From positions 1,472,001-1,536,000 of the forward strand of contig OY760937.1 of NCBI GenBank assembly GCA_963664225.1: a DNA stretch of 64,000 nt, in the 5' to 3' direction. Below, piece by piece: positions 1 through 64,000 of this stretch. This DNA is from Verrucomicrobiia bacterium (lineage in GTDB: Bacteria > Verrucomicrobiota > Verrucomicrobiia > Limisphaerales > UBA1319). Under the pieces are notes generated by a model. That model saw only the letters and a list, made by a program, of their open reading frames with translations. It ran no database searches and was not told where the DNA came from. The first letter of the stretch is position 1. The number at the start of each line of letters is the position of its first letter. The position numbers were made by a program, and so were the translations under genes.

Positions 1-474
1 GGTTTTCTTTACAAGGGATATGAAGGTGGGCATCCGGAGCTCGGCCATATACCCGCACTTGCGGACGGGCCTGATTGTTACTGTGGGACGCGCGGATGCC
101 TTGAATCTCTGGCGTCCGGCAATGCGCTGGCGTGCGCTGGGAATGGCGTTGGAATTGCAGATGCATCGGCAGTTTTTGCCGCCGCCCAAAATGGCAATGC
201 TGCGGCTTTAAGAATTGAGGAGCAGGCCATCCGGGCTGTAGTTGCAGGCGTTTGGTCACTGTGTCACGCGTTTCTTCCCCAGCGAGTCGTGCTTGGAGGT
301 GGAATCATGGAAGCGCACTACGATTTGTTTGCGCCCGGCATCGTGCGGCAATTATCGCGCGCCACCCAGTTTTCTCCTTCATCCATCACTGTTGCCCGGT
401 CCACGCTCGGTGGAAATTCTGGAATGGTGGGTGCTGCCAGCATGGTCTTCGCCGCCCGCCCGTCGGCGCAATAA
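1..474 (+). CDS. ROK family protein (sugar kinase/repressor), 5'-truncated by window edge
   Basis: Frame 1 from base 1 reads GFLYKGYEGGHPELGHIPALADGPDCYCGTRGCLESLASG, matching the ROK ExGH and CxCGxxGCLE motifs. It ends VLGGGI...LGGNSGMVGAA. Confidence 0.88.
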   Translation, partial: GFLYKGYEGGHPELGHIPALADGPDCYCGTRGCLESLASGNALACAGNGVGIADASAVFAAAQNGNAAALRIEEQAIRAVVAGVWSLCHAFLPQRVVLGGGIMEAHYDLFAPGIVRQLSRATQFSPSSITVARSTLGGNSGMVGAASMVFAARPSAQ

Positions 475-523
475 TAATGCTTTGTATTTGCAGTCCGATG
501 CGCTTAATTTGGCCTCGTAACCC

Positions 524-1900
524 ATGCAAACACCTCGTCAAACCAAAGCGGATTCCAAGGTTCTCAATCGACGGACATTCCTGAGCGTTTCAGCCGCAGC
601 CACGGCTTCGTTCATGATCGTTCCGCGTCATGTCCTGGGCGGTGTCGGCCAGACTCCGCCGAGTGAAATATTAAACATTGGGGTTATCGGCGCGGGAGGC
701 CGCGGCGCCGATGATATCGAGGGGGTAAAGAGCCAAAACATCGTGGCGCTCTGCGACGTGGATGAGCGCAACGCGGCCGAATCCTTTAAACGCTTTCCAA
801 AGGCCAGTCGCCATCAGGATTTTCGAGTGATGCTGGAGAAGGAAAAAGGCATTGATGCCGTTGTCGTCGCCACCCCTGACCACATTCATGCCATTGCCTC
901 AATGACCGCCCTGAAGCATGGGAAGCATGTCTATTGTGAGAAGCCTCTTACGCATACGGTTTATGAGGCGCGCGCCCTGGCCAAAGCGGCCGCACAAACG
1001 CATTTGGCGACCCAGATGGGCAATCAGGGCATGGCCTTTGACGGGAATCGTCTGATCAAGGAATGGCTTTCCGCCGGAGCCATCGGCCCGGTTCATGAAG
1101 TTCATGCCTGGTCGGACCGGCCCACGCACCGCGGAAAATTACCTCCATGGTGGCCCCAAGCCATCGAACGTCCTACGGAGACTCCGCCCATTCCGGACGG
1201 ACTTGATTGGGACCTGTGGCTTGGCCCGGCTCCCTGGCGTCCCTATCATCCAGCCTATGTGCCGTTCAAGTGGCGTGGATGGTGGGATTTCGGTTCGGGC
1301 GGCCTCGGTGACATGGGCATCCACAATCTGGCCCCCGTATTTTCCGCTTTGAAGCTCGGCCCGCCGCTGAGCGTCCACGCAAGCTCCACCCCTTTGTTCA
1401 AGGAAACGCTGCCGTCAGCGGCCATCGTGCATTATCAGTTTGCGGCGCGAGGCGACATGCCACCCGTGGCTTTGCATTGGTACGATGGCGGATTGTTGCC
1501 TCAACGTCCGGAGGAACTGGAGGATGAGCGCACGTTGGATCCCGAAGATGGAATCATCTTTGTTGGCGAAAAAGGAAAGATTCTGGTCACCGGTTGGGGA
1601 GGGGAGCATCCCCGCCTCATTCCCGAATCCAGGCATCGGGACTTCAAGGCGCCAGCAGCATCTCTTCCGCGCTCGATTGGGCATTATGAGGAATGGATTC
1701 TCGCCTGCAAACAAGGTGCCCACACAGAGTCCAATTTCGCCTTTGCGGGCCCGTTGACCGAAGCGGTGCAGTTGGGTTGTGTCGCCATCCGCATGAACGG
1801 TGAAAAGCTCCAATGGGACAGCGCAAACATGAAAATTCCAAATGTGCCCGAAGCGGAGGAATTCCTACACTATAAGTATCGGGATGGTTGGTCGCTTTAA
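524..1900 (+). CDS. Gfo/Idh/MocA family oxidoreductase with Tat signal
   Basis: Twin-arginine NRRTFL, GVIGAGGRG Rossmann motif, ATPDHIH, CEKP, DWDLWLGPAP, GLGDMGIH. Confidence 0.92.
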   Translation: MQTPRQTKADSKVLNRRTFLSVSAAATASFMIVPRHVLGGVGQTPPSEILNIGVIGAGGRGADDIEGVKSQNIVALCDVDERNAAESFKRFPKASRHQDFRVMLEKEKGIDAVVVATPDHIHAIASMTALKHGKHVYCEKPLTHTVYEARALAKAAAQTHLATQMGNQGMAFDGNRLIKEWLSAGAIGPVHEVHAWSDRPTHRGKLPPWWPQAIERPTETPPIPDGLDWDLWLGPAPWRPYHPAYVPFKWRGWWDFGSGGLGDMGIHNLAPVFSALKLGPPLSVHASSTPLFKETLPSAAIVHYQFAARGDMPPVALHWYDGGLLPQRPEELEDERTLDPEDGIIFVGEKGKILVTGWGGEHPRLIPESRHRDFKAPAASLPRSIGHYEEWILACKQGAHTESNFAFAGPLTEAVQLGCVAIRMNGEKLQWDSANMKIPNVPEAEEFLHYKYRDGWSL

Positions 1901-2017
1901 TGCCTGGCCGACTGGCAACTTTTTGGATGACGCCTGGAACCAGTCCGGAAGCATGGATTTGTTGATTCCTGCTTTAAGCGCATTGCATGACACCCCTTAA
2001 TCATTTAGATTCAAAGT

Positions 2018-2917
2018 ATGAAAGTCCTTATCGCGGGGTGCGGCTATGTCGGAATTCCATTGGGATCGGCGTTAACCAAAGGGGGGCACGAAGTGTTTGC
2101 GTGCAATCGCACCAATGCGCTTCAAGCCGAAATCGAAAAGGAAGGCATCCATTTTCTTTCTGGTGACGTCAGCAATCGCAGCTCTCTTGAGAAACTTCCG
2201 GCTCCATTCGATTGGGTCGTGGATCTGGTTTCCGCAGGCGGCGGCGGGGCCGTCGAGTATCGCCAGACCTATCTCGAAGGCGCTAAGAACCTCATTGACT
2301 GGCTGAAATCAGCGCCACCCAGGAAGTTTGTGTTCACCAGTAGCACGGCCGTGTACGGCCAGGATGATGGATCCCAGGTAAAAGAGGAGAGTCCGACTGA
2401 TCCCGCATCGGAAACCGGCCGCATTCTCGTTGAGACAGAACGCGTGCTCATGGAGGCTTTTCAAACACTGAAATTCCCATCGATCATACTGCGCGTGGCC
2501 GGAATTTATGGGCCGGACCGCGGATATTGGCTGCGCCAATTTCTCCAGAACCAGGCGGTCATTGAAGGAAATGGGGAGCGCTGTGTGAACATGATTCACC
2601 GGGATGACCTGGTTCAGATCATCATGGCCGCTTTGCAATCAGGCCGGCCTGGGCAGGTGTATAATGCGGTCGATGACGAACCCGTTTCGCAAATGCATTT
2701 ATTGCGCTGGCTATCGGACGCCACAGGCAAACCGATGCCACCGTTCTCCCCGGTATCACAGGCCAGCGCGCGGTCACGCCTTGTCACCCATAAGCGCGTG
2801 CTCAATCGAAGAATGAAGATGGAATTGGGGATTCAGCTTAAATATCCCAACTTTCGCCAGGGCTTGACGGCGGAAATTCAGCGTCTGGAGCAAATCGGCG
2901 CGGTGGACCTCGCATAG
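2018..2917 (+). CDS. NAD-dependent epimerase/dehydratase (atypical SDR, YeeZ-like)
   Basis: IAGCGYVG, FTSSTAVYG, LRVAGIYGPDR, NMIHRDDL, YNAVDDEP. Confidence 0.88.
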   Translation: MKVLIAGCGYVGIPLGSALTKGGHEVFACNRTNALQAEIEKEGIHFLSGDVSNRSSLEKLPAPFDWVVDLVSAGGGGAVEYRQTYLEGAKNLIDWLKSAPPRKFVFTSSTAVYGQDDGSQVKEESPTDPASETGRILVETERVLMEAFQTLKFPSIILRVAGIYGPDRGYWLRQFLQNQAVIEGNGERCVNMIHRDDLVQIIMAALQSGRPGQVYNAVDDEPVSQMHLLRWLSDATGKPMPPFSPVSQASARSRLVTHKRVLNRRMKMELGIQLKYPNFRQGLTAEIQRLEQIGAVDLA

Positions 2918-3004
2918 TTTTGGCGATTGTTTTTAGTCGATGGCCCACTCAAAAGGACAGGATTTTTCTTTCTTGGCGGGCTTCGATGCCTCAATCATTG
3001 AGGC

Positions 3005-4426
3005 ATGTTAACGGAACTTCGGTCAGTTCACTTTGTCGGGATTTGCGGGACGGCGATGGCTTCCGCCGCCGTGGCCATGCGGGAGGCAGGCTTTCAGGTG
3101 ACCGGCTCGGACCTCAATGTCTATCCGCCGATGTCCACATTTCTCGCAGATCGGAAAATCAGCGTGATGGCGGGCTACGAGGAATCCCACCTGGCGCACA
3201 AACCGGATCTTGTGGTGATTGGAAATGCCGTTTCACGCGGCAATCCTGAGGCCGAATTCGTTCTCGCAAACAAACTGCGCTACTGTTCGCTGCCGGAATT
3301 GCTGAAGGAATTCTTCATTCGCGGAAAACGTTCTCTGGTCGTTACAGGCACTCACGGCAAAACCACGACGTCATCGCTGCTTGCCTGGGTATTTGAGAGT
3401 TCCGGTCTGGCTCCCAGTTTTCTTATTGGGGGGATTCCGAGCAACCTGGGGCAGGGGGCCCGTTTCACAAAAGGCGACTGGTTTATCATCGAGGGGGATG
3501 AATATGACACCGCATTTTTTGACAAACGCAGCAAGTTTGTTCATTACCTGCCAGAGGTGGCCATCATCAACAACCTGGAATTTGACCACGCCGATATTTT
3601 TGAGAATCTTGCCGCGATTCAAACCAGTTTTAAAAGGCTCATCGCATTGGTCCCTCGCAACGGTTTATTGCTCGTCAACGGTGACGATCCCAATATTGTC
3701 CCGCTGCTAAATATAAATCATTGTCCTGTAAAACGCTTTGGTTTGGGACCGGATAACGATTATCGCGCCACCGAATGCCGTTATTCCCCGGATTCCTCCG
3801 AATTCAAAATGGGCCAGGATCATTTTCGCATCGGACTCGTGGGTGAATTGAACGTTCGCAATGCACTGGCCGTGGCGGCTTGCGCCTCGCATTGCGGCTT
3901 AAGTCATGCCCAGATTCAAAAGGCTTTCGAAACCTTCACTGGCATCCGTCGTCGCATGGAGATAAAGGGAAAGGGAAGAGGCGTCACCGTTGTGGACGAT
4001 TTCGGTCATCATCCCACCGCAATTCGTGAAACCATCAAAGCCTTGCGGTTGAAGTTTCCCGGTCAACCTCTTTGGGCTGTGTTCGAACCGCGCTCAAACA
4101 CCACGCGGCGCAATGTTTTCCAAACTGAACTTGCCTCGGCGCTGGCGGAGGCGGATCGAGTGGTTGTGGCTCAAGTGGCCCGGCTGGAGCAATTGCCCGC
4201 AGCCGAACGACTGGATCCAGCCCGATTGATGCGTGACCTCCAGTCTGCGGGAAAACCCGCCGTCTATCTTCCCGATGTGGACGCGATTGTTGAACATGTT
4301 GCTCAGAATGCCCTGGATGGCGATGTGGTTTGTGTCTTTAGCAACGGTGGATTCGGCGGCATACACACAAAACTGATCGAAAAGTTGAACGCGGAAAGCA
4401 TGCAGAACAATCAGAAATCTGCTTGA
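3005..4426 (+). CDS. mpl: UDP-N-acetylmuramate:L-alanyl-gamma-D-glutamyl-meso-diaminopimelate ligase
   Basis: HFVGICGTAM, GTHGKTTT, IEGDEYDTAFFDKRSKFVHY, DDFGHHPTAI, FEPRSNT, SNGGFGG: Mpl signatures. Confidence 0.93.
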   Translation: MLTELRSVHFVGICGTAMASAAVAMREAGFQVTGSDLNVYPPMSTFLADRKISVMAGYEESHLAHKPDLVVIGNAVSRGNPEAEFVLANKLRYCSLPELLKEFFIRGKRSLVVTGTHGKTTTSSLLAWVFESSGLAPSFLIGGIPSNLGQGARFTKGDWFIIEGDEYDTAFFDKRSKFVHYLPEVAIINNLEFDHADIFENLAAIQTSFKRLIALVPRNGLLLVNGDDPNIVPLLNINHCPVKRFGLGPDNDYRATECRYSPDSSEFKMGQDHFRIGLVGELNVRNALAVAACASHCGLSHAQIQKAFETFTGIRRRMEIKGKGRGVTVVDDFGHHPTAIRETIKALRLKFPGQPLWAVFEPRSNTTRRNVFQTELASALAEADRVVVAQVARLEQLPAAERLDPARLMRDLQSAGKPAVYLPDVDAIVEHVAQNALDGDVVCVFSNGGFGGIHTKLIEKLNAESMQNNQKSA

Positions 4427-5019
4427 GAGGAATGGCATGAAAAAGCTGCTGGGTAAATGTTTGCGCCCAGCCGGTTGAATTCGGATTTCATCGGCATTCT
4501 CATTTCAATGGCTGGCAGACACCTAAGACCACATGAAACGAGGCTTTAGGAATGAGTTGCGAAGAGGGGTCTGAATGATGGCGTATTAGATATAACAAAC
4601 ATTGTGCGAAGATTCTTCGGAGGTGTCCTGATCTACCGTTTCCTGCATTGCGATTTTATTGATAATTCCGCGCAAACTCAATTCCTTTGGATTTATGCAT
4701 ATTTATGCGCATTCCATTTGTTTGCAATCGCTTGCATCAGATTACTACGGAGACTTCAACTGCAACGATCCGCGCAAATGCATTTACGATCGATAATTCC
4801 GCCAATTTCAAATGTCCATTATAGGGTCTTACGGCTCAATTACTTAAACAGCCCAAACGAAAACAGGCCGCAAATTGCGCGAAATGGTAAGGTTGTGAAG
4901 TGCGCGCACAGCCTCATTCGGAGACAAATTTGATTTGTAGGGATATGTTCCAGCCCAAATCGATTTTTTGAGGTGCTCCCCTCGGTTTATTGCGATAAAA
5001 TGAACCCATTGGTTGCCAA

Positions 5020-5850
5020 ATGAATGACATATTTATAATTCTTAACCATTCCCAAGTGCGCAGTGCGCAGACGCTAACTGCATTTGATCACCGCATTGGT
5101 GCAAAACTCACGGATTGGGGAATTGCGACTTATACCGAGTCGGGAACCCAAATCTTTGCTCCTGAGAGAACTTCCGCCAAGAACTTAAAATCCCAACTGA
5201 CGGCTGCCTGCGAATGTCCCGGCAGCAAAGCTTTAGTGGCTCGAATCGTTACCAAGTCGGACGTCAATACAGCCAGCCGGCAGCCGATCGTGCTTAATTT
5301 TCTTGGGAGGGATTGGCTTTTTGTCAGCGATCTCGAGACTGAGACGATAAATTTTCGTGCCGAACGGCTTCCTGGCTCTCGGATCAATGGCAAAACAACC
5401 GCTTCTTCGTGCATCTTCGAATATTTACGCAATCGCGCTTTGGAATATGTCCCGAATGCTCCAAAACGTAGTCTTAAGGAAGCATTCTGTGAGGCCTTTA
5501 GTGATTTGCTTGAAGCCGCCCCAAAAGCAGGCTGTAGTATTGCTTTCACCAATGGCACACTCAGTTTTGTTTTCGTGTACCACCGGCCTGTCTACCTTTG
5601 TGATCCACCTATTCGAGGTTGTCCAACTGTGGTTTCAACTATCCGGTTGGCGAATAAAATAACGTCGAGGAAATTTGAACGAAACAATGATGTTAAAGCT
5701 ATTATGCTAATATTATACAATGACGATTTGGCTGAGATAGTCCATATTCCTAACCCGCAAAGAACCTTCGACCGTCGACGTAAACATAAGTGTGACTTGG
5801 AAGATCTGGCGGATTTGTTTAGAGATTATGAGACCATCGGCGGGAATTAA
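5020..5850 (+). CDS. Degenerate class II glutamine amidotransferase (YafJ/EgtC-like Ntn fold) lacking the catalytic Cys
   Basis: DWGIATY, ALVARIVTKS..VNTASRQPIVLNFLGRDWLF and G.T.SSCIFEYL align by eye to YafJ-type GWGI.FY, HIR.A...NTHPF.RE.WGR.W.FAHNG and G.TDSE.AF. The N-terminus is MND instead of MC. Confidence 0.55.
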   Translation: MNDIFIILNHSQVRSAQTLTAFDHRIGAKLTDWGIATYTESGTQIFAPERTSAKNLKSQLTAACECPGSKALVARIVTKSDVNTASRQPIVLNFLGRDWLFVSDLETETINFRAERLPGSRINGKTTASSCIFEYLRNRALEYVPNAPKRSLKEAFCEAFSDLLEAAPKAGCSIAFTNGTLSFVFVYHRPVYLCDPPIRGCPTVVSTIRLANKITSRKFERNNDVKAIMLILYNDDLAEIVHIPNPQRTFDRRRKHKCDLEDLADLFRDYETIGGN

Positions 5851-6465
5851 GTAAATAGGAAACGATGTCCCCCAAAAAACTTACAGCTGCAAACATTTCG
5901 ATGGTAAATAAGCTGTTGTGGACCGACAAAATAGATGTCCTTGTTCAAGGTCCATAGAGTGCAATCAAGCCAATCAATATGCAACTCATTCCACATCAAT
6001 GGTATGCTAAATTTATAAATGTTTGTGGTTTTGACTGCTCTTGAGGCTTTTTGGTTTTGGTTCCGGGCCTTTTAATCTGTCGGGATGGACGTCAGAAATT
6101 CTTTGCATGTTGTTCGTGCTTAATCAACCTGTTGGCAACGACTTATATAAGTCCATTCGTCAATTGTGGGGACCGCGAATGGTCGCAATATCCAATTGAT
6201 CTCAAACGCGCGCAGCGTTTGAGGATGCGGTTTCGGATATTGAGGTAAATTGATCGGATCAGCAAAGTCAGTGAGAATGAGATCCATTTCAACGCATTAC
6301 CGGAGACCGGACATGAAATAGATTTATATTTATGACATGCGATGTAATAGTATTACTATTACTATACATTAGATATAGGAATGTCTCAATGAACATTTTA
6401 TTCACATTGGACCATTATGCTGACAAAAGACATATCTCATAATATAACTCAGAATGAGCTAAATG

Positions 6466-6648
6466 TGACTCGGCTTAAAGATTCTCTCGATCGCTTGTTT
6501 TTTGCTCAACGCTTTATGCTTTTTCCGACGTTCAATGGAACGGTTGCACTGCCTTAATGGATAAGAACTTGCGAGGACATTTTTTCGGCCTTCATACCTT
6601 TTCGAGAGAACTATTCGGCAAAAACGGACTATGAACGATTCACTGCAT
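6466..6648 (+). repeat. ~180-bp diverged direct repeat, copy 1
   Basis: Colinear with 6903-7086. Shared blocks include attctctcgatcg, tttgctcaa, atggaac, gcact, ttaatggataag.acttgcga, ccttcatac, aacgattc.ctg. Confidence 0.85.
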
Positions 6649-6902
6649 GGGCAGGCTGGATCACAAAGCGCAGGATTTTCAGAACGCCTAAAAGGACAAC
6701 GGCAGCAGAAAACCGAGGTGCCGGAAACCGGGCAGGGCGTATTGCCACTGCTCTATCGTTATTGGAATTCTGAAAGCAAAGAGACGGCGGTGTCAATCTT
6801 GCTGTAAGGGCAAAGCGATGTGTATTTGTAGGACGCCGCATTCCCCTGCCCTGTGCCGCTCCTTTCAAATCCAACTTGGCGGATCCATCCGTTTGACTAT
6901 AA

Positions 6903-7086
6903 TGATTCGGATTATAGAATTCTCTCGATCGGGTGTTGTTTGCTCAAAGGCTCGTGTCTTCTCCAGATTTTCTATGGAACAGCTGCACTACATTAATGGA
7001 TAAGGACTTGCGATTGTCATATTTCGACCTTCATACATTTTGAGAAAACTAATCGACAAAACCAAGGTATTAACGATTCGCTGAAT
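6903..7086 (+). repeat. ~180-bp diverged direct repeat, copy 2
   Basis: Same blocks as copy 1. The motif cccctgccctg also recurs at ~6843 and ~7114. Confidence 0.85.
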
Positions 7087-7174
7087 TTTAGCATCTTGAG
7101 ATTCGGCATTGCTCCCCTGCCCTGCCTCTAATAATTGATTGTGGATCAACCAATCGCCATGGCCGTGGCGACAA

Positions 7175-7441
7175 TCATTTTTCTGCGGCAGCTTCAATTT
7201 GCTCGAATTTGTCCCAGAGACTACGAATCACCATTTTTTGATCCGCGCCGCAGGCACCACAAATAGCATAGAATTCCACCACATCCAACCGACGTTGGCC
7301 AACCTCTAAACGCCCGACCAAATTACGTTCTCGCCCAAGCCGTTCTGCCAATTGACGTTGGCTAAGACCAGCTTTTCGTCGAATTTCCACAATGGTCTCC
7401 CTCAGGCATTCTGCCTGCCGCGTATATATTGTTTTGTCCAT
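7175..7441 (-). CDS. XRE-family HTH transcriptional regulator
   Basis: MDKTIY...EIRRKAGLSQRQLAERLGRERNLVGRLEVGQRRLDVVEF. Start refined to the ATG at 7441. Confidence 0.88.
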   Translation of the reverse strand: MDKTIYTRQAECLRETIVEIRRKAGLSQRQLAERLGRERNLVGRLEVGQRRLDVVEFYAICGACGADQKMVIRSLWDKFEQIEAAAEK

Positions 7442-7498
7442 GCCCCCATAATGAGAGCAATATTGGCTTGCACCCAAAATGCGAGCGGTTATAGTGCT

Positions 7499-8038
7499 AT
7501 GCATGAAAGTGCCTCCGCGAAGATGAACTGGAAAACGATATCGGGCCTAATCAGCCGAAAAGACGAAATGCAAAGCCAAACGGCCAAGCAGGATGAGATC
7601 TCGAAGTTGATTCGGATATACGATTGTCGCGTCACGGCATCCACCGGGGCGATGGTTCCTGCCGAAATGGCTGAACGGTTATGCAATTTGAATACCGCAC
7701 TGCCAGAATATGCAAAACGCGATGTCGTTCTGACGGGCCTAGCGATGATTTTGGAAATCTGCGAGCGCACCCCGAAACAACCCGCTCTAGAACTCAGATT
7801 AGGAGCTTTTAAGAGCCGCGGACAAACAAGCTTGGGACTCAGATCCCCATTGGAACTGGACCGGCGTCTGACCAAGATTGTTCAGAGTTTCCCTGGAGTT
7901 TCGAAACGTGACGTCATCGTTGCGGGCCTCGACTTGATTTTAACAAAATGTGAAGCAATAAATGGGGGTCCGTTCGCTTCAACTCAAGACCAAGCAGTTT
8001 CGAAAGAAGAAGGAGAAATGAAGAGCAATACACTCTAA
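7499..8038 (+). CDS. Hypothetical protein with two tandem ribbon-helix-helix-like repeats
   Basis: Internal repeat STGAMVPAEMAERL..L...LPEYAKRDVVLTGLAMILEICE / SLGLRSPLELDRRL..I...FPGVSKRDVIVAGLDLILTKCE. Divergent from the XRE gene. Start uncertain (7499, 7523 or 7568). Confidence 0.6.
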   Translation: MHESASAKMNWKTISGLISRKDEMQSQTAKQDEISKLIRIYDCRVTASTGAMVPAEMAERLCNLNTALPEYAKRDVVLTGLAMILEICERTPKQPALELRLGAFKSRGQTSLGLRSPLELDRRLTKIVQSFPGVSKRDVIVAGLDLILTKCEAINGGPFASTQDQAVSKEEGEMKSNTL

Positions 8039-8279
8039 ATCCGGCCAAGACATTCTGAAAAAAGCAACGAAGCGAAAAGAACGGCTGGGAGCCAGGCGTA
8101 ACGAGATCGCCGAAGAATTCGGTCATATTTTCGGCGAATTCATCAAATATATCGTTACTTTTCTTTCTGCTTTGCCGATCCCCACGACACTAAACATGTC
8201 GCCGAAGTTTGAATTGGCGGCCATTTTGATGTATTTGACGATGTGGCCTGTTACGGCCCGCAATGCCGTCGTATTTAGT

Positions 8280-8404
8280 GCCGTCGTGATTGACCGGCTC
8301 TCTGTGGAAAGAGGGCTTAACGATGGCTTGAGCCGGATGAAGGGAAACTTTCAAGTCCGGTTCTGAGGGGAGGGGGCAGTCGCAAGATTGCCTCCTTACC
8401 CGAC
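8280..8404 (+). ncRNA. Group II intron 3' fragment (domains V-VI)
   Basis: D5 GAGCCGGATGAAGGGAAACTTTCAAGTCCGGTTC at 8330-8363, followed by a D6 hairpin ending in TTACCCGAC (canonical AY end). Confidence 0.88.
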
Positions 8405-9125
8405 TATGATGAACTGACGGCGGCGGACTCGCCGCAGGCCGGGAACATCCGCCGGGCGGGTTGCGCGGCGCACATGAGACGGTATTTTGACAAGGCTCAT
8501 GCGATCGATCCACAAGAGACGCAGGCCCTGGCGGTGGTGCAAAAGATCGCCAAACTTTACCTTGTGGAAAACCAGGCCCGGCAGGAGGGGCTGGATGCTG
8601 CGGGCCGACTGGCCCTGCGCCAGCAAAAGAGTGTGCCGGTGATGGCCGAGTTGAAAGCGCAGATTCAAAAACTCCAGACCACGGCTCTGCCCAAGAGTGC
8701 CCTGGGACGAGCCTGCCATTATGCCCTGGAGCAATGGGAACGCCTGGAAGTGTTTTTGAAAGACGGTGCGATTGACGCTGATAATAACAGATGCGAGAAC
8801 GGGATGAGACCCATCGCCCTGGGCCGCAAAAATTGGATGCTCATTGGCAGCGAATCCGCGGGGCCAAAGGTGGCGGCCATCCTGTCGGTCATCGAAACCT
8901 GCCGACGGTTGAAGCTCGACGTTCGGAAATATTTGAAAGACGTCTTGCACCCATTGTCCCGGTGGCCAGTGCCCAACCCGGCGCAACTGACGCCGTTGGC
9001 CTGGCAGCAACGCCAGAAACCCAAGACTTCCTAAATCGGGTTTTGGGAAATCAGGGAGTGCAGTAGCTGATTCGCTTTTACCCAGGGTCCCATCGCCAAT
9101 CCATTCATTCACTTGAATAGATTAC
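8405..9125 (+). mobile_element. IS66 family remnant: 3' part of tnpC (8405-9034) plus right end
   Basis: In-frame YDELT...IRRAGCAAHMRRYFD, PKSALGRACHYALEQW, DNNRCENGMRPIALGRKNW, SVIETCR. The end ...gaatagattac reads GTAATC on the reverse strand, matching IS66-type GTAA termini. Confidence 0.85.
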
Positions 9126-9357
9126 CCTGCCCGACCCCTTGCCGCCTATATGGTGTTGCCCACGCCAATACACTCAACAAGTCCTATTTGCGCCATTGTG
9201 ACGAACGAAGGCTGGTGAACAACCGACTGAAGCTATGGCTCCAGTCCGATAGAAACGCCGCATACCTCAATAGTAAATACATCAGAAGCGCAGTCCAAAC
9301 CTGCCAGCGCACCGCGTTGTCGCTGTTGCCCAGAAAGTCGGCCAGTTGCAGGATCTG

Positions 9358-10313
9358 GTCGGGTAAGAGGATGGCCTTTCGGCCACCCTCTCCCCTAAGA
9401 ACCGTACGGGAGACTTTCGCCTCATACGGCTCACGCCGTTGCAAAGCCCTGCTACGGGCAGGGCCGGTCCAATCATGACGGTTATTTTCCGTCACTCGTT
9501 TACAGCCAATGCTTTGCCGCTAAACGAGTGGGTCAGCAGCCGTTGCAAGATTTTCACCTTGCCCCAGCGTCTTTCCCGTGTGGCCTTCAAGATACGGGCT
9601 TGCAGCCTTTTTACCTGGCGTCGACACCGGTCCCAGTCGATCTGGTCCCAGTGCTGAATCAGGTCGGAGGATGCACACATGGATAAATCCACGTTCATTT
9701 GCGATTTCCTCCACAAAAAGGTTCTGCCAACGCTCTCGTGACGCTCGACCTGCTGGAAGTCTGCCCGCTTTCGCGGCGGGGCCATGTTGCCGCCCCTGTC
9801 CATTCTGTTATCGAATGGCTTTGGCTTGTTCCAGCTATCCTCTGCCCGGCACTCCATGGGTTGATCTTGCGGCGCACCTTGCCTCCGAGAAGGCGGAATA
9901 CCGGGTTTACCGTGTTTCGTTTACATAACACGAATGATTTAGCCCCCATCTCTACACCGGCAATCGACATTGTCCGTGTGCCCCGATTCAAAAGCGAGGC
10001 AACCGATTGCATACCTTTTGGTTTAAGCCTGATCAGCATCTTTGGCTTATTGGTTTAACGATGCTTGTGACGGTTCATTGTGTATTGGGCTTGTCATCCA
10101 GCCTGACCCTCCGTCCGCCTTGATGCTGGCGGTCGCAGAGACTTCCTCACGGTTGTCTCCTCCCTCCGAAAAGGGGAGGTATGTTGTCCCGGCAGCTTCC
10201 GACCCGACCGTTATCAGTCGCGCCGGTGCCGGTGGAGCTACTACAAACGGAATTGTAGGTTTAATCTATGGTTTTCATATTTAAACAATTACGTAAACGA
10301 CTTCACGTCGCAC
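9358..10313 (-). ncRNA. Group II intron, both ends intact, RT ORF internally deleted (956 nt)
   Basis: 5' end GTGCG at 10313. D5 GAGCCGTATGAGGCGAAAGTCTCCCGTACGGTTC at 9432-9399. 3' end TTACCCGAC at 9358. Candidate EBS1 loop TTTGAA (9992-9987) is complementary to exon IBS1 TTCAAG. Confidence 0.9.
9492..9698 (-). pseudogene. Truncated intron-encoded reverse transcriptase (N-terminal RVT_N region only)
   Basis: WDQIDWDRCRRQVKRLQARILKATRERRWGKVKILQRLLTHSFSGKALAV, then stop. No YADD core. Confidence 0.85.
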
Positions 10314-10656
10314 CTTGAAGAACACCTCGATTTGCCAGCGGCACTTGTAAAGATCTGCAATGCTCTGCGCGCGCCACTCCAGGTTGTTGGCCAAAAACTC
10401 CATCTCCACGTCCTTGCCAGCGACCTCGATCAGCGCTCGGACCCGGCGCATGAGACACGGATAGGCCTTCTGCGATGAGTGTGTGGTGGCCTCCACCAAT
10501 TCGTCGGGCAGAATCTTGCCGTTGGCCCCGTTTTAATAAAGTTTAACCACCTTGAATTTGTGGCTGGTCTTGGTTCGGGTGACCCAAAAGACCTCATGCA
10601 GGGCCAAGTCGGCCAAGTGGCCGAAACATTGAATCCAGATAGGACCCTCGAACTGG

Positions 10657-11091
10657 CTATTTTCCAGTAGTGTTTAGCTGTTTACGAGCTTGCATTTCAA
10701 CCAAGTCAGCTTCCAAAGCTGCTTTCTCTGTTTGGTTAAGATGTCCGTCATGATTCAGATCATGTTTCTTAAACAAACGCGCAGCCTCGGTGTTGGGATT
10801 ATCCATTTGCTTTTGTTTCTTGATCTTCAGGTAATATTCCTGGCGGGCACGTTTCCATGCTTCACGTTCGTCCGCATCAAGTTTGCCATCCCCGTTCTTA
10901 TCCCATTTAAGTAATTCTTGCTTTCGGCTTTCTAAAAGCGCCTTTCGCTCTGAAAAACTAATATTTCTGTTTTTGATCACATCATATGCACCAAACTCTG
11001 CAATCGCAGGTGCTTCCTGCGATTGAAGCAATGATGTAAAGAAAAACAGAATGCCTGCTGCTATTAATACACTTATTTTTAACATATACAT
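10657..11091 (-). CDS. Secreted EF-hand calcium-binding protein
   Basis: N-terminal hydrophobic signal. Two EF-hand loops: DKNGDGKLDADE and DLNHDGHLNQTE. Confidence 0.8.
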   Translation of the reverse strand: MYMLKISVLIAAGILFFFTSLLQSQEAPAIAEFGAYDVIKNRNISFSERKALLESRKQELLKWDKNGDGKLDADEREAWKRARQEYYLKIKKQKQMDNPNTEAARLFKKHDLNHDGHLNQTEKAALEADLVEMQARKQLNTTGK

Positions 11092-11239
11092 GTTTCATTT
11101 GTTTGACTCTGCTTAACAATAACGGCCTTTCAATTTGTATTATGCCAATGTACATTAAGTGGAGACATTATTACATTTTATAAGACGCTTTTCCAAGGCA
11201 ACTTACTAATCCCCATATTCTAAAAAGCCTATTTTGCTT

Positions 11240-12007
11240 TTATATATTGATACTTACTATACGACCTCCATCCTTTTTAGATAACATTGGATCAAACGAA
11301 CCAGCCCTATATATCGTTTGCGCATGAATATTCCACGATAACATGGACATTACATCTTCACATAATAGTACAGACTTTGATACATAACGAAAATATACAG
11401 TTTTTGAGTATCCTGTTGCTATTTGCGCTTGAGAATTATTAGATTTCATATTGGCCCAGCATTTCTTCACATCAACGTATCGCACACCTGTTGCTAACAT
11501 GTGAATTATTTCGCGATATATATTCTTTATTAGAGATTCTTTTATTGCTATGAATGTTAACTGTTCTGCATCATGTAAGCAAATAAACATTCCTCCAAAA
11601 CGAGTTAATACATCTGTGTAATTTGAGCTGGCGGCATCCGCTGCGCATACTCTTTGAATTAACGACATTGCAGAGTCCGATTTAATCATTACCTCTGGAC
11701 AATATATAAGAAGATCAATTGGAGGATTACGACTGATTTTTGAAAGAAAGGAAAATAGCGCTTCACGTTTGGAATGCTTCATCAAGCCATTCAATATGGG
11801 CTCGCCAGGAACAATAGATGATCTTGGATATGACACCCGGCTTTCATAAATCTTATTCCGTACTGCATAAAATACGTCAGTACAATCTATCCTGCGAAAC
11901 AACTGCGAAAGATCATCAGCCATTGAAATTGGCCACATTTTCAAAAGTTTGTTCTTTGATTCAACGGTATATGATATTGCACATTGTTTCAACATATGAT
12001 GCTTCAC
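11240..12007 (-). CDS. AT-rich hypothetical protein, candidate Rhs immunity protein
   Basis: 255-aa ORF in visibly AT-rich DNA, co-oriented with and just downstream of the Rhs gene. No recognised motif. Confidence 0.5.
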   Translation of the reverse strand: MKHHMLKQCAISYTVESKNKLLKMWPISMADDLSQLFRRIDCTDVFYAVRNKIYESRVSYPRSSIVPGEPILNGLMKHSKREALFSFLSKISRNPPIDLLIYCPEVMIKSDSAMSLIQRVCAADAASSNYTDVLTRFGGMFICLHDAEQLTFIAIKESLIKNIYREIIHMLATGVRYVDVKKCWANMKSNNSQAQIATGYSKTVYFRYVSKSVLLCEDVMSMLSWNIHAQTIYRAGSFDPMLSKKDGGRIVSINI

Positions 12008-12244
12008 TTTGTTTAATCACTATAATCAATCACTGGCGGTCACGCCAGCTACTTGTACGAACCATAGCTTTTCTATTGAAATACATAATTTCAATTACGT
12101 TGTTGTTATCAATCGTTTTATTAGTCCGTGTGTGCTTCTAATGAATACCCAGAGGCGGCACCGCCTTCCCCGTCACGCTTTATCTGACCTGATCTTCGTA
12201 TCGTTAACACACCGTCGACTATGATTATTGACTGTAGATACTCT

Positions 12245-15200
12245 TTAATCACTTCCATCTCCGCGATTATTTCCAATATTGCCCATTATTCCGTTTATTG
12301 CGTAAAATGGAACCATTGATCCAGATTCTATTGACATTTCAACTGACATTTCAAACATCGCATCTTCAGCTTCCTTTCGATTGCCCAACATTGCTGCGGC
12401 CATAGCCTTTTGGTATAGACCGCTATCGACCGCAGCATTTAGACAACTAATTCCGGCAATACCAAATCCAATTGTTGCAATTGGCATCAGGGCGCCAGTC
12501 CCGCGCTGAAAGAATACTTTACCAGAAGCGTTTCTATTTCGTGCGCTTTTCATGTTATCATATAAATGTATGTTTGGTGTATTCCCATGAGCAGCATCAG
12601 TAAGATCAATGCGAAATATTTTTCCGGTGTACGGATCTTTTTTCCATACTCCATCACCTAATCCTTTGACACTGATTAAATCATCATATTTTGTTTTGCT
12701 ACCAATATTCGACAAAAAACTATTTATAGCTGTTTTTATCCATTCTTGCGTTGCATGTCCTAAACTGTCATACGCATTTTGAGGTCCGTTTTTGACATGC
12801 ATGTACAAATTTGGCTCGCCTGATTGTTCCATATTTCCCCGTGAATCAAGACTCAGCCATCGTCCATACGTTGGGCTGTAGTATCTGTATCCGTAATAAA
12901 CCAAGCCACTTTCTTCATCCCAGTATTTGGTGGACCAGCGGAAAGGATTGGTCCTGGCCATTGGCCCTGTGGCACGGATAAGTTCGCCGAATGGCGAATA
13001 TTCGTATTGGGCCGCTGTGGAGGCATCAGCAGCATTCACCAAGGCCATGACATTTCCATTGCCGTCATAAGCCGGGTAATAGTTTGATCCGTTCGCATTA
13101 TCGGCGACCAGAACCAGTCCTCCAATCCCTCCGGCCCCGTCCATCGTATGGCTCATGTCCAGGCCCCATGTATAGGAGCGCACCAAGGCGTTGTTGGTTG
13201 CATTGAATTCGCCGATCAAATTCCAGCCATCATAAAGGAATCGGGTATTCCGGCTCAAAACGTAACTGCCGTTATTGGTGGATATCTTGCTCCAGATTCG
13301 ACGTCCTTTGTAATCGTATCCAAACTCCAGCTTCCGCTTGGCTGCGTTGGGCAATGCGCTGATGCTCTCAACTTTCGTCAGCCGATTCTCCGCATCCCAA
13401 GTATATCCCCACAACCCATCCTGTTGTAGGTTGCCATCATTATCATACACCAATGTGGCCGACGACGGAGCAATCAGAAGATTACCCGTTGCATTTGTTG
13501 CACCAGCGACCGTCACGGATTGCCACAAAGCCACCCCAACATTGTTAACACTCAACTCGGAATGGTAGTATTCCCCCTTCCGATCTGTGGCCTGCCCATT
13601 CACTGTGATCGTGACATTCGCGTAGGCCACGCCACACACATCCTTATAACTGGGTATCGTGATACCGGTATATTGGTTAAGCCCATTGACCGTGAAGGCC
13701 GTTGGTTTGAGGTTTTGACCAGAGGCATCACCACCACTCCAATTGGTTCTCAGATTGCCGATGTTATCGTAGCAATATTCGTATTGCTGACCTGTCACCG
13801 GTTTGAAATCCGACCAATAGCGTTTGCCTGAAACGACCTCGTTGCGGTCATTATAATCATACGCCCACGCCGAACCGTCGGTCTGGGTGGCTCGCGTTCG
13901 TCGATTCACGGAATCATAAGTATAGACGTGACTGCTTACAGACCCCGTAGAGTTATTGGCAATGGAATGTAGTCGTACTCCATAATCCCATGTCCTAACC
14001 GTTGTGAGTTTTGACGAGCCACTGTGTTTGAACGAGGTGGTTGCCAGCAAATCTGCATTGTTCTGGTATGTGTATGTCGCGGAATCCACCCCCGACGAAG
14101 CGCTACTCATCCGCCCATAAACGTCATAACCATAAGTCGAAGTCAGCAAATCTGTGCTATTGAGCCGAAGTTTTATCCAGTCTCGCCCATACGACGCATC
14201 ATAATGGTTTGTTGTTGAGAGATTTAAGAATGTTCCCGCCACACATCCGTCCCCTGTCGGACGCCCCAGAATATCGTAGAACAGCAAATGATTTCCTGTG
14301 GCGTCGCTGACAACAAACGGCAGACCCGCACGATTGTAACTGGTATATGTCTCATTGGTATAGGCGATTGGCGGTGTTCCATCCGAATAATTGACCGCTG
14401 TCAAATCACCGTACTCGTTATACAGATTCGTTGTTGTCACTCCGCGAGACCATTGGCGCGTGCTCAACAGACCGTTATTTTGATAGGCGTATTTTACTGC
14501 GTGGCCCGATTGGTCCACTTTGTTGGTAAGGTAACCGGTTTCAGCCTGATACAGCCACTTGTTTGTATCGCACGCAACACCTGTTCCAGGCCAGGTTGAG
14601 TTAGCCCATTGAGACCCGCCACGGTAAGTGTGCAACTCAACCATATCACCATATGCATCATAGATTCTCTCTTCGGGATAAGGCACCTCTCCCCAGGTCC
14701 GTGACAATTCACCCCGGGCGGTATATTCATAAAAGGTTTTTTTACCGTTCGCCGCCGTGGTGCATTTGATCTGGCCTGCATTGAGATGCGTTGCCGGATA
14801 ATATTCGGAGGCCGTGCTCATCCCCGTGTAATCCACGGTATTGGTGATTTGACCCGTAACCGCGTCATAGAAAGTGCGGCTCGATGCTCCCTGAGGATTG
14901 ATCGTTTGAACCTCGCGCCCCAATTCATCGTAATAATGCCATATATAGCCAGCAACGGTTGGGGTGTTTTCCTTTTGCAAAAGGTCATTAACCTTTACTG
15001 TGGTGGCGTCTTGAACCGACTGGGCCGTGTTAAGAGTCTCGGTTGTACGTTTTTTGGTGCGATCAACCGTAACAGTGCTAATAGTCAGGTTATTAAAAGC
15101 ATCCCATTGGCTGGTTTTCGAAATTTCGGTCGCGCTCAGGTTATTGACTTGGTTCTCGACAACACTCGTCACGGAAGGAGTTGAGTCGTTATAGGTCAAA

Positions 15201-18200
15201 AACGTTAGATTTGTCGTCACTTCATACCAGACATTGGCGATTTTCTTGAAGTAAGTGTCGGTCTGACCTATTCGATCTTCTGACACGGGATCTGTATAGA
15301 CGAAAGAATAATTCGGTTCAGAACTGTCATACTTTCGAAGCGTTTGACGCCATGGCCGCTCCAGACCATTATATTCGGTTACGGCGCGACCCAAATCATT
15401 TGTGGTAATTTTGGTTACGCGGTAACCTTCCGGCATCGCTTTGTAGACTGTGTAATTTCCCTCCAATGAATAGCTTGGCCGTTCCTCATATATCTGGTTA
15501 TCGACCCAGTCGATTCCGATTTTAACATATCGGCCAGAATTCAACGCTCCGATTTTCTTGATTGTATAATCTTGAACACGACCCATGGAATATTGCCAGT
15601 CCAGTTCATAGTCGTAATACTCGGCAATGGTGGATGTGCCGGTTTTCGATTTCAGCCGTCCATCCAGATAATTAGTGAGGAGCAACGTTGCGCCTCCAGG
15701 CAGGGTGATATTTGTTCCCGATGAGTTGGCCGGATAGGCAAACGTGGTCACGCGACCGTCCGAATTCGTCTGAGACGTAAGTCTTCCCGTTTTGTCAAAT
15801 GCCGAGGCATTCACCATGGATAACAAGCCTGCGGATTGGGTTTCGCTAAGCGTTCGACCCGAGGCGTCATATATATAGGTGGTAATCTGGTCCGATTGTG
15901 AAGGATAACCATCCATTGCTGAGATGCCCTTGATCGTGCAGGTTTTTATGCGGTTAAGCGTATCATAAGTGTAAACTGTTTCTTTGCCAGTCTCATCCAT
16001 TTCGGAAAGCAGAAGACTGCCATCCATCACATTGTTTCCACGGTAATCCGCAGAATAGGTGATGCGTGACGAACCTGAGACAGGGTCCATGCGTGTGATA
16101 TTCGTGGTATGTCCTAACGTGTCGTTTGCGAGAACCTCCTGGTAAAGCAACTCAAACACTGGTTCGCCCCATGCATTGGTGCCAGAGCAAGCATATTTTT
16201 CCCTTAAAACGGGAAGCCCTTGCGAATAAACAGTGGTTTCTTTCCAACTTTGACCCACATAATAATACAACAAACGATCGCATACATGGTCTTCCATCGT
16301 ATAAAGCTGTACGCCAATGTTGCGGTAAGTATCATTTTCTAGGCCGTAAATATCCATCGACTCCAAACCGCAGTAAATGATGGTTTGACGTCGATCTGGA
16401 TTGATGACCAAAGAGGCGTCGCTCGTGTAGAGATGGTTGTTGGGATCATAGGAAAAAACCCGCGTCGAAGGATTATAAGAACCATGATCGTAGTAATAAT
16501 ATTGGACCGGTTCACCGCTTTTCGAACATTCCAAAGGATGATCGGCGAGACCCCAAGGTGCGGTTGGGGCAAAGAATCTTCGGTAAACACCTACACTCAA
16601 AGTCATATCCTCGCATATTTTCTTACCTTCAAATCTTTCCAGAGTATCTCCAGCATCAGGAGTCTCATAATACAGTTCCTCGCGCATCCAGAAATCATAA
16701 CCGGTCTCATTATTAAATAGGTACTGTTCGTTGTACATTGGCACGCCCTGCTCCGAGTAAAATGCATACTGTGTTTTATGAGAATTTGATTCATCGGCCT
16801 CCTGGGGCGTTAACGGGCTGTCTTTCCATGGTCTAAGGACTTTACCCAAGGTTCCTGGCTCACCTGAATCCCAACCGTTGTATATGCGCTTTTCCCAGGT
16901 TCCATTTGGATTAAAAACATATTTTACGCGACCTATTTCGTACAGCTCTCCTTCCGTGTAATATTCCATTCGCGTAGATAGATTGGCCCCGTTTGGATCA
17001 AGGCGGGTTTCCACAAGGTTCCAGCCCCAAGGAAACAATTCATATTTTTCAATGCTCTGGGATGAAATCTGGCCTCCGTAATATTTGACTTCCACTGTCT
17101 CAAGTCGATTGCTGCGCGCAGGTGAAACGCTTGTGTTCGAAACGAATGAAACCAACCGTGTTTCTATTTTTTGCTCATTGCCTTCTCCCTGTTTTAAAGT
17201 CCAAAGGCTTGAGGCTGAGTTGAATTCAAGAATGTTGGTGCGGGACCAACCGTTGCGATTTTCAATGATATGCAATCGGTTGCTGATTGCCGGATTATTG
17301 TCCGGATTCACCACCTGCCAGCTTACAAAATAGTTTCCCGAGATATTGGTGTAAATCCCCTGGCCGTTTGTCTGGCTGCCTACCTGCGAAGGATGGTAAA
17401 ACTTCAGTGAGTATTGGTTCGTTCCCGGTACGATTTCGACAAATGCCTGTGGCGCTTTGACCTGGCGCAATTCTCCAGACATCTGATTTGTAATCACCAA
17501 TTCCACTTGGCTGCGGATATTCGTGGATTTGCACGTATAAAACAAATTCGAAGGGGTGTAAACCGAGGCAAACAAACCATTGTTAAGCAGCCGAAGCTTT
17601 CCAGCCGAATTGTTGTCCAAAAGATGCCCCAAGCTGACATTCCATTCAATCTGGGAACGGTTTGTAGAAAGACTCATTCCTGGTCCAAGCTGCAGGCTGG
17701 AGCCATCACCCGGCGCTCTATCCGGTTCGTTGCTGTCATCATCAAGTCGCCAGCGCGGACGAGCATCCCACCGTATTTCGACTTTCCATGAATTGCTATA
17801 ATACCCGCATGAATTTGTGTAATTGAAATCTGATAACGTGCCCCCTTCCACATCGTTGATTAAAAACTTGATGTTGTTGGGGAAATTATCGCGAACTCTC
17901 CGAGCATCCATCAGACTCACTCCCGCCATGGCCGTCAAATCACATTGAATATAATATACATTGGACCCTTGAACCGTCAGCTGAAATGGCTTATAGAAGG
18001 GCATTTCAACAGAAGCCGAATTGGTATTGGTCACCGTATTATCACACCCGCCCCCGTATCCAATGATGTTTGTTTGCGAAAAACTAACCTGATAACTGCT
18101 ATTGCTCTCCGCCATCACCTGTGATTGCACCTTCATCAACGCAAACAAAGGATCCTCAGCCCAGGAATCCCACGGCTTGGAGGCTTGAACTTGATTAGCT

Positions 18201-18298
18201 CCAAAGACCAGACCACATACTAAAACAATTAGCCGGGTCGCTTTAATACAAATAGAACGGTGATATCCCGCCATCGATACAATTGCATCCATATTCAT
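12245..18298 (-). CDS. Rhs/YD-repeat polymorphic toxin with N-terminal signal peptide
   Basis: Many YD repeats. Rhs-associated core YDGNGNV...YEYSPFGE...NPFRWSTKYWDEESGLVYYGYRYYSP..GRWLSLD...NLY..VKNGPQNAYDSLG, followed by a ~170-aa variable tip. RBS-like AGAGGA upstream. Confidence 0.93.
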   Translation of the reverse strand: MNMDAIVSMAGYHRSICIKATRLIVLVCGLVFGANQVQASKPWDSWAEDPLFALMKVQSQVMAESNSSYQVSFSQTNIIGYGGGCDNTVTNTNSASVEMPFYKPFQLTVQGSNVYYIQCDLTAMAGVSLMDARRVRDNFPNNIKFLINDVEGGTLSDFNYTNSCGYYSNSWKVEIRWDARPRWRLDDDSNEPDRAPGDGSSLQLGPGMSLSTNRSQIEWNVSLGHLLDNNSAGKLRLLNNGLFASVYTPSNLFYTCKSTNIRSQVELVITNQMSGELRQVKAPQAFVEIVPGTNQYSLKFYHPSQVGSQTNGQGIYTNISGNYFVSWQVVNPDNNPAISNRLHIIENRNGWSRTNILEFNSASSLWTLKQGEGNEQKIETRLVSFVSNTSVSPARSNRLETVEVKYYGGQISSQSIEKYELFPWGWNLVETRLDPNGANLSTRMEYYTEGELYEIGRVKYVFNPNGTWEKRIYNGWDSGEPGTLGKVLRPWKDSPLTPQEADESNSHKTQYAFYSEQGVPMYNEQYLFNNETGYDFWMREELYYETPDAGDTLERFEGKKICEDMTLSVGVYRRFFAPTAPWGLADHPLECSKSGEPVQYYYYDHGSYNPSTRVFSYDPNNHLYTSDASLVINPDRRQTIIYCGLESMDIYGLENDTYRNIGVQLYTMEDHVCDRLLYYYVGQSWKETTVYSQGLPVLREKYACSGTNAWGEPVFELLYQEVLANDTLGHTTNITRMDPVSGSSRITYSADYRGNNVMDGSLLLSEMDETGKETVYTYDTLNRIKTCTIKGISAMDGYPSQSDQITTYIYDASGRTLSETQSAGLLSMVNASAFDKTGRLTSQTNSDGRVTTFAYPANSSGTNITLPGGATLLLTNYLDGRLKSKTGTSTIAEYYDYELDWQYSMGRVQDYTIKKIGALNSGRYVKIGIDWVDNQIYEERPSYSLEGNYTVYKAMPEGYRVTKITTNDLGRAVTEYNGLERPWRQTLRKYDSSEPNYSFVYTDPVSEDRIGQTDTYFKKIANVWYEVTTNLTFLTYNDSTPSVTSVVENQVNNLSATEISKTSQWDAFNNLTISTVTVDRTKKRTTETLNTAQSVQDATTVKVNDLLQKENTPTVAGYIWHYYDELGREVQTINPQGASSRTFYDAVTGQITNTVDYTGMSTASEYYPATHLNAGQIKCTTAANGKKTFYEYTARGELSRTWGEVPYPEERIYDAYGDMVELHTYRGGSQWANSTWPGTGVACDTNKWLYQAETGYLTNKVDQSGHAVKYAYQNNGLLSTRQWSRGVTTTNLYNEYGDLTAVNYSDGTPPIAYTNETYTSYNRAGLPFVVSDATGNHLLFYDILGRPTGDGCVAGTFLNLSTTNHYDASYGRDWIKLRLNSTDLLTSTYGYDVYGRMSSASSGVDSATYTYQNNADLLATTSFKHSGSSKLTTVRTWDYGVRLHSIANNSTGSVSSHVYTYDSVNRRTRATQTDGSAWAYDYNDRNEVVSGKRYWSDFKPVTGQQYEYCYDNIGNLRTNWSGGDASGQNLKPTAFTVNGLNQYTGITIPSYKDVCGVAYANVTITVNGQATDRKGEYYHSELSVNNVGVALWQSVTVAGATNATGNLLIAPSSATLVYDNDGNLQQDGLWGYTWDAENRLTKVESISALPNAAKRKLEFGYDYKGRRIWSKISTNNGSYVLSRNTRFLYDGWNLIGEFNATNNALVRSYTWGLDMSHTMDGAGGIGGLVLVADNANGSNYYPAYDGNGNVMALVNAADASTAAQYEYSPFGELIRATGPMARTNPFRWSTKYWDEESGLVYYGYRYYSPTYGRWLSLDSRGNMEQSGEPNLYMHVKNGPQNAYDSLGHATQEWIKTAINSFLSNIGSKTKYDDLISVKGLGDGVWKKDPYTGKIFRIDLTDAAHGNTPNIHLYDNMKSARNRNASGKVFFQRGTGALMPIATIGFGIAGISCLNAAVDSGLYQKAMAAAMLGNRKEAEDAMFEMSVEMSIESGSMVPFYAINGIMGNIGNNRGDGSD

Positions 18299-18332
18299 TG
18301 GCTTCCTCTTATTTGTTTGATTCTTGAATATA

Positions 18333-21266
18333 TTATGGCTTCAAAGGCGTAAATACGCGAACTTCCTGACTTCCATTTAATCCATTCATCGAATTATAGG
18401 TTTGCCAGGAGGTTGCGTCATCACCCCCATTTCCGTTTCCATTCCTGTCCTCCAAATAATCCGGGACTCCGTCCCCATCCTGGTCGTATGGATTTCCGTT
18501 GGAATCCGCGGCAACATAATGAAAACCGATATCGACCACGGTATTGGTCTCTTTAAGGTTGCTTGTCTGGGTCGTGTAATGGAATAGAGTCGCGTTGGTC
18601 GCATTGCGGCTCCCCTTGTTGATCAGATTGGTTGATGACTGATAAAATCCTCCATACGTGCCTGTCGCGTAATTAAAGGATGCCAATGTAATGTTCTGAA
18701 GGCCACCCAAGCTCGTAGGCGTATTGAGATAACCGTTGTATCCACTCCCTCCTGAGGTATTTACGCATGTCAGCGTGCAATTGTCGAACAGGTTATCGTA
18801 TATCGCCCAAGGGTATGTGGTGACAGTGTTGTTCGCCGTCATCGAAGACTCGATAAACGTGTTGTTATAGCAATAGAAGTTCAAGGGCGCGGGGCTTCCC
18901 ATATACCCTTCTGCTATGGTCATACTCACGCGTTTGCACAGATTATTAGTCCAGCACACTGCCCCCATGTCAGAAGTGGCACTAAATAGCCAGTTGCCGT
19001 GCACAAGCTGACAATCACTTATGGCCATTCGGTTTAAATGGGTCAGGGCAAAAAAGCAACTGGCACCACGGCTTTTGGCATTCATTACTGTAAACCTGAG
19101 GAACATGTTTACTCCCGTGCCCGACTGCATCCACACGGCCCTCTGTCCAGTGGTTGGGTCAAACTGGTCTGATCGATCCTGCGCCCATTGATAATGCACC
19201 AGGCGGTTCATGCGATCCGGTGTGCCTTGACTGGCGAGGACCGATCCAGTCTGCAAGATGAAACCTGAAGTGCCAAAATAACCAACAGCGACACCATTGG
19301 TGAGTGTGAGCGTGGCGTTCGTCAGATACAAATTGCCCACCATGTAATCCACCGGATCAAAATGGAATCCCAAATCAGGGATGTCCGTATCACGCTGGGC
19401 CTGCGGATTAAGCACGGTATCAACGGATATGGCCGTGGAAATTGTGTTGGTTAGCATCACTGGGGCATAGGTCGTTCGCGTCCGCAAATCTTTGAGCAAA
19501 TTGGAATTGATGTTCGTTGTTCCCAAGTTGCGATAGGTATTGTCGGCCAGATAACTTCCGCCATCCATGAATAATTGAAACACATTCGTGCTGCTGGCGG
19601 TCGCGCAATAATTGGTATTGAATGCAAACCCATTGGTTGTGCACTGGACGAACAGACTGTTGGTGACGTTCAAAGTGGCTGACTGCCCGCCTGCAAATGT
19701 GGTGGAGACGGTATTTGCAGTGGCGTGTTCAACGGAACAGACATTTACTCCGCTGGCAAAGATCAAGCAGGAACCAACATTATCGAACAATACATTTCGC
19801 AAATAGTTAGTCCCCCCAGCGAAAGTAAAGGCGGTCCCCGTGCGATAGAACTTTGAATGGCTGTTCGTGTTGATGTGGCTCGCCGTATAGGAAATCCCCG
19901 TACTGAGGTGTTTGAAATACAGATACTGTAAATCCGCATCTGCACTGACGGTCATTCCGTTGCCATAATAACCGCTCGGGGATCCTGTTGAGCCAGAGAT
20001 TGTGTCCCCAATTGTGTTATCATCCTTAGCCGTGCATATTATTGGTCTGTAAGCAGTTGTGTCTGTTTTGACTGGACCGGAAAAACTCAATCCACTTCCA
20101 CTTGAGTATTTAATGACGCACCCCCCTTCGAGGATCGATGTTCCACTAAATGTCACCGTTGTATTGTTCGTTACAAAGTAGGTCGTATCCCCACGGAATG
20201 TGAAGTTGTTCGTGCTGCCTAACAGAATATAATCAATGACCACTCCTGCATCCAAGCGAAGGCCTGATTGCGCCATCAAAAGGGGTGATTTGGCTTTTGC
20301 CGTCTGGTTGACCGGTGGATATGTCCGGGATTGGGTTGGCGACGGACTCATGGCAGTACGAATTGCCCTTTTCGTCTCTGGCAGTTGCGAAAATTGCTGC
20401 CGAATGGACTGATACTCCACCCCTTCAATCATGAAAGTGCGACCATCCGAGTTTCCGAAATGTTTACCCACCTCAACCCCTTGATTGGGATCATCCTCGT
20501 CCGTCAGTTTGAAGGCCCGGCCTCGTCCCGTGCGCATCGCTCCAAAATCAAGTTCCTCATCCTTAAAATCAGGATTCACCAGTACCTGCTGACCTAATCT
20601 TTGTGTGTAATGTTTGAGGACCGCCGTCGTCTTGTTAGGCACGGGGCTCTCGTAAAACTCAGTCACCACTTCCAACCGGGTTGTATCTGAAGGCAATCCG
20701 AACTCCTCGGGAGCTGGTGGTTGCTCCTGAAGGATGATATCCTGTTCAAAACCAGCTTTGGTCACGGTGTATCGAACTGTCGCCACAATGTTTGAAAAGG
20801 CGTTGGTATAGATAACCTGATTGGCTCCCAGGACTGCGCCCTGGCTCTCTTTCACTCCCCCTATCCACACAGACTGCCCGCTGGCCGCGTCATAATATGC
20901 CAATCCCACCGGCGAGCTCCGCATTCGCTTACCGTCAGGAGTCAAAAGGTCAATCGCGCCCAGTGTTTTGAGATTGGGGGCAAATATCACCTTGTGCTGC
21001 GTGTGCTGAGCGATAGCGCCATCGGGGTGTATCTCAATCTCATCGTTTGCATCAACCCATTGACCATTCTCCTGATAACACGCACCGGTTTGCAATTCCA
21101 CGTAACTGTTCGTGCTCCACAATGTCTCTCCCGACGGTCCCAACTCAGACATCACTGATTCCCACACCCGGTGATGAGGCCCACGCTCAACCACGACGGC
21201 GGTCTGGCCATGAAGAGTCAATGCGGAGATAAGGAGGGTGAGGACACTAATTGCGTGTTTATTCAT
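18333..21266 (-). CDS. Large secreted protein (beta-helix-like middle, Ca-binding DxDxDG tail) upstream of Rhs
   Basis: Signal MNKHAISVLTLLISALTLHG. N/T-rich repeats, an internally repeated DxGFH(F/Y) motif, DQDGDGVPDYLEDRNGNG, C-terminal VFTPLKP. Ends 34 bp before the Rhs start. Confidence 0.8.
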   Translation of the reverse strand: MNKHAISVLTLLISALTLHGQTAVVVERGPHHRVWESVMSELGPSGETLWSTNSYVELQTGACYQENGQWVDANDEIEIHPDGAIAQHTQHKVIFAPNLKTLGAIDLLTPDGKRMRSSPVGLAYYDAASGQSVWIGGVKESQGAVLGANQVIYTNAFSNIVATVRYTVTKAGFEQDIILQEQPPAPEEFGLPSDTTRLEVVTEFYESPVPNKTTAVLKHYTQRLGQQVLVNPDFKDEELDFGAMRTGRGRAFKLTDEDDPNQGVEVGKHFGNSDGRTFMIEGVEYQSIRQQFSQLPETKRAIRTAMSPSPTQSRTYPPVNQTAKAKSPLLMAQSGLRLDAGVVIDYILLGSTNNFTFRGDTTYFVTNNTTVTFSGTSILEGGCVIKYSSGSGLSFSGPVKTDTTAYRPIICTAKDDNTIGDTISGSTGSPSGYYGNGMTVSADADLQYLYFKHLSTGISYTASHINTNSHSKFYRTGTAFTFAGGTNYLRNVLFDNVGSCLIFASGVNVCSVEHATANTVSTTFAGGQSATLNVTNSLFVQCTTNGFAFNTNYCATASSTNVFQLFMDGGSYLADNTYRNLGTTNINSNLLKDLRTRTTYAPVMLTNTISTAISVDTVLNPQAQRDTDIPDLGFHFDPVDYMVGNLYLTNATLTLTNGVAVGYFGTSGFILQTGSVLASQGTPDRMNRLVHYQWAQDRSDQFDPTTGQRAVWMQSGTGVNMFLRFTVMNAKSRGASCFFALTHLNRMAISDCQLVHGNWLFSATSDMGAVCWTNNLCKRVSMTIAEGYMGSPAPLNFYCYNNTFIESSMTANNTVTTYPWAIYDNLFDNCTLTCVNTSGGSGYNGYLNTPTSLGGLQNITLASFNYATGTYGGFYQSSTNLINKGSRNATNATLFHYTTQTSNLKETNTVVDIGFHYVAADSNGNPYDQDGDGVPDYLEDRNGNGNGGDDATSWQTYNSMNGLNGSQEVRVFTPLKP

Positions 21267-21346
21267 AGGGTAGAATATTGACGGACAATTAACGCGAACC
21301 AGCAGGAAGAAACACCGCAGGACCAACCTTCCTGCACCGACTTTAA

Positions 21347-21385
21347 TTTGACACGTATATTATCAATATCCACTTCCGTGTCAAA
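21347..21385 (-). promoter_or_regulatory. Putative sigma70 promoter inside a 9-bp inverted repeat
   Basis: TTTGACACG-N21-CGTGTCAAA. The minus strand reads TTGACA-N16-TAATAT, ~90 bp upstream of the 21266 start. Confidence 0.5.
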
Positions 21386-22099
21386 ACATTTATGAATATT
21401 TTTGTTCTTTTTTTATAAAGAAGTGTGCTAACACGCAATCTGTCTCAATATGAGGCATTCCGATTGTTTTTATCGCCATCTCGTTTGAAGCAGACTTTTA
21501 GCGGCATAGGGCAGCTTATGTTTCGAGACTTGTCTAACGGAAGTCAAACTGGCTAGGCCTTCCCCTGCAAATGTCCAACCCTTCCGTTTAGAGTTCGTGG
21601 AATGAATGCTGTAAAAATGAGAGATGGGAATATCAAGAATTTGCCGGAAACTCTGCATGCTCCCGTCCTGACTTGGAAGAATTGGAGCAATTGGAACGGA
21701 TCGAGGATATTCCACATATTCTGGCTCAGAGAGTGAGCGGGCAAATTCTCGGTAGATCCCGTTCGAACGCCAATCACGATGCTGCCCAATCAGCGTGCAC
21801 TTTTTCGACGGCGCATTTCAACCTTGTCCAAATAATCATAAGTCACCTACAGATGGGGGCCAGACGAGGGAAATCCAAAGAAATAATGAAACTTATTATT
21901 GTAACCGAAACAGGAGTCCTCGTCGTATTGATCCTAACGAGTCCCTTGATTGAAACAACACCACAGCCTCACACCGTCGAGACCTCGTATCCAACGAGTC
22001 CCGTCCCGATGGGGGTCGTAGGTTCCAGTGGGTCCTATGCACCTTCCTCGTTTGATTTCCACACTGGGTCTTGGTGTCCTAATTGAGCATCGCAAAGTA

Positions 22100-22134
22100 T
22101 GCGGTGGAGCTCCAACTCCACCGCACGCCCTTTT
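22100..22134 (+). terminator. Hairpin, possible terminator or REP-like element
   Basis: TGCGGTGGAG-ctccaa-CTCCACCGCA followed by cgccctttt. Confidence 0.4.
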
Positions 22135-22537
22135 CTGGCACTGGGTCACAACCGGGCACGATTCATGTGCGTAGGCTGATTCAGCTTAAACACCTGCGCT
22201 TGAAACTGAACCGGGTTGGGGTTGGGTGGCGATTGCGGATTGTTTTGACAGTAATTAAGGATTGGCGGCAACCGGCACTCTTTCGGCCTAAAACCACCCG
22301 CCACTCGTTCGTTCGCTCAAAACGGTCCAAAATGTCTGACAGAATATCATCCAATCTCCTGACATTATCCCTCAATCACTTCTGGCAAATCGTGTCCGCT
22401 CGGTGAGACTGCGTAACGCACGCAAAATCGGATAAAATAAAAACACGCAAAACCAAGGAGATACGAAAGATTCGGCTGATGATCGAATCTGGAGGATTAT
22501 TTGTGGACTACAACGGGATTATGTATAGATTAATGGC

Positions 22538-23011
22538 ATGCCACAAGCAGCAGTAATCGAAAACAGCCCTGACATCCAAGATCGAATCGCTGACCTGAAT
22601 AGCCAGATCATGGCTGTTCAGGAACAACTGCAAGCCTTACGTCGTGCCGCCGGTGGACTGCAAGTGATCCTGCCCGAGTTGCACGACGAGGCTAGTGGCC
22701 GCATTGATGCGCAAAAGATGGCAGCCTATATGGGGGTGCCGCTCAAACGACTCGCCGAAGGTCTGCAATTGCATTACAAAGCCATACATCGGAATCCCTC
22801 CGCGGAATCTTTCCAGCCTGCGCTCAAACCAGTGAAGCGATCCTTGGAGATACTCCATCAGTTCTTCAACAAACCGGAGACGGTGCGGGTATGGCTGAAT
22901 ACACCTCATCCCGATCTCGATGGAAGCACCGCTTTGGAAACAATTTTGGCTGATAACTCACATGCAGTTCTAAGAATTCTCGAAAACGCGGCGACCGGCG
23001 TGCCTGTCTGA
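22538..23011 (+). CDS. Xre/MbcA/ParS-type antitoxin
   Basis: HTH-like middle and C-terminal VRVWLNTPHPDLDGSTALE. Coupled by TGATG to a RES remnant. Confidence 0.85.
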   Translation: MPQAAVIENSPDIQDRIADLNSQIMAVQEQLQALRRAAGGLQVILPELHDEASGRIDAQKMAAYMGVPLKRLAEGLQLHYKAIHRNPSAESFQPALKPVKRSLEILHQFFNKPETVRVWLNTPHPDLDGSTALETILADNSHAVLRILENAATGVPV

Positions 23012-23240
23012 TGCTTTCCCCCATTCCACTTGCCGCTGCTCTTGGCATAGTCAATCTCGCATCCGCCCATGGGCCGGGGTCACGGGGTCACGGGCGGTGG
23101 GTTATCACCATCTGCTCGGCCCGCCCCGCGGCATGACCGGCCCACCGCGGCCACTATGGGGCGGCGGCGCGGCCAAAATTGCTGGCGCCCGATTCACACC
23201 CCAAGGCGGCTTCGATTCCATCTATCTCGCCCACCACCCC
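23011..23240 (+). pseudogene. RES-domain toxin pseudogene (frameshifted, 3'-truncated)
   Basis: Removing one copy of the 8-bp tandem duplication CGGGGTCA (23075-23090) restores MLSPIPL...GSRAVGYHHLL...GARFTPQGGFDSIYLA (RES GxRF...xYLA motif). The sequence then switches abruptly to acr3. Confidence 0.72.
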
Positions 23241-24002
23241 TTTTCGTCAATTGGCTGGTCAAACCCTTCAGCATGGCGCTGCTTGGTTTCCTTTTTGCGA
23301 AGACCATCTATTCGGGATGGCTGGGTCTCTTCGATGCCGACACTGCCAACAATTACACGGTCGGCATCATCCTCCTCGCCGCCGCTCCCAACACGGCGAT
23401 GGTTATCGTCTTGAGCTACCTCACTGATGGCGATGGGCCTTACACACTGGCCCAAGTGGCGATCAACGACCTGATCATGGTTTTTGCCTTCGCTCCCGTC
23501 GTCATGTTTCTCGTGGGTGTCACCCGCGTGAAAATTCCCGGCCATATCCTATTCATCCCCGTGCTCGTCTTCATCGTCATCCCGCAGGCTGCTGGCTGGC
23601 TCAGTCGCAGCGCACTCATCAAAGCCCACGGCATAGCGTGGTTCGAAGCCGCCTTTCCACCCAAATTCCGTCCGGTGACGGTGGTGGCGCTGCGGCTGAC
23701 GCTGGTGCTGCTACTGGCGATCCCGATTCTCATCCAGGTCTATTTCAATTCGAGCCTCACCTATCTGCTCATGCGGTTGTTCCGGGTGCGCCACAACGTG
23801 GCGATCCCCGGTGCCTTGATTGGTGCGAGCAACTTCTTCGAGCCGGCCGTGGCGGTTCGCCATCACGCTCTTCGGCCCCACCAGTCCGGTGGCGCTCGCC
23901 GTCGTCGTCGGGGTGCTGGTTGAGGTGCCGGTGATGTTGTCGGTCTGCAAAATGTGCACTGCCTCACATGGCTGGTATCAGCAGAGGGTTATGGCGGCAT
24001 GA
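23238..24002 (+). pseudogene. acr3: ACR3 arsenite efflux transporter pseudogene
   Basis: LFVNWLVKPFSMALL, AAAPNTAMV, QVAINDLIM, ALIGASNFFE; frameshift near 23860; then AITLFG...VVGVLVEVPVML. 5' end missing. Confidence 0.85.
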
Positions 24003-24039
24003 TTGCAGAGAGATTTGACCCGAGGGATTCATTAAGAGC

Positions 24040-24412
24040 TCACATGACAGGCTGAGATGGACATGCTTGGATAGCAAAAGATGCTGGACGCATTACGACA
24101 ATGGCGGATGGAAATGGCGCAGTGTTTTTACCGTCTCCGAATTTGAGCCGTCCGCGTAGGAACCGGATTTCGTGCTTCATGGAGAATCGGTGCCACCAAG
24201 CCGTGTCCATGCACGACGGGACGAGGCAAACCACCGTTGCTCCTTCATGCATTGCCTCGCCATGGGCCTTGGCCATCCAACTTGCGATTGCCTCCCCATA
24301 CGGCTGCTTCATAAAAACGACCTCATCGCGCCAGGACTAGAGCAGGCCATTGTCTTCACGCGTGTAATATTTTTGGCACTTTGAATTGGTGTGAGTCAAA
24401 CAGGGATCGAGC
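24040..24412 (-). pseudogene. Phage-type DNA N6-adenine methyltransferase (Dam family) pseudogene
   Basis: LDPC...NSKCQKYYTREDNGLL*SW..VVFMKQPYG (NPPY degenerate)...VVCLVP..DTAWWH...EIRFLRGRLKFG...APFPS. In-frame TAG at 24339-24337. Confidence 0.82.
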
Positions 24413-24683
24413 TGGTTGCGATTGTTTAGTGGCGATCGTGTCCACTGTAAACCTTTTGGCGCAATGTACCTACCGGGCGGACAGAATTGGCCAATACGGT
24501 CTGATCATCGAGGAATGGTTCAACCTTCATTTCTGGCACAATATCATGGGGGAGGGACAAAAACGGTCCACCCCATCCATTATTTTTGCTCCGATTCACC
24601 GATCGGTTCGAACGATTGGCGCATTTTGAGCAGATTTGGGGAATCCATGAGCGCATCGGCACAATAGGCTTATTGACAACGAG

Positions 24684-25421
24684 ATGAAAATATTGGCGCT
24701 ACTGCAATATCATCAATCGTGCCGCCAATCAGGAGAAGAGCAATCGCCAACGGGCGCAGTACCGAATCCATGCGATAAAGAAAGTTACAACATTTTTCAG
24801 CAGCGACACCCTTGTGAGTCCTATAATCCAGGTATGCATTCAAAAAACATCAAATTCAGCGCGGTCGAGTCCGGGATCTTCATCGAAGCGGCTTTGCACC
24901 GCCAGACGATTTACCGTTTGGACGAACGATTGGATCAAACAGAGCCGTTTTCAATGTTGTGGCCAGGAATGGGGCCGATGAAGAACTCCCAGATCCTTTT
25001 TCTCTTGGAAGCTGCCGTTTCACGCGTGATGAACAACCTCCCGAACGCATCAATTCCCTTGGACGGCAATATCAATGCAACAATACAATATTTGTATTGG
25101 AGCTACACCAAAGATTGCCTTGATCGATCGTTTATCAATCCTTATCGAGATGACCTGTTAGAAGCCCTTCTGCTTCGATTGTTTAATGAGCACCTTGATC
25201 ACAGCCACAAATTGGATTTCGAGGCGGTGGCGACCGATATGAATCAATGGACATTGCTTGCTGACGTGGGGGCCATTCTCCTCGACAGGGAATTCCCCAT
25301 GGGTGACCAGATCTGGCCACGGGAAGATCAGGGAATATTGGATCCCCCATGCAAAGGCGACTATCTCCGGCAGACTTGGGAAGAACTGCAGGAAGCGCGG
25401 CGTATGCCATGGCCGATCTGA
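24684..25421 (+). CDS. Hypothetical protein (start possibly 24834)
   Basis: 245-aa open frame with plausible globular composition. No motif recognised. Confidence 0.45.
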   Translation: MKILALLQYHQSCRQSGEEQSPTGAVPNPCDKESYNIFQQRHPCESYNPGMHSKNIKFSAVESGIFIEAALHRQTIYRLDERLDQTEPFSMLWPGMGPMKNSQILFLLEAAVSRVMNNLPNASIPLDGNINATIQYLYWSYTKDCLDRSFINPYRDDLLEALLLRLFNEHLDHSHKLDFEAVATDMNQWTLLADVGAILLDREFPMGDQIWPREDQGILDPPCKGDYLRQTWEELQEARRMPWPI

Positions 25422-25437
25422 TTGCGCAGGGACTCCC

Positions 25438-25839
25438 CTACCCCTTCGCAATTGGCTGAAACACTTCAACATCCGGAGCGATTTTACGTTTCCCAGGCTC
25501 GAGAGTCAGGATTGGGATTCTCAAGGCGGCAGCCTGCTGCCAGATAACGGCATCAACCAGCAAAGCGGCGTTCACGCCCTTCCTGAAATAACTTTTGGCA
25601 AATGCCTGGCCGGCTTTAAACGCAACCCGCTCATCAGGGGCGATTCGCAGGAAACCGTGCAGGTCCCGATCCAGAGCTGCCTTGCCACGTCCGCTTGCGG
25701 CCAATGCTGCAACAGTAAGGACGCTGACGGCGAGTTCATCGACTGCGGCGCAACCCTCGAGTGCGCGTGTGCAGGCGTCATGTGATGCGTGCCGCGGATC
25801 AAGCCACGCAACGATAACCGACGTGTCGACAAGGATCAT
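25438..25839 (-). CDS. vapC: PIN-domain VapC toxin
   Basis: MILVDTSV...SVLTVAAL...LLVDAVIWQQA...ILT. ATGA overlap with the antitoxin stop. Confidence 0.82.
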   Translation of the reverse strand: MILVDTSVIVAWLDPRHASHDACTRALEGCAAVDELAVSVLTVAALAASGRGKAALDRDLHGFLRIAPDERVAFKAGQAFAKSYFRKGVNAALLVDAVIWQQAAALRIPILTLEPGKRKIAPDVEVFQPIAKG

Positions 25840-26072
25840 GAGCGAACCCGCTTGAGAAGTTTGACGCCGGAAATATTGCCCTTCCATGCCGCAGCCCGGG
25901 CTCGAATGTGCTTCTGCATGGCGTTTGGAGCTTCGGATTTTGGACGCGCAAACACACCGCGATCGCGAAATTCCCAAGTGAGAACGCAGCCTTCGGTGAT
26001 GCCGGCGAGTTTGCGCAAATCCTCGGGGATTGTGGTGGTGCCTTTGCTTGTGACTTTGGTTTCGGTTTTCAT
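25836..26072 (-). CDS. vapB: AbrB/MazE-family antitoxin
   Basis: MKTETKVTSKGTTTIPEDLRKLAGITEG: AbrB signature. Confidence 0.85.
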   Translation of the reverse strand: MKTETKVTSKGTTTIPEDLRKLAGITEGCVLTWEFRDRGVFARPKSEAPNAMQKHIRARAAAWKGNISGVKLLKRVRS

Positions 26073-26075
26073 TAA

Positions 26076-26109
26076 GTATGAATCATACCGGTAATCATTG
26101 CAGAGTCAA
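26076..26109 (-). promoter_or_regulatory. vapBC promoter with palindromic operator
   Basis: TTGACT-N16-TATGAT. The perfect palindrome GTATGA-A-TCATAC (26076-26088) overlaps the -10 box. Confidence 0.6.
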
Positions 26110-26491
26110 GATGGCGAAGGTCTGGATTCCATTGGTTCATTCTCAAAAACCGCTTGCGATCCGGCATGATGCACCAATCACGACATGGACTGCCAGGTCA
26201 TTAGGAATCACCAGATTACTTGAATGACAATCCAGCAAAATGGGCATGTTGGGCATGTTGTATCGACACCAGTGGGTAATTCCACCGCCCAATCAGCCTA
26301 ACCCTAATCCAGCCTCCATCGAGAGTCGTTGCAGAGAGATCAGCGCCAGCGATTAGACTCATGTAAGAATCTTACTGGTAAGAATGCTGATGCCTGGACT
26401 GACATGACCGGACAAGCGCGTGCGGCTCTGGAGACTTTTCGATGAGATGGGCTGATTGGCGCCGAATTCCAGACATTTGCCGGGGCGTCGA

Positions 26492-26525
26492 TTTAGTATT
26501 GATAACATGGCTTATCCGCACTAAA
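26492..26525. other. Candidate tyrosine-recombinase core site
   Basis: TTTAGTATTGATAA-CATGGC-TTATCCGCACTAAA: 14-bp imperfect inverted arms with a 6-bp spacer, 8 bp upstream of the recombinase ATG. Confidence 0.6.
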
Positions 26526-26533
26526 GTTCCCCC

Positions 26534-27520
26534 ATGGATTCTCCCATCCAGACCGCCCTGCCCTCCCCGCCGCCGGCCGCGGGGCCGCCGGCCCTGTCGG
26601 ACCAGCAGTTCGCCGCGCTGGCCGGGGTCCCCGCGGAAAACGTCTGGCTGGCAAATATTGTCAATCCCTGCACCCGCCGGGCCTATCATCAGGATCTCGC
26701 CGATTTCATGGCCTTCGTTGGCATCCGCGAGCCCCGGGATTTTCGACGGGTGGTGCGCGCCCATGTGATTGCGTGGCGCAAATCGCTGGAAGCCCGGAAA
26801 CTGGAGCCCGCCAGCATCCGCCGCAAACTGTCGGCCCTGTCGGCCCTGTACCGGTATCTCTGTGAGGAAAATTGCGTTTTATTCAATCCCACGCTGGGGG
26901 TCAAACGACCGCGGGCGGGCGCCAATGAAGGAAAAACCCCGGCCATCGGGGATGACCAGGCCCGGGCCCTGCTGGCCGCACCTTCGGACAAAACGATCAA
27001 GGGCAGGCGCGACCGCGCGGTGCTGGCCACGTTTCTGTTTCACGCCCTGCGGTGCGCGGAACTCTGCGCATTGGATGTCCAGGATCTGGAGCAGCGCTCC
27101 GCCGTGGCCCATTTGCGCATCCACGGCAAGGGAGGCAAAATCCGCTTCGTTCCGGTGCACCCGGCGGCCCAGCAACGCATTGCGGAGTATTTGGCCGCGG
27201 CGGGTCACGGCGCGGATCGGGAGGGTCCCCTGTTTCGTCCGGTGAAAAACCCGCGCGGTGGTGCATTGCGCAAGCCGCTGTCGCCGGGGGCGGTGTATGC
27301 CAGAATCGTCCGATTTTACGCTGCACAGGTCGGCATTGACCTGTCCGGCTTCGGGCCGCACTCGCTCCGGGCCACGGCCGCAACCAACGCGCTGGACCAC
27401 CACGCGGACATTGCCAAAGTCCAGGAGTGGCTCGGGCACGCCAATATTTCCACCACCAAGATGTACGACCGTCGGAAGACCAAACCGGAGGACAGCCCAA
27501 CGTTCAAGGTTGCTTATTAA
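26534..27520 (+). CDS. Tyrosine recombinase (XerC/D- or resolvase-like)
   Basis: SAM-like N domain, R (ALRCAEL), K (GKGGK), HSLR, LGHANISTTKMY. Locally GC-rich. Confidence 0.93.
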   Translation: MDSPIQTALPSPPPAAGPPALSDQQFAALAGVPAENVWLANIVNPCTRRAYHQDLADFMAFVGIREPRDFRRVVRAHVIAWRKSLEARKLEPASIRRKLSALSALYRYLCEENCVLFNPTLGVKRPRAGANEGKTPAIGDDQARALLAAPSDKTIKGRRDRAVLATFLFHALRCAELCALDVQDLEQRSAVAHLRIHGKGGKIRFVPVHPAAQQRIAEYLAAAGHGADREGPLFRPVKNPRGGALRKPLSPGAVYARIVRFYAAQVGIDLSGFGPHSLRATAATNALDHHADIAKVQEWLGHANISTTKMYDRRKTKPEDSPTFKVAY

Positions 27521-27999
27521 CGGAGAGGCCTTGCCCCCGCCAGGATTGCGGCCTGAGTCTTTGAACCCGGGGATTTCCGCCTGGCGCGGGTTTGCACCGC
27601 GCGAAACGCCGGGTTGGCCGGGTGCATTGAATTTTCCATTTCCTCAACGAGGCTAATAACCTTTTTTGCCAGTTTAGGACTCACCTCGAAAATGCGGATG
27701 ATCCTGTCGGTCAGTTCCTCAATCGCCTTGAGATCGGATTTCTTGAGCGCCGTGGCATGGTCTTTGGCTTGTATAATACCCAATGGTTTTTCCGGAGAAT
27801 CCTCCAGGAAATAGTCGATCGGCACGCCCAGCTCTTTGGCAATGATGGCCCACCGGCTGTCGGACGGCGTGCTCACCCCTTTTTCCCAGTTGCAGATCGA
27901 ACCGGGCGTGATTCCCAAAAGTTTTGCGAGGTCCCTTTGGGACAAACCCAGGCGGACACGCAGCGACCTGATTAAACTTGGGAAATTGCTCGGTAACAC
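27517..27999 (-). CDS. XRE-family (phage repressor-like) regulator
   Basis: IRSLRVRLGLSQRDLAKLLGITPGSICNWEKGVSTP. Confidence 0.85.
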   Translation of the reverse strand: MLPSNFPSLIRSLRVRLGLSQRDLAKLLGITPGSICNWEKGVSTPSDSRWAIIAKELGVPIDYFLEDSPEKPLGIIQAKDHATALKKSDLKAIEELTDRIIRIFEVSPKLAKKVISLVEEMENSMHPANPAFRAVQTRARRKSPGSKTQAAILAGARPLR

Positions 28000-28063
28000 A
28001 ACAGATTGGCTTTGGCCATTTTCCTTGAAACACCTTATTGTCTCCGGCGATGCTTTTCGAGTT

Positions 28064-28222
28064 ATTTTATATCATATCCTTATAAAATGTTTGGAGGGGG
28101 CCTTATATTGTTTAACCGGAGATGGTCTTCCAACTCATATAGATGACGCAACGCCGGATAAAGCGGTGCATTCTGAAAGCCTGAATAATGCCTAATATTA
28201 TGCCTAATATTATTGCAATATT
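28064..28222. promoter_or_regulatory. Palindrome and tandem repeats upstream of the XRE gene
   Basis: ATTTTATA-N9-TATAAAAT (28064-28088). ATGCCTAATATT twice plus a degenerate third copy (28188-28222). Confidence 0.4.
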
Positions 28223-28774
28223 ACTGATGGTGAAAGGGTTTACACATGAGGCCCGCCTCCCTAAATGGCCGGGCGTTGGCAGGACATCCCCGTTGGGTGA
28301 GACGCTCAATTAATTCTGCAAATTCTTGGTGGTCCTGTGGTAACGCAAGCGCACGAAATTCCAGGAAGTTAACCCCTGGTCTTTATAAACCTGATTCTGT
28401 GTTCGTAAGCGACTTAATATCAAAGCTTTTTGGTTCAGCAAATATCCATCGTCCGGCCCCAAGGCTCGTCTGCTTTCAACTTGTGCCAATGCTTCCTCAC
28501 CGCGTACGTCCTCTGACAATGCCATGCTGAACCAGAAGCGGACATCTTTCCATTTCCGGTCACGCTCTGGCGAGATAGGTTATGCAACCTTGAAGCACCG
28601 AATTGCTTCGATTGGTTTCTCGTCAAACAAAAGGACAAAAGGAGAGTCGTTGCTGTTAGTGGCGAGATGAAATGGATGCAAAACGGGCGGTTTGAAATGG
28701 GATCTTCTTCGTGTTGGTTTTCTTCAAGGTGAGGTTGCTTCGATTTGACGGACACAGGAGCGGAGCGAAACTTA

Positions 28775-29128
28775 ATGAAAAACCGTATGAAGCAATCTGT
28801 GATTCCCGATTCCAAGACTCATCCGAAGTATGATTCTGCATTTAAGCAGGAAGCCGTGAACCTCTGGAAATCCAGCGGGAAATCGGCAGCCACGGTGGCG
28901 GCTGAGTTGGGGATAAAAATGGAGCGGCTCTATGCCTGGCGCGCAAAATATGTGCCGCTGCCAACAGGGGAAGGAGCCGAAACAAAGACCCGTGAGCAGT
29001 TGCTGGCCGACAATGCCGCTTTGTTGCGCGAACTGGACTATGTGCGCCAGCAGCGGGAGATTCTAAAAAAAACGTTGGGAATTCTTTCGGACCCCCAGAG
29101 CAACGCTATCAACGGGTTGAAGCGATGA
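28775..29128 (+). CDS. IS3 transposase OrfA
   Basis: KYDSAFKQEAV...VAAELGI....LYAW, REILKK. A8 slippery run at 29065-29072 with an open -1 frame into OrfB. Confidence 0.9.
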   Translation: MKNRMKQSVIPDSKTHPKYDSAFKQEAVNLWKSSGKSAATVAAELGIKMERLYAWRAKYVPLPTGEGAETKTREQLLADNAALLRELDYVRQQREILKKTLGILSDPQSNAINGLKR

Positions 29129-29967
29129 AAGTCGATCATCCCATCCGCCTGCTCTGTGAGGCCTTTGATGTGTCTTTTAGCGGCTACTATGATTGGTGCC
29201 GACGGCAAATCCAGCCTTCGTTGCGTGCCCGTCAGGACGCCGTATTGAAAGGGACCATCACAACGATTTTCAATGGCAGCCGCAAAACCTATGGCAGCCC
29301 GCGCATCCAGATCGCCTTGAAGCACCAGGGGCACTGCCATGGTCGCAACCACATCGCCCGTTTAATGCGCCAGGAAGGCCTGCAGGCGCGTTCTAAAAAG
29401 CGTTTCAAGGTCCGAACCACCGACAGCAATCATGATCAGCCCATTGCCCCCAACCGGCTGGCTCAAGCCGCGCCACCGGACCAACGCAATCAGACTTGGG
29501 TCGGGGACATCACCTACATTGCCACCGATGAAGGCTGGCTCTATCTCGCTGGCATTGAAGACCTTTACAGCCGCCGCATCGTGGGTTGGGGCATGAGCGA
29601 GCACATTGACACCGAACTGGTCCTGTCGGCCTGGAACATGGCCTGCATTCAGCGGCAACCCGAACCCGGATTGCTCTTTCATTCAGACCGGGGAGTCCAG
29701 TATGCCAGTCAGGATTATCGCCGGGCGATGGAAACCTCCGGTGCCCTGGCGAGCATGAGCCGCAGTGGCAACTGCTATGACAACGCGGCCATGGAATCCT
29801 TTTGGAGCACCCTTAAACAAGAACTGGTTTATCGCCGGGTCTTTGCGACCCGAGCCCAGGCCCGACAGGCCATCTTTGATTACATCGAGACCTTCTATAA
29901 TCGACAGCGTTTACACAGCACACTCAATTACATGTCTCCTGTTGACTTTGAAAATATATCCAAATAA
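29125..29967 (+). CDS. IS3 transposase OrfB (DDE)
   Basis: TYGSPRI, WVGDITYI, FHSDRGVQY, CYDNAAMESFWSTLK, YNRQRLHSTL. Confidence 0.93.
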   Translation: MKVDHPIRLLCEAFDVSFSGYYDWCRRQIQPSLRARQDAVLKGTITTIFNGSRKTYGSPRIQIALKHQGHCHGRNHIARLMRQEGLQARSKKRFKVRTTDSNHDQPIAPNRLAQAAPPDQRNQTWVGDITYIATDEGWLYLAGIEDLYSRRIVGWGMSEHIDTELVLSAWNMACIQRQPEPGLLFHSDRGVQYASQDYRRAMETSGALASMSRSGNCYDNAAMESFWSTLKQELVYRRVFATRAQARQAIFDYIETFYNRQRLHSTLNYMSPVDFENISK

Positions 29968-30289
29968 CCTATATGTGTCTTCTGTGTCCGATTTATCGAA
30001 GCAAGCCCAAGGGACTCTTCTTCCTTCTTCATCTTTTTGATCTTTCTTTAGCCTTCTTTTCTTCCCTTATTTCTCTCTACTTTTCGGGGTTGGTTCCTTT
30101 TGATTTTGGAACCGATGAACACCGCCCGCCATCGCCGCCGTATCTTACAAGACGCCTGTTTGGAGCAAAGTCGTGCAATACAAGAGGTTGTGCCAAGCCC
30201 TTCACCTCGTAACTTGCAAGACCTCTGTTCAATGCAAATCCCTTTGGTTGTTGGTTTTATCTCCATGCTCGTCGGTAGCTGAGCCGGTT

Positions 30290-30572
30290 TGCGGGGTGGG
30301 TGAGTTTGACCCCACGCCTTCAAGGCGTTTGAGGACGGCAGCCCGATCCAGGGCGAGCTCCCGCGCAAACTTGGGCTTGGACCACCCCTTATCGAATAGG
30401 ACAACAATGGTTTGTTGGTGAAGCATTTTAAGTTGATTCGGAGCCCCTCGGAGGGGCGATGTTTCGGTGGCCCACGCTCGAGGTTTGTCGTGCCGTCTAT
30501 TCAGGGGGCGGTGAGCGGCGGGAACGGACTTTCGCATCCCAATTCGTGTTCCCGCCGATCGTTGCGCGTAAC
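30290..30572 (-). pseudogene. IS21 (IstA N-terminal HTH) remnant
   Basis: NQLKMLHQQTIVVLFDKGWSKPKFARELALDRAAVLKRL resembles IstA N-termini. Confidence 0.5.
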
Positions 30573-30574
30573 GG

Positions 30575-30800
30575 ACTCACCCGCCTGGTCAAAGACAATC
30601 TTCCTTCCGCGCGTGGGGAATATAATTGTCATTAGCCAATTTCTGGAATATTGGCCTAGTTCAACGGCTGCCAGGGATAGAAAACAGATGGGATGTGGTA
30701 TTGGGTTCGTTGGAGCTTTTGGTGGTACATGGGGTGCAGATGTAAATCGCTCCTAGTGATTCGGAATGCGGCCTCAGCTTGTTGGATTTTGAATAACTTT
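30575..30800 (-). pseudogene. IS1634-like transposase remnant
   Basis: IQQAEAAFRITRSDLHLHPMYHQKLQRTQYHI, then a frameshifted FPTRGRKI. Confidence 0.6.
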
Positions 30801-31296
30801 GCCTTTGTTGATCGGCCTCTTTCTCGATGAACTTGAACCGCAGCAGTTAAGCGCAACACGCGCGTCTCCCCCATTGGAAGCAGTCAATCCTGTTGCCACT
30901 GGGCGGCAGACAGGCTTGCCGGGTTTGGTTTGCATTGACGCTGCCCTTGTAGAGTTTGGCTGCAGCCGAATAGCGTTCCCGCCATCTGCCATTCGCCGCT
31001 CCACCCTGGCTGGATTTGTGTCGGGCACTAACCAAGCGCATGGTCACTATTCATAAACTCGCCGAGCGCTCAGAATCGGTCGGCAACCGTGCCAAATCCT
31101 CCGACGCCCAAATGTGACGTCGTTGCGAGGCACTCTCACTACTCACACTCGCAGGATGCACCACCCCCCCGCACCGAATCAAGATGCTGTTCCTCAGTCA
31201 CGCCAATAAGCGCAAGATTCGAACAATGGCTAATTCCTGCTTTGATCAGCGCGCATCGGATCACAGAGTGCTTTTTTAAAGCGGGCCTCGAGGCTG

Positions 31297-32841
31297 CTAC
31301 TTAACCCAACCGCCCCAGCCAAAAACAAGGAATACATAGAAGCCAGAAAACAATACAATAGGGACAAAACGGGCGCGTGATCTTTCGGAATCTGCGAGGC
31401 GCGTTTCGCGCAACGCCAGTGACATACCGACCAGCAAGAGCGACATGGCTGCAATGGAGAGGGTCGGAAGCGTGAGCCACGCCAACGGCTGGGGCATGAT
31501 TTTGGAGTTCATTTTAATGGCTGTCCTCACTCCGGTTGGATCGGTCCAGGCGTATGGGATAAATCCCACCCATGAAGTGAACTTCTCCAATCCCTTGGCC
31601 ATGTGTCCTGTGGCAACCACAACAACCATGGGCAGCGCAAGGCGACGCCATGCGTCACCCAGAGATTTTGCACCGCCCAATACCATCGTTAGACTCCCTA
31701 AGAGCGTCCAGAGCAGGAGCGGCAAGATGAGAATCGTCCACAAACCTTGAATCCAACCGTTTGCAGAACTGAGGTTGAATGCCATGCTGATTTGCCTGGG
31801 CACCCACAGAAACACGGTTTCGGCTGATTTCCAGACGCCACTGAGTTCGTATGTTACAAAACCGGAGACGATAATCACGAATAATGTCACCGGCCATGAA
31901 GCAAGTTGTTCGCGGGCGTCAGCTTTTGAGAAGGGCGCACGAATGAGGAGTTGCATTGCATCGGTTGTGTCCGCCTTAATGCAATCACCGCACACCAGAC
32001 AGTGCTTGTTCGAGTGCAAGCGCGCAGGATTTAGCAGCGAGCGACAGAGCTGGACTTTGGAAGCCGTGTTATTCGACTGGCACCCATTCTGGCCTGCCGG
32101 TCGGACTGCAAGCATTCCACCGCGTCCGTAGGCGCTCAACAGTATGGACACGGGACAGAAACCGCGGCAAAACGAGCGATCCATAAAGAAAAGTCCGACA
32201 GCAAACGCAATGGTCAGAGAGGTCCAGAGAAACAAGGACGTATAATGGGGCACGCGATGGATTTGTACGCCGGGCACGAGCAACTGCAAGAAGGCGAACA
32301 AGAGAACCACCAAACCGCCTGAGGCCAGCAAACGAGGAAGCGGACGCTGGCTGATTCCGAGTTTTTGGCCCATCCGTTCCGCCTGGAAGGAAACCAACTC
32401 AAGCGGACAAACGATGCACCAAACACGCCCCACCAGGAATGTCACCCAGACGATACCAGGCCACCATAGGCCCCACATCGCCAGGCTTACCAGGTTGGTT
32501 TTGGCGTAAAGTTTGGCATTAACATCGTTCGGTGTGTAAAGGCCCCAACCCATGATCGCTAATGTAGTGAACACCAGCAGCAGCAGCATTTGCAGCATGG
32601 AGGGAAATGCCGACGACCCCACAACGCTTCGGACCGCACGGTATTTCAGCAAATTGAACCCGTGATCGATTGCAGGATTGTTGGATAACCGTGACTTGCG
32701 TTTAGTGATGGCGCTGAGCATTGGATTATATCTTGAGGGAGTGTGAATGACATGCCGACCGAAAGGCAATATTCCCAGTTTGAGTGATTGATTGGCTTTT
32801 AGGCCCCGCCGGTTCCCTGGATTCCCCCGCATTCCGGACAT
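31297..32841 (-). CDS. Polytopic membrane 4Fe-4S binding protein (NapH/MauN/YccM-like)
   Basis: WGLWWP, GRVWCIVCPLE, RSFCRGFCPV, CLVCGDCIKA and multiple TM segments. The true start is probably downstream (~32721). Confidence 0.85.
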   Translation of the reverse strand: MSGMRGNPGNRRGLKANQSLKLGILPFGRHVIHTPSRYNPMLSAITKRKSRLSNNPAIDHGFNLLKYRAVRSVVGSSAFPSMLQMLLLLVFTTLAIMGWGLYTPNDVNAKLYAKTNLVSLAMWGLWWPGIVWVTFLVGRVWCIVCPLELVSFQAERMGQKLGISQRPLPRLLASGGLVVLLFAFLQLLVPGVQIHRVPHYTSLFLWTSLTIAFAVGLFFMDRSFCRGFCPVSILLSAYGRGGMLAVRPAGQNGCQSNNTASKVQLCRSLLNPARLHSNKHCLVCGDCIKADTTDAMQLLIRAPFSKADAREQLASWPVTLFVIIVSGFVTYELSGVWKSAETVFLWVPRQISMAFNLSSANGWIQGLWTILILPLLLWTLLGSLTMVLGGAKSLGDAWRRLALPMVVVVATGHMAKGLEKFTSWVGFIPYAWTDPTGVRTAIKMNSKIMPQPLAWLTLPTLSIAAMSLLLVGMSLALRETRLADSERSRARFVPIVLFSGFYVFLVFGWGGWVK

Positions 32842-33602
32842 TCAGGATTGCGGCTAATGCGTATGCGCCGATGGCTCATATTCGACAGGTTCATGGAGAG
32901 TAATATGCTGTAAAGAGGTTCTCCAAGGTGGCTGATCACTTTGATCGCCTCCATTGCACCCAGGCAGGCGACGGAACCTGAAACGGCTCCAAACACAGGG
33001 AACTGTCGTTTCCATGCCTGTGGTTGTTCCGGATAAAGGCAGCGAAGGCACGGCGTTTTTCCAGGAACAAATGTCGTGATGTGGGTTTCCAGTCCATACA
33101 TGGCACACTCGATCATTGGTTTGCGCTGAAGCACGGCTTCTCGATTCATGGCGAAGCGCTCTTCGAACAGGGGTGCACAATCGATGACGATATCTGCTGA
33201 CGAAACAGCTTGAGCAGCATTTTCCGGCGAAATGTTTTCGTTAACCGCCACAATCTCAACATCAGGGTTCAATTCGTGGATTCGCCGGGCGATGGATTCG
33301 ATGCGCGGTTTTCCCAGCCAGTCACGAGTCATGAGCAGTTGACGGTTCAGGTCCCCTGGCATCAAGTTGCCGCCGTGGTAGAGCACCAAACGCCCCACTC
33401 CGGCAGCGGCCAATTCATACGCGACAAGGCCTCCCAAACCGCCGCATCGTGAAATGAGCGCGGAAGCATTTTTTAGCTTGCGCTGCCCCTCCTCACCAAA
33501 ACCCGGAATCCACATTTGCCATTCGTAAATGGCGCGATCAAGATCAGTGAGCTCCCTGGTCGGTTGTGGTGTCCCCCTTTTCAAATTCTTCAATGCGTTC
33601 AT
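32799..33602 (-). CDS. HesA/MoeB/ThiF family E1-like adenylyltransferase (HesA-type)
   Basis: GQRKLKNASALISRCGGLGG, DLNRQLL, DCAPLFEERF, PCLRCLYP, CPECG. Confidence 0.9.
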   Translation of the reverse strand: MNALKNLKRGTPQPTRELTDLDRAIYEWQMWIPGFGEEGQRKLKNASALISRCGGLGGLVAYELAAAGVGRLVLYHGGNLMPGDLNRQLLMTRDWLGKPRIESIARRIHELNPDVEIVAVNENISPENAAQAVSSADIVIDCAPLFEERFAMNREAVLQRKPMIECAMYGLETHITTFVPGKTPCLRCLYPEQPQAWKRQFPVFGAVSGSVACLGAMEAIKVISHLGEPLYSILLSMNLSNMSHRRIRISRNPECPECGGIQGTGGA

Positions 33603-33877
33603 CCTCCGGACATGGGTGGCATCAGCGCAACAACGTCTCCATTGTTTAGCGAAGGTGGATTCCTGATGAAAATCAGATCATTGTTAATGGCAATCAATAT
33701 GGATGGACGAATTTTTCCGTCCGGGCAAAAGACAAGATTCGCCAAGGCCGCCCCTCGTTTTTCCGCCGCGGTGGCGAGCAACTCGAGTAATGAGCAATTG
33801 TCAGCGACCGTGCAGGTCTCTGAATTTGTTCCTGCTGCCGCATTTGCCTGCGCAATATAGTCGATCGTGATTTTCAT
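33599..33877 (-). CDS. MoaD/ThiS ubiquitin-like sulfur carrier
   Basis: 92 aa ending LNNGDVVALMPPMSGG. Confidence 0.9.
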   Translation of the reverse strand: MKITIDYIAQANAAAGTNSETCTVADNCSLLELLATAAEKRGAALANLVFCPDGKIRPSILIAINNDLIFIRNPPSLNNGDVVALMPPMSGG

Positions 33878-33890
33878 AGAGAAGCGCGCA

Positions 33891-34283
33891 TTATTTCCAC
33901 AGAATCAGCAACCCGGCTCCGACAATGAACACGGCAAATACTTTTCTAAGAATCTCGGCGGAGAGTTCGAACGCAATGGAGCTGCCAATATTTGCCCCAA
34001 CCACGGCGGCGGCAGCCAGCACCGCGACGATCCATGGATTGATCTTGATTGTTGGGTTGAGGCAATACCGGGTTGCGGCCATCAACACCATGGGAGCCAT
34101 GACGAGCAGCGACATGGCCTGCGCGGTTTTTTGGGAGAACACCAGAAAGTAAACCAGCGCCGGGATCATGATTATGGCGCTGCCGACTCCCAAACTTCCT
34201 GAAATCGTTCCTGCCACAAGTCCGATCAGCACAACCCAAATCCATTGCAGTGCGGTAAGCGTTGTCATGTCCTCTCCTTCCAC
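33891..34283 (-). CDS. TSUP (TauE/SafE) family transporter, half-size
   Basis: GLVAGTISGSLGVGSAIIMIPAL...QKTAQAMSL; about 4 TM segments. Confidence 0.85.
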   Translation of the reverse strand: MEGEDMTTLTALQWIWVVLIGLVAGTISGSLGVGSAIIMIPALVYFLVFSQKTAQAMSLLVMAPMVLMAATRYCLNPTIKINPWIVAVLAAAAVVGANIGSSIAFELSAEILRKVFAVFIVGAGLLILWK

Positions 34284-34326
34284 GAGCTTCGCAAAGCCTG
34301 ATCCGTTCTGTTTATTTTTATCTTAT

Positions 34327-35064
34327 TCATAGCTGGTTTTGATTGGTTTCAGTATTGCATCGGACCGCAGCCAGGATTTCCGTCTCCGACGGCTCGCGCA
34401 GTGTTTTCTTCACGACAGGCACCAGTTCGGATTCACTCACACGCCCATCATCAAGGCGGAACAATACATCGGCCAGCCTGGCCGCCTCGCTGCGACGATG
34501 TGTAACGTGCAGGATGGTGATGCGAGTTTCACGTTGAACACGATGAAGCAAATCAGCCAGTGGCTCGCGCGTGCCGTCGTCGAGCGCGGAAAGCGGCTCA
34601 TCAAGCAACAACACGCGGGGTCGGAGCGCCAGGGCCCGCCCCAGGGCGACCCGCTGACGTTCCCCGCCGGACAGGCCAACTGGGAGGCGTTCCAGCAAGG
34701 ATCCAATCCCCAGTTGATGTGCCAACTCCGTCACCTGGCCCGATATTTCATCGGGTGGACGATGACGCACGCGCAGGGCAAATCCAAGATTCTCACGCAC
34801 GGTCATGGTGGAAAATAAAGCGCCGTCCTGCGGAACATATCCCAGCCCGCGTTCACCAGGCGCCAGATGCGTGACTTCCCGTTCTCCCAAGTGGACGCGG
34901 CCGACATTGGGACGGCGCAGGCCGCAGATGATTTCAAGCAACGAGGTCTTGCCCCCGCCCGTGCGCCCCATCAGCACGCCATAGCTTCCGGTTGGCACAA
35001 GGAACGAAATATTCGCCAGGGCAAAGGCGCCGGCACTCCATGCAATGTCTTCCAGACGAATCAC
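34327..35064 (-). CDS. modC: Molybdate/tungstate-type ABC ATPase
   Basis: Walker A GRTGGGKT, YVPQDGALF, LSGGERQR, LLLDEP. No TOBE tail. Confidence 0.85.
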   Translation of the reverse strand: MIRLEDIAWSAGAFALANISFLVPTGSYGVLMGRTGGGKTSLLEIICGLRRPNVGRVHLGEREVTHLAPGERGLGYVPQDGALFSTMTVRENLGFALRVRHRPPDEISGQVTELAHQLGIGSLLERLPVGLSGGERQRVALGRALALRPRVLLLDEPLSALDDGTREPLADLLHRVQRETRITILHVTHRRSEAARLADVLFRLDDGRVSESELVPVVKKTLREPSETEILAAVRCNTETNQNQL

Positions 35065-35843
35065 AGGCGCTCCCCCACGAGGCGGACGGTGGCGAGCACC
35101 ACCGTGGCAAGCGCCACCATTACCAGGCTCACCGCAATGGCGGCTTCAAGATTGCCCACACTCAGTTCCAGCCAGACACTGGTCGGCAGGACCTCGGTCT
35201 TCATCCGTGTGGCGCCGGCGAACACCAGAATCGGACCGAACTCCCCCAGGCTGCGCGCCCAGGCAATACTCGCCGCGGCAAACATCCCGTGTCGCGCCGC
35301 CGGCAGCGTCACCAGCCAGATCGCCCGCGCCCTGGTGCATCCCAGTGTAAGGGCCACATCCTCCGGACGCGCTGACAGATGCTCAAACGTCCCTCGCATC
35401 GTGCGAACCGCGAATGCCGCGCCGATGACGAACTGAGCCAGCACGACACCGCCAATGGTGTATGTCAATGGCACCACACGTTCAATGAGATGGCCCGCCA
35501 TGGTCTGAAAGAAGATCAGAAGGCAAAGCCCCACAACCATGGGCGGCAGCACGATGGGAATGTCGAGCGCGGCATCCAGCCAGGCGCGGCCCGGGAAACG
35601 GCCACGTGCCAGCAAATAGCCCACGGGCACGGCAAGCAGCAACGACAGCAGAGCGGTGAGGGTGCAACTGAGCAGACTCAGCCCGATGGCGTAACGAATT
35701 TCCCGTGTCCGCAGCGCATGCCACAGATCCCCGGGCGAACTATGAACGGCAGTGGCGCCGAGCAGTGCCATCCAGAACAAAAGGTAACTCCCGGTGATGA
35801 CGCCGAGTGCCAGCCACAAAGGATCGAATTTGGGCCGGTTCAC
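35061..35843 (-). CDS. modB: Molybdate-type ABC permease
   Basis: LDIPIVLPPMVVG, EDVALTLG, WARSLGEFG. Confidence 0.88.
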   Translation of the reverse strand: MNRPKFDPLWLALGVITGSYLLFWMALLGATAVHSSPGDLWHALRTREIRYAIGLSLLSCTLTALLSLLLAVPVGYLLARGRFPGRAWLDAALDIPIVLPPMVVGLCLLIFFQTMAGHLIERVVPLTYTIGGVVLAQFVIGAAFAVRTMRGTFEHLSARPEDVALTLGCTRARAIWLVTLPAARHGMFAAASIAWARSLGEFGPILVFAGATRMKTEVLPTSVWLELSVGNLEAAIAVSLVMVALATVVLATVRLVGERL

Positions 35844-37390
35844 TGGGAGGCCTGTTTTGGATCGGCTTCGTCCGCCAGAAGCCAGTCTGGCACCTTGATG
35901 TCGGCGCTCTTGATCGCAGATTCACCCCTCCAGCGAAAGCCTGCGGTTTCAAAGCGCGCCTGGTGGGCTCGGAGAGAATCCAGTAATCGGGTGGCAAGCT
36001 GGCGGTGCTGTGAATCCCCGCGCACACTAAACGGCTGCACTGCCTTGGCTCCGGGAAGGTCGAGTTCCAGATAATCGAGATGATTGCTTTGAGGAGCAGC
36101 GTTCACTTGATAAACGATCGCCGCGTCCAGGGCACCTGCACGCAGTTGATTGATTAGAAAGTCTGCCGTGGGCACCTGGACGACAACATTCTTCTGAACG
36201 TTGGTTTCCAGATTCACACTGCGCAAAAGGCCGCGAGTGATGAATCCAAGCGTGCTTTGCTGCGCATTGCAAACGCCAACACGAAGCCCGGGTTGAGCAA
36301 GATCGGACAGAGTGTGAACCTGGCGCGGATTGCCCTTTTGCACCGCCAGTCCAATGCCAGTTTCCGTCAAAACCACCGCCTCAGGGAAATACCGGGCAAC
36401 GGGTGGCACAAAGCAGAGGTCGCAGGCATAATAGGCGTCAGGAAACTTCGGACTGCTTGCTTCAGCCATGGCCTTCATGGAGGCGCACAGCACTCCGCAA
36501 CCGTTGAAGACGGTGGTGACCTCCGCGCCTTCACGGTCGGCAAACTCACGAAGCAAACCCTCGATGGCCGGACGATTCACACCGCCACTGTATAGAATGA
36601 GCTCAGGCCGGGCCGCCCACTGGTCGCCTGTCACCGGGGATAACCCGCTCGTCTTGAAAACCACGCCTCCCTTCTCTGGTGCCGCCAGGTAACGGGCGAA
36701 ACGCAGCGCGGCGGCAGACTCCTGGGCAAAGCTCAACACCGCCACACTGACATTTTCGACACGCGCGGACAGTTCGGGCGCCTCCACGGCCTCCAGTCCG
36801 GGGAACAATGCCACTGTGGAATTCCAGACAATCGCCACATCCACCGCTCCAAGTTTCAGATCGTTCGCGATGTCCGCAACCGTGGGTTTCGTCACCACGG
36901 CATGTTCCGCGAGCGCAGGGTAATTCGTTCCCAGCGCGGCCTTCGTCGCCCGTCCCACACTGGCCGCTTCGGGATTCGCAAGCGCCACGCGCACCCCGTC
37001 ACGCCGAAGGTCATCCAGTGTCTGGATGTGCAATGGGTTTCCAGCCCGCACTGCAATGACCGGATGCTGGCGGGCGAGCGGAATGACTTCTTTGATGACT
37101 TCATACTTGCGCGCGTCGGCAAGGGCGCCGTCATCCGCGGCAATGAACAGGTCGCCTTTCTTGGCAACACGTATGTTCGCGAGTAGCGTGCCGGTGCCCC
37201 CATACTGCAGTTGCACCTCCACACCCGTCTCGACACGGTACTGCCCGGCAATCGTCTCAACCGGTTTCTTTAAACCTGCCGCGCAATAGACAACGAGCGG
37301 ATCGTCAGCCGCTGATGCCGACAAAACAAAGGCGGCAAGCGTGACACTGCAGGCCACATGCTTCCATATTATTGTGCTTATTATTTTCAT
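35840..37390 (-). CDS. modA: Tandem two-domain ModA-like oxyanion-binding protein
   Basis: Signal peptide. Two ModA repeats: YCAAGL..YGGTGTL..DLFIAAD..GNP..ALANP and YSGGVN..FNGCGVL..DAYYACD..GNP..GVCNA. Confidence 0.85.
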   Translation of the reverse strand: MKIISTIIWKHVACSVTLAAFVLSASAADDPLVVYCAAGLKKPVETIAGQYRVETGVEVQLQYGGTGTLLANIRVAKKGDLFIAADDGALADARKYEVIKEVIPLARQHPVIAVRAGNPLHIQTLDDLRRDGVRVALANPEAASVGRATKAALGTNYPALAEHAVVTKPTVADIANDLKLGAVDVAIVWNSTVALFPGLEAVEAPELSARVENVSVAVLSFAQESAAALRFARYLAAPEKGGVVFKTSGLSPVTGDQWAARPELILYSGGVNRPAIEGLLREFADREGAEVTTVFNGCGVLCASMKAMAEASSPKFPDAYYACDLCFVPPVARYFPEAVVLTETGIGLAVQKGNPRQVHTLSDLAQPGLRVGVCNAQQSTLGFITRGLLRSVNLETNVQKNVVVQVPTADFLINQLRAGALDAAIVYQVNAAPQSNHLDYLELDLPGAKAVQPFSVRGDSQHRQLATRLLDSLRAHQARFETAGFRWRGESAIKSADIKVPDWLLADEADPKQASQ

Positions 37391-37414
37391 ATATATAATA
37401 TTCTATTGATATAG

Positions 37415-38344
37415 TCAGTGCGTGTGATCCTTCGGCTTGATAACGACAGTCTCCGGCTTGAGCGAATCATCCGCCTGAACTGCGGAGCCGGACGCCAAAC
37501 CACGTGCAGCACCGGCTTTCTTCAATTCCACATCCCAATCCACGCGCATAAGGAGATCCCAACCAGGATTTTGAGATTTGACTTCGCAAGAGCAGGAGCC
37601 GAGGAGAAATCGTGTCGCTTCCTCGACGAATTCCTCGGTCAACCGGTCATGCGGCCAGGCGCCAAGCACCCGGCCGCGGCCGAAAACCACGGCAACGAAC
37701 GGTTCTTCGGAAGGAAATGATTTCAATCCCGCCGGTCCGGCAAGCAGCGAAAGGAGCCCTGCTTCACTGGCATCGGACCTCTTGAGGCGCAGCAGGGATA
37801 GCTGCACCTTGAGCTCCGGCCCGGGACCCAGCCGGCTTTCGGGATCGCCGGGATCCAAAGGGGGCAGGCCGGAAGCCGATTCAAGGAAGCGCAGGCGCCC
37901 TTCCAGCAAGCGGACTGCTGCTTCATTTCGTTCCCGATCACTGCCCTCGACGAGCACCCAAACTCCAGAATCACCGGCCAGGATTCGTCTTTTCAAATCC
38001 TGCCGGGCCGGCGAGTCTGTGAGAGTGCGATAAACCGCCGGGGTAAGTTCTCCCTCCCAAACAGGCGTCGCAGCGCCACGAACATGAGATGGAAAGAACA
38101 ACCGCGTCCCATTGGTCGAGACGGTGGTTTCCAGGTTCACGCCAGAGCTGCCGTTCAAATTCCGGAACTCCGCGGCCAGCGGTTCCGCATGCAGAACCGC
38201 TGCCGATGCCTCGAGTCGAAATGCGTCCGCCGGCCATCGATCCAACGCGTAGCGAAAGACTGGAATATCGCAGCCGAACACGGCTGGCATGCCGAGCATC
38301 AACGCTAGGGCAAGACTGGTGGTTTTGGAGGTTGTCCGTAGCAT
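37415..38344 (-). CDS. Exported hypothetical protein with N-terminal Cys and a CSC motif
   Basis: Signal ending AVFG|CDIPVFRYALDRW, thioredoxin-like VWVLVEG segment, LLGSCSCEVKSQNPGWDLL. Confidence 0.75.
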   Translation of the reverse strand: MLRTTSKTTSLALALMLGMPAVFGCDIPVFRYALDRWPADAFRLEASAAVLHAEPLAAEFRNLNGSSGVNLETTVSTNGTRLFFPSHVRGAATPVWEGELTPAVYRTLTDSPARQDLKRRILAGDSGVWVLVEGSDRERNEAAVRLLEGRLRFLESASGLPPLDPGDPESRLGPGPELKVQLSLLRLKRSDASEAGLLSLLAGPAGLKSFPSEEPFVAVVFGRGRVLGAWPHDRLTEEFVEEATRFLLGSCSCEVKSQNPGWDLLMRVDWDVELKKAGAARGLASGSAVQADDSLKPETVVIKPKDHTH

Positions 38345-41300
38345 TTGATTTTTCCGTCTGTGGTTACAATAAAGATGCGGCCTTGGGCGACCGAGACGCC
38401 ATCCCAGACCGGCGGGCTGTCAATGGTAAAATCACGCGCGACCTGACCATTGCCGGAATTGAAGATTTTCACCAGCGCCCCGCGCTTGCCGCTCAAGCTC
38501 GCATCCTGTTCTTCCAGTTCCTTTTGAACGGTTGGATCCTTTTTGGTGAGCCTCTCAAACATTTGCTCTTCATTGACGAGATCCGGGGGGCCCGCAACGA
38601 CAAGGTTGGTGCCGGACATGGAAAAACCACGGGTCGAAATGGGGACATAGGCGGCCCAGTCGTATTTCACAAAGGTGCCTGCGCCAGCCTGGGCTTTGGC
38701 GGCTCCCGCACCACCGGCACGACGCGCCAACTTGTTGGTTCCACCGACAGAGGGCGTAGTCGCGTCCGGCGTGTTGGTCACCTGGCTGGCACCCTCTACC
38801 GCCGCCGCCGCCAGGGCTCCGGATCGATTTAAGTCACCCTGGTCCTGAGGCAGGGGAATTGCCGATGCAACGCCGGGGGCCGGATTTGTCGAACCAGCCA
38901 CAACGGGTGGAGTCAATTTATGAAACCACAAGGCCGCGCCATTCCTGCCCTTGCCCACATCCACTCCGGTGAGCACCCCATTGATGCCGTTGGTGGATTC
39001 GTCACGGGCGTCGTTGTTGTTGAAGGAATAGGCGACGACCGCATTACTGGCGGACCGGGCATCCGCCACCAGGGAACGAGCCTGAATTTCCTCCGTGCTG
39101 AGGGCGCGATAATAAATCGCAACTTCGTCAAGCAATCCCGCATAAGGATTGTTTTCCTCGTAGTCACCCACCGAGCCGGCGGAATCCACGCCGAACTCGA
39201 GAGGTTGAGCCGGCTTCGAATCGAGCAGGGAGGTGGCAGTGCCGGAGTTGACGAAATGGCCGTCCACGTAAAGACGAATGGCGCGGTCGGTATCCAACAC
39301 GGCCGCCAGATAATGCCAGCCTTCGCCAAGGGGTGAGAGGGCCGGCACCGATACGAGATCTCCCCCGTTGCGGATGTGAAAGACCGGGGTGCCATCACGC
39401 AAGGAGAGCGCATAACCGTAAGCTGGGCCGCCATGAGCGAGAATGACACCATTGGCGTTGTCCGGCAGAACCCAGGCTTCGACGGTAATCGCCTTGCCGG
39501 CTGGATTCAACCGCTCGTCATCAGGAAACCTGACGCCGGGAAAATCGACTTCAAGGTTAACCTGGGCGTTCGTGGCTCCCCCACCCTGGCGATTGCGCCG
39601 GTTGGCCGCCCTGTTCGGGGTTGCGAGTTGCGGTTTCACGTCCGGAGCCACGCGACTGGATGAGAACAACTGATTCTGCATCGTTGTTGTCCATTTGAGA
39701 TATTGCGGCTCCCGGCCATAACCGAAGACTTTCTCATTGTCGAACACCAGCATGCGCCCGGCGGGAGCATATTTACCGGCTTGATAGTAGCCGTTGTGGC
39801 CTCCGGCAAAGTTTTTGCCAAAGACCCAATAACTGCGATGGAAAAGCGCCTCGTCCAGAAAACCAATGGGCGAGAAGAGGTGAGCGCCTTCACCTTGTTG
39901 GGCGGCGCCCTGCTCCACCGCGTTGCCGGACACAGGGCCGATATCCACGCGTTTGCCGTCCGGGCCAATTTTCTGGCTGCGCAGGTAAGTCCATTTGCCA
40001 TCACTCACCAGGATGTCGTTCAGGCCAACCGGCATTTGCAGGGTCTTGATCCGCAATTGAAGATCGCCGCCGGTCTCGGGATCTGTCTTGTCGTAGAGTT
40101 GTTCCACCAGCTTGCTGCCAGTGGCGGCATCGAGTTTGAAAAAGCGCAAACCGCCATCGAGGAACACAGACCGGCCGGTCACAAAACTGACCTGGCCATT
40201 TTCCACCAGCACGCTGCCAGGCACCGGCCAGACACTCTCAAGTTGTTCAAATGCAAACAATCGCTGGTCGGGATAGGGTCGATAACGCCATGCCAGGACG
40301 CCATCCGTCGCACGCAACGCATAGACGCTGCCATCACGGCTGCCGAAGAGCACGCGGCCCTTCCAATAGGTGGGCGGCGAATCCACACGTCCACCCGTGA
40401 TGAAATGCCAGAGCGGCCTGCCACTGTTAAGATCGAGGGCGTAAATGGTGCCCGTGTCAACCTGCGCGACAAAGGCTTTTCCATTGGCCACTGTCAGCGC
40501 GCTTAATTGGCCGCCAAGAGGAATATCCCATGCCTGTGACAGATCCTCACTCAGAGACTGATCCGAGAAGCCGCTGCGTTGGCTGTCATGCCGATACGTC
40601 GGCCAGTCGAGCGGCCCTGGTTCGACTCCGAGCGGAGAGTCGTAAGCGGGTCCCCGTTCAAGCCTTTGATCGTCAGGCAGTAAATTGGCGGACTGGCTGG
40701 CACGGTGAGGAGCCAGGGCGTTGAGACCGTCCAGCTTCGCCTCGGGATAGCACGCGCAGTTGTGCGGCCCGGCATAGATCAGGCCGTTGGCGGGCATGGA
40801 ACCGTAAAGGCAGGCGGCGCGCACCCAGTGGTTAATCTCCCAGTGTTTGGCCCTGAAATCCACAAATTCAATTCCGGTGCGGGATGGGATGATGAAGCGT
40901 TCGGTGGCCTTGGCCATATAGCAGCGATGGTGAAACCAATAGGTGTCCACGTCGGGCAGAAACCGGCTCTTGATCTCACCCGTTTCTGGATCGCGGCCGA
41001 TGAATTCACCGGACATGTTTCCAGAAATCGTCGGCGCATTCCAGAGCAGCCCGCCAGCCAGAATCAAATCCTCCGGAGAGCGGTAGCCCGATTTGCTATG
41101 GGGCGCGGTCCACAGCTCTTTTCCACTTCTGGCATCGAAGCTTTTCATCGATCCGTCACCGCCTGCATAGAGGACCAGGTTGCTGCTCAGGAGCACCCGC
41201 GGGCCAAAGTTGTATTCGAAGAGCTGGCGTCTGCCAGCCGGTTGACTGGCCCAGAGCTGATCTCCGGTTTTCGGATCCAGGCTGACGAGCTTTTCTCCAT

Positions 41301-42549
41301 CATGATACACGAGGCGTTGGCCATCGGCCGCCAGCGTCAGCGGCGCCACTTTGCCCTCCTTTTTCCAAAGCAGCCGTCCGGTGGCCGCCTCCACAGCCTG
41401 CAAGTCACGCGGTTTTTCATCCCAGTCGAATTCGGTCTCCACCCGTTTTTGATCGCCTGTATTGAACTTGGGCGCAAAGTCTTCGAGGGTCCAATTGCGT
41501 GGATTGACAAGCACGTAAAGAACACCGTCCACGTTCAGGATTTCCTCGGCGCCTTTTGTATTCTCGTAAACTCGGAGAGTGCGGCCAGTGGCCCCGTCCA
41601 GTTTGCTGACGGGCGCATCGATGGACAGGGTGACATAAACATTATTACCCTCGGCCACCAGCCGCCGGGCAAGCTGTGTGGGTCCGGACTTCAACGGCCA
41701 CAGATGCGGCTGCCAGTGGGGAATTTCGTTGGTCCACAAGATGGTCCCATTGAAAGCATCGCGCGCCGTAAGCACCCAATGGGCCGGTAACAAAACTGAG
41801 GTGCGGGAACCCTGATCCATGATATAGAAAAGCCGCCCCCCCGCCGATACCTGGGCGCTGAGGCTTGACATGCGGTCGTGATGCCGGGACCAGCGCGGAC
41901 TGCCAATCCACTGGTAGCCTTCGGGCGAAGCCACCTGCAAATCCCGCGATACGGCATTGCCTTTCGCGTCGTAGAAGTAATGGGTCCAGTCGTCAATATC
42001 CGTGGGACGAGGCTTCACAAGCTTGCGCCATTCCCCACCCTCCTTGTAATAGGCAATGCCGTTGGGAACCAGCACGCGGATTATTTCATCGCGAGAAACG
42101 CCGTCCAGGTTTTCAGCGACAAGCAGATTGACCAGATTATCGATGTAAGGCAATGACCCCGGGCGCCAAAGATCAACCGTGACCTGACCGTTTAACTTTT
42201 CTGAGAGCAGCCATTCGCGAGCCGACTGGACTTTTGCAGCATCGCGCTCCAGACCCTGAACCTGATAGCTCACGTTCCGCCGCAGAGCTGCGGTCAATTG
42301 GCCGTCGCCGGCTCCCAGATGAACGACGAAACCGCCCTTCACGCCCGTTTCCTCAATGATCCGGGCTGACTCCGCCTCCGCGGACGGACTCACCGCAAAT
42401 GCAGTGGAAGCCCCGATGGCGATTGCCGCAATGCCTGCCGCAAGGAAGCGACGCAGCGAGAAGTGATGGTATGACTTTCGCCTGAGAGGCGAATCCAACA
42501 AAACAGTATTCAGTGGTATTTGCATGGGCGCGTTTTCAATTCCAATCAA
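38305..42549 (-). CDS. Secreted multidomain protein: SAM-methyltransferase-like + PQQ-type beta-propellers + LamG
   Basis: Signal; VHLGAGDG/LPYIDNLVNL; many A.D..TG..LW repeats; DWPTYRHD; HHRCY, RAACLYG, PHNCACY; ITVEAWV...GLLDEVAIYYRALS. Confidence 0.85.
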   Translation of the reverse strand: MIGIENAPMQIPLNTVLLDSPLRRKSYHHFSLRRFLAAGIAAIAIGASTAFAVSPSAEAESARIIEETGVKGGFVVHLGAGDGQLTAALRRNVSYQVQGLERDAAKVQSAREWLLSEKLNGQVTVDLWRPGSLPYIDNLVNLLVAENLDGVSRDEIIRVLVPNGIAYYKEGGEWRKLVKPRPTDIDDWTHYFYDAKGNAVSRDLQVASPEGYQWIGSPRWSRHHDRMSSLSAQVSAGGRLFYIMDQGSRTSVLLPAHWVLTARDAFNGTILWTNEIPHWQPHLWPLKSGPTQLARRLVAEGNNVYVTLSIDAPVSKLDGATGRTLRVYENTKGAEEILNVDGVLYVLVNPRNWTLEDFAPKFNTGDQKRVETEFDWDEKPRDLQAVEAATGRLLWKKEGKVAPLTLAADGQRLVYHDGEKLVSLDPKTGDQLWASQPAGRRQLFEYNFGPRVLLSSNLVLYAGGDGSMKSFDARSGKELWTAPHSKSGYRSPEDLILAGGLLWNAPTISGNMSGEFIGRDPETGEIKSRFLPDVDTYWFHHRCYMAKATERFIIPSRTGIEFVDFRAKHWEINHWVRAACLYGSMPANGLIYAGPHNCACYPEAKLDGLNALAPHRASQSANLLPDDQRLERGPAYDSPLGVEPGPLDWPTYRHDSQRSGFSDQSLSEDLSQAWDIPLGGQLSALTVANGKAFVAQVDTGTIYALDLNSGRPLWHFITGGRVDSPPTYWKGRVLFGSRDGSVYALRATDGVLAWRYRPYPDQRLFAFEQLESVWPVPGSVLVENGQVSFVTGRSVFLDGGLRFFKLDAATGSKLVEQLYDKTDPETGGDLQLRIKTLQMPVGLNDILVSDGKWTYLRSQKIGPDGKRVDIGPVSGNAVEQGAAQQGEGAHLFSPIGFLDEALFHRSYWVFGKNFAGGHNGYYQAGKYAPAGRMLVFDNEKVFGYGREPQYLKWTTTMQNQLFSSSRVAPDVKPQLATPNRAANRRNRQGGGATNAQVNLEVDFPGVRFPDDERLNPAGKAITVEAWVLPDNANGVILAHGGPAYGYALSLRDGTPVFHIRNGGDLVSVPALSPLGEGWHYLAAVLDTDRAIRLYVDGHFVNSGTATSLLDSKPAQPLEFGVDSAGSVGDYEENNPYAGLLDEVAIYYRALSTEEIQARSLVADARSASNAVVAYSFNNNDARDESTNGINGVLTGVDVGKGRNGAALWFHKLTPPVVAGSTNPAPGVASAIPLPQDQGDLNRSGALAAAAVEGASQVTNTPDATTPSVGGTNKLARRAGGAGAAKAQAGAGTFVKYDWAAYVPISTRGFSMSGTNLVVAGPPDLVNEEQMFERLTKKDPTVQKELEEQDASLSGKRGALVKIFNSGNGQVARDFTIDSPPVWDGVSVAQGRIFIVTTDGKIKCYGQPPKPPVLP

Positions 42550-42660
42550 GGCCGTTTGGGAACCATTCCCAAACGAACGGGAGGAGTCATGCGCGCCCCT
42601 GGAGAGGTAGCAACCGAATCATTCCCAGACCGCAAGTATGGCTGCACACAGCAGCCTATA

Positions 42661-42696
42661 TACGATGTATATTATCGTCTTTTATATCGGTGTCAA
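42661..42696 (-). promoter_or_regulatory. Putative promoter with an overlapping ModE-like palindrome
   Basis: Minus strand TTGACA-N16-TAATAT. Overlapping imperfect inverted repeat CGATGTATA-N9-TTTATATCG (42663-42689). Confidence 0.45.
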
Positions 42697-42905
42697 TCCC
42701 ATGCGTGATATATTTTTTGCATTCGATAATCTCACCGATCCAATTCAGCATCTCAGTTACACAACCGTTCTTATTATATTGTATTACAATTGTTTATATT
42801 GCTACTGCAAAAGCGTTCACGCGGTCTTCAGGGTGTGGATTCTGTGGAATGATTTCTTTCATGGATTGGCGTACATGCCTTTTATACGATGCTTTAAGGC
42901 GTCTT

Positions 42906-43667
42906 TTATCTGTCTGCTATCCATTGGATCTGGTCTTTCTTAACCCAGCCTGAATCCCCCGTGCTTAGGCAGAGAAAAAGGTAATCGCCTCGCGCAAACT
43001 GACAACGGCCCACCTCCCCGGCGGGAATGCGCGTGAGAACCTGTGCGTGGCTCGTGGGAGTCTGGCAGAGCGGCGTTCCGGGCTTTAATACGACACCCAG
43101 ACTTGTGCGCGTGTGAATCCCCACCATACCGGGAATCGCCAACAGAAATATTCCGAATCCGATCGCTGCAAAGGACTGCGTCCAGGATGATCCGCGCAAT
43201 CCAAAGAGAACTGGCAAGACAAAAGCCAGTGTGACCGCAAGCCAGAAACTAACGGCTCCCACACAGGCCCATGCATCCACCGGCAGCCACGTGGAGAAGG
43301 TTTCCCACCAACGCAAGGATGGTTCGGCCAGTTGGCCCGAACGCCGGGCATACCGCAGGCTGGCGCTGGCAGCCTTATCCAATGGACTAATCCACAATGC
43401 ACGCTCCCAAGCCAGGATGGCTGTGCCGGAATGACGGCATTCCCATTCTGCGTTTCCAAAATTGTGCCACGCCTCAGCGGAAGGCGATTGCTTGATTTCC
43501 ACGGCAAACAACTTCGCAGCCTGGGCAAACTCCCGCGCTTCGTAAGCAGCACATCCCCGTTCAAAGATGTTTGTTTCGCCTTTTACGCCAAAAGTGGTAA
43601 TCGTCCAAATCAGGCCGGTCATTATAACGGCCATGCCGCGCGTAAACCTGAAAATGAGGGTCAGCAT
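42906..43667 (-). CDS. BatE-like TPR/membrane/SH3 protein
   Basis: AWHNFGNA...AILAWERAL TPR, two TM segments, C-terminal SGWV SH3b-like segment. Confidence 0.75.
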   Translation of the reverse strand: MLTLIFRFTRGMAVIMTGLIWTITTFGVKGETNIFERGCAAYEAREFAQAAKLFAVEIKQSPSAEAWHNFGNAEWECRHSGTAILAWERALWISPLDKAASASLRYARRSGQLAEPSLRWWETFSTWLPVDAWACVGAVSFWLAVTLAFVLPVLFGLRGSSWTQSFAAIGFGIFLLAIPGMVGIHTRTSLGVVLKPGTPLCQTPTSHAQVLTRIPAGEVGRCQFARGDYLFLCLSTGDSGWVKKDQIQWIADR

Positions 43668-45496
43668 AGACGCCTCCTCATTTGGGCAAGCAAGGTCTCC
43701 AATTCAGGTTGGAGCGACCACAGCATTTCCGTTCTTTTTGATTTACCTTCAAATGCGATTTCATCCGCGACCAAAAACAACTGGCGCACCAGAGTGCCCG
43801 CCTGCCCCTCACAGTCTGCATGCGGCAAAGCACGTATGATGTCGCTGCACACCAACGCCCCGGGACTGGCATGCAAATGGGGCGCGCCAGCCTCACGCAA
43901 TGAGGCGATTGCGGACCGAGCATACACCACCACATCATGGTCCCTGATCGCTCGACGGCGAATCCGTTCCAGGCGCCGAAGCTCACGGCGCGCCCGGGCA
44001 AATCGGACGATCTCCGGATGTGCTCTCAGAAAATGTTTGCGGCGATTCCACCCACAAAAAGCCGCCAGCACCAAGCCCGGGAATAATTGGAACAACCAAA
44101 AGGCCGGACGTTGCTGGAATGCCAACAATCCGGCACTGAAATGCACCGGGCGACGCGCAAGCGGACCCAACCCATCCAAATCGTGACCGGCAGGATTATC
44201 AACATTTGCACCCATCGCGTTCGCAGGCTGAAGCTGACCTGAGGCGCTGCCCCCCGGTGATGCCAGAACCAGTATCTGAGTTGAAGGAATCGTCAAGTCC
44301 ACATAGATCTGCCGTTCCGGATCGAAGCAGCTGAATGGTATCCTGGGCGTTCCCGTCATTCCCGGCTTCAGTGGAATCATGGTGTAATGAAACACGTTAC
44401 TGCCACGCTGCCAGATGCTGGCAGGCGGATTCACATCGGCGACGGCTGGAAACACCCTCCAACCTGGCGCATGTTCGACGCGCGGAGGTATCAGGCGCCC
44501 ATGGTTTCCCTCCCCACAAACCGTGATAGCCAGATCAAGGGGATCACCGGCATGAACTTCACGAGCCGAGGGTCTCGGCGAAGCCACCTCAAATTTGCCT
44601 ATCAATCCCGTAAACCCGGGCAGAGCACCATCGGGGAGATGCTTGACGACAATCTCCACCGGACTGGATTCCAGAAAGGGGCGATATCCAGCCAGCCGTA
44701 TGCTTTGCGGATCGGCGGTCGGACGACATTCCACAAAAGCCTGGCCATTGAGCGCCAGACGCCCTTCACGAACGGGAATGGCGATGACTTCGGCAATCGA
44801 TGCCGAAACAGATCGTCCGCCAACCGTGCGCATTTCACGTCGCAGCGAGCCCGTCACCCGATCAAACAGAAAGGCATCGCCAAGCAGCGTCGGATCCACC
44901 AGGCCAAAAACACCACTGTCTCCCGGATCGAGCACCACAATTCGCACGGGAATGGCCTGGGCAACATAAAAATCCCCATCAGGAATTTCGAGATGCAAGG
45001 AGGCGGCATGTCTGGCTTCAGGTGAACCGGCGGGGACCACCGTAAGGACCCGTGATGGCGCCACGAGCCGTCTTCCGCCAGCCTTCAACTCGAACGGACC
45101 AATTGGAAACGATCCCGGTGTCTGGGCAATCACACGATAGTTGAATGTGGCACGGTATTGAGACACCTGCCCTTTCGTCACAACGGATCTTCCAACGCCA
45201 CTTTTCGCAAGCTCAAGCCCCGGCGGCACGGGAATGCGTTCAGGCAAATCAACGGCATCCGGCTCCGTGGTGATCACCACCCTGTAGGTGGCTGGTTCTC
45301 CCGCAGCCACCACCAACGGATCAAAACCCGCAGCCACCACCACGTCCGATTCCACCGCCGCCTGCCGCAGCAACTGTGACATGGCGGAATTAAGCGGTGT
45401 GGACTCCGTATGGACAGGCGGATCCGGCGCTGGAAAAACCATGCACTCCAACACGAGAAGTCCGCCTGTAACAAGTGAAAGATATCGCGCAGTCAT
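43661..45496 (-). CDS. batD: BatD family protein
   Basis: Ig-like BatD repeats (GSFPIGPF, FTGLIGKF, GEGN, IPFSCFDP) and a C-terminal TM, in bat operon position. Confidence 0.75.
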   Translation of the reverse strand: MTARYLSLVTGGLLVLECMVFPAPDPPVHTESTPLNSAMSQLLRQAAVESDVVVAAGFDPLVVAAGEPATYRVVITTEPDAVDLPERIPVPPGLELAKSGVGRSVVTKGQVSQYRATFNYRVIAQTPGSFPIGPFELKAGGRRLVAPSRVLTVVPAGSPEARHAASLHLEIPDGDFYVAQAIPVRIVVLDPGDSGVFGLVDPTLLGDAFLFDRVTGSLRREMRTVGGRSVSASIAEVIAIPVREGRLALNGQAFVECRPTADPQSIRLAGYRPFLESSPVEIVVKHLPDGALPGFTGLIGKFEVASPRPSAREVHAGDPLDLAITVCGEGNHGRLIPPRVEHAPGWRVFPAVADVNPPASIWQRGSNVFHYTMIPLKPGMTGTPRIPFSCFDPERQIYVDLTIPSTQILVLASPGGSASGQLQPANAMGANVDNPAGHDLDGLGPLARRPVHFSAGLLAFQQRPAFWLFQLFPGLVLAAFCGWNRRKHFLRAHPEIVRFARARRELRRLERIRRRAIRDHDVVVYARSAIASLREAGAPHLHASPGALVCSDIIRALPHADCEGQAGTLVRQLFLVADEIAFEGKSKRTEMLWSLQPELETLLAQMRRRLC

Positions 45497-45501
45497 TTTA
45501 A

Positions 45502-47457
45502 TTACCAGGTGCGGCCTGCGCGATTCTGACGATCGTTCGGCAAATTACCCGCGGAGTATTGGCGGCTCAAATCCAGTCGGAGTGAGGACAGAAGTCGCAT
45601 GGCCTCTTCCGGGGTCAGAACCAGTTCTTTGCCGTTATCGCCCTTGTTCTCCTGATCGTCAGGTTTGGACGACTGGCTGGGGTCACGCGAGTCATCATCG
45701 TCGGCGCCGTGTTCGCCCTTGCTCTCCTCGGGCGGCAGCCGTCGTTTGAGTGCATCCAGAAATTTCTGCAAGTCCGCTTTCCTGGCGGCGACCGCATTCC
45801 TAATCTCCTGGATCTTCCATTGTTCATTGGTCAGTTCCACGACATGCCGGTCCACAGCGGCCGCATTCAATCTGGCATTTTCGTAACCGACCCGAAGTTC
45901 CATCGCACTCCTGAAGTCATTTGCAGCGCGTTGCCATCGCAACAGCACGGCACCACAAGCATCCGAGCTGCCTTTGATGGCATCCAAAACCTGCTTGAGA
46001 CTCTTTGATGTCGCACGCCCCGTCCGGTAGGCCGCCACAACCGCCTTTATGTCGCCGCCCGCCAAAGCGGTTTCCGCCGACTTGATGGCTGAATCGGCGG
46101 ATTGAATCCCCTGCTCGCTCCGCGCCTCCAATGCGTCTGAAGCCAATGAGCCTTTCAACGTTTCCATCCCGGCGCGAAACCGGACTTGGGCCAGATTGTA
46201 AAGTGCCAGTGGTTGGATCTCCGCATCGTTGCTGTTGACGGCAGCGTCCAATGCCGCTTCGGCCTCACGCCACCGGCTTTCACGCAAGTTCTGCGTGCCA
46301 AGGTTGAACAAGTGACGCGCCGATCGCGGCAGCTCCGGTTGATTCCCTGCGCCGTGCGCCGCCAATGCCCATCCGAATGTGAGCGCCATCACAGACGGGA
46401 GGACTTTGACTGCCTGGCGGCGTAATCCGGCGCCAGTCCATTCTGGCCGTCGGGTTCCCAGCAGAGATTGTACAATCAACAGGATCAATCCCAAGGCCAC
46501 CGGAACATGGAAATGATCCACCCCTTCCCGGCGGGTGGCCGCGAACCGTGCAAATCCATCCCTATCCTCAAGCGTTTGGCGGACGCGGTCCAATCCGTCG
46601 CCCAACATGCCCAAGGGTTGATAACTTCCGTGTCCAGCCTCGGCAATCGCGCGCAGTGTCGGCTCATCAAGTCGGCTGCGTACGGGCTGCCCCTGTTCGC
46701 TGCGCAACAATTCGCGCTTCCCGGATGGATCGGCGATGAGCAGTTCGCCGCCAGTCGGCGTCCCAACGCCAACCGTGAAAATCACCACATTCGTCATTGC
46801 CAGGGCTCTGGCCTGGGCCACACTGGTTTTCTCCAAATCTTCTCCATCGGATACCAGGACGAGAATTTTTCGCCGCCCGTTCTTATCCACCGCGGAATAG
46901 CCTTCTTTCAGGGCACGACCAATATCCGTTCCCAAAGCGGGAATGGCGCGCTCATCCACCGCCTGCAAGGCTTCTCGAAACGCATCGTAATCGAACGTCA
47001 ACGGGCACTGTAAAAAGGCCTGCCCTGCGAACGCCACCAGACCAACCCTTCCCTGTCCGGATTTCTGCACGAACTCCTGAATCGCCATCTTCGCCCGTGC
47101 CAGACGGCTCGGAGTCACGTCCGTGGCGAGCATGCTTTGCGAACAATCCAGGAGAAATACGACATCCTCTCCAGCCGATTCGCTACTCTCCGTTTGCTCG
47201 CCCCACTGTGGACGTGCAAGTCCGAAACAAAGGCAAGCCACCGTCATGACCTGGAGTATATTCTTTAGGAAACTCCTCCCACGACTGTGCGATGTCTGCA
47301 TTGCCTCCAGAATTGACGGAGAGGCCAGTCGCGCGATCTGGCGCCGACGGACCCGACCGGCATGAACCTGGAGCATCACCAGCAACAGGGGTGCAGCCAG
47401 TGCAATCCAGAGCCACGCTGGCGATGCAAAATGCGGGTGGGCAAAGTGATCGGTCAT
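45502..47457 (-). CDS. BatB-BatC fusion (VWA + TPR)
   Basis: LARPQWG, MIDAS DCSQSM, SDGED, then TPR ALYNLAQ and tail LTPEEAMRLL...RTW. Confidence 0.85.
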   Translation of the reverse strand: MTDHFAHPHFASPAWLWIALAAPLLLVMLQVHAGRVRRRQIARLASPSILEAMQTSHSRGRSFLKNILQVMTVACLCFGLARPQWGEQTESSESAGEDVVFLLDCSQSMLATDVTPSRLARAKMAIQEFVQKSGQGRVGLVAFAGQAFLQCPLTFDYDAFREALQAVDERAIPALGTDIGRALKEGYSAVDKNGRRKILVLVSDGEDLEKTSVAQARALAMTNVVIFTVGVGTPTGGELLIADPSGKRELLRSEQGQPVRSRLDEPTLRAIAEAGHGSYQPLGMLGDGLDRVRQTLEDRDGFARFAATRREGVDHFHVPVALGLILLIVQSLLGTRRPEWTGAGLRRQAVKVLPSVMALTFGWALAAHGAGNQPELPRSARHLFNLGTQNLRESRWREAEAALDAAVNSNDAEIQPLALYNLAQVRFRAGMETLKGSLASDALEARSEQGIQSADSAIKSAETALAGGDIKAVVAAYRTGRATSKSLKQVLDAIKGSSDACGAVLLRWQRAANDFRSAMELRVGYENARLNAAAVDRHVVELTNEQWKIQEIRNAVAARKADLQKFLDALKRRLPPEESKGEHGADDDDSRDPSQSSKPDDQENKGDNGKELVLTPEEAMRLLSSLRLDLSRQYSAGNLPNDRQNRAGRTW

Positions 47458-47458
47458 G

Positions 47459-48499
47459 TCAGGGAATGCGTCGAAACCATGTCGATGCCAGGAATAGTTC
47501 AAGTAGCAGCGTGGCCAGGGCAGCCAGCAACGTCCATTGATACATTGCGGTGTGGCGCGTATGGCGGCGCAGCTTTACATCCGTTTTTTCCAACCGATCG
47601 ATCTCGTTATAGATGCCGGTCAATTCGTCGCGGTTGGTGGCCCGGTAATTGCGTCCGCGTGCAATGCGCGCCATTTTGTCGAGAACAAGGTAATTGGCGG
47701 GCCGCAACGTGATGGTTGGAATGATCTCACCTTTTGCGTCCAGACGTAGTTTACCGGTGTCAGGCTCAAATGCCGGCAAGACGCCGGCCGTTTCCTGGCC
47801 CAGACCGATCGTATAAATCTTCACACCCAGCGCCGCCGCCAATTCGGCGGCGGGAACCGGATTGATTTCACCGATATTATTGTCGCCATCCGTCAACAGG
47901 ATGACGATCCGGCTCTTGCTGTTCCTGAGTCCCGCCATGCGTTTGACCGCCGCCGCGGTGGCGTCTCCAATGCCTGTGCCCAAATCTTGAACGGATCCGA
48001 TATGGATCCGGTCGAGGTTCTGCAACAACCAGTCATGATCCAGGGTAAAAGGACTGACCGAGTAAGGCAGCGCCGAGAAAATGATCAGACCAATGCGGTC
48101 ACCTTGACGCCGCCCGACAAAGTCCCTCAATACCGATCGGGCCACATCGAACCGGGTAACGCGCCTCGAGGGTTGTTCCATGTCCAGTGCCATCATCGAC
48201 CAGGAGACATCGAGCAACAGCATGATGTCCACGCCACTGGCCTGGGTTTCAGTCTGCTCGCGGGCTGTTCGGGGTCCGGCGAGAGTCACGATGACCAGTG
48301 CGGCGGTTAACAGCGTTGGAAAGAGTCTTAGGCGACCGGATGCGGATCGGACAGGGTGGCTCACCTTCCTGACCAAATCGACACTCGGAAAGCGCAGGGC
48401 TGACTCTTTGCCCAGGCGCCCCAGCAGCACGGCATATACCGGCAACAATGCCAGCAGTCCCAGAACCCACGGATAATGAAACTCGAAGGAAACGCTCAT
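47459..48499 (-). CDS. batA: BatA VWA domain protein
   Basis: GVDIMLLLDVSWSM, DRIGLIIF, GTGIGDA, ILLTDGDNN, IDRLEKT. Confidence 0.88.
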   Translation of the reverse strand: MSVSFEFHYPWVLGLLALLPVYAVLLGRLGKESALRFPSVDLVRKVSHPVRSASGRLRLFPTLLTAALVIVTLAGPRTAREQTETQASGVDIMLLLDVSWSMMALDMEQPSRRVTRFDVARSVLRDFVGRRQGDRIGLIIFSALPYSVSPFTLDHDWLLQNLDRIHIGSVQDLGTGIGDATAAAVKRMAGLRNSKSRIVILLTDGDNNIGEINPVPAAELAAALGVKIYTIGLGQETAGVLPAFEPDTGKLRLDAKGEIIPTITLRPANYLVLDKMARIARGRNYRATNRDELTGIYNEIDRLEKTDVKLRRHTRHTAMYQWTLLAALATLLLELFLASTWFRRIP

Positions 48500-49050
48500 G
48501 GGTGATTCCCTGGAATACCCGCGCATTTAGCACGTGCCGCTTCAATGTTACGAACGACACCCAATGCGCAGCCTGCCAACCGGCTGGTCAAAAGACGGCC
48601 CGTGTAAAATTGTCGCTGTTCGCACCGCCTTAACAGAGCGGTGATTTCGTTTATGAGCTCGGGATGCAAAAACGAATCCAGATTCAACTGGAGGACCATT
48701 TCTTCGGCGGTCAAATCCCTGTGCGGCCACTTTGGCATGACTCCAGCGAAGTAACGTCGCAACACCTGCAGAACCGAGCACGCCAGCGCCCCATTTTCCG
48801 GTTCGGACTCCAGCTTCCGCAAGGCTTCGAGCGCAACGGCTACAGGCGGCTGCAACACTGTGGGGCGCACACGACGGCGCCACCAGACCGTTGCCATGGA
48901 AACCACCAAGGCCAGCAGGCCCATCAGCAGAATGGCGCTCCCGTGCTGCTCCCGGAACGTGGGCGGCAGCAATTCCTCCATCGGTCGCAAATCGGGAATC
49001 ACCTCAGCAACAAGCGGAGCACGGAAAAACTGTAAGACGCCGGCAAACAT
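48496..49050 (-). CDS. Single-TM bat-cluster protein (DUF4381-like)
   Basis: DLRP..LLPP, one TM, ALEALRKL, LRRYF, LTAEE; lies between DUF58 and batA. Confidence 0.65.
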   Translation of the reverse strand: MFAGVLQFFRAPLVAEVIPDLRPMEELLPPTFREQHGSAILLMGLLALVVSMATVWWRRRVRPTVLQPPVAVALEALRKLESEPENGALACSVLQVLRRYFAGVMPKWPHRDLTAEEMVLQLNLDSFLHPELINEITALLRRCEQRQFYTGRLLTSRLAGCALGVVRNIEAARAKCAGIPGNHP

Positions 49051-49052
49051 GA

Positions 49053-49952
49053 TCAGGCGCGCCGCCGCGGGCGATTTTGGAAAAAGCGTTGCAATACAGC
49101 TCCAAAAGGCTTGTCCGTTTCGAGTCGCAGTGTGTCCACCCTCTCGCGTTGAAGGGCCAGATCGAGAGCGGTAATTCGCTGCAAATTAATTCTGGCGTAG
49201 TGCTCCCTGTTGGCTTCTCGTGACAAATCGACCTCCAGTATCTCGCCGGTTTCCGCATCCTCAAAGCGGGTTATTCCAGCCTCCGGCAGCACCATTTCGC
49301 AAGGATCATGCAGGTGGATGCAAACCAGGTCATGGCGTGCATTGACCTGCCCCAGAGCCTGGACCAATGCATGATCCATCGGGCACAGGAAGTCACCGAC
49401 CAGAATGGCCATCGAGCGGTGCTTGAGATGGTGCATCAACCCCTGCAGGGCCACTGTGGGATTCGTGCCGCGGCGCGTTGGTTGAAAGAAAAGAACCTCC
49501 CGCAAAAGGCGCAGCAGGTGCCGCCGTCCTTTGCCAGGCCTGAGAAACAATTCCACCTTGTCTGAAAAAAGCAGCAATCCAACCTTGTCGCCGCAACGTG
49601 CGGCGGCGAACGCCAGCGTCCCAACCACCTCGGCTGCCAGACGGCGCTTGTTGGAAACAGTGGAGCCATACTCGTTGGAGGCCGACACGTCCACAACCAG
49701 AACCATGCCAATCTCGCGCTCCTCGCGATAACGCTTCACAAATGGACGCCCAAGCCGGTTGGTGACATTCCAGTCGATATGACGCACGTCGTCACCGGGA
49801 GCGTAGTCGCGCAAATCATCGAAATCCATGCCACGCCCTTTGAACGAACTTAAGTAGGCGCCAGCCATGGAGTCATTCGCCAACCGATTGACGACTACCT
49901 CCACCTTCTGCACGGTCTGAATAATCTCGTTTAGCCTCTGCGCGTCCTTCAT
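49053..49952 (-). CDS. DUF58 protein
   Basis: FKGRGMDFDDLRDYAPGDDVRHIDWNVT, DVSAS. Confidence 0.92.
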   Translation of the reverse strand: MKDAQRLNEIIQTVQKVEVVVNRLANDSMAGAYLSSFKGRGMDFDDLRDYAPGDDVRHIDWNVTNRLGRPFVKRYREEREIGMVLVVDVSASNEYGSTVSNKRRLAAEVVGTLAFAAARCGDKVGLLLFSDKVELFLRPGKGRRHLLRLLREVLFFQPTRRGTNPTVALQGLMHHLKHRSMAILVGDFLCPMDHALVQALGQVNARHDLVCIHLHDPCEMVLPEAGITRFEDAETGEILEVDLSREANREHYARINLQRITALDLALQRERVDTLRLETDKPFGAVLQRFFQNRPRRRA

Positions 49953-51007
49953 GGCACCGGGATGGCATCGAAAATGGTCTGGATAATGACATCGCTGATG
50001 ATGCCCTGTGATTCCGCCTCATAGGAAAGGATGATCCTGTGTCGCAGGACATCCGGGCCGATCGTCTTGACATCCTGCGGAGTCACATAACCACGGCCCT
50101 GCATCAATGCCCATGCTTTGGCCGCCAGTGTCAGCGAAATCGTCGCGCGCGGTGATGCCCCAACCTGTATCAGATGCTTCAAGTCGAGCTTGTAATCACC
50201 CGGAAAACGTGTTGCAAACACCACCTTCACGATGTAATCCCGCACGTCCTCATGCACTTGAATCTCATAAACCCGCTCGCGTGCCCGCTGAATTTCATCC
50301 AACGTAACCATCGGACGCACCTTTGCGCCCGATTTTCCAAAAGTCATGGTATCAAGGATCCGACGTTCCTCCTCAAAGGTGGGATATCCAATGACCACCT
50401 TTAACATGAACCGATCCACCTGCGCCTCCGGTAAAGGATAGGTGCCCTCCTGGTCAATCGGATTCTCCGTGGCCAGCACAAGAAATGGATCCGGCAACGA
50501 CACCGTCTTTCCGCCCAGTGTAACCTGCCGTTCCTGCATGGCCTCGAGTAAAGCCGATTGAACCTTTGCGGGAGCGCGGTTGATCTCGTCGGCCAGCACC
50601 AGATTGGCAAAGACCGGGCCCGGGGTGGCACTATAATTCTTTTCCTCCGGATTGTAGATCAACGTGCCAACGATGTCTGCCGGCAGCAGGTCTGGAGTGA
50701 ATTGGATGCGGCTGAAATCGGCGTGTATGGCGGAGGCGAGCGTGCGGGCCGCCAGAGTTTTGGCCAGCCCTGGCACACCTTCCAACAGAATATGGCCGTT
50801 GGCGAGCAGACCCACCAGGAGGCGGTCCACAAGCTGCTGCTGTCCAACAATGGTGCGGGCGATTTCGGCGCGCAATCGTTTCACCCAGGCCGCGACTTCA
50901 CCAATTCCATCATCCAATCCTTCGACGTCCTGAACTACTGTGGAAGGTTGCGACAAATTCAGTGTGCTTTTCGTTTCGGCAATGGCCAGGGATTCGAAAG
51001 TATTCAT
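49949..51007 (-). CDS. moxR: MoxR family AAA+ ATPase
   Basis: LLEGVPGLAKT, RIQFTPDLLPAD, LADEINRAPAKVQSALLEAM, GASPRA. Confidence 0.93.
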   Translation of the reverse strand: MNTFESLAIAETKSTLNLSQPSTVVQDVEGLDDGIGEVAAWVKRLRAEIARTIVGQQQLVDRLLVGLLANGHILLEGVPGLAKTLAARTLASAIHADFSRIQFTPDLLPADIVGTLIYNPEEKNYSATPGPVFANLVLADEINRAPAKVQSALLEAMQERQVTLGGKTVSLPDPFLVLATENPIDQEGTYPLPEAQVDRFMLKVVIGYPTFEEERRILDTMTFGKSGAKVRPMVTLDEIQRARERVYEIQVHEDVRDYIVKVVFATRFPGDYKLDLKHLIQVGASPRATISLTLAAKAWALMQGRGYVTPQDVKTIGPDVLRHRIILSYEAESQGIISDVIIQTIFDAIPVP

Positions 51008-52944
51008 TCTGTCACCACCTCTAGTTGAGAGATGCTACCGGCGAAAAGTTTCTCCCCGTCGTAATCGCCAACCACAGCGCCGTTATCGTGTCCAACGCAA
51101 AAGTCTTCCTGCGGCTGTCTGGAAATCAATCCGGGTGCTTTCCCAGCGGCCAGCGGTTTTCCATCCACAACCAACGTCAAAGCGCCATCCCGGGCGAGAT
51201 GCGCTTCAAGTCGGAAGCGTCCCGACGGCGTGTTGCTCGCCACTATGGATACCGGCAGACCATCCTCGCGAACCGTAAAAACCGGCCTGCCTTCACGGAG
51301 GGAAAGCGCGTAACCGAATCCACTGCCGCCCTGTGCGACGATGACACCGTCACGCGTCGATGGCTCCACTTCCACAGAAATACGCAGAGACTTGCCGGCA
51401 ACTTGCGGCGCTTCGTTACTCTCCAGGACATTGCCGATGTCCAGTTTGTTGATCGGCCTCGAGTCGTAATGAGCGCCTAGGAGTTCCGCGGACGGTTCCT
51501 GGCCTGGGAGCCAAAGTCCGACCGGATGAGTCACGCGGCCTGGCGGGCGCACGCCGGGACCGAGGTTGGTGACACCAAGGTCGGCATCCATTTTTGCAAC
51601 GAGCGCCTGGAGCCGTTTCACAACCTCGGGATTATGAGCGGCAATGTTGTTTCTTTCTCCGATATCCGTGTCAAGGTTGTAAAGCGTCGGCGTAAACGGT
51701 TGGTCCGCGGCGGGTGTCGCCCTTGTGCCCGCGGCACGGAAGAGATTTTCATTCTGACGCGCGATGGCGAGTTTCCAGGGCCCGGAGCGCACGGCCTGAA
51801 GTTGGTTGCCGGAAAAGTAATAGTACGCTTCGTGAGGTGATTGGTTGCGCTGACCCAGGAGGATTGGAGAGATGTCCTCACCATCGATCCTGTTGTCCGA
51901 GGGCAGCGTGCCGCCCGAAAGTTTCACGAATGTGGGAAGTACATCGAAATTGGCGGCAACCGCATCGCTTGTGCTCCCGGCTGCGACTTTGCCGGGCCAC
52001 CACGCAATGGTCGGCTCGCGCACTCCACCCTCGAACGTGCCGCCCTTCCCGCCACGCAGCGGACCGGCCACACCGCCATTCGTCCCCTGAGTGAGCCACG
52101 GTCCGTTATCGCTGGTGAATATGACCAGGGTTTTTTCGGCAATGCCTTGCTCACGCAACGTGTCGAGCACTCGCCCAACGCTCGAGTCCAATTCCTCCAC
52201 CCAGTCGCCGAATGGGCCGTTGGCCGACTTGCCTTTAAACTTGTCGCCCGGGTGAACCGGTGTGTGGACGGCCGTGTGCGGCATATAAAGAAAGAATGGT
52301 TCATTCTTGTGATCACGAATGAACTTCACGGCTTCCGCAGTGTATCGCTCCGTGAGCCGGTCCTGGGCGGCGGGTGAAACCGTTTCGATCACCTGCCCGT
52401 CGCGCAAAAGCGGCAGAGGCGGACGGCGATTCGACTTGTTCGCGGCCAATGCGGGCTTGCTGGCCGTCTCACGCCCCCCCATGTCGTTCGAGTAAGGCAG
52501 TCCGAAATAGTGATCGAAACCGTGCCGTGTCGGCAGAAACTCCGCATGGTCGCCGACATGCCACTTCCCAATCGCCATGGTGGCATAGCCCTGTCGCTTG
52601 AGAAGTTCTGCGATCGTATGTTCGTTGGTGCTCAGGCCAATGGCCGCCGCCGGGGGGAGCACCTGTGGGAGCGAAACACGTTTGGCGTAAGAACCGGTAA
52701 GGATCTGTGCCCGCGAAGGGGTGCATACCGGTGCCGCATAAAAACTCGTCAACTTCATTCCTTCACGCGCCAATCGGTCCAGGTGGGGCGTGCGGTTTAT
52801 GGTCGAACCGAAGGGCCCAATGTCCCCGTAGCCCAGGTCGTCGGCCAGAATGAGGATAAAGTTGGGGCGGTCGGCCGCATGGGCGGCCATGAGTCCAAAG
52901 AGCAGCCCTGTAAGCAGGGTGATGCCAAAGCGGAGTTGTTTCAT
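51004..52944 (-). CDS. Arylsulfatase with C-terminal LamG-like domain
   Basis: Signal; DDLGYGD, CTPSR, GKWHVG, SDNG; extension DGVIVAQGG...EDFCVGHD. Confidence 0.92.
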   Translation of the reverse strand: MKQLRFGITLLTGLLFGLMAAHAADRPNFILILADDLGYGDIGPFGSTINRTPHLDRLAREGMKLTSFYAAPVCTPSRAQILTGSYAKRVSLPQVLPPAAAIGLSTNEHTIAELLKRQGYATMAIGKWHVGDHAEFLPTRHGFDHYFGLPYSNDMGGRETASKPALAANKSNRRPPLPLLRDGQVIETVSPAAQDRLTERYTAEAVKFIRDHKNEPFFLYMPHTAVHTPVHPGDKFKGKSANGPFGDWVEELDSSVGRVLDTLREQGIAEKTLVIFTSDNGPWLTQGTNGGVAGPLRGGKGGTFEGGVREPTIAWWPGKVAAGSTSDAVAANFDVLPTFVKLSGGTLPSDNRIDGEDISPILLGQRNQSPHEAYYYFSGNQLQAVRSGPWKLAIARQNENLFRAAGTRATPAADQPFTPTLYNLDTDIGERNNIAAHNPEVVKRLQALVAKMDADLGVTNLGPGVRPPGRVTHPVGLWLPGQEPSAELLGAHYDSRPINKLDIGNVLESNEAPQVAGKSLRISVEVEPSTRDGVIVAQGGSGFGYALSLREGRPVFTVREDGLPVSIVASNTPSGRFRLEAHLARDGALTLVVDGKPLAAGKAPGLISRQPQEDFCVGHDNGAVVGDYDGEKLFAGSISQLEVVTE

Positions 52945-52992
52945 AATATGAGTAAGCTTAAGGAGGCGCGTTCAAATATTGCTCACAGGTTC

Positions 52993-54546
52993 TTATCGGG
53001 ATTTTCCATTCCCGGGACCGCCCGGGTTTGCATCCACGCCTTGCGCCGGTTGTTCCAAGGCGAATTGATCATTATCCCTGAGTTCCTTCTTCAATCGGTA
53101 GAGCTCTGTTTTCAGTTTGGCGACAGTCCCGACTTGCGCAGGGTCGTTGTAGAGATTGTGCAATTCCGCCGGGTCATGGAGGAGATCATACAATTCCCAT
53201 TGGTCCTTCTTATGGAAGTAAATGAGCTTGTGTGTCTCCGTACGGACGCCGTAGTGAGCGCGGGTATTGTGATCGCCGGGGTCGTGGTAATAACGGTAAT
53301 ACCAACTGGTGCGCCAGTCAGTGGGGCGTTTGCCGGTCAGTAACGGGACCAGGCTGCGACCCTGCATGTCGGCGGGCACGGGAAGGCCCGCGATTTCCAT
53401 GAAGGTCGGCGCAAAATCCACGTTAATGGCCATCGCCGTTTCCGTGGTGGCCGGTTTAACGACTCCCGGCCATCGGACCAGGAACGGCATGCGAATGGAT
53501 TCCTCGTACATGAACCGTTTATCGAATAAACCATGGTCGCCGAGGAAGAATCCTTGATCGCTGGTGTAGATGACAATTGTGTTCGTGCTCAGCCCGGTTT
53601 GGTCAAGGAAGTCGAGCAACCGTCCGACGTTGTCGTCCACGGACTGCACGCAAGCGAGGTAGTCCTGCATGTAACGCTGGTATTTCCATTTCTTGAGTTC
53701 ATCCCCTGCTAGGATCTTCTTTTCGCCATTGAGTTCGATCTCCACCTCAGCCGGCTTGACTGCCAGCCATTTGTTGCGCTCCCCCCCTTTGAGCGAGGCA
53801 GGCGGTTCAAGTTTTAGGTCGCGCCGACTGAGGTCGTCGAACACCCGCTGGCGATTTTCATGCAGGGCATCCGTGCGCCCGGCGTAATCGTCCTGCAAAG
53901 TTGACGGCTCGGGCAACTCCTTATTGGCGAACAGGGCCTTGTTTTTGGCGTCGGGCTCCCAACTTCGGTGCGGGGCCTTGTGCTGGCACATAAGAAAGAA
54001 AGGTTTGTCTTTGGGGCGGTTCTTGAGGAACTCAATGGACAGATCGGTGATGACATCGGTGACGTAACCGGGGAAGTTGGTGCGTCCATCGGGGGTGAGA
54101 AAGGTGGGATTGAAATAGACCCCCTGGCCGGGCAGGATGCTCCAGGAATCAAAGCCGGTTGGATCGCTGCCCAAGTGCCATTTGCCGATCATGCCGGTGT
54201 GGTAACCGGCGGCCTGGAGATATTTGGCGACGGTCGGTTGCGAGCCATCAAAGCGGTTGAAGACAGGCACCCCGTTGATGTGGCTGTACTTGCCAGTGAG
54301 AATCGCTGCCCGGCTCGGGGTGCAGATGGAGTTGACCGCGAACACACGATCAAACCGGATGCCTTCCCTGGCCAGACGGTCCAGATTGGGCGTTTGATTG
54401 ACACGGCTGCCGTACGCGCTGATGGCGTGGGCAGCGTGATCGTCCGACATGATGTAGAGGATGTTTGGTCTGGCTGGGCATTCGGCACCGCCCAGGCCCA
54501 AGCTGAAAGACAGGAATACCGCCAGTGTGACGAACAAGACTTTCAC
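52993..54546 (-). CDS. Sulfatase (N-acetylglucosamine-6-sulfatase-like subfamily)
   Basis: SDDH, CTPSRA, HKAPHR, SDQGFFLGDHG.FDKRFMYEES, YYRYY. Confidence 0.92.
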   Translation of the reverse strand: MKVLFVTLAVFLSFSLGLGGAECPARPNILYIMSDDHAAHAISAYGSRVNQTPNLDRLAREGIRFDRVFAVNSICTPSRAAILTGKYSHINGVPVFNRFDGSQPTVAKYLQAAGYHTGMIGKWHLGSDPTGFDSWSILPGQGVYFNPTFLTPDGRTNFPGYVTDVITDLSIEFLKNRPKDKPFFLMCQHKAPHRSWEPDAKNKALFANKELPEPSTLQDDYAGRTDALHENRQRVFDDLSRRDLKLEPPASLKGGERNKWLAVKPAEVEIELNGEKKILAGDELKKWKYQRYMQDYLACVQSVDDNVGRLLDFLDQTGLSTNTIVIYTSDQGFFLGDHGLFDKRFMYEESIRMPFLVRWPGVVKPATTETAMAINVDFAPTFMEIAGLPVPADMQGRSLVPLLTGKRPTDWRTSWYYRYYHDPGDHNTRAHYGVRTETHKLIYFHKKDQWELYDLLHDPAELHNLYNDPAQVGTVAKLKTELYRLKKELRDNDQFALEQPAQGVDANPGGPGNGKSR

Positions 54547-56000
54547 TCTTCTTCTCCCCACACTTTTGGTGTTTTGAAGCCCTTGGTTACGGGTGCGGAC
54601 TTTGGTGGCACGGCAGTTTTGGCGAAGACCTCGAGACGGGCGCGCAGTTCCTTCACCTTCTCCGGTTGTGCCGCCGCCAGATCGTTCTTCTCGTATGGAT
54701 CCCGGGCCAGATTGAATAGTTCGACGAGTTCTTTGGTTGATGCCGCCGCCAGACTTTCGCGGCGCGGTTGAATTGTTTCGCCATCATTCTCGCCATCGCC
54801 AGCAGCCACTTTCCCATTCAACACCAATTTCCAGTCACCAACGCGAATCGCGCCGTTCTGGGGCGTTGAATTAAGCAGGATCTCCGAATGCGGCGATGGC
54901 TTGCCTTCAGCGATGGTGGGCCAGGCGTCCCTGCCGTCCAGCGGCAGCTTCTGTTCTAGTGAAACGCCGACAAGGTTCAGCAACGTGGGATACCAGTCAA
55001 CGATATGGAGGGGCTCGTTCACTATGGAGCCCGGCTTGATGCGTCCATCCCAGGTCGCAAACGCCGCGACCCGGGTGCCGCCTTCGTAAAGGGTGCCTTT
55101 ACCAGCCCGCAACGGGCCATTGCTGGTGACCCGGCCTGGTGCGGGGCCGCCGTTATCACTGGAGAAGATGATGAGTGTGTTCTGGCGCAAACCCTTGTTC
55201 TCCAGCGCTGCGATGATCGTGCCGATGGCTTCGTCCATCGCGGCGACCATGCCTGCATACGTGCGGCGCGGCTCCTTGAGTTGCGCGTACGGCTCCTTGT
55301 ATTTCTCCGGCACCTGATGGGGTGCGTGAACGGCATTGAAGGGCACATAAAGAAACAGAGGCTTGCTCACATTGTGCTCGGTGATGAGCCGCGCCGCCTC
55401 CCTGGCGTTGAGAAATGTGGTGTAGCCTTCATCTCGTGAAACCTTGTCATCCCGATGCCAGTCGAAACCGCCATCACGGATGTGCGTGAAGTAATCCAAA
55501 GCGCCATTGTAATGACCGTATTGATGGTCGAAGCCGCGTCGGGTCGGCAGATAGGCAGGCTCGAAATGGCCCAGATGCCACTTGCCGACAATGGCCGTCT
55601 CGTAGCCGGCTTCCTTCAACGCCTGAGGCAACGTGCGTTCCTCCAGCGGCAAACCGTATTGCGCCCATGGACGCACCACGCCGACCTGCAAACCGTGCCG
55701 GATGGGATAACGCCCGGTCATGAGTCCGGCTCGTGTTGGCGAGCAAACTGGCTGCACATAGAACTGCTCCAACCGCGCACCGGCAGTGGCGAGCCTGTCG
55801 ATATTAGGCGTCTTGATTTCGCTGCCGTGAAAACCGACATCGCCCCAACCAAGATCGTCGGCAAGGATATACACTATATTGGGACGTCGGGAGAATTGGC
55901 CTCCCGGGAGTTCGGCGGACTGATTGGCGCCAGCCACGTTCAGGCCTGGCGCGGCGATGGCGATCGCCATCCAAAGAGCGATAATATTCTGCGTTATCAT
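54543..56000 (-). CDS. Arylsulfatase B-like sulfatase
   Basis: DDLGWGD, QPVCSPTR, GKWHLG, NAVHAP, SDNGG. Confidence 0.92.
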   Translation of the reverse strand: MITQNIIALWMAIAIAAPGLNVAGANQSAELPGGQFSRRPNIVYILADDLGWGDVGFHGSEIKTPNIDRLATAGARLEQFYVQPVCSPTRAGLMTGRYPIRHGLQVGVVRPWAQYGLPLEERTLPQALKEAGYETAIVGKWHLGHFEPAYLPTRRGFDHQYGHYNGALDYFTHIRDGGFDWHRDDKVSRDEGYTTFLNAREAARLITEHNVSKPLFLYVPFNAVHAPHQVPEKYKEPYAQLKEPRRTYAGMVAAMDEAIGTIIAALENKGLRQNTLIIFSSDNGGPAPGRVTSNGPLRAGKGTLYEGGTRVAAFATWDGRIKPGSIVNEPLHIVDWYPTLLNLVGVSLEQKLPLDGRDAWPTIAEGKPSPHSEILLNSTPQNGAIRVGDWKLVLNGKVAAGDGENDGETIQPRRESLAAASTKELVELFNLARDPYEKNDLAAAQPEKVKELRARLEVFAKTAVPPKSAPVTKGFKTPKVWGEEE

Positions 56001-56186
56001 ATCAAACCGTCCTATTTTGTAATATTGTTTTGATGGCTGTCCCGCCTCTCATCGCTTCCATTATTTGGATCCCATTTTGGTTCAGATTGACCGCGCCAGG
56101 CTGCGGAGGACGCTGCCCGACACGGTTGATGCACGAACTCAGGAGGGATTCATTGGCAGATTAATGACTTGGCGATCACGGACTGG

Positions 56187-59100
56187 CTATCGAACCAACC
56201 TGAAGAATCCAATCGTGTTGTTTGTGCTTGATTCCCGATATGGGCTTGCGGCTCCATCAACTTCCGTAAATGGACCTTTTATGTCGGATGCCCGTTGCAA
56301 CCTGGCGGCGCCTTCCCAAGTGATGATCAATGTTTTACTTTCAACCCGGTAGCCGCCGAATACCGGCAGCACAAGTAGAGGAGGTGGGGTAACCGCCGCC
56401 TGGTAATGCGCTGTGACGCGATCGCTGGTCAGGGCATGATTATAGAGCGACAGTTCGTCAATGACTCCGCTGAAGAAATCATTGGTGCTGACCACCACGC
56501 CATCGTGACGTAAAAACTTGTCACCGTTGCCAATTTGAGTGCCGCTGCCCGTGTGGTTGTAGATTTGCCCTGCCCCGACCGCTTCGCCCGCGAGAATCCC
56601 ATTGGTATACAACCGCAATTGGCCCGCAAATCCCGAATTATCTCCGTCCAGCACAGCCACCACGTGATAACTTTCATTCACCCGCACGGGCGCGCTCACA
56701 TACACCGCACTGTTGCTGCTTCCCAATAAGTTTCCCCACGGCGAGCCAGGCCCCTCGCTTTTGTTATTGAGGGCCTGCCAGACCAGAAGCGCCTCATCCG
56801 GAGTATCGCTGTCTTGAGTGCCGTAAAGATATAGTCCCAATCCCCGGTTTCCGGCGCCCTGTTTGTAAAGCACTGGCGCCTGCACATTGGTTCCACCCCG
56901 GGGCAGACTTGCTGCCTTAAACCAGAATTCGACGGTTTTCTTTGCCCACGGCCCCACGGTGCCATTCAAATCAGAACCATTTGGAATAGTGATGCTCTGC
57001 TTCTGGGCGGCATCGAGTTGAACGGCGGTTCGGTTCAAATTCGTAGCCAGTCCAGGAACCCCCAATTTCGGCCCGTTAATATAAGTTCCCTGTGCCGTAA
57101 TAAGCGTGTCCAGTTTGGCGGTCAGACTATAGGCAATGCTGCCATTGGTTTCGCCAAACGGCCAGTACCTTACCGGATCATCGGCAAGGACCTCCTCGGC
57201 GTAGCTCACCTCTGTCTGGAACGTCACTTTTGTGTTCAACACATTGGGAATCCCAGCCCGGTCCCGAATGCCGCTGATAGTCAACTGATAAGCCTGACCC
57301 GTGGTTTGCGGACTGGTTCGGAGCGTTACCTGGCGTGCGCTGGAATCAAGGATGGCTCCCAGGATTTGCAGCGGCGCCACAGCGTAATTGGCCGTATTCG
57401 TCGCGGTGACTTCGTCCACCGGCTCATCAAAAACAAGACGCACTTCATTCAGAGTTCCCCCAAAACCCCGAACCTGCTGAAGCACCGGCGCGGCAATGTC
57501 GCTTTGCACCGTGACTTGCGCCGTGGAACTGCTCGTTTCGCTGAATTCATTTCGCAAGGTGACGCGGTAGCTGCCTTCCGTATTGGCAGAAAGAACCAAA
57601 GTGAGCTCGCGATTTGTAACTCCAGGTAAAACCGTGTTATTCCGATACCACTCGTACGTGTAAGGGCTTGCCCCCGTCGGAGTCACCGTCAAGATCACCA
57701 CGCTATTCTCCAAGCCGGTCAGGTTTGTCAAATCATGCCCGGGCACAATGCCAACCGGTCCGATATTATAGGGCTGGCCTGCGGGCGCGGCAAAAGCAAA
57801 CGTCACGACCGTCGGATTGGGGGTGAGACGGCTCGGCTGTGCGGCTTGATCGAGGACGTCGCGAATAGTCAGCTCATATTGGGTCCCAAGCTGGAAGTTA
57901 AAGCTTCCGGCAAGTTGAACGGAACTTTGGTCCGCCAGCAATACCGCCGTGGTAATGGGCACATTCGCTCCCGCCAGACTCCGCAGAGAATAATTTGCCA
58001 GATTCGTCGAGGTGGCCGGATCAACCGGCTCGTTGAATGTGACCCGAACCCCGTTGGGATTACCCCGATGGTCCACGGTTTGAACCGCAGGCGGAATCAA
58101 GTTGGATGCGTCATGAGTTATTGCCAGTTGATGAAGCGCCGTCACGCGCTCGCCGGTCAGGGCCTCGTTGAAAAGTGCCAACTCATCCAGGATGCCGCTG
58201 AATGGGCTTTTGCTGGCTGGATTGCCGCCGTCGTGCAAAAGCACGTCGCCATTGGCAATCTGGATGTTTGAACTGTGGTTGTATAATTGCCCGGCTCCAG
58301 GAGCTGTTCCTGCCAGCACGCCGTTGGTGTAAAGCCGCAATTCGCCGGCAACCCCGTTTGTATCGCCATCCAGGACCGCGACCACATCATAAACCTCACC
58401 CAGGCGAATGGGGGCCGACACATAAACCGAGGTGCTGCCGTCACCGACTTTTGTGCCCCAGGGCGAACCGGCCCCTTCCGACAGATTGTTAAAAGCGTTT
58501 AACACCAACAAGGCTTCTGTCGGATTGGCCACATCCTGGCTGCCATACAAATAGAGTGTCAAACCACGATTTGCACCCCCTTGTTCAAAGACCACTGCGC
58601 TTCCGTTGGTGCTCCCGCCGCGTGGCAACGAGGTCGCCTTAAACCATAGGCTGATCGATTTTTTCGCCCAGGGACCGGAGGTGATGTTCACATCCACCCC
58701 GTTGGGCACATTGATGCTCTGGTTTCTGGCGCCATCAAACTGAATCGCGGTGGAACCTCCCAAATTAGCCACCAGTCCCGGGACGCCAAATTGAGGTCCG
58801 TTTACCAGCGTCGCCTGCCCCGTAGTCAGGGGATCGTTAATCGTGGTTAAACTGTTTGCGATCGGACTGCCATCTATTTCCTCAAAGCGCCAGTAACGCG
58901 CGGGAACATCGGCCACAATCTCGTCGTTGTAGTGGCGCGACGTCACAAAATTGACTTGTGCGAACAATGGACTCGCCGATATGGACTGGTCGGTAATCCC
59001 GTTCAGATGCAGAACATAATTGGCGTCCGGAGTCAGAGGTGATGTTTCCAGCACCACCGAGCGTCCGTCAGCCGATTGGCTGGCGGACAGAATCTGGGCC

Positions 59101-62100
59101 CTGTCCACTGAGTAAAGACTCGCATTGGTTGCAGTGGCGGGGCTCAAGGCTTCATCGAATTGGATCTCCACTTCACTTCGAATCGTGGCCAAGCCCCGGA
59201 CAGCCACAATGCGCGGAGGCAATGTGTCGGGCTGAACGACAAGACTGGCCGTCCGGCTGATCACACCGCTGAACTCATTGCTGATCGTCACATAATACTG
59301 TCCAGCCGTTGCCGGGGCGCCAACGACTTGAAGCAATCGATTCGTCTCACCCGCGAGCGCTGTGTTATTCTGATACCATTGGTATTTGAATGGACTGGCG
59401 CCCTGGGGCACGATTGAAAACGTGGTCGTTGCGGTCTCGTTGATCGTGCGATCCACCAAATCCGTTCCCGATTGAATGGTGACCGGACCCAGGTCCCCAT
59501 CCGCATAATTAATCCGGATATCATCCAGCCAATGCGATTCAAAGGCACTGCTGGTGCGGGCGCCAAAACCGATCTGGGCATTTTTCAAGCCGGTAAAACC
59601 TGTGGAAAATTGTTCCAGAATGGTGGTGCCACCATAGGTCAATGTTAACCGGCCATCCCGCTTTAGATTGATATCCACGTCCACCCATCCGGTGGTGGTT
59701 AAGGCGGGTACTGGAGCGACTCCCGTTGGAACATTGGTGATCACCTGGCCCTTCCACTTAACCGCAATGGATGGAGAAACATCGGCGAGTCCTGATTTTG
59801 CGGTGTCAAACGCCACGATGAATCCCTGACCGGTCGTCGTGATGGCGTTGGCATTGTAACCCTCTTCCGGATAAGGATACGTGCCCGCGGGCAAATCCGA
59901 CGCGAGGTTGAAGCTGAATCCTTCTCCGGCCGGGATGCTGGCATCGGAAATCCTCGTCTTAAAACTCACTCGGATTTGTTCCACATCATTGCGCTCGGTA
60001 AAGAGAATGCTCCCATTCTGGTTGGAACTTCCATCCGTCAGCTTCAGGTATCCGCTGCCATCATAGCTGTTATTGGTCCGCACTTCCGTGTTGCCATATT
60101 TCTTGATGGTTGCGGGCAAAGCGCCGTTAAAGTCATACAACACACCGCTCGAAGCCTGGTATGTCAATGGGAGCGACGTTGGATTAGGCTGCAGCGTGCG
60201 ACCTGTTGGAGAGCTGTCTTTTAAATCATGTGCCAGCAGTTGATAGCTCTGGCCGGGCTGGAAATTGAAGGATCCAGCCAATTGGACACTGCTCGCATCA
60301 TCCAGCAAAGTGGCGGATTGAATGGCTAATGGCGTGCCGTTGGCCGACGATAACGTGTAATGGTCGATCGCCGTTGCCAATGCAGGAGATAGAAAGTCCG
60401 AGAATAATACCCGCACCCCGTTGGGATTGCCCCGCGTATCCACCTGGGTAATCGTCAAAGGTTGCTGCTGAATCCCCACGTCCACCGTGTTGGCAAAGTT
60501 ATAAAGCACCGTCACCCGCTCGGTGGTCAATGCGGTATTGTAGATTGCCAACTCATCAATCACACCATCGAATGGGCTCTTATTGGATGGATTGACACCG
60601 TCATGAAGCAGAATAGTGCCATTGCCAATTTGAATATTGCTGGAATGATTATAGAGCTGCCCGGCGCCTTTGGCGGTTCCCGCCAATGTTCCGTTCAGGT
60701 ACAGACGCAATTCGCCGGCTGTTCCGGTTTTGTCGCCGTCGAGAACGGCGACGACATGATATACCTGGCCAGTTTGGACAGGCGTTGACACATACACAGA
60801 CGAGCTGCCATCGCCACTCTTGGTCCCCCAAGGAGAACCCGGCCCATCCGTTAAGTTATTAAATGCGTTGAATGCCAGCAAGGCTTCTGAGGGATTCGCC
60901 ACATCCTGGCTGCCGTACAAATAGATCCCATATCCCCGATTAACCCCACCGGCCTCAAAGATCACGGCGCTTCCCTTGGCGGCTCCCCCGGAGGGCAACG
61001 AGGTCGCCTTGAACCAGAAGGAAATGGTCCGCTTGTCCCAGGGACCTGTATTAATGTTCAAATCTGAACCGTTAGGCACGGTGATGCTTTGAATCCTGGC
61101 GGCGTCAAATTGGATGGCTGTGGATCCAACCAGATTGGAAACAAGTCCGGGCACACCAAGTTTTGGTCCATTGACCAAAACCGATTGCCCTGTAATCAAA
61201 GGATCCAGCAGTGTAACGAGGCTGTCAACCGTTCCACTATTCTCTGCTTCCTCAAAGCGCCAATAACGGACGGGCTGATCTGCGAGCGCTTCCTCTGAAT
61301 AGGTCTTCGTGCCACGGAAGCGGACCAGTGTTGTCAACGCATTGCCAGCCACCGATATATCTTTCAATCCGTAAATGTGCAGGACATAGGAGAAGCCGAT
61401 GTTTTGAGGTGATGTCGTCAGAATGACCCACCGGGCATCCGCGGAAAGTCGGGCACTGAGAATTTGCAGCCCATCCACCCTGTAAATGCTGGCGTTGGTC
61501 GCTGTCGAGATGTCGAGTGCTTCATCAAATTCAAGTTGCACCTCGCTATTGGCTCCCGCCAGTCCCCGGATGGAAACCAGTCGCGGCGGAGTGGTGTCTT
61601 TGATGAATCCAACTGCAGCCACCCGGCTGGTCACGCTGCTGAACTCATTGCTGATCACCACCTTGTATTGCCCGACTGCGCCTGCTGTGGCCGTGAAGTG
61701 GAGAACATGGTTTGTTTCCGGGAGAATGGCGGTGTTATTAAAATACCACTGATAATAAAAGGGCGAGGCACCCGCCAATTGCACCGATAAATCGACCGCC
61801 TGGTTTTCAGCCGCCTGGACATCCTGCAAATCCGTCGTAATGCTTACCGGACCAAGTCCACCATCGACCGGCGCCACAAACGAAAACGAACTGACGGTGG
61901 GATTCGGGTCCAGACTGTTGGCGGTTAATGCCTGGTCCTTGATGTCACGCACTGTCAATTGATAGCTTTGACCCACCTGGAAATTAAATATTCCCGCCAA
62001 TTGGACACTCGTGCCAGCGTTCAATGACTTTGCCGACTGAATGACCAGCACCGCACCGCCGGGGCCCTGCAGGCTGTAATGGCTTAAGTTTGTCGCGGCA

Positions 62101-63116
62101 TCTTCCTGAACAGGCTCTGAGAAGGTCACTCGCACCCCGTTGGGATTGCCCCGATGATCCACCAGAGTCACCTGGGGCGCAAGAGTGTCAGGAGTAACTG
62201 CAAGAACGGTGGTGGCGCTTGACAGTGTTCCCTGTCCATTGGAAATCGTCACCTGGAACTGGTCCCCATTGGCCGATGCCGAGATGGAGTCCAAAGCCAG
62301 GTAGGAGAGGTTCTCGCCTGCAATCACCTGTCCATTGCGTCGCCAGACAAAAATCGCGGGCTGGGCGGCAATGACATCCGTTTCCAATAATAACCGTTGA
62401 CCTTCCGCCACATTCACGCTGGCTGGCAAATCGCCCCCATTCAACCCATCCGTGTTAAAGAAAGGCGCCGCGTTCGGGGTCAACCTGTTCAAAAATGGAT
62501 CCACTGGATGCTGAGCCAGATGCAATGCGGGAATTATTTCCTCCACACCATCAGGACGCCGCCAGCCGACTTGGAGAAAAGCGATCCCCCCACCCTGTTG
62601 GTGAAAGACTTCAAAATAGTATTTATTGCCACGCACCAGTGAAATGGACTGGCTCCGGCGTTGATCCAGGCGCAACCCATCGAACAAAGTAATGCCCGAC
62701 TGCGATTCAAAAGCGATGACCCGCTTCGTCGTCTCCGCATGATCCGTGCTCAACCAAAGCTCGGCATTGTCGTCGCTGGCAATGTAAAATACGTAATCGC
62801 CATTCTGAGGGGCCTCCAAATATCCGTGAATCCACGAGCCAAAATCAGTTCCGCTGTTATCGCGGCCTTGAAGACCGTAGATGAGCGCCCCGTTCGGCGC
62901 GGGATTAAAGTCGTCCAGTTGTTCGCGAAAAGTCGGTTGATCGGGGAAGCTGGCTGCATTTTTCAAAGTACTCACACTTTGCCGCACCGTGGCGGAATCG
63001 ACCGATGTCGAATCGCCCTCATAAAACAGACGGGCCACCGAGCCTGCCGTTACATTCAAAGGCGCCACTGCCAAGAGCAACAGTGCCGGAATTGTCATCC
63101 AATATTTAGCATTCAT
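56187..63116 (-). CDS. Giant secreted PA14 / Ig-like / triple LamG / L-type lectin-like exoprotein
   Basis: Signal MNAKYW...VTA; PA14 (IASDDNAELWLS); repeated VD.RGNPNGVRV.F Ig modules; three YW.F.E...DEL LamG modules; C-terminal TWEG..LQRA..GPF..V.GA.SPY...FFRL. Alternative start 63185. Confidence 0.85.
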   Translation of the reverse strand: MNAKYWMTIPALLLLAVAPLNVTAGSVARLFYEGDSTSVDSATVRQSVSTLKNAASFPDQPTFREQLDDFNPAPNGALIYGLQGRDNSGTDFGSWIHGYLEAPQNGDYVFYIASDDNAELWLSTDHAETTKRVIAFESQSGITLFDGLRLDQRRSQSISLVRGNKYYFEVFHQQGGGIAFLQVGWRRPDGVEEIIPALHLAQHPVDPFLNRLTPNAAPFFNTDGLNGGDLPASVNVAEGQRLLLETDVIAAQPAIFVWRRNGQVIAGENLSYLALDSISASANGDQFQVTISNGQGTLSSATTVLAVTPDTLAPQVTLVDHRGNPNGVRVTFSEPVQEDAATNLSHYSLQGPGGAVLVIQSAKSLNAGTSVQLAGIFNFQVGQSYQLTVRDIKDQALTANSLDPNPTVSSFSFVAPVDGGLGPVSITTDLQDVQAAENQAVDLSVQLAGASPFYYQWYFNNTAILPETNHVLHFTATAGAVGQYKVVISNEFSSVTSRVAAVGFIKDTTPPRLVSIRGLAGANSEVQLEFDEALDISTATNASIYRVDGLQILSARLSADARWVILTTSPQNIGFSYVLHIYGLKDISVAGNALTTLVRFRGTKTYSEEALADQPVRYWRFEEAENSGTVDSLVTLLDPLITGQSVLVNGPKLGVPGLVSNLVGSTAIQFDAARIQSITVPNGSDLNINTGPWDKRTISFWFKATSLPSGGAAKGSAVIFEAGGVNRGYGIYLYGSQDVANPSEALLAFNAFNNLTDGPGSPWGTKSGDGSSSVYVSTPVQTGQVYHVVAVLDGDKTGTAGELRLYLNGTLAGTAKGAGQLYNHSSNIQIGNGTILLHDGVNPSNKSPFDGVIDELAIYNTALTTERVTVLYNFANTVDVGIQQQPLTITQVDTRGNPNGVRVLFSDFLSPALATAIDHYTLSSANGTPLAIQSATLLDDASSVQLAGSFNFQPGQSYQLLAHDLKDSSPTGRTLQPNPTSLPLTYQASSGVLYDFNGALPATIKKYGNTEVRTNNSYDGSGYLKLTDGSSNQNGSILFTERNDVEQIRVSFKTRISDASIPAGEGFSFNLASDLPAGTYPYPEEGYNANAITTTGQGFIVAFDTAKSGLADVSPSIAVKWKGQVITNVPTGVAPVPALTTTGWVDVDINLKRDGRLTLTYGGTTILEQFSTGFTGLKNAQIGFGARTSSAFESHWLDDIRINYADGDLGPVTIQSGTDLVDRTINETATTTFSIVPQGASPFKYQWYQNNTALAGETNRLLQVVGAPATAGQYYVTISNEFSGVISRTASLVVQPDTLPPRIVAVRGLATIRSEVEIQFDEALSPATATNASLYSVDRAQILSASQSADGRSVVLETSPLTPDANYVLHLNGITDQSISASPLFAQVNFVTSRHYNDEIVADVPARYWRFEEIDGSPIANSLTTINDPLTTGQATLVNGPQFGVPGLVANLGGSTAIQFDGARNQSINVPNGVDVNITSGPWAKKSISLWFKATSLPRGGSTNGSAVVFEQGGANRGLTLYLYGSQDVANPTEALLVLNAFNNLSEGAGSPWGTKVGDGSTSVYVSAPIRLGEVYDVVAVLDGDTNGVAGELRLYTNGVLAGTAPGAGQLYNHSSNIQIANGDVLLHDGGNPASKSPFSGILDELALFNEALTGERVTALHQLAITHDASNLIPPAVQTVDHRGNPNGVRVTFNEPVDPATSTNLANYSLRSLAGANVPITTAVLLADQSSVQLAGSFNFQLGTQYELTIRDVLDQAAQPSRLTPNPTVVTFAFAAPAGQPYNIGPVGIVPGHDLTNLTGLENSVVILTVTPTGASPYTYEWYRNNTVLPGVTNRELTLVLSANTEGSYRVTLRNEFSETSSSTAQVTVQSDIAAPVLQQVRGFGGTLNEVRLVFDEPVDEVTATNTANYAVAPLQILGAILDSSARQVTLRTSPQTTGQAYQLTISGIRDRAGIPNVLNTKVTFQTEVSYAEEVLADDPVRYWPFGETNGSIAYSLTAKLDTLITAQGTYINGPKLGVPGLATNLNRTAVQLDAAQKQSITIPNGSDLNGTVGPWAKKTVEFWFKAASLPRGGTNVQAPVLYKQGAGNRGLGLYLYGTQDSDTPDEALLVWQALNNKSEGPGSPWGNLLGSSNSAVYVSAPVRVNESYHVVAVLDGDNSGFAGQLRLYTNGILAGEAVGAGQIYNHTGSGTQIGNGDKFLRHDGVVVSTNDFFSGVIDELSLYNHALTSDRVTAHYQAAVTPPPLLVLPVFGGYRVESKTLIITWEGAARLQRASDIKGPFTEVDGAASPYRESSTNNTIGFFRLVR

Positions 63117-63224
63117 AACCAGTAGGGAAAAAAGGAATCGTTTATTAAATTGAGATTGTTGATTGGAGCTGGAGTTTGCATTCAACCCCAGCCCATCATT
63201 TTTAAGTGAGGAGTGTTCGGGAGT

Positions 63225-64000
63225 TCAGCGCAACCACGCGGGGAACTGCACCTTGGTGGCATAGGCCTCTGTATCGAAATCCCGGTTCCATTTGAGTTTC
63301 CAGAGCTCTCGCAATCGGACATTCCGAACCGAACCGTCGAAAAACAGCACGTTGGGTCCCTTGCCGTGGCGGGGAACAACAAAATGCTGCATTTCCTGCG
63401 ATTCGAAGTTATTGATGGTGGAATAGTTGCCTGGTGAGGGCGGCGGCATATAGGCCGATCGTTCACCATACCAGGGACCACCGCCACGCCACATGCTATC
63501 GGCCATCAATGGAATCTTGGTTGTATTGCCATTGACATTCAGGGATCCCCAATGATATTCCAACTTGCGACCTTGAATATCCTGTTTGGAATTGTAGATC
63601 CAACTGTTAACGCCATAGCTGGCCACTTCACCATGGGTAAACTCTCCCTCTCCCATGATGTACGCGGTATCGATGCCTCCAAAGGCTTCAAGGCCACTGC
63701 CATCCTCCGCCACGCGCCTTTTGGTTGCCACCGGGCATACCAACAAATCAGCCTTTTTGCGCCAGAATCCCTGCATAGCATTGAGCCATTCGCCGCGAGC
63801 CCATCCCACGGATTGACCCGTCGGAAATTTCTCCCCGTTGTCGCTGCTGTAAATGTTCCAATTGATGCCCCACTGTCTTAAATTGGAGATGCAACTGATG
63901 GACCTGGCTTTTTGTTTTGCTTTTGCCAGGGCTGGCAGGAGCATGGAGGCCAAAATCGCGATGATTGCGATGACGACCAGTAATTCTATGAGGGTGAATC
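63225..64000 (-). CDS. Prepilin-type N-terminal cleavage/methylation protein with H-X9-DG motif (5'-truncated)
   Basis: The frame extends to the window end as [48 protein letters not shown]. Confidence 0.92.

Follow-up and report, generated by a model that had tools for sequence, protein, structure and literature searches.

A nine-gene verrucomicrobial operon that combines a tandem ModA-type importer with exported cysteine-rich proteins and a divergent E1-like protein

A nine-gene operon of a Verrucomicrobiia bacterium sets a ModABC-type importer beside a MoaD/ThiS-like carrier, an E1-like protein and exported cysteine-rich proteins, and raises the question of what the system handles and whether it serves Moco synthesis, sulfur metabolism or a pathway of its own. 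The parts are of well-studied kinds (ModABC-type importer, E1/Ubl sulfur relay, thioredoxin fold), and their combination, with altered key residues, was covered by no family model used and by no paper found. From gene content, linkage, co-occurrence, folds and conserved residues, set out below, we infer a ligand class, a direction of hand-over and what chemistry the E1-like protein might perform. Our preferred reading, held tentatively and as possible rather than probable, is an auxiliary envelope-spanning system for uptake and handling of a tetrahedral anion of the Mo/W size class, possibly in a sulfur-bound (thio) form.

Operon layout, 5' leader and conservation

The nine genes (g1 to g9 in order of transcription) all lie on the minus strand of the window, the whole 64,000-nt stretch of DNA analysed, where they had been placed by the initial annotation (31297..42549 before the start of g1 was corrected). 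The intergenic gaps from g1 to g9 are -40, 24, -4, -4, 43, 13, -4 and -43 nt, so that the tight, co-oriented packing noted at the outset is borne out (gaps of -43 to +43 nt), and Pfam or NCBIfam matches were found for all of the gene types named there except g2, which has no family. The reported lack of Moco, nif and thiG genes in the window also held among the 38 ORFs scanned, nitrogenase included (65 ORFs reach 150 aa or more; 29 of them, most overlapping a longer ORF, were dropped, and two shorter operon ORFs were added). Neither the operon nor the genes around it include a JAB peptidase, SirA, sulfate-reduction or sulfhydrylase gene. The GC content of g6-g9 (0.50-0.54) differs too little from that of g1-g5 (0.58-0.63) and of the genome (0.56) for a separate origin of g6-g9 to be claimed.

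Upstream of g1 lies a candidate sigma-70-like promoter, a consensus match of the form TTGACA-16-TAATAT (42669..42696, minus strand; 10/12 positions). The match alone is weak, because eight such sites occur in the region against 5.0 expected; the TTGACA box of the promoter proposed initially is kept in two related loci (L013 and L014). Between promoter and gene, a conserved structured 5' leader ends at the g1 start codon (42526..42645, minus strand); it is ~90% identical in the same two relatives, whereas the DNA upstream of it has diverged. A covariance model of the leader matches all eight sources (the window itself, plus two loci from genomes and five from metagenomes). These amount to six different sequences, in which 92% of cells pair; five pairs change on both sides, four of them in the terminal hairpin. 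Run against 100 loci, the model hit L013 and L014 and none of the other 98, and Rfam, including the Moco riboswitch, gave no match at E<=1 across 28000-46000.

Comparison of 80 verrucomicrobial loci gives a conserved core made up of the PQQ-propeller/LamG giant (g1), the 309-aa orphan (g2), tandem ModA (g3), ModB (g4), ModC (g5) and the E1-like protein (g8), often with the MoaD-like carrier (g7), so that synteny extends over six to seven genes; ORF clusters 6, 7 and 17, which run antisense to g3, g5 and the E1 gene, were left out of this comparison. Where there was room for the gene in question, g1 immediately preceded g2 in 42 of 59 loci and g3 lay within 1 kb of g2 in 57 of 69; g3, g4 and g5 were together near g2 in 40 of 61 loci. 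Of the 28 loci that hold a full ABC set and extend far enough to either side, 25 have the E1 gene near g2. This gene is placed in two ways, either after ModC or divergently upstream of g1 with MoaD. Among distant genomes, locus L130 repeats the window order (tandem ModA, ModB, ModC, half-TSUP, MoaD, E1), and L110, L111, L129 and L131 carry the set too. In 9 of the 47 loci that extend far enough to either side, g3 was wholly absent, and seven of these keep g1 beside g2. Co-occurrence was counted in one sample of 401 genomes, of which 29 have g2, 14 have full tandem ModA and 13 have an E1 orthologue. Tandem-ModA genomes nearly always have g2 (12/14), and E1 genomes usually have tandem ModA (11/13, unlinked cases included), which is absent from 17 of the 29 g2 genomes.

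The ordinary explanation of such a locus would be a second molybdate transporter with a spare MoeB/MoaD pair for standard Moco synthesis, next to unrelated neighbours (g1, g2, g6 and g9). The conserved g1-g2-g3 linkage, in which genes overlap or nearly touch, argues against it, as do the binding protein, the E1-like protein and the remainder of the genome, described below, and we consider it quite unlikely. It does fit the naming of g3 homologues in databases as molybdate-binding proteins and the presence of Moco genes in most tandem-ModA genomes.

Exported proteins and the doubled binding protein

The g1 gene (38305..42525, minus strand) encodes an exported giant of ~1406 aa with a signal peptide, a methyltransferase-like fold, PQQ-type propellers and a LamG domain (in the ORF 38305-42549, Pfam PQQ_2 at 1e-31 and Laminin_G_3 at 2e-22); the conserved start is the ATG at 42525 rather than the TTG at 42549. 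Searches against PDB sequences returned generic PQQ-blade matches only, including one tetrathionate hydrolase blade at 9e-5. Within residues 535-606, H540, H541, C543, H574, C580, H596, C598 and C600 each reach 95% conservation or more among 50 homologues. Sec-type signals are present on g1, g2 and g3; Tat export was rejected as a conserved trait of g1, since 1 of 50 homologues carries an RR-type motif ahead of the hydrophobic core.

The second exported protein, g2 (37415..38344, minus strand), is the 309-aa orphan, for which structure prediction and conservation point to tandem thioredoxin-like folds and a Cys triad. It has no match in Pfam or NCBIfam, and its profile found one chance-level match among PDB sequences (E 1.3), yet its family, at E<=1e-3, runs to 3349 cluster representatives or more. 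In the predicted structure (pLDDT 79.9), residues 108-260 resemble thioredoxins at Z ~10 (best match 7d6l, Z 10.3, rmsd 2.5 over 101 residues, with dozens more at Z 8-10), and the whole model matches PDI bb' at 1e-4 in Foldseek. On this model, g2 is a thioredoxin-fold family without a Pfam match and with three near-invariant cysteines (among 133 representatives, C25 in 127, C251 in 132 and C253 in 132). The predicted fold is shared with redox-inactive thioredoxin-fold tandems (PDI b-b', ERp57, calsequestrin), from which g2 differs in being bacterial and exported, at 8-17% identity. Helix 1 of g2 does not begin with the canonical CxxC, and no Cys occurs in the stretch that follows strand 127-133; the conserved cysteines are instead the first residue after the signal peptide (C25) and a C-terminal C251-S-C253. 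In distant genomes, the genes after g2 encode one or two permeases of FtsX type as well as an ATPase, as in MacB/LolCDE-type ABC systems (L104, L106-L110, L114); the MacB-type module is absent from the window operon, and a LolA-like gene occurs in L130.

The g3 gene (35840..37390, minus strand) encodes a 516-aa tandem substrate-binding protein of ModA type, matched by SBP_bac_11 in two stretches; such tandem proteins number at least 1629. The modA model TIGR01256 covers the N-terminal half only (residues 37-240, 79.5 bits versus a cut-off of 62.5; 62.7 bits in the genome scan, versus 209.6 for a canonical ModA copy), and the second half falls below the cut-off. Modelled alone, this second half (pLDDT 94.2) has ModA/WtpA as its closest structures (TM 0.74-0.77). 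The ModA fold is present in each half, as are loop motifs like those of ModA. Three cysteines (C36, C298, C323) are invariant in 26 diverse sequences, and C302 and C326 are also kept in 41/41 closer ones. Cys298 occupies the motif position that is Thr66 in the first half, a position that we take to match Ser39 of E. coli ModA, where ModA has a hydroxyl residue.

The transporter is completed by a ModB-type permease (g4, 35061..35843, minus strand) and a 245-aa ABC ATPase (g5, 34327..35064, minus strand). The permease scores 190 bits with TIGR01581 (cut-off 210), ahead of modB (155), WtpB (133) and sulfate permeases (114-130 bits). The ATPase matches ABC_tran only, with no TOBE domain, and scores 215 bits with WtpC, 176 with the sulfate model and 169 with modC (cut-off 285), all below cut-offs. 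The best scores of both are thus with Mo/W-type models, yet every transporter score stays below its equivalog cut-off. ModABC systems share with the operon the fold of both g3 halves, the permease, the ATPase and the order binding protein-permease-ATPase. They differ from it in having a single binding module (about 230-260 aa) rather than two, a hydroxyl residue where the alignment puts Cys in the second g3 module, and a TOBE domain on the ATPase; a canonical ModA is also encoded separately in this genome. The Cys-substituted pocket suggested by the alignment, in a tandem protein, is a further point against an ordinary second molybdate transporter.

The Mo/W size class in the preferred reading rests on the N-terminal half of g3, which passes the modA cut-off, on the closest g3 sequences and structures (ModA/WtpA with bound molybdate or tungstate), on the best-scoring permease and ATPase models and on the frequency of Moco genes in tandem-ModA genomes. 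Exported, Cys/His-rich g1 and g2 would act outside the cytoplasmic membrane, and the double ModA-type protein, with a first pocket that may be hydroxyl-lined and a second that may be thiol-lined, would pass the ligand to the ModBC-type importer, in what we infer to be the inward direction. Against this reading stand the sub-cut-off transporter scores, the occurrence of g2 beyond the importer, the missing TOBE domain and Moco riboswitch, and the ModA relatives of PEB3 type, which bind organic phosphates.

In another explanation, the thiol-lined pocket and Cys triads would handle a soft metal, a metalloid or an organic acid, or the operon would consist of two modules (g1-g2 and g3-g8) that merely travel together. 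The g2 genes of distant genomes, which occur without the importer and with MacB/FtsX-type ABC systems, speak for this, as do the PEB3-like relatives and the L108 island, which holds a TonB receptor and an ECF sigma/anti-sigma pair. The rarity of the importer without g2 (2/14 genomes) and the ModA fold and loop motifs of both g3 halves speak against it. So does the lack of a SelD-dependent selenium link, which we rejected, SelD being above cut-off in 1/14 tandem-ModA genomes versus 3/10 controls. We regard this explanation as quite improbable.

The E1-like protein and its carrier

The g7 gene (33599..33877, minus strand) encodes a MoaD/ThiS-like carrier of the ThiS family that ends in GG (PF02597, 30.6 bits versus 22.5; C-terminus SGG) and remains below the MoaD equivalog (TIGR01682, 37.5 bits versus 66.15). 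Its homologues stand beside the cluster-type E1 gene in nine Roseibacillus-type loci and in L110, L124, L127, L128, L129 and L130. The cluster-type E1-like protein itself, g8 (32799..33602, minus strand), has the ThiF fold (PF00899, 7e-52), aligns over residues 19-261 to ThiF 1zfn and matches ThiF at 1e-33 and MoeB at 1e-29; its best NCBIfam score is 185 bits with PRK08762 MoeB (cut-off 449), and it reaches no equivalog cut-off.

With MoeB/ThiF and MoaD/ThiS pairs the operon shares the ThiF fold, the Gly-rich loop (GGLGG), both CxxC pairs and the adjacent GG-ended carrier. Unlike those E1s, the cluster-type proteins form a separate clade with 100/100 support, and g8 has other residues in place of the Arg finger, the acidic end of beta2 and the TDN Asp. 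The cluster-type consensus (51 sequences) reads IYEWQ, HGGN and APLFEER at those sites, and nine E1 paralogues keep RYxR, DxD and TDN. These three are presumably residues that canonical MoeB/ThiF E1s use for adenylation (the TDN Asp for Mg/ATP), and because they are absent, thiocarboxylate production by g8 is not assured; the sulfur activation through a MoaD/E1 thiocarboxylate envisaged in the initial annotation is therefore not supported. The pairs differ further in that no MoaE, ThiG or other acceptor enzyme lies near the operon and that the cluster-type E1 gene is often translationally coupled to that of the ABC ATPase, with no carrier gene beside it. An E1-like protein that lacks the catalytic residues and is coupled to an ABC ATPase is a testable oddity in its own right. 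In the preferred reading, this dedicated, divergent MoeB-like protein, usually with the MoaD-like carrier, would receive or process the cargo in the cytoplasm, and the missing catalytic residues count against that step.

A possible analogue is HesA of nif clusters, an E1-like protein genetically tied to Mo and S supply: in excerpts of the published work (PMC6361004), loss of HesA makes nitrogenase need more Mo and S, moeB cannot make up for that loss, and a Moco enzyme is unaffected. The likeness is to HesA as described there, and the operon has no nif genes. A second precedent, as far as excerpts of Iyer et al. 2006 (PMC1779556) describe it, is their class 4e, in which ThiS/MoaD, JAB and E1 genes neighbour sulfate ABC transporters, so that a Ubl, an E1 and an oxyanion ABC importer share one neighbourhood as in the operon. 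The operon differs from the class so described in its lack of JAB, SirA, sulfate-reduction and sulfhydrylase genes, in its doubled, ModA-type binding protein and in its exported partners.

This known class also favours a sulfur-anion route, in which the importer would bring in thiosulfate or a related sulfane-sulfur anion, the sulfur would pass onto the MoaD/ThiS-like carrier, via a rhodanese where present, and the TauE half transporter would export leftover sulfite. Sulfur-carrier components abound at these loci: L110 has, beside g2, a MoeZ-type E1 that carries a rhodanese domain, L111 has an orthologous second E1 (373 aa, 35% to g8), and L124 and L130 have ThiS-ThiF fusions beside MoaD-E1. 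The TauE-type g6 adjoins ModC in four loci, and the system is found in genomes without Moco markers. Against this route, g3 is ModA-like and not Sbp/CysP (28 bits versus a cut-off of 155), two canonical Sbp/CysP genes are already present in the genome, the operon has no sulfhydrylase, JAB or SirA gene, and the E1-like protein lacks the catalytic residues. Missing sulfur assimilation was rejected as an explanation, NIR_SIR (sulfite-reductase-family) genes occurring in 23 of 24 panel genomes, whether or not these carry the cluster. Nor did Sbp/CysP and SulP patterns separate cluster-bearing genomes from controls, in a panel that is not neutral because its controls were chosen among MoaE-positive genomes. 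Taken with the evidence on either side, the sulfur-anion route appears unlikely.

Relation to the Moco pathway and to accessory genes

The host genome encodes its own canonical ModA (209.6 bits with TIGR01256) elsewhere, and a MoaD-MoaE-MoeA set ~2.9 Mb from the operon, MoaE lying beside another MoaD; the operon copies are therefore extra. This full canonical set, together with the distinct E1 clade, tells against the possibility, raised at the outset, that the operon MoaD and E1 simply serve canonical Moco synthesis, and for the same reasons we place the system of the preferred reading beside the ordinary ModABC/Moco pathway and outside it. A genome-wide check of co-occurrence, also proposed initially, covered five Moco markers (MoaA, MoaC, MoaE, MoeA and molybdopterin oxidoreductase). 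Moco genes were present in 12 of the 14 tandem-ModA genomes; the other two (G129 and G357, 95-96% complete) carried none of the five and no nitrogenase, and a genome with the E1 gene (G339) also had none of the five markers. These three genomes weigh against the preferred reading, and persistence of the system where the markers are absent weighs against a spare Moco set. MoaE is common in the free-living families of the sample, and the Moco link may mirror lineage and lifestyle.

Two genes of the window operon proved to be accessories. The g6 gene (33891..34283, minus strand) encodes a half-size TSUP/TauE membrane protein (130 aa, covering TauE profile positions 2-109 of 237). Full-length TSUP/TauE proteins have two 4-TM halves and ~240-260 aa; g6 is not a truncation, because the half size recurs in L108 (TauE, 143 aa). 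A half-size TSUP occurs in four loci only, beside ModC in L013, L108 and L130. The g9 gene (31297..32841, minus strand) encodes a NapH/MauN-like membrane ferredoxin (Fer4_5, 22.8 bits versus 22; NapH/MauN TIGR02163, 49.7 bits versus 213) and appears lineage-specific, with a similar gene in 1 of 40 related genomes (24% identity, not in the same genus) and in none of the 80 verrucomicrobial loci.

The initial annotation had proposed import of an anion, activation of sulfur and assembly of a pterin-free Mo/W-sulfur centre, which the exported Cys-rich proteins would receive and for which the NapH-like protein would supply electrons. Invariant Cys in g1, g2 and g3 and His in g1 are in keeping with this, as are the genomes without Moco or nitrogenase and the near-constant company of importer and g2. 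Its individual steps fared less well: the distribution of g9 does not support an electron supplier, the TSUP protein is rare, E1 catalysis is doubtful, and no conserved exit for a cytoplasmic product is visible, the exported proteins having Sec-type signals and the twin-arginine-like motif being confined to a single g1 homologue. We judge the model as a whole very improbable.

A broader proposal, which we consider improbable, would have PVC bacteria use protein thiols to capture an element of the oxyanion class (Mo/W or a chalcogen). Outside the membrane, this would fall to a thiol-lined ModA module together with thioredoxin-fold partners that carry a Cys triad, and the cargo would go to a non-adenylating E1-like protein and a MoaD-like carrier inside, giving a pterin-free, sulfur-bound product independent of Moco. 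If the ligand is Mo or W, the operon would provide a second way of acquiring it, assisted by a HesA-like helper, and could explain the role of HesA-type proteins; if it is neither, thousands of 'molybdate transporter' annotations would be wrong. The g2 and tandem-ModA families, both large by the counts above, are common in soil and freshwater Verrucomicrobiota.

Operon layout, leader and flanking genes

The nine genes (g1 to g9) occupy 31297-42549 on the minus strand with intergenic gaps, from g1 to g9, of -40, 24, -4, -4, 43, 13, -4 and -43 nt, bearing out the tightly packed, co-oriented arrangement described in the initial annotation, whose gene labels were confirmed by Pfam and NCBIfam. In order, these searches assigned g1 (1414 aa) a PQQ_2 propeller and Laminin_G_3; g2 (309 aa) no family; g3 (516 aa, a tandem ModA) SBP_bac_11 in two stretches, the first half exceeding the modA cut-off (79.5 versus 62.5 bits); g4 a ModB-type permease; g5 a 245-aa ABC ATPase without TOBE; g6 a TauE (TSUP) domain, at a length of just 130 aa; g7 the ThiS family, with a C-terminal GG; g8 the ThiF family (E1-like); and g9 a membrane protein with weak NapH/MauN likeness. 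The proposed promoter is present as a consensus match (TTGACA-16-TAATAT, 42696-42669, minus strand), although the region contains 8 sites of this kind against 5.0 expected, so that one match is not unusual. The stated lack of Moco, nif and thiG genes in the window also held, with none among the 38 ORFs scanned (65 ORFs of at least 150 aa are listed, and the 29 omitted from the family scan mostly overlap a longer ORF).

Between the promoter and the g1 start (ATG 42525) lies a structured leader of ~120 nt (42526-42645, minus strand), ~90% identical in two related loci (L013 and L014) in which the DNA upstream of it has diverged. A covariance model also located it in five metagenome loci, with g1 downstream in the three where tblastn found g1; the leader is confined to close relatives and these five contigs. 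In the alignment of 6 distinct sequences, pairing holds in 92% of cells, and both partners differ in 5 of the pairs, 4 of which lie in the terminal hairpin; shuffled controls attain the covariation score in 1/500 trials. The predicted GGCGCG/CGCGCC helix ending at the start codon is invariant and so without covariation, and Rfam held no match for the leader, which we regard as a candidate cis-regulatory RNA.

Directly upstream of the operon (43661-51007, minus strand) is a Bat/MoxR-type operon common only to the closest relative, L013, encoding a MoxR AAA_3 ATPase, DUF58 and DUF4381-like proteins, two BatA/vWA proteins and a BatD-like protein. Beyond it, further upstream, are a row of three sulfatase genes (51004-56000, minus) and a 2332-aa surface protein with PA14/LamG/Ig domains (56187-63185, minus). 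Just downstream of g9 are mobile and toxin-antitoxin-like genes (22538-29967: Xre/MbcA-type antitoxin domain, PIN protein, phage-type integrase, HTH repressor and an IS with rve integrase), and then a 2017-aa RHS-repeat protein with a 997-aa orphan upstream (12245-21326, minus). G+C falls to 0.42-0.49 across 10-22 kb of the window.

A conserved core across Verrucomicrobiota

Relatives of g2 numbered 872 among 8000 candidates scored and 3349 clusters at E<=1e-3 in the representative library; all named relatives were hypothetical proteins from Verrucomicrobiota. Scanning a single genome for each species yielded 219 loci, and among the best 80 of these, tblastn (1e-5) recovered g1 in 65, g3 in 65, g4 in 47, g5 in 42, E1 in 38, MoaD in 6, TSUP in 1 and NapH-like g9 in 0. 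Many loci end at contig ends, and linkage was calculated over those of the best 80 with room. The gene-neighbourhood comparison proposed with the initial annotation found synteny kept for a core of g1-g2-g3-g4-g5 plus E1: g3 lay <=1 kb downstream of g2 in 57/69 loci, g1 directly upstream of g2 in 42/59, and g3, g4 and g5 were all present in 40/61. E1 immediately followed g5 in 27/58 loci and occurred anywhere in the locus in 34/58, rising to 25/28 where the full ABC set was present with room on both sides. No further gene family was widely common to the loci, the next clusters by count being antisense ORFs. The reading that we favour, tentatively, is an accessory system that would take up and handle a ModA-class anion alongside the canonical pathway, with thiol chemistry located outside the membrane and a dedicated E1-like/MoaD-like pair handling the cargo inside.

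The peripheral genes vary. In a Roseibacillus/Akkermansiaceae group, E1 and a GG-ended MoaD are divergent and upstream of g1, and a half-size TSUP adjoins ModC also in L013, L108 and L130. NapH-like g9 was found in 1/40 related genomes (24% identity) and is absent from the same-genus genome, where an orthologous E1 was likewise not found (best match 37% identical). The initial annotation had pictured a pterin-free metal-sulfur centre made for the exported proteins, with g9 supplying electrons. This model lacks both a conserved electron donor and a conserved export route for a cytoplasmic product, and we consider it the least likely of those weighed.

Within a single 401-genome sample of the phylum, g2 occurred in 29, full-length tandem ModA in 14, E1 orthologues (50-63% identity) in 13 and MoaE in 88. 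Twelve of the 14 tandem-ModA genomes carried g2, and 11 of the 13 E1 genomes carried full tandem ModA, also with the two genes on separate contigs (G129, G381, G408); a twelfth E1 genome, G339, has a fragment of the C-terminal ModA module (half 2) in a 215-aa short open frame. Tandem ModA is missing from 17 of the 29 g2 genomes, and g2 is a wider family than the importer. Among g2 loci with room on both sides, g3 was absent in 9/47, and g1 still adjoined g2 in seven of these nine. That the cluster serves another cargo, or joins two independent modules, we judge considerably less likely than an accessory system for a ModA-class anion.

Distant loci retain recognizable islands. L130 has tandem ModA, ModB, ModC, half-TSUP, a ThiS-ThiF fusion, MoaD and E1, in the order of the window. 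One genome (G120) has two full island copies, L110 and L111, each with a second E1 (373 aa, 35% identical to g8), g2, an FtsX permease, an ABC ATPase, tandem ModA, ModB, ModC and E1; the second E1, of MoeZ type, lies beside g2 and in L110 carries a rhodanese domain, and L110 has an additional ThiS gene after E1. L129 and L131 have a similar gene set, and L108 additionally encodes a TonB-dependent receptor and an ECF sigma/anti-sigma factor pair. Downstream of g2, distant genomes usually have MacB/FtsX-type ABC genes, or PQQ-propeller proteins with malectin and methyltransferase-like parts. Close to the tandem-ModA genes, two distant genomes also encode a B12-binding radical SAM protein of 621-644 aa (L108:13018-14883; L130:2057-3991). 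Four loci (L058, L079, L022, L039) titled Chitinophaga pinensis, Proteobacteria or Akkermansia muciniphila group with Chthoniobacterales-type sequences, and their bins are probably mislabelled.

Conserved cysteines and an altered E1-like protein

g2 is modelled (pLDDT 79.9) as two halves, each thioredoxin-like; the segment 108-260 matches thioredoxins at Z ~10, the entire modelled protein resembles PDI bb', and Cys is absent at the canonical CxxC place. Three cysteines are kept among 133 representatives: C25 (127), the first residue after the signal peptide, and C251 and C253 (132 each), which form a CSC motif. Judged by eye, the signal peptide seems to end in an AxA signal-peptidase I site and not in a lipobox, and the sequence PVFRYAL[DE]RW after C25 is almost invariant. 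In g1, H540, H541, C543, H574, C580, H596, C598 and C600 form a strongly conserved block, and comparison with PDB sequences returned nothing beyond generic propeller blades. The model of g3 half 2 (pLDDT 94.2) is nearest to ModA, WtpA and a YvgL-like protein (TM 0.74-0.77, identity 14-15%). C36, C298 and C323 of g3 are invariant in 26 diverse sequences, and 41/41 closer ones additionally share C302 and C326. A loop motif is repeated as YGGTGTL in half 1 and FNGCGVL in half 2, placing C298 at the position of Thr66, which we take to be that of anion-binding Ser39 in the E. coli ModA structure.

The E1-like protein g8 aligns over its full length with ThiF and MoeB. A 60-sequence tree splits 51 cluster-type proteins by a long branch (support 100/100) from 9 housekeeping MoeB/MoeZ/ThiF paralogues from the same genomes, with groups preset by identity to the query, so that only branch length and support count. 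Cluster-type proteins retain the GGLGG loop, the DLNRQ motif, a Lys and both CxxC pairs, whereas RYxR, DxD at the beta2 end and TDN, all kept in the paralogues, are replaced by IYEWQ, HGGN and APLFEER. From work on MoeB and ThiF, we take the first of these positions to be the Arg finger, the second the ribose-binding acid and the third the Mg/ATP Asp; because they are replaced, g8 may be a pseudo-E1, or may act through a different nucleotide or a different chemistry. ModC is immediately followed by E1 in 27 loci; in L015 the two overlap by 4 nt, no carrier gene adjoins E1, and ribosomal protein genes come after it. In five distant loci (L110, L111, L124, L130, L131) a canonical E1 lies beside the cluster-type one, an arrangement that suggests a possible mixed pair.

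Relation to molybdenum cofactor synthesis and other cargoes

The genome of the window (G000) is a single 5.78-Mb contig in which canonical MoaD (genome 4,432,597) is directly followed by MoaE (4,432,899) and MoeA (4,433,324). Canonical ModA (genome 4,420,570) scored 209.6 bits in the genome scan versus 62.7 for g3, and the genome has seven ThiF-family matches, four ThiS-family matches and one molybdopterin-oxidoreductase match. Because the canonical genes are encoded elsewhere, the operon ModA, MoaD and E1 are extra copies, and the operon MoaD/E1 pair is not the housekeeping pair. That the operon is a spare Moco set of the ordinary kind we find quite unlikely compared with an accessory anion system.

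Co-occurrence with Moco genes held in 12 of the 14 tandem-ModA genomes and failed in two, although setting 12/14 against 88/401 overstates the enrichment because the sample is rich in small host-associated genomes without MoaE. MoaE itself was present in 11; the twelfth, G366, has MoaA, MoaC, MoeA and a molybdopterin oxidoreductase. MoaA, MoaC, MoaE, MoeA, molybdopterin oxidoreductase and nitrogenase were all absent from G129 (95% complete, 7 contigs) and G357 (96% complete), and the E1 genome G339 had 0/5 Moco markers. The evidence on a molybdenum link therefore points both ways, and our confidence in the accessory uptake system is kept low because we infer its ligand and because two carriers are without Moco genes. 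MoeA, MoaA and MoaC are clustered in G366 (C92:17614-20281) and G263 (C65:47092-49789), both with a molybdopterin oxidoreductase; neither has a MoaE match, yet each has a cluster-type E1 and a MoaD-like gene.

A sulfur route of thiosulfate type seems unlikely next to the accessory ModA-class system. Two other candidates were set aside: for a selenium cargo, SelD does not follow the cluster, and for a difference in sulfur assimilation, sulfite-reductase-family, Sbp/CysP and SulP genes fail to separate carriers from controls (G000 has two canonical Sbp/CysP).

In the literature searched, such a cluster was not found described. Its nearest precedents are HesA (PMC6361004) and the neighbourhoods that combine Ubl, E1 and JAB genes with sulfate ABC transporters (PMC1779556). 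About 32 kb past the window end in G000 (C1:1567902-1572091), a sulfite/nitrite-reductase-family gene adjoins ThiF (275.8 bits) and ThiS genes, in what looks like a CysO-type thiocarboxylate neighbourhood.
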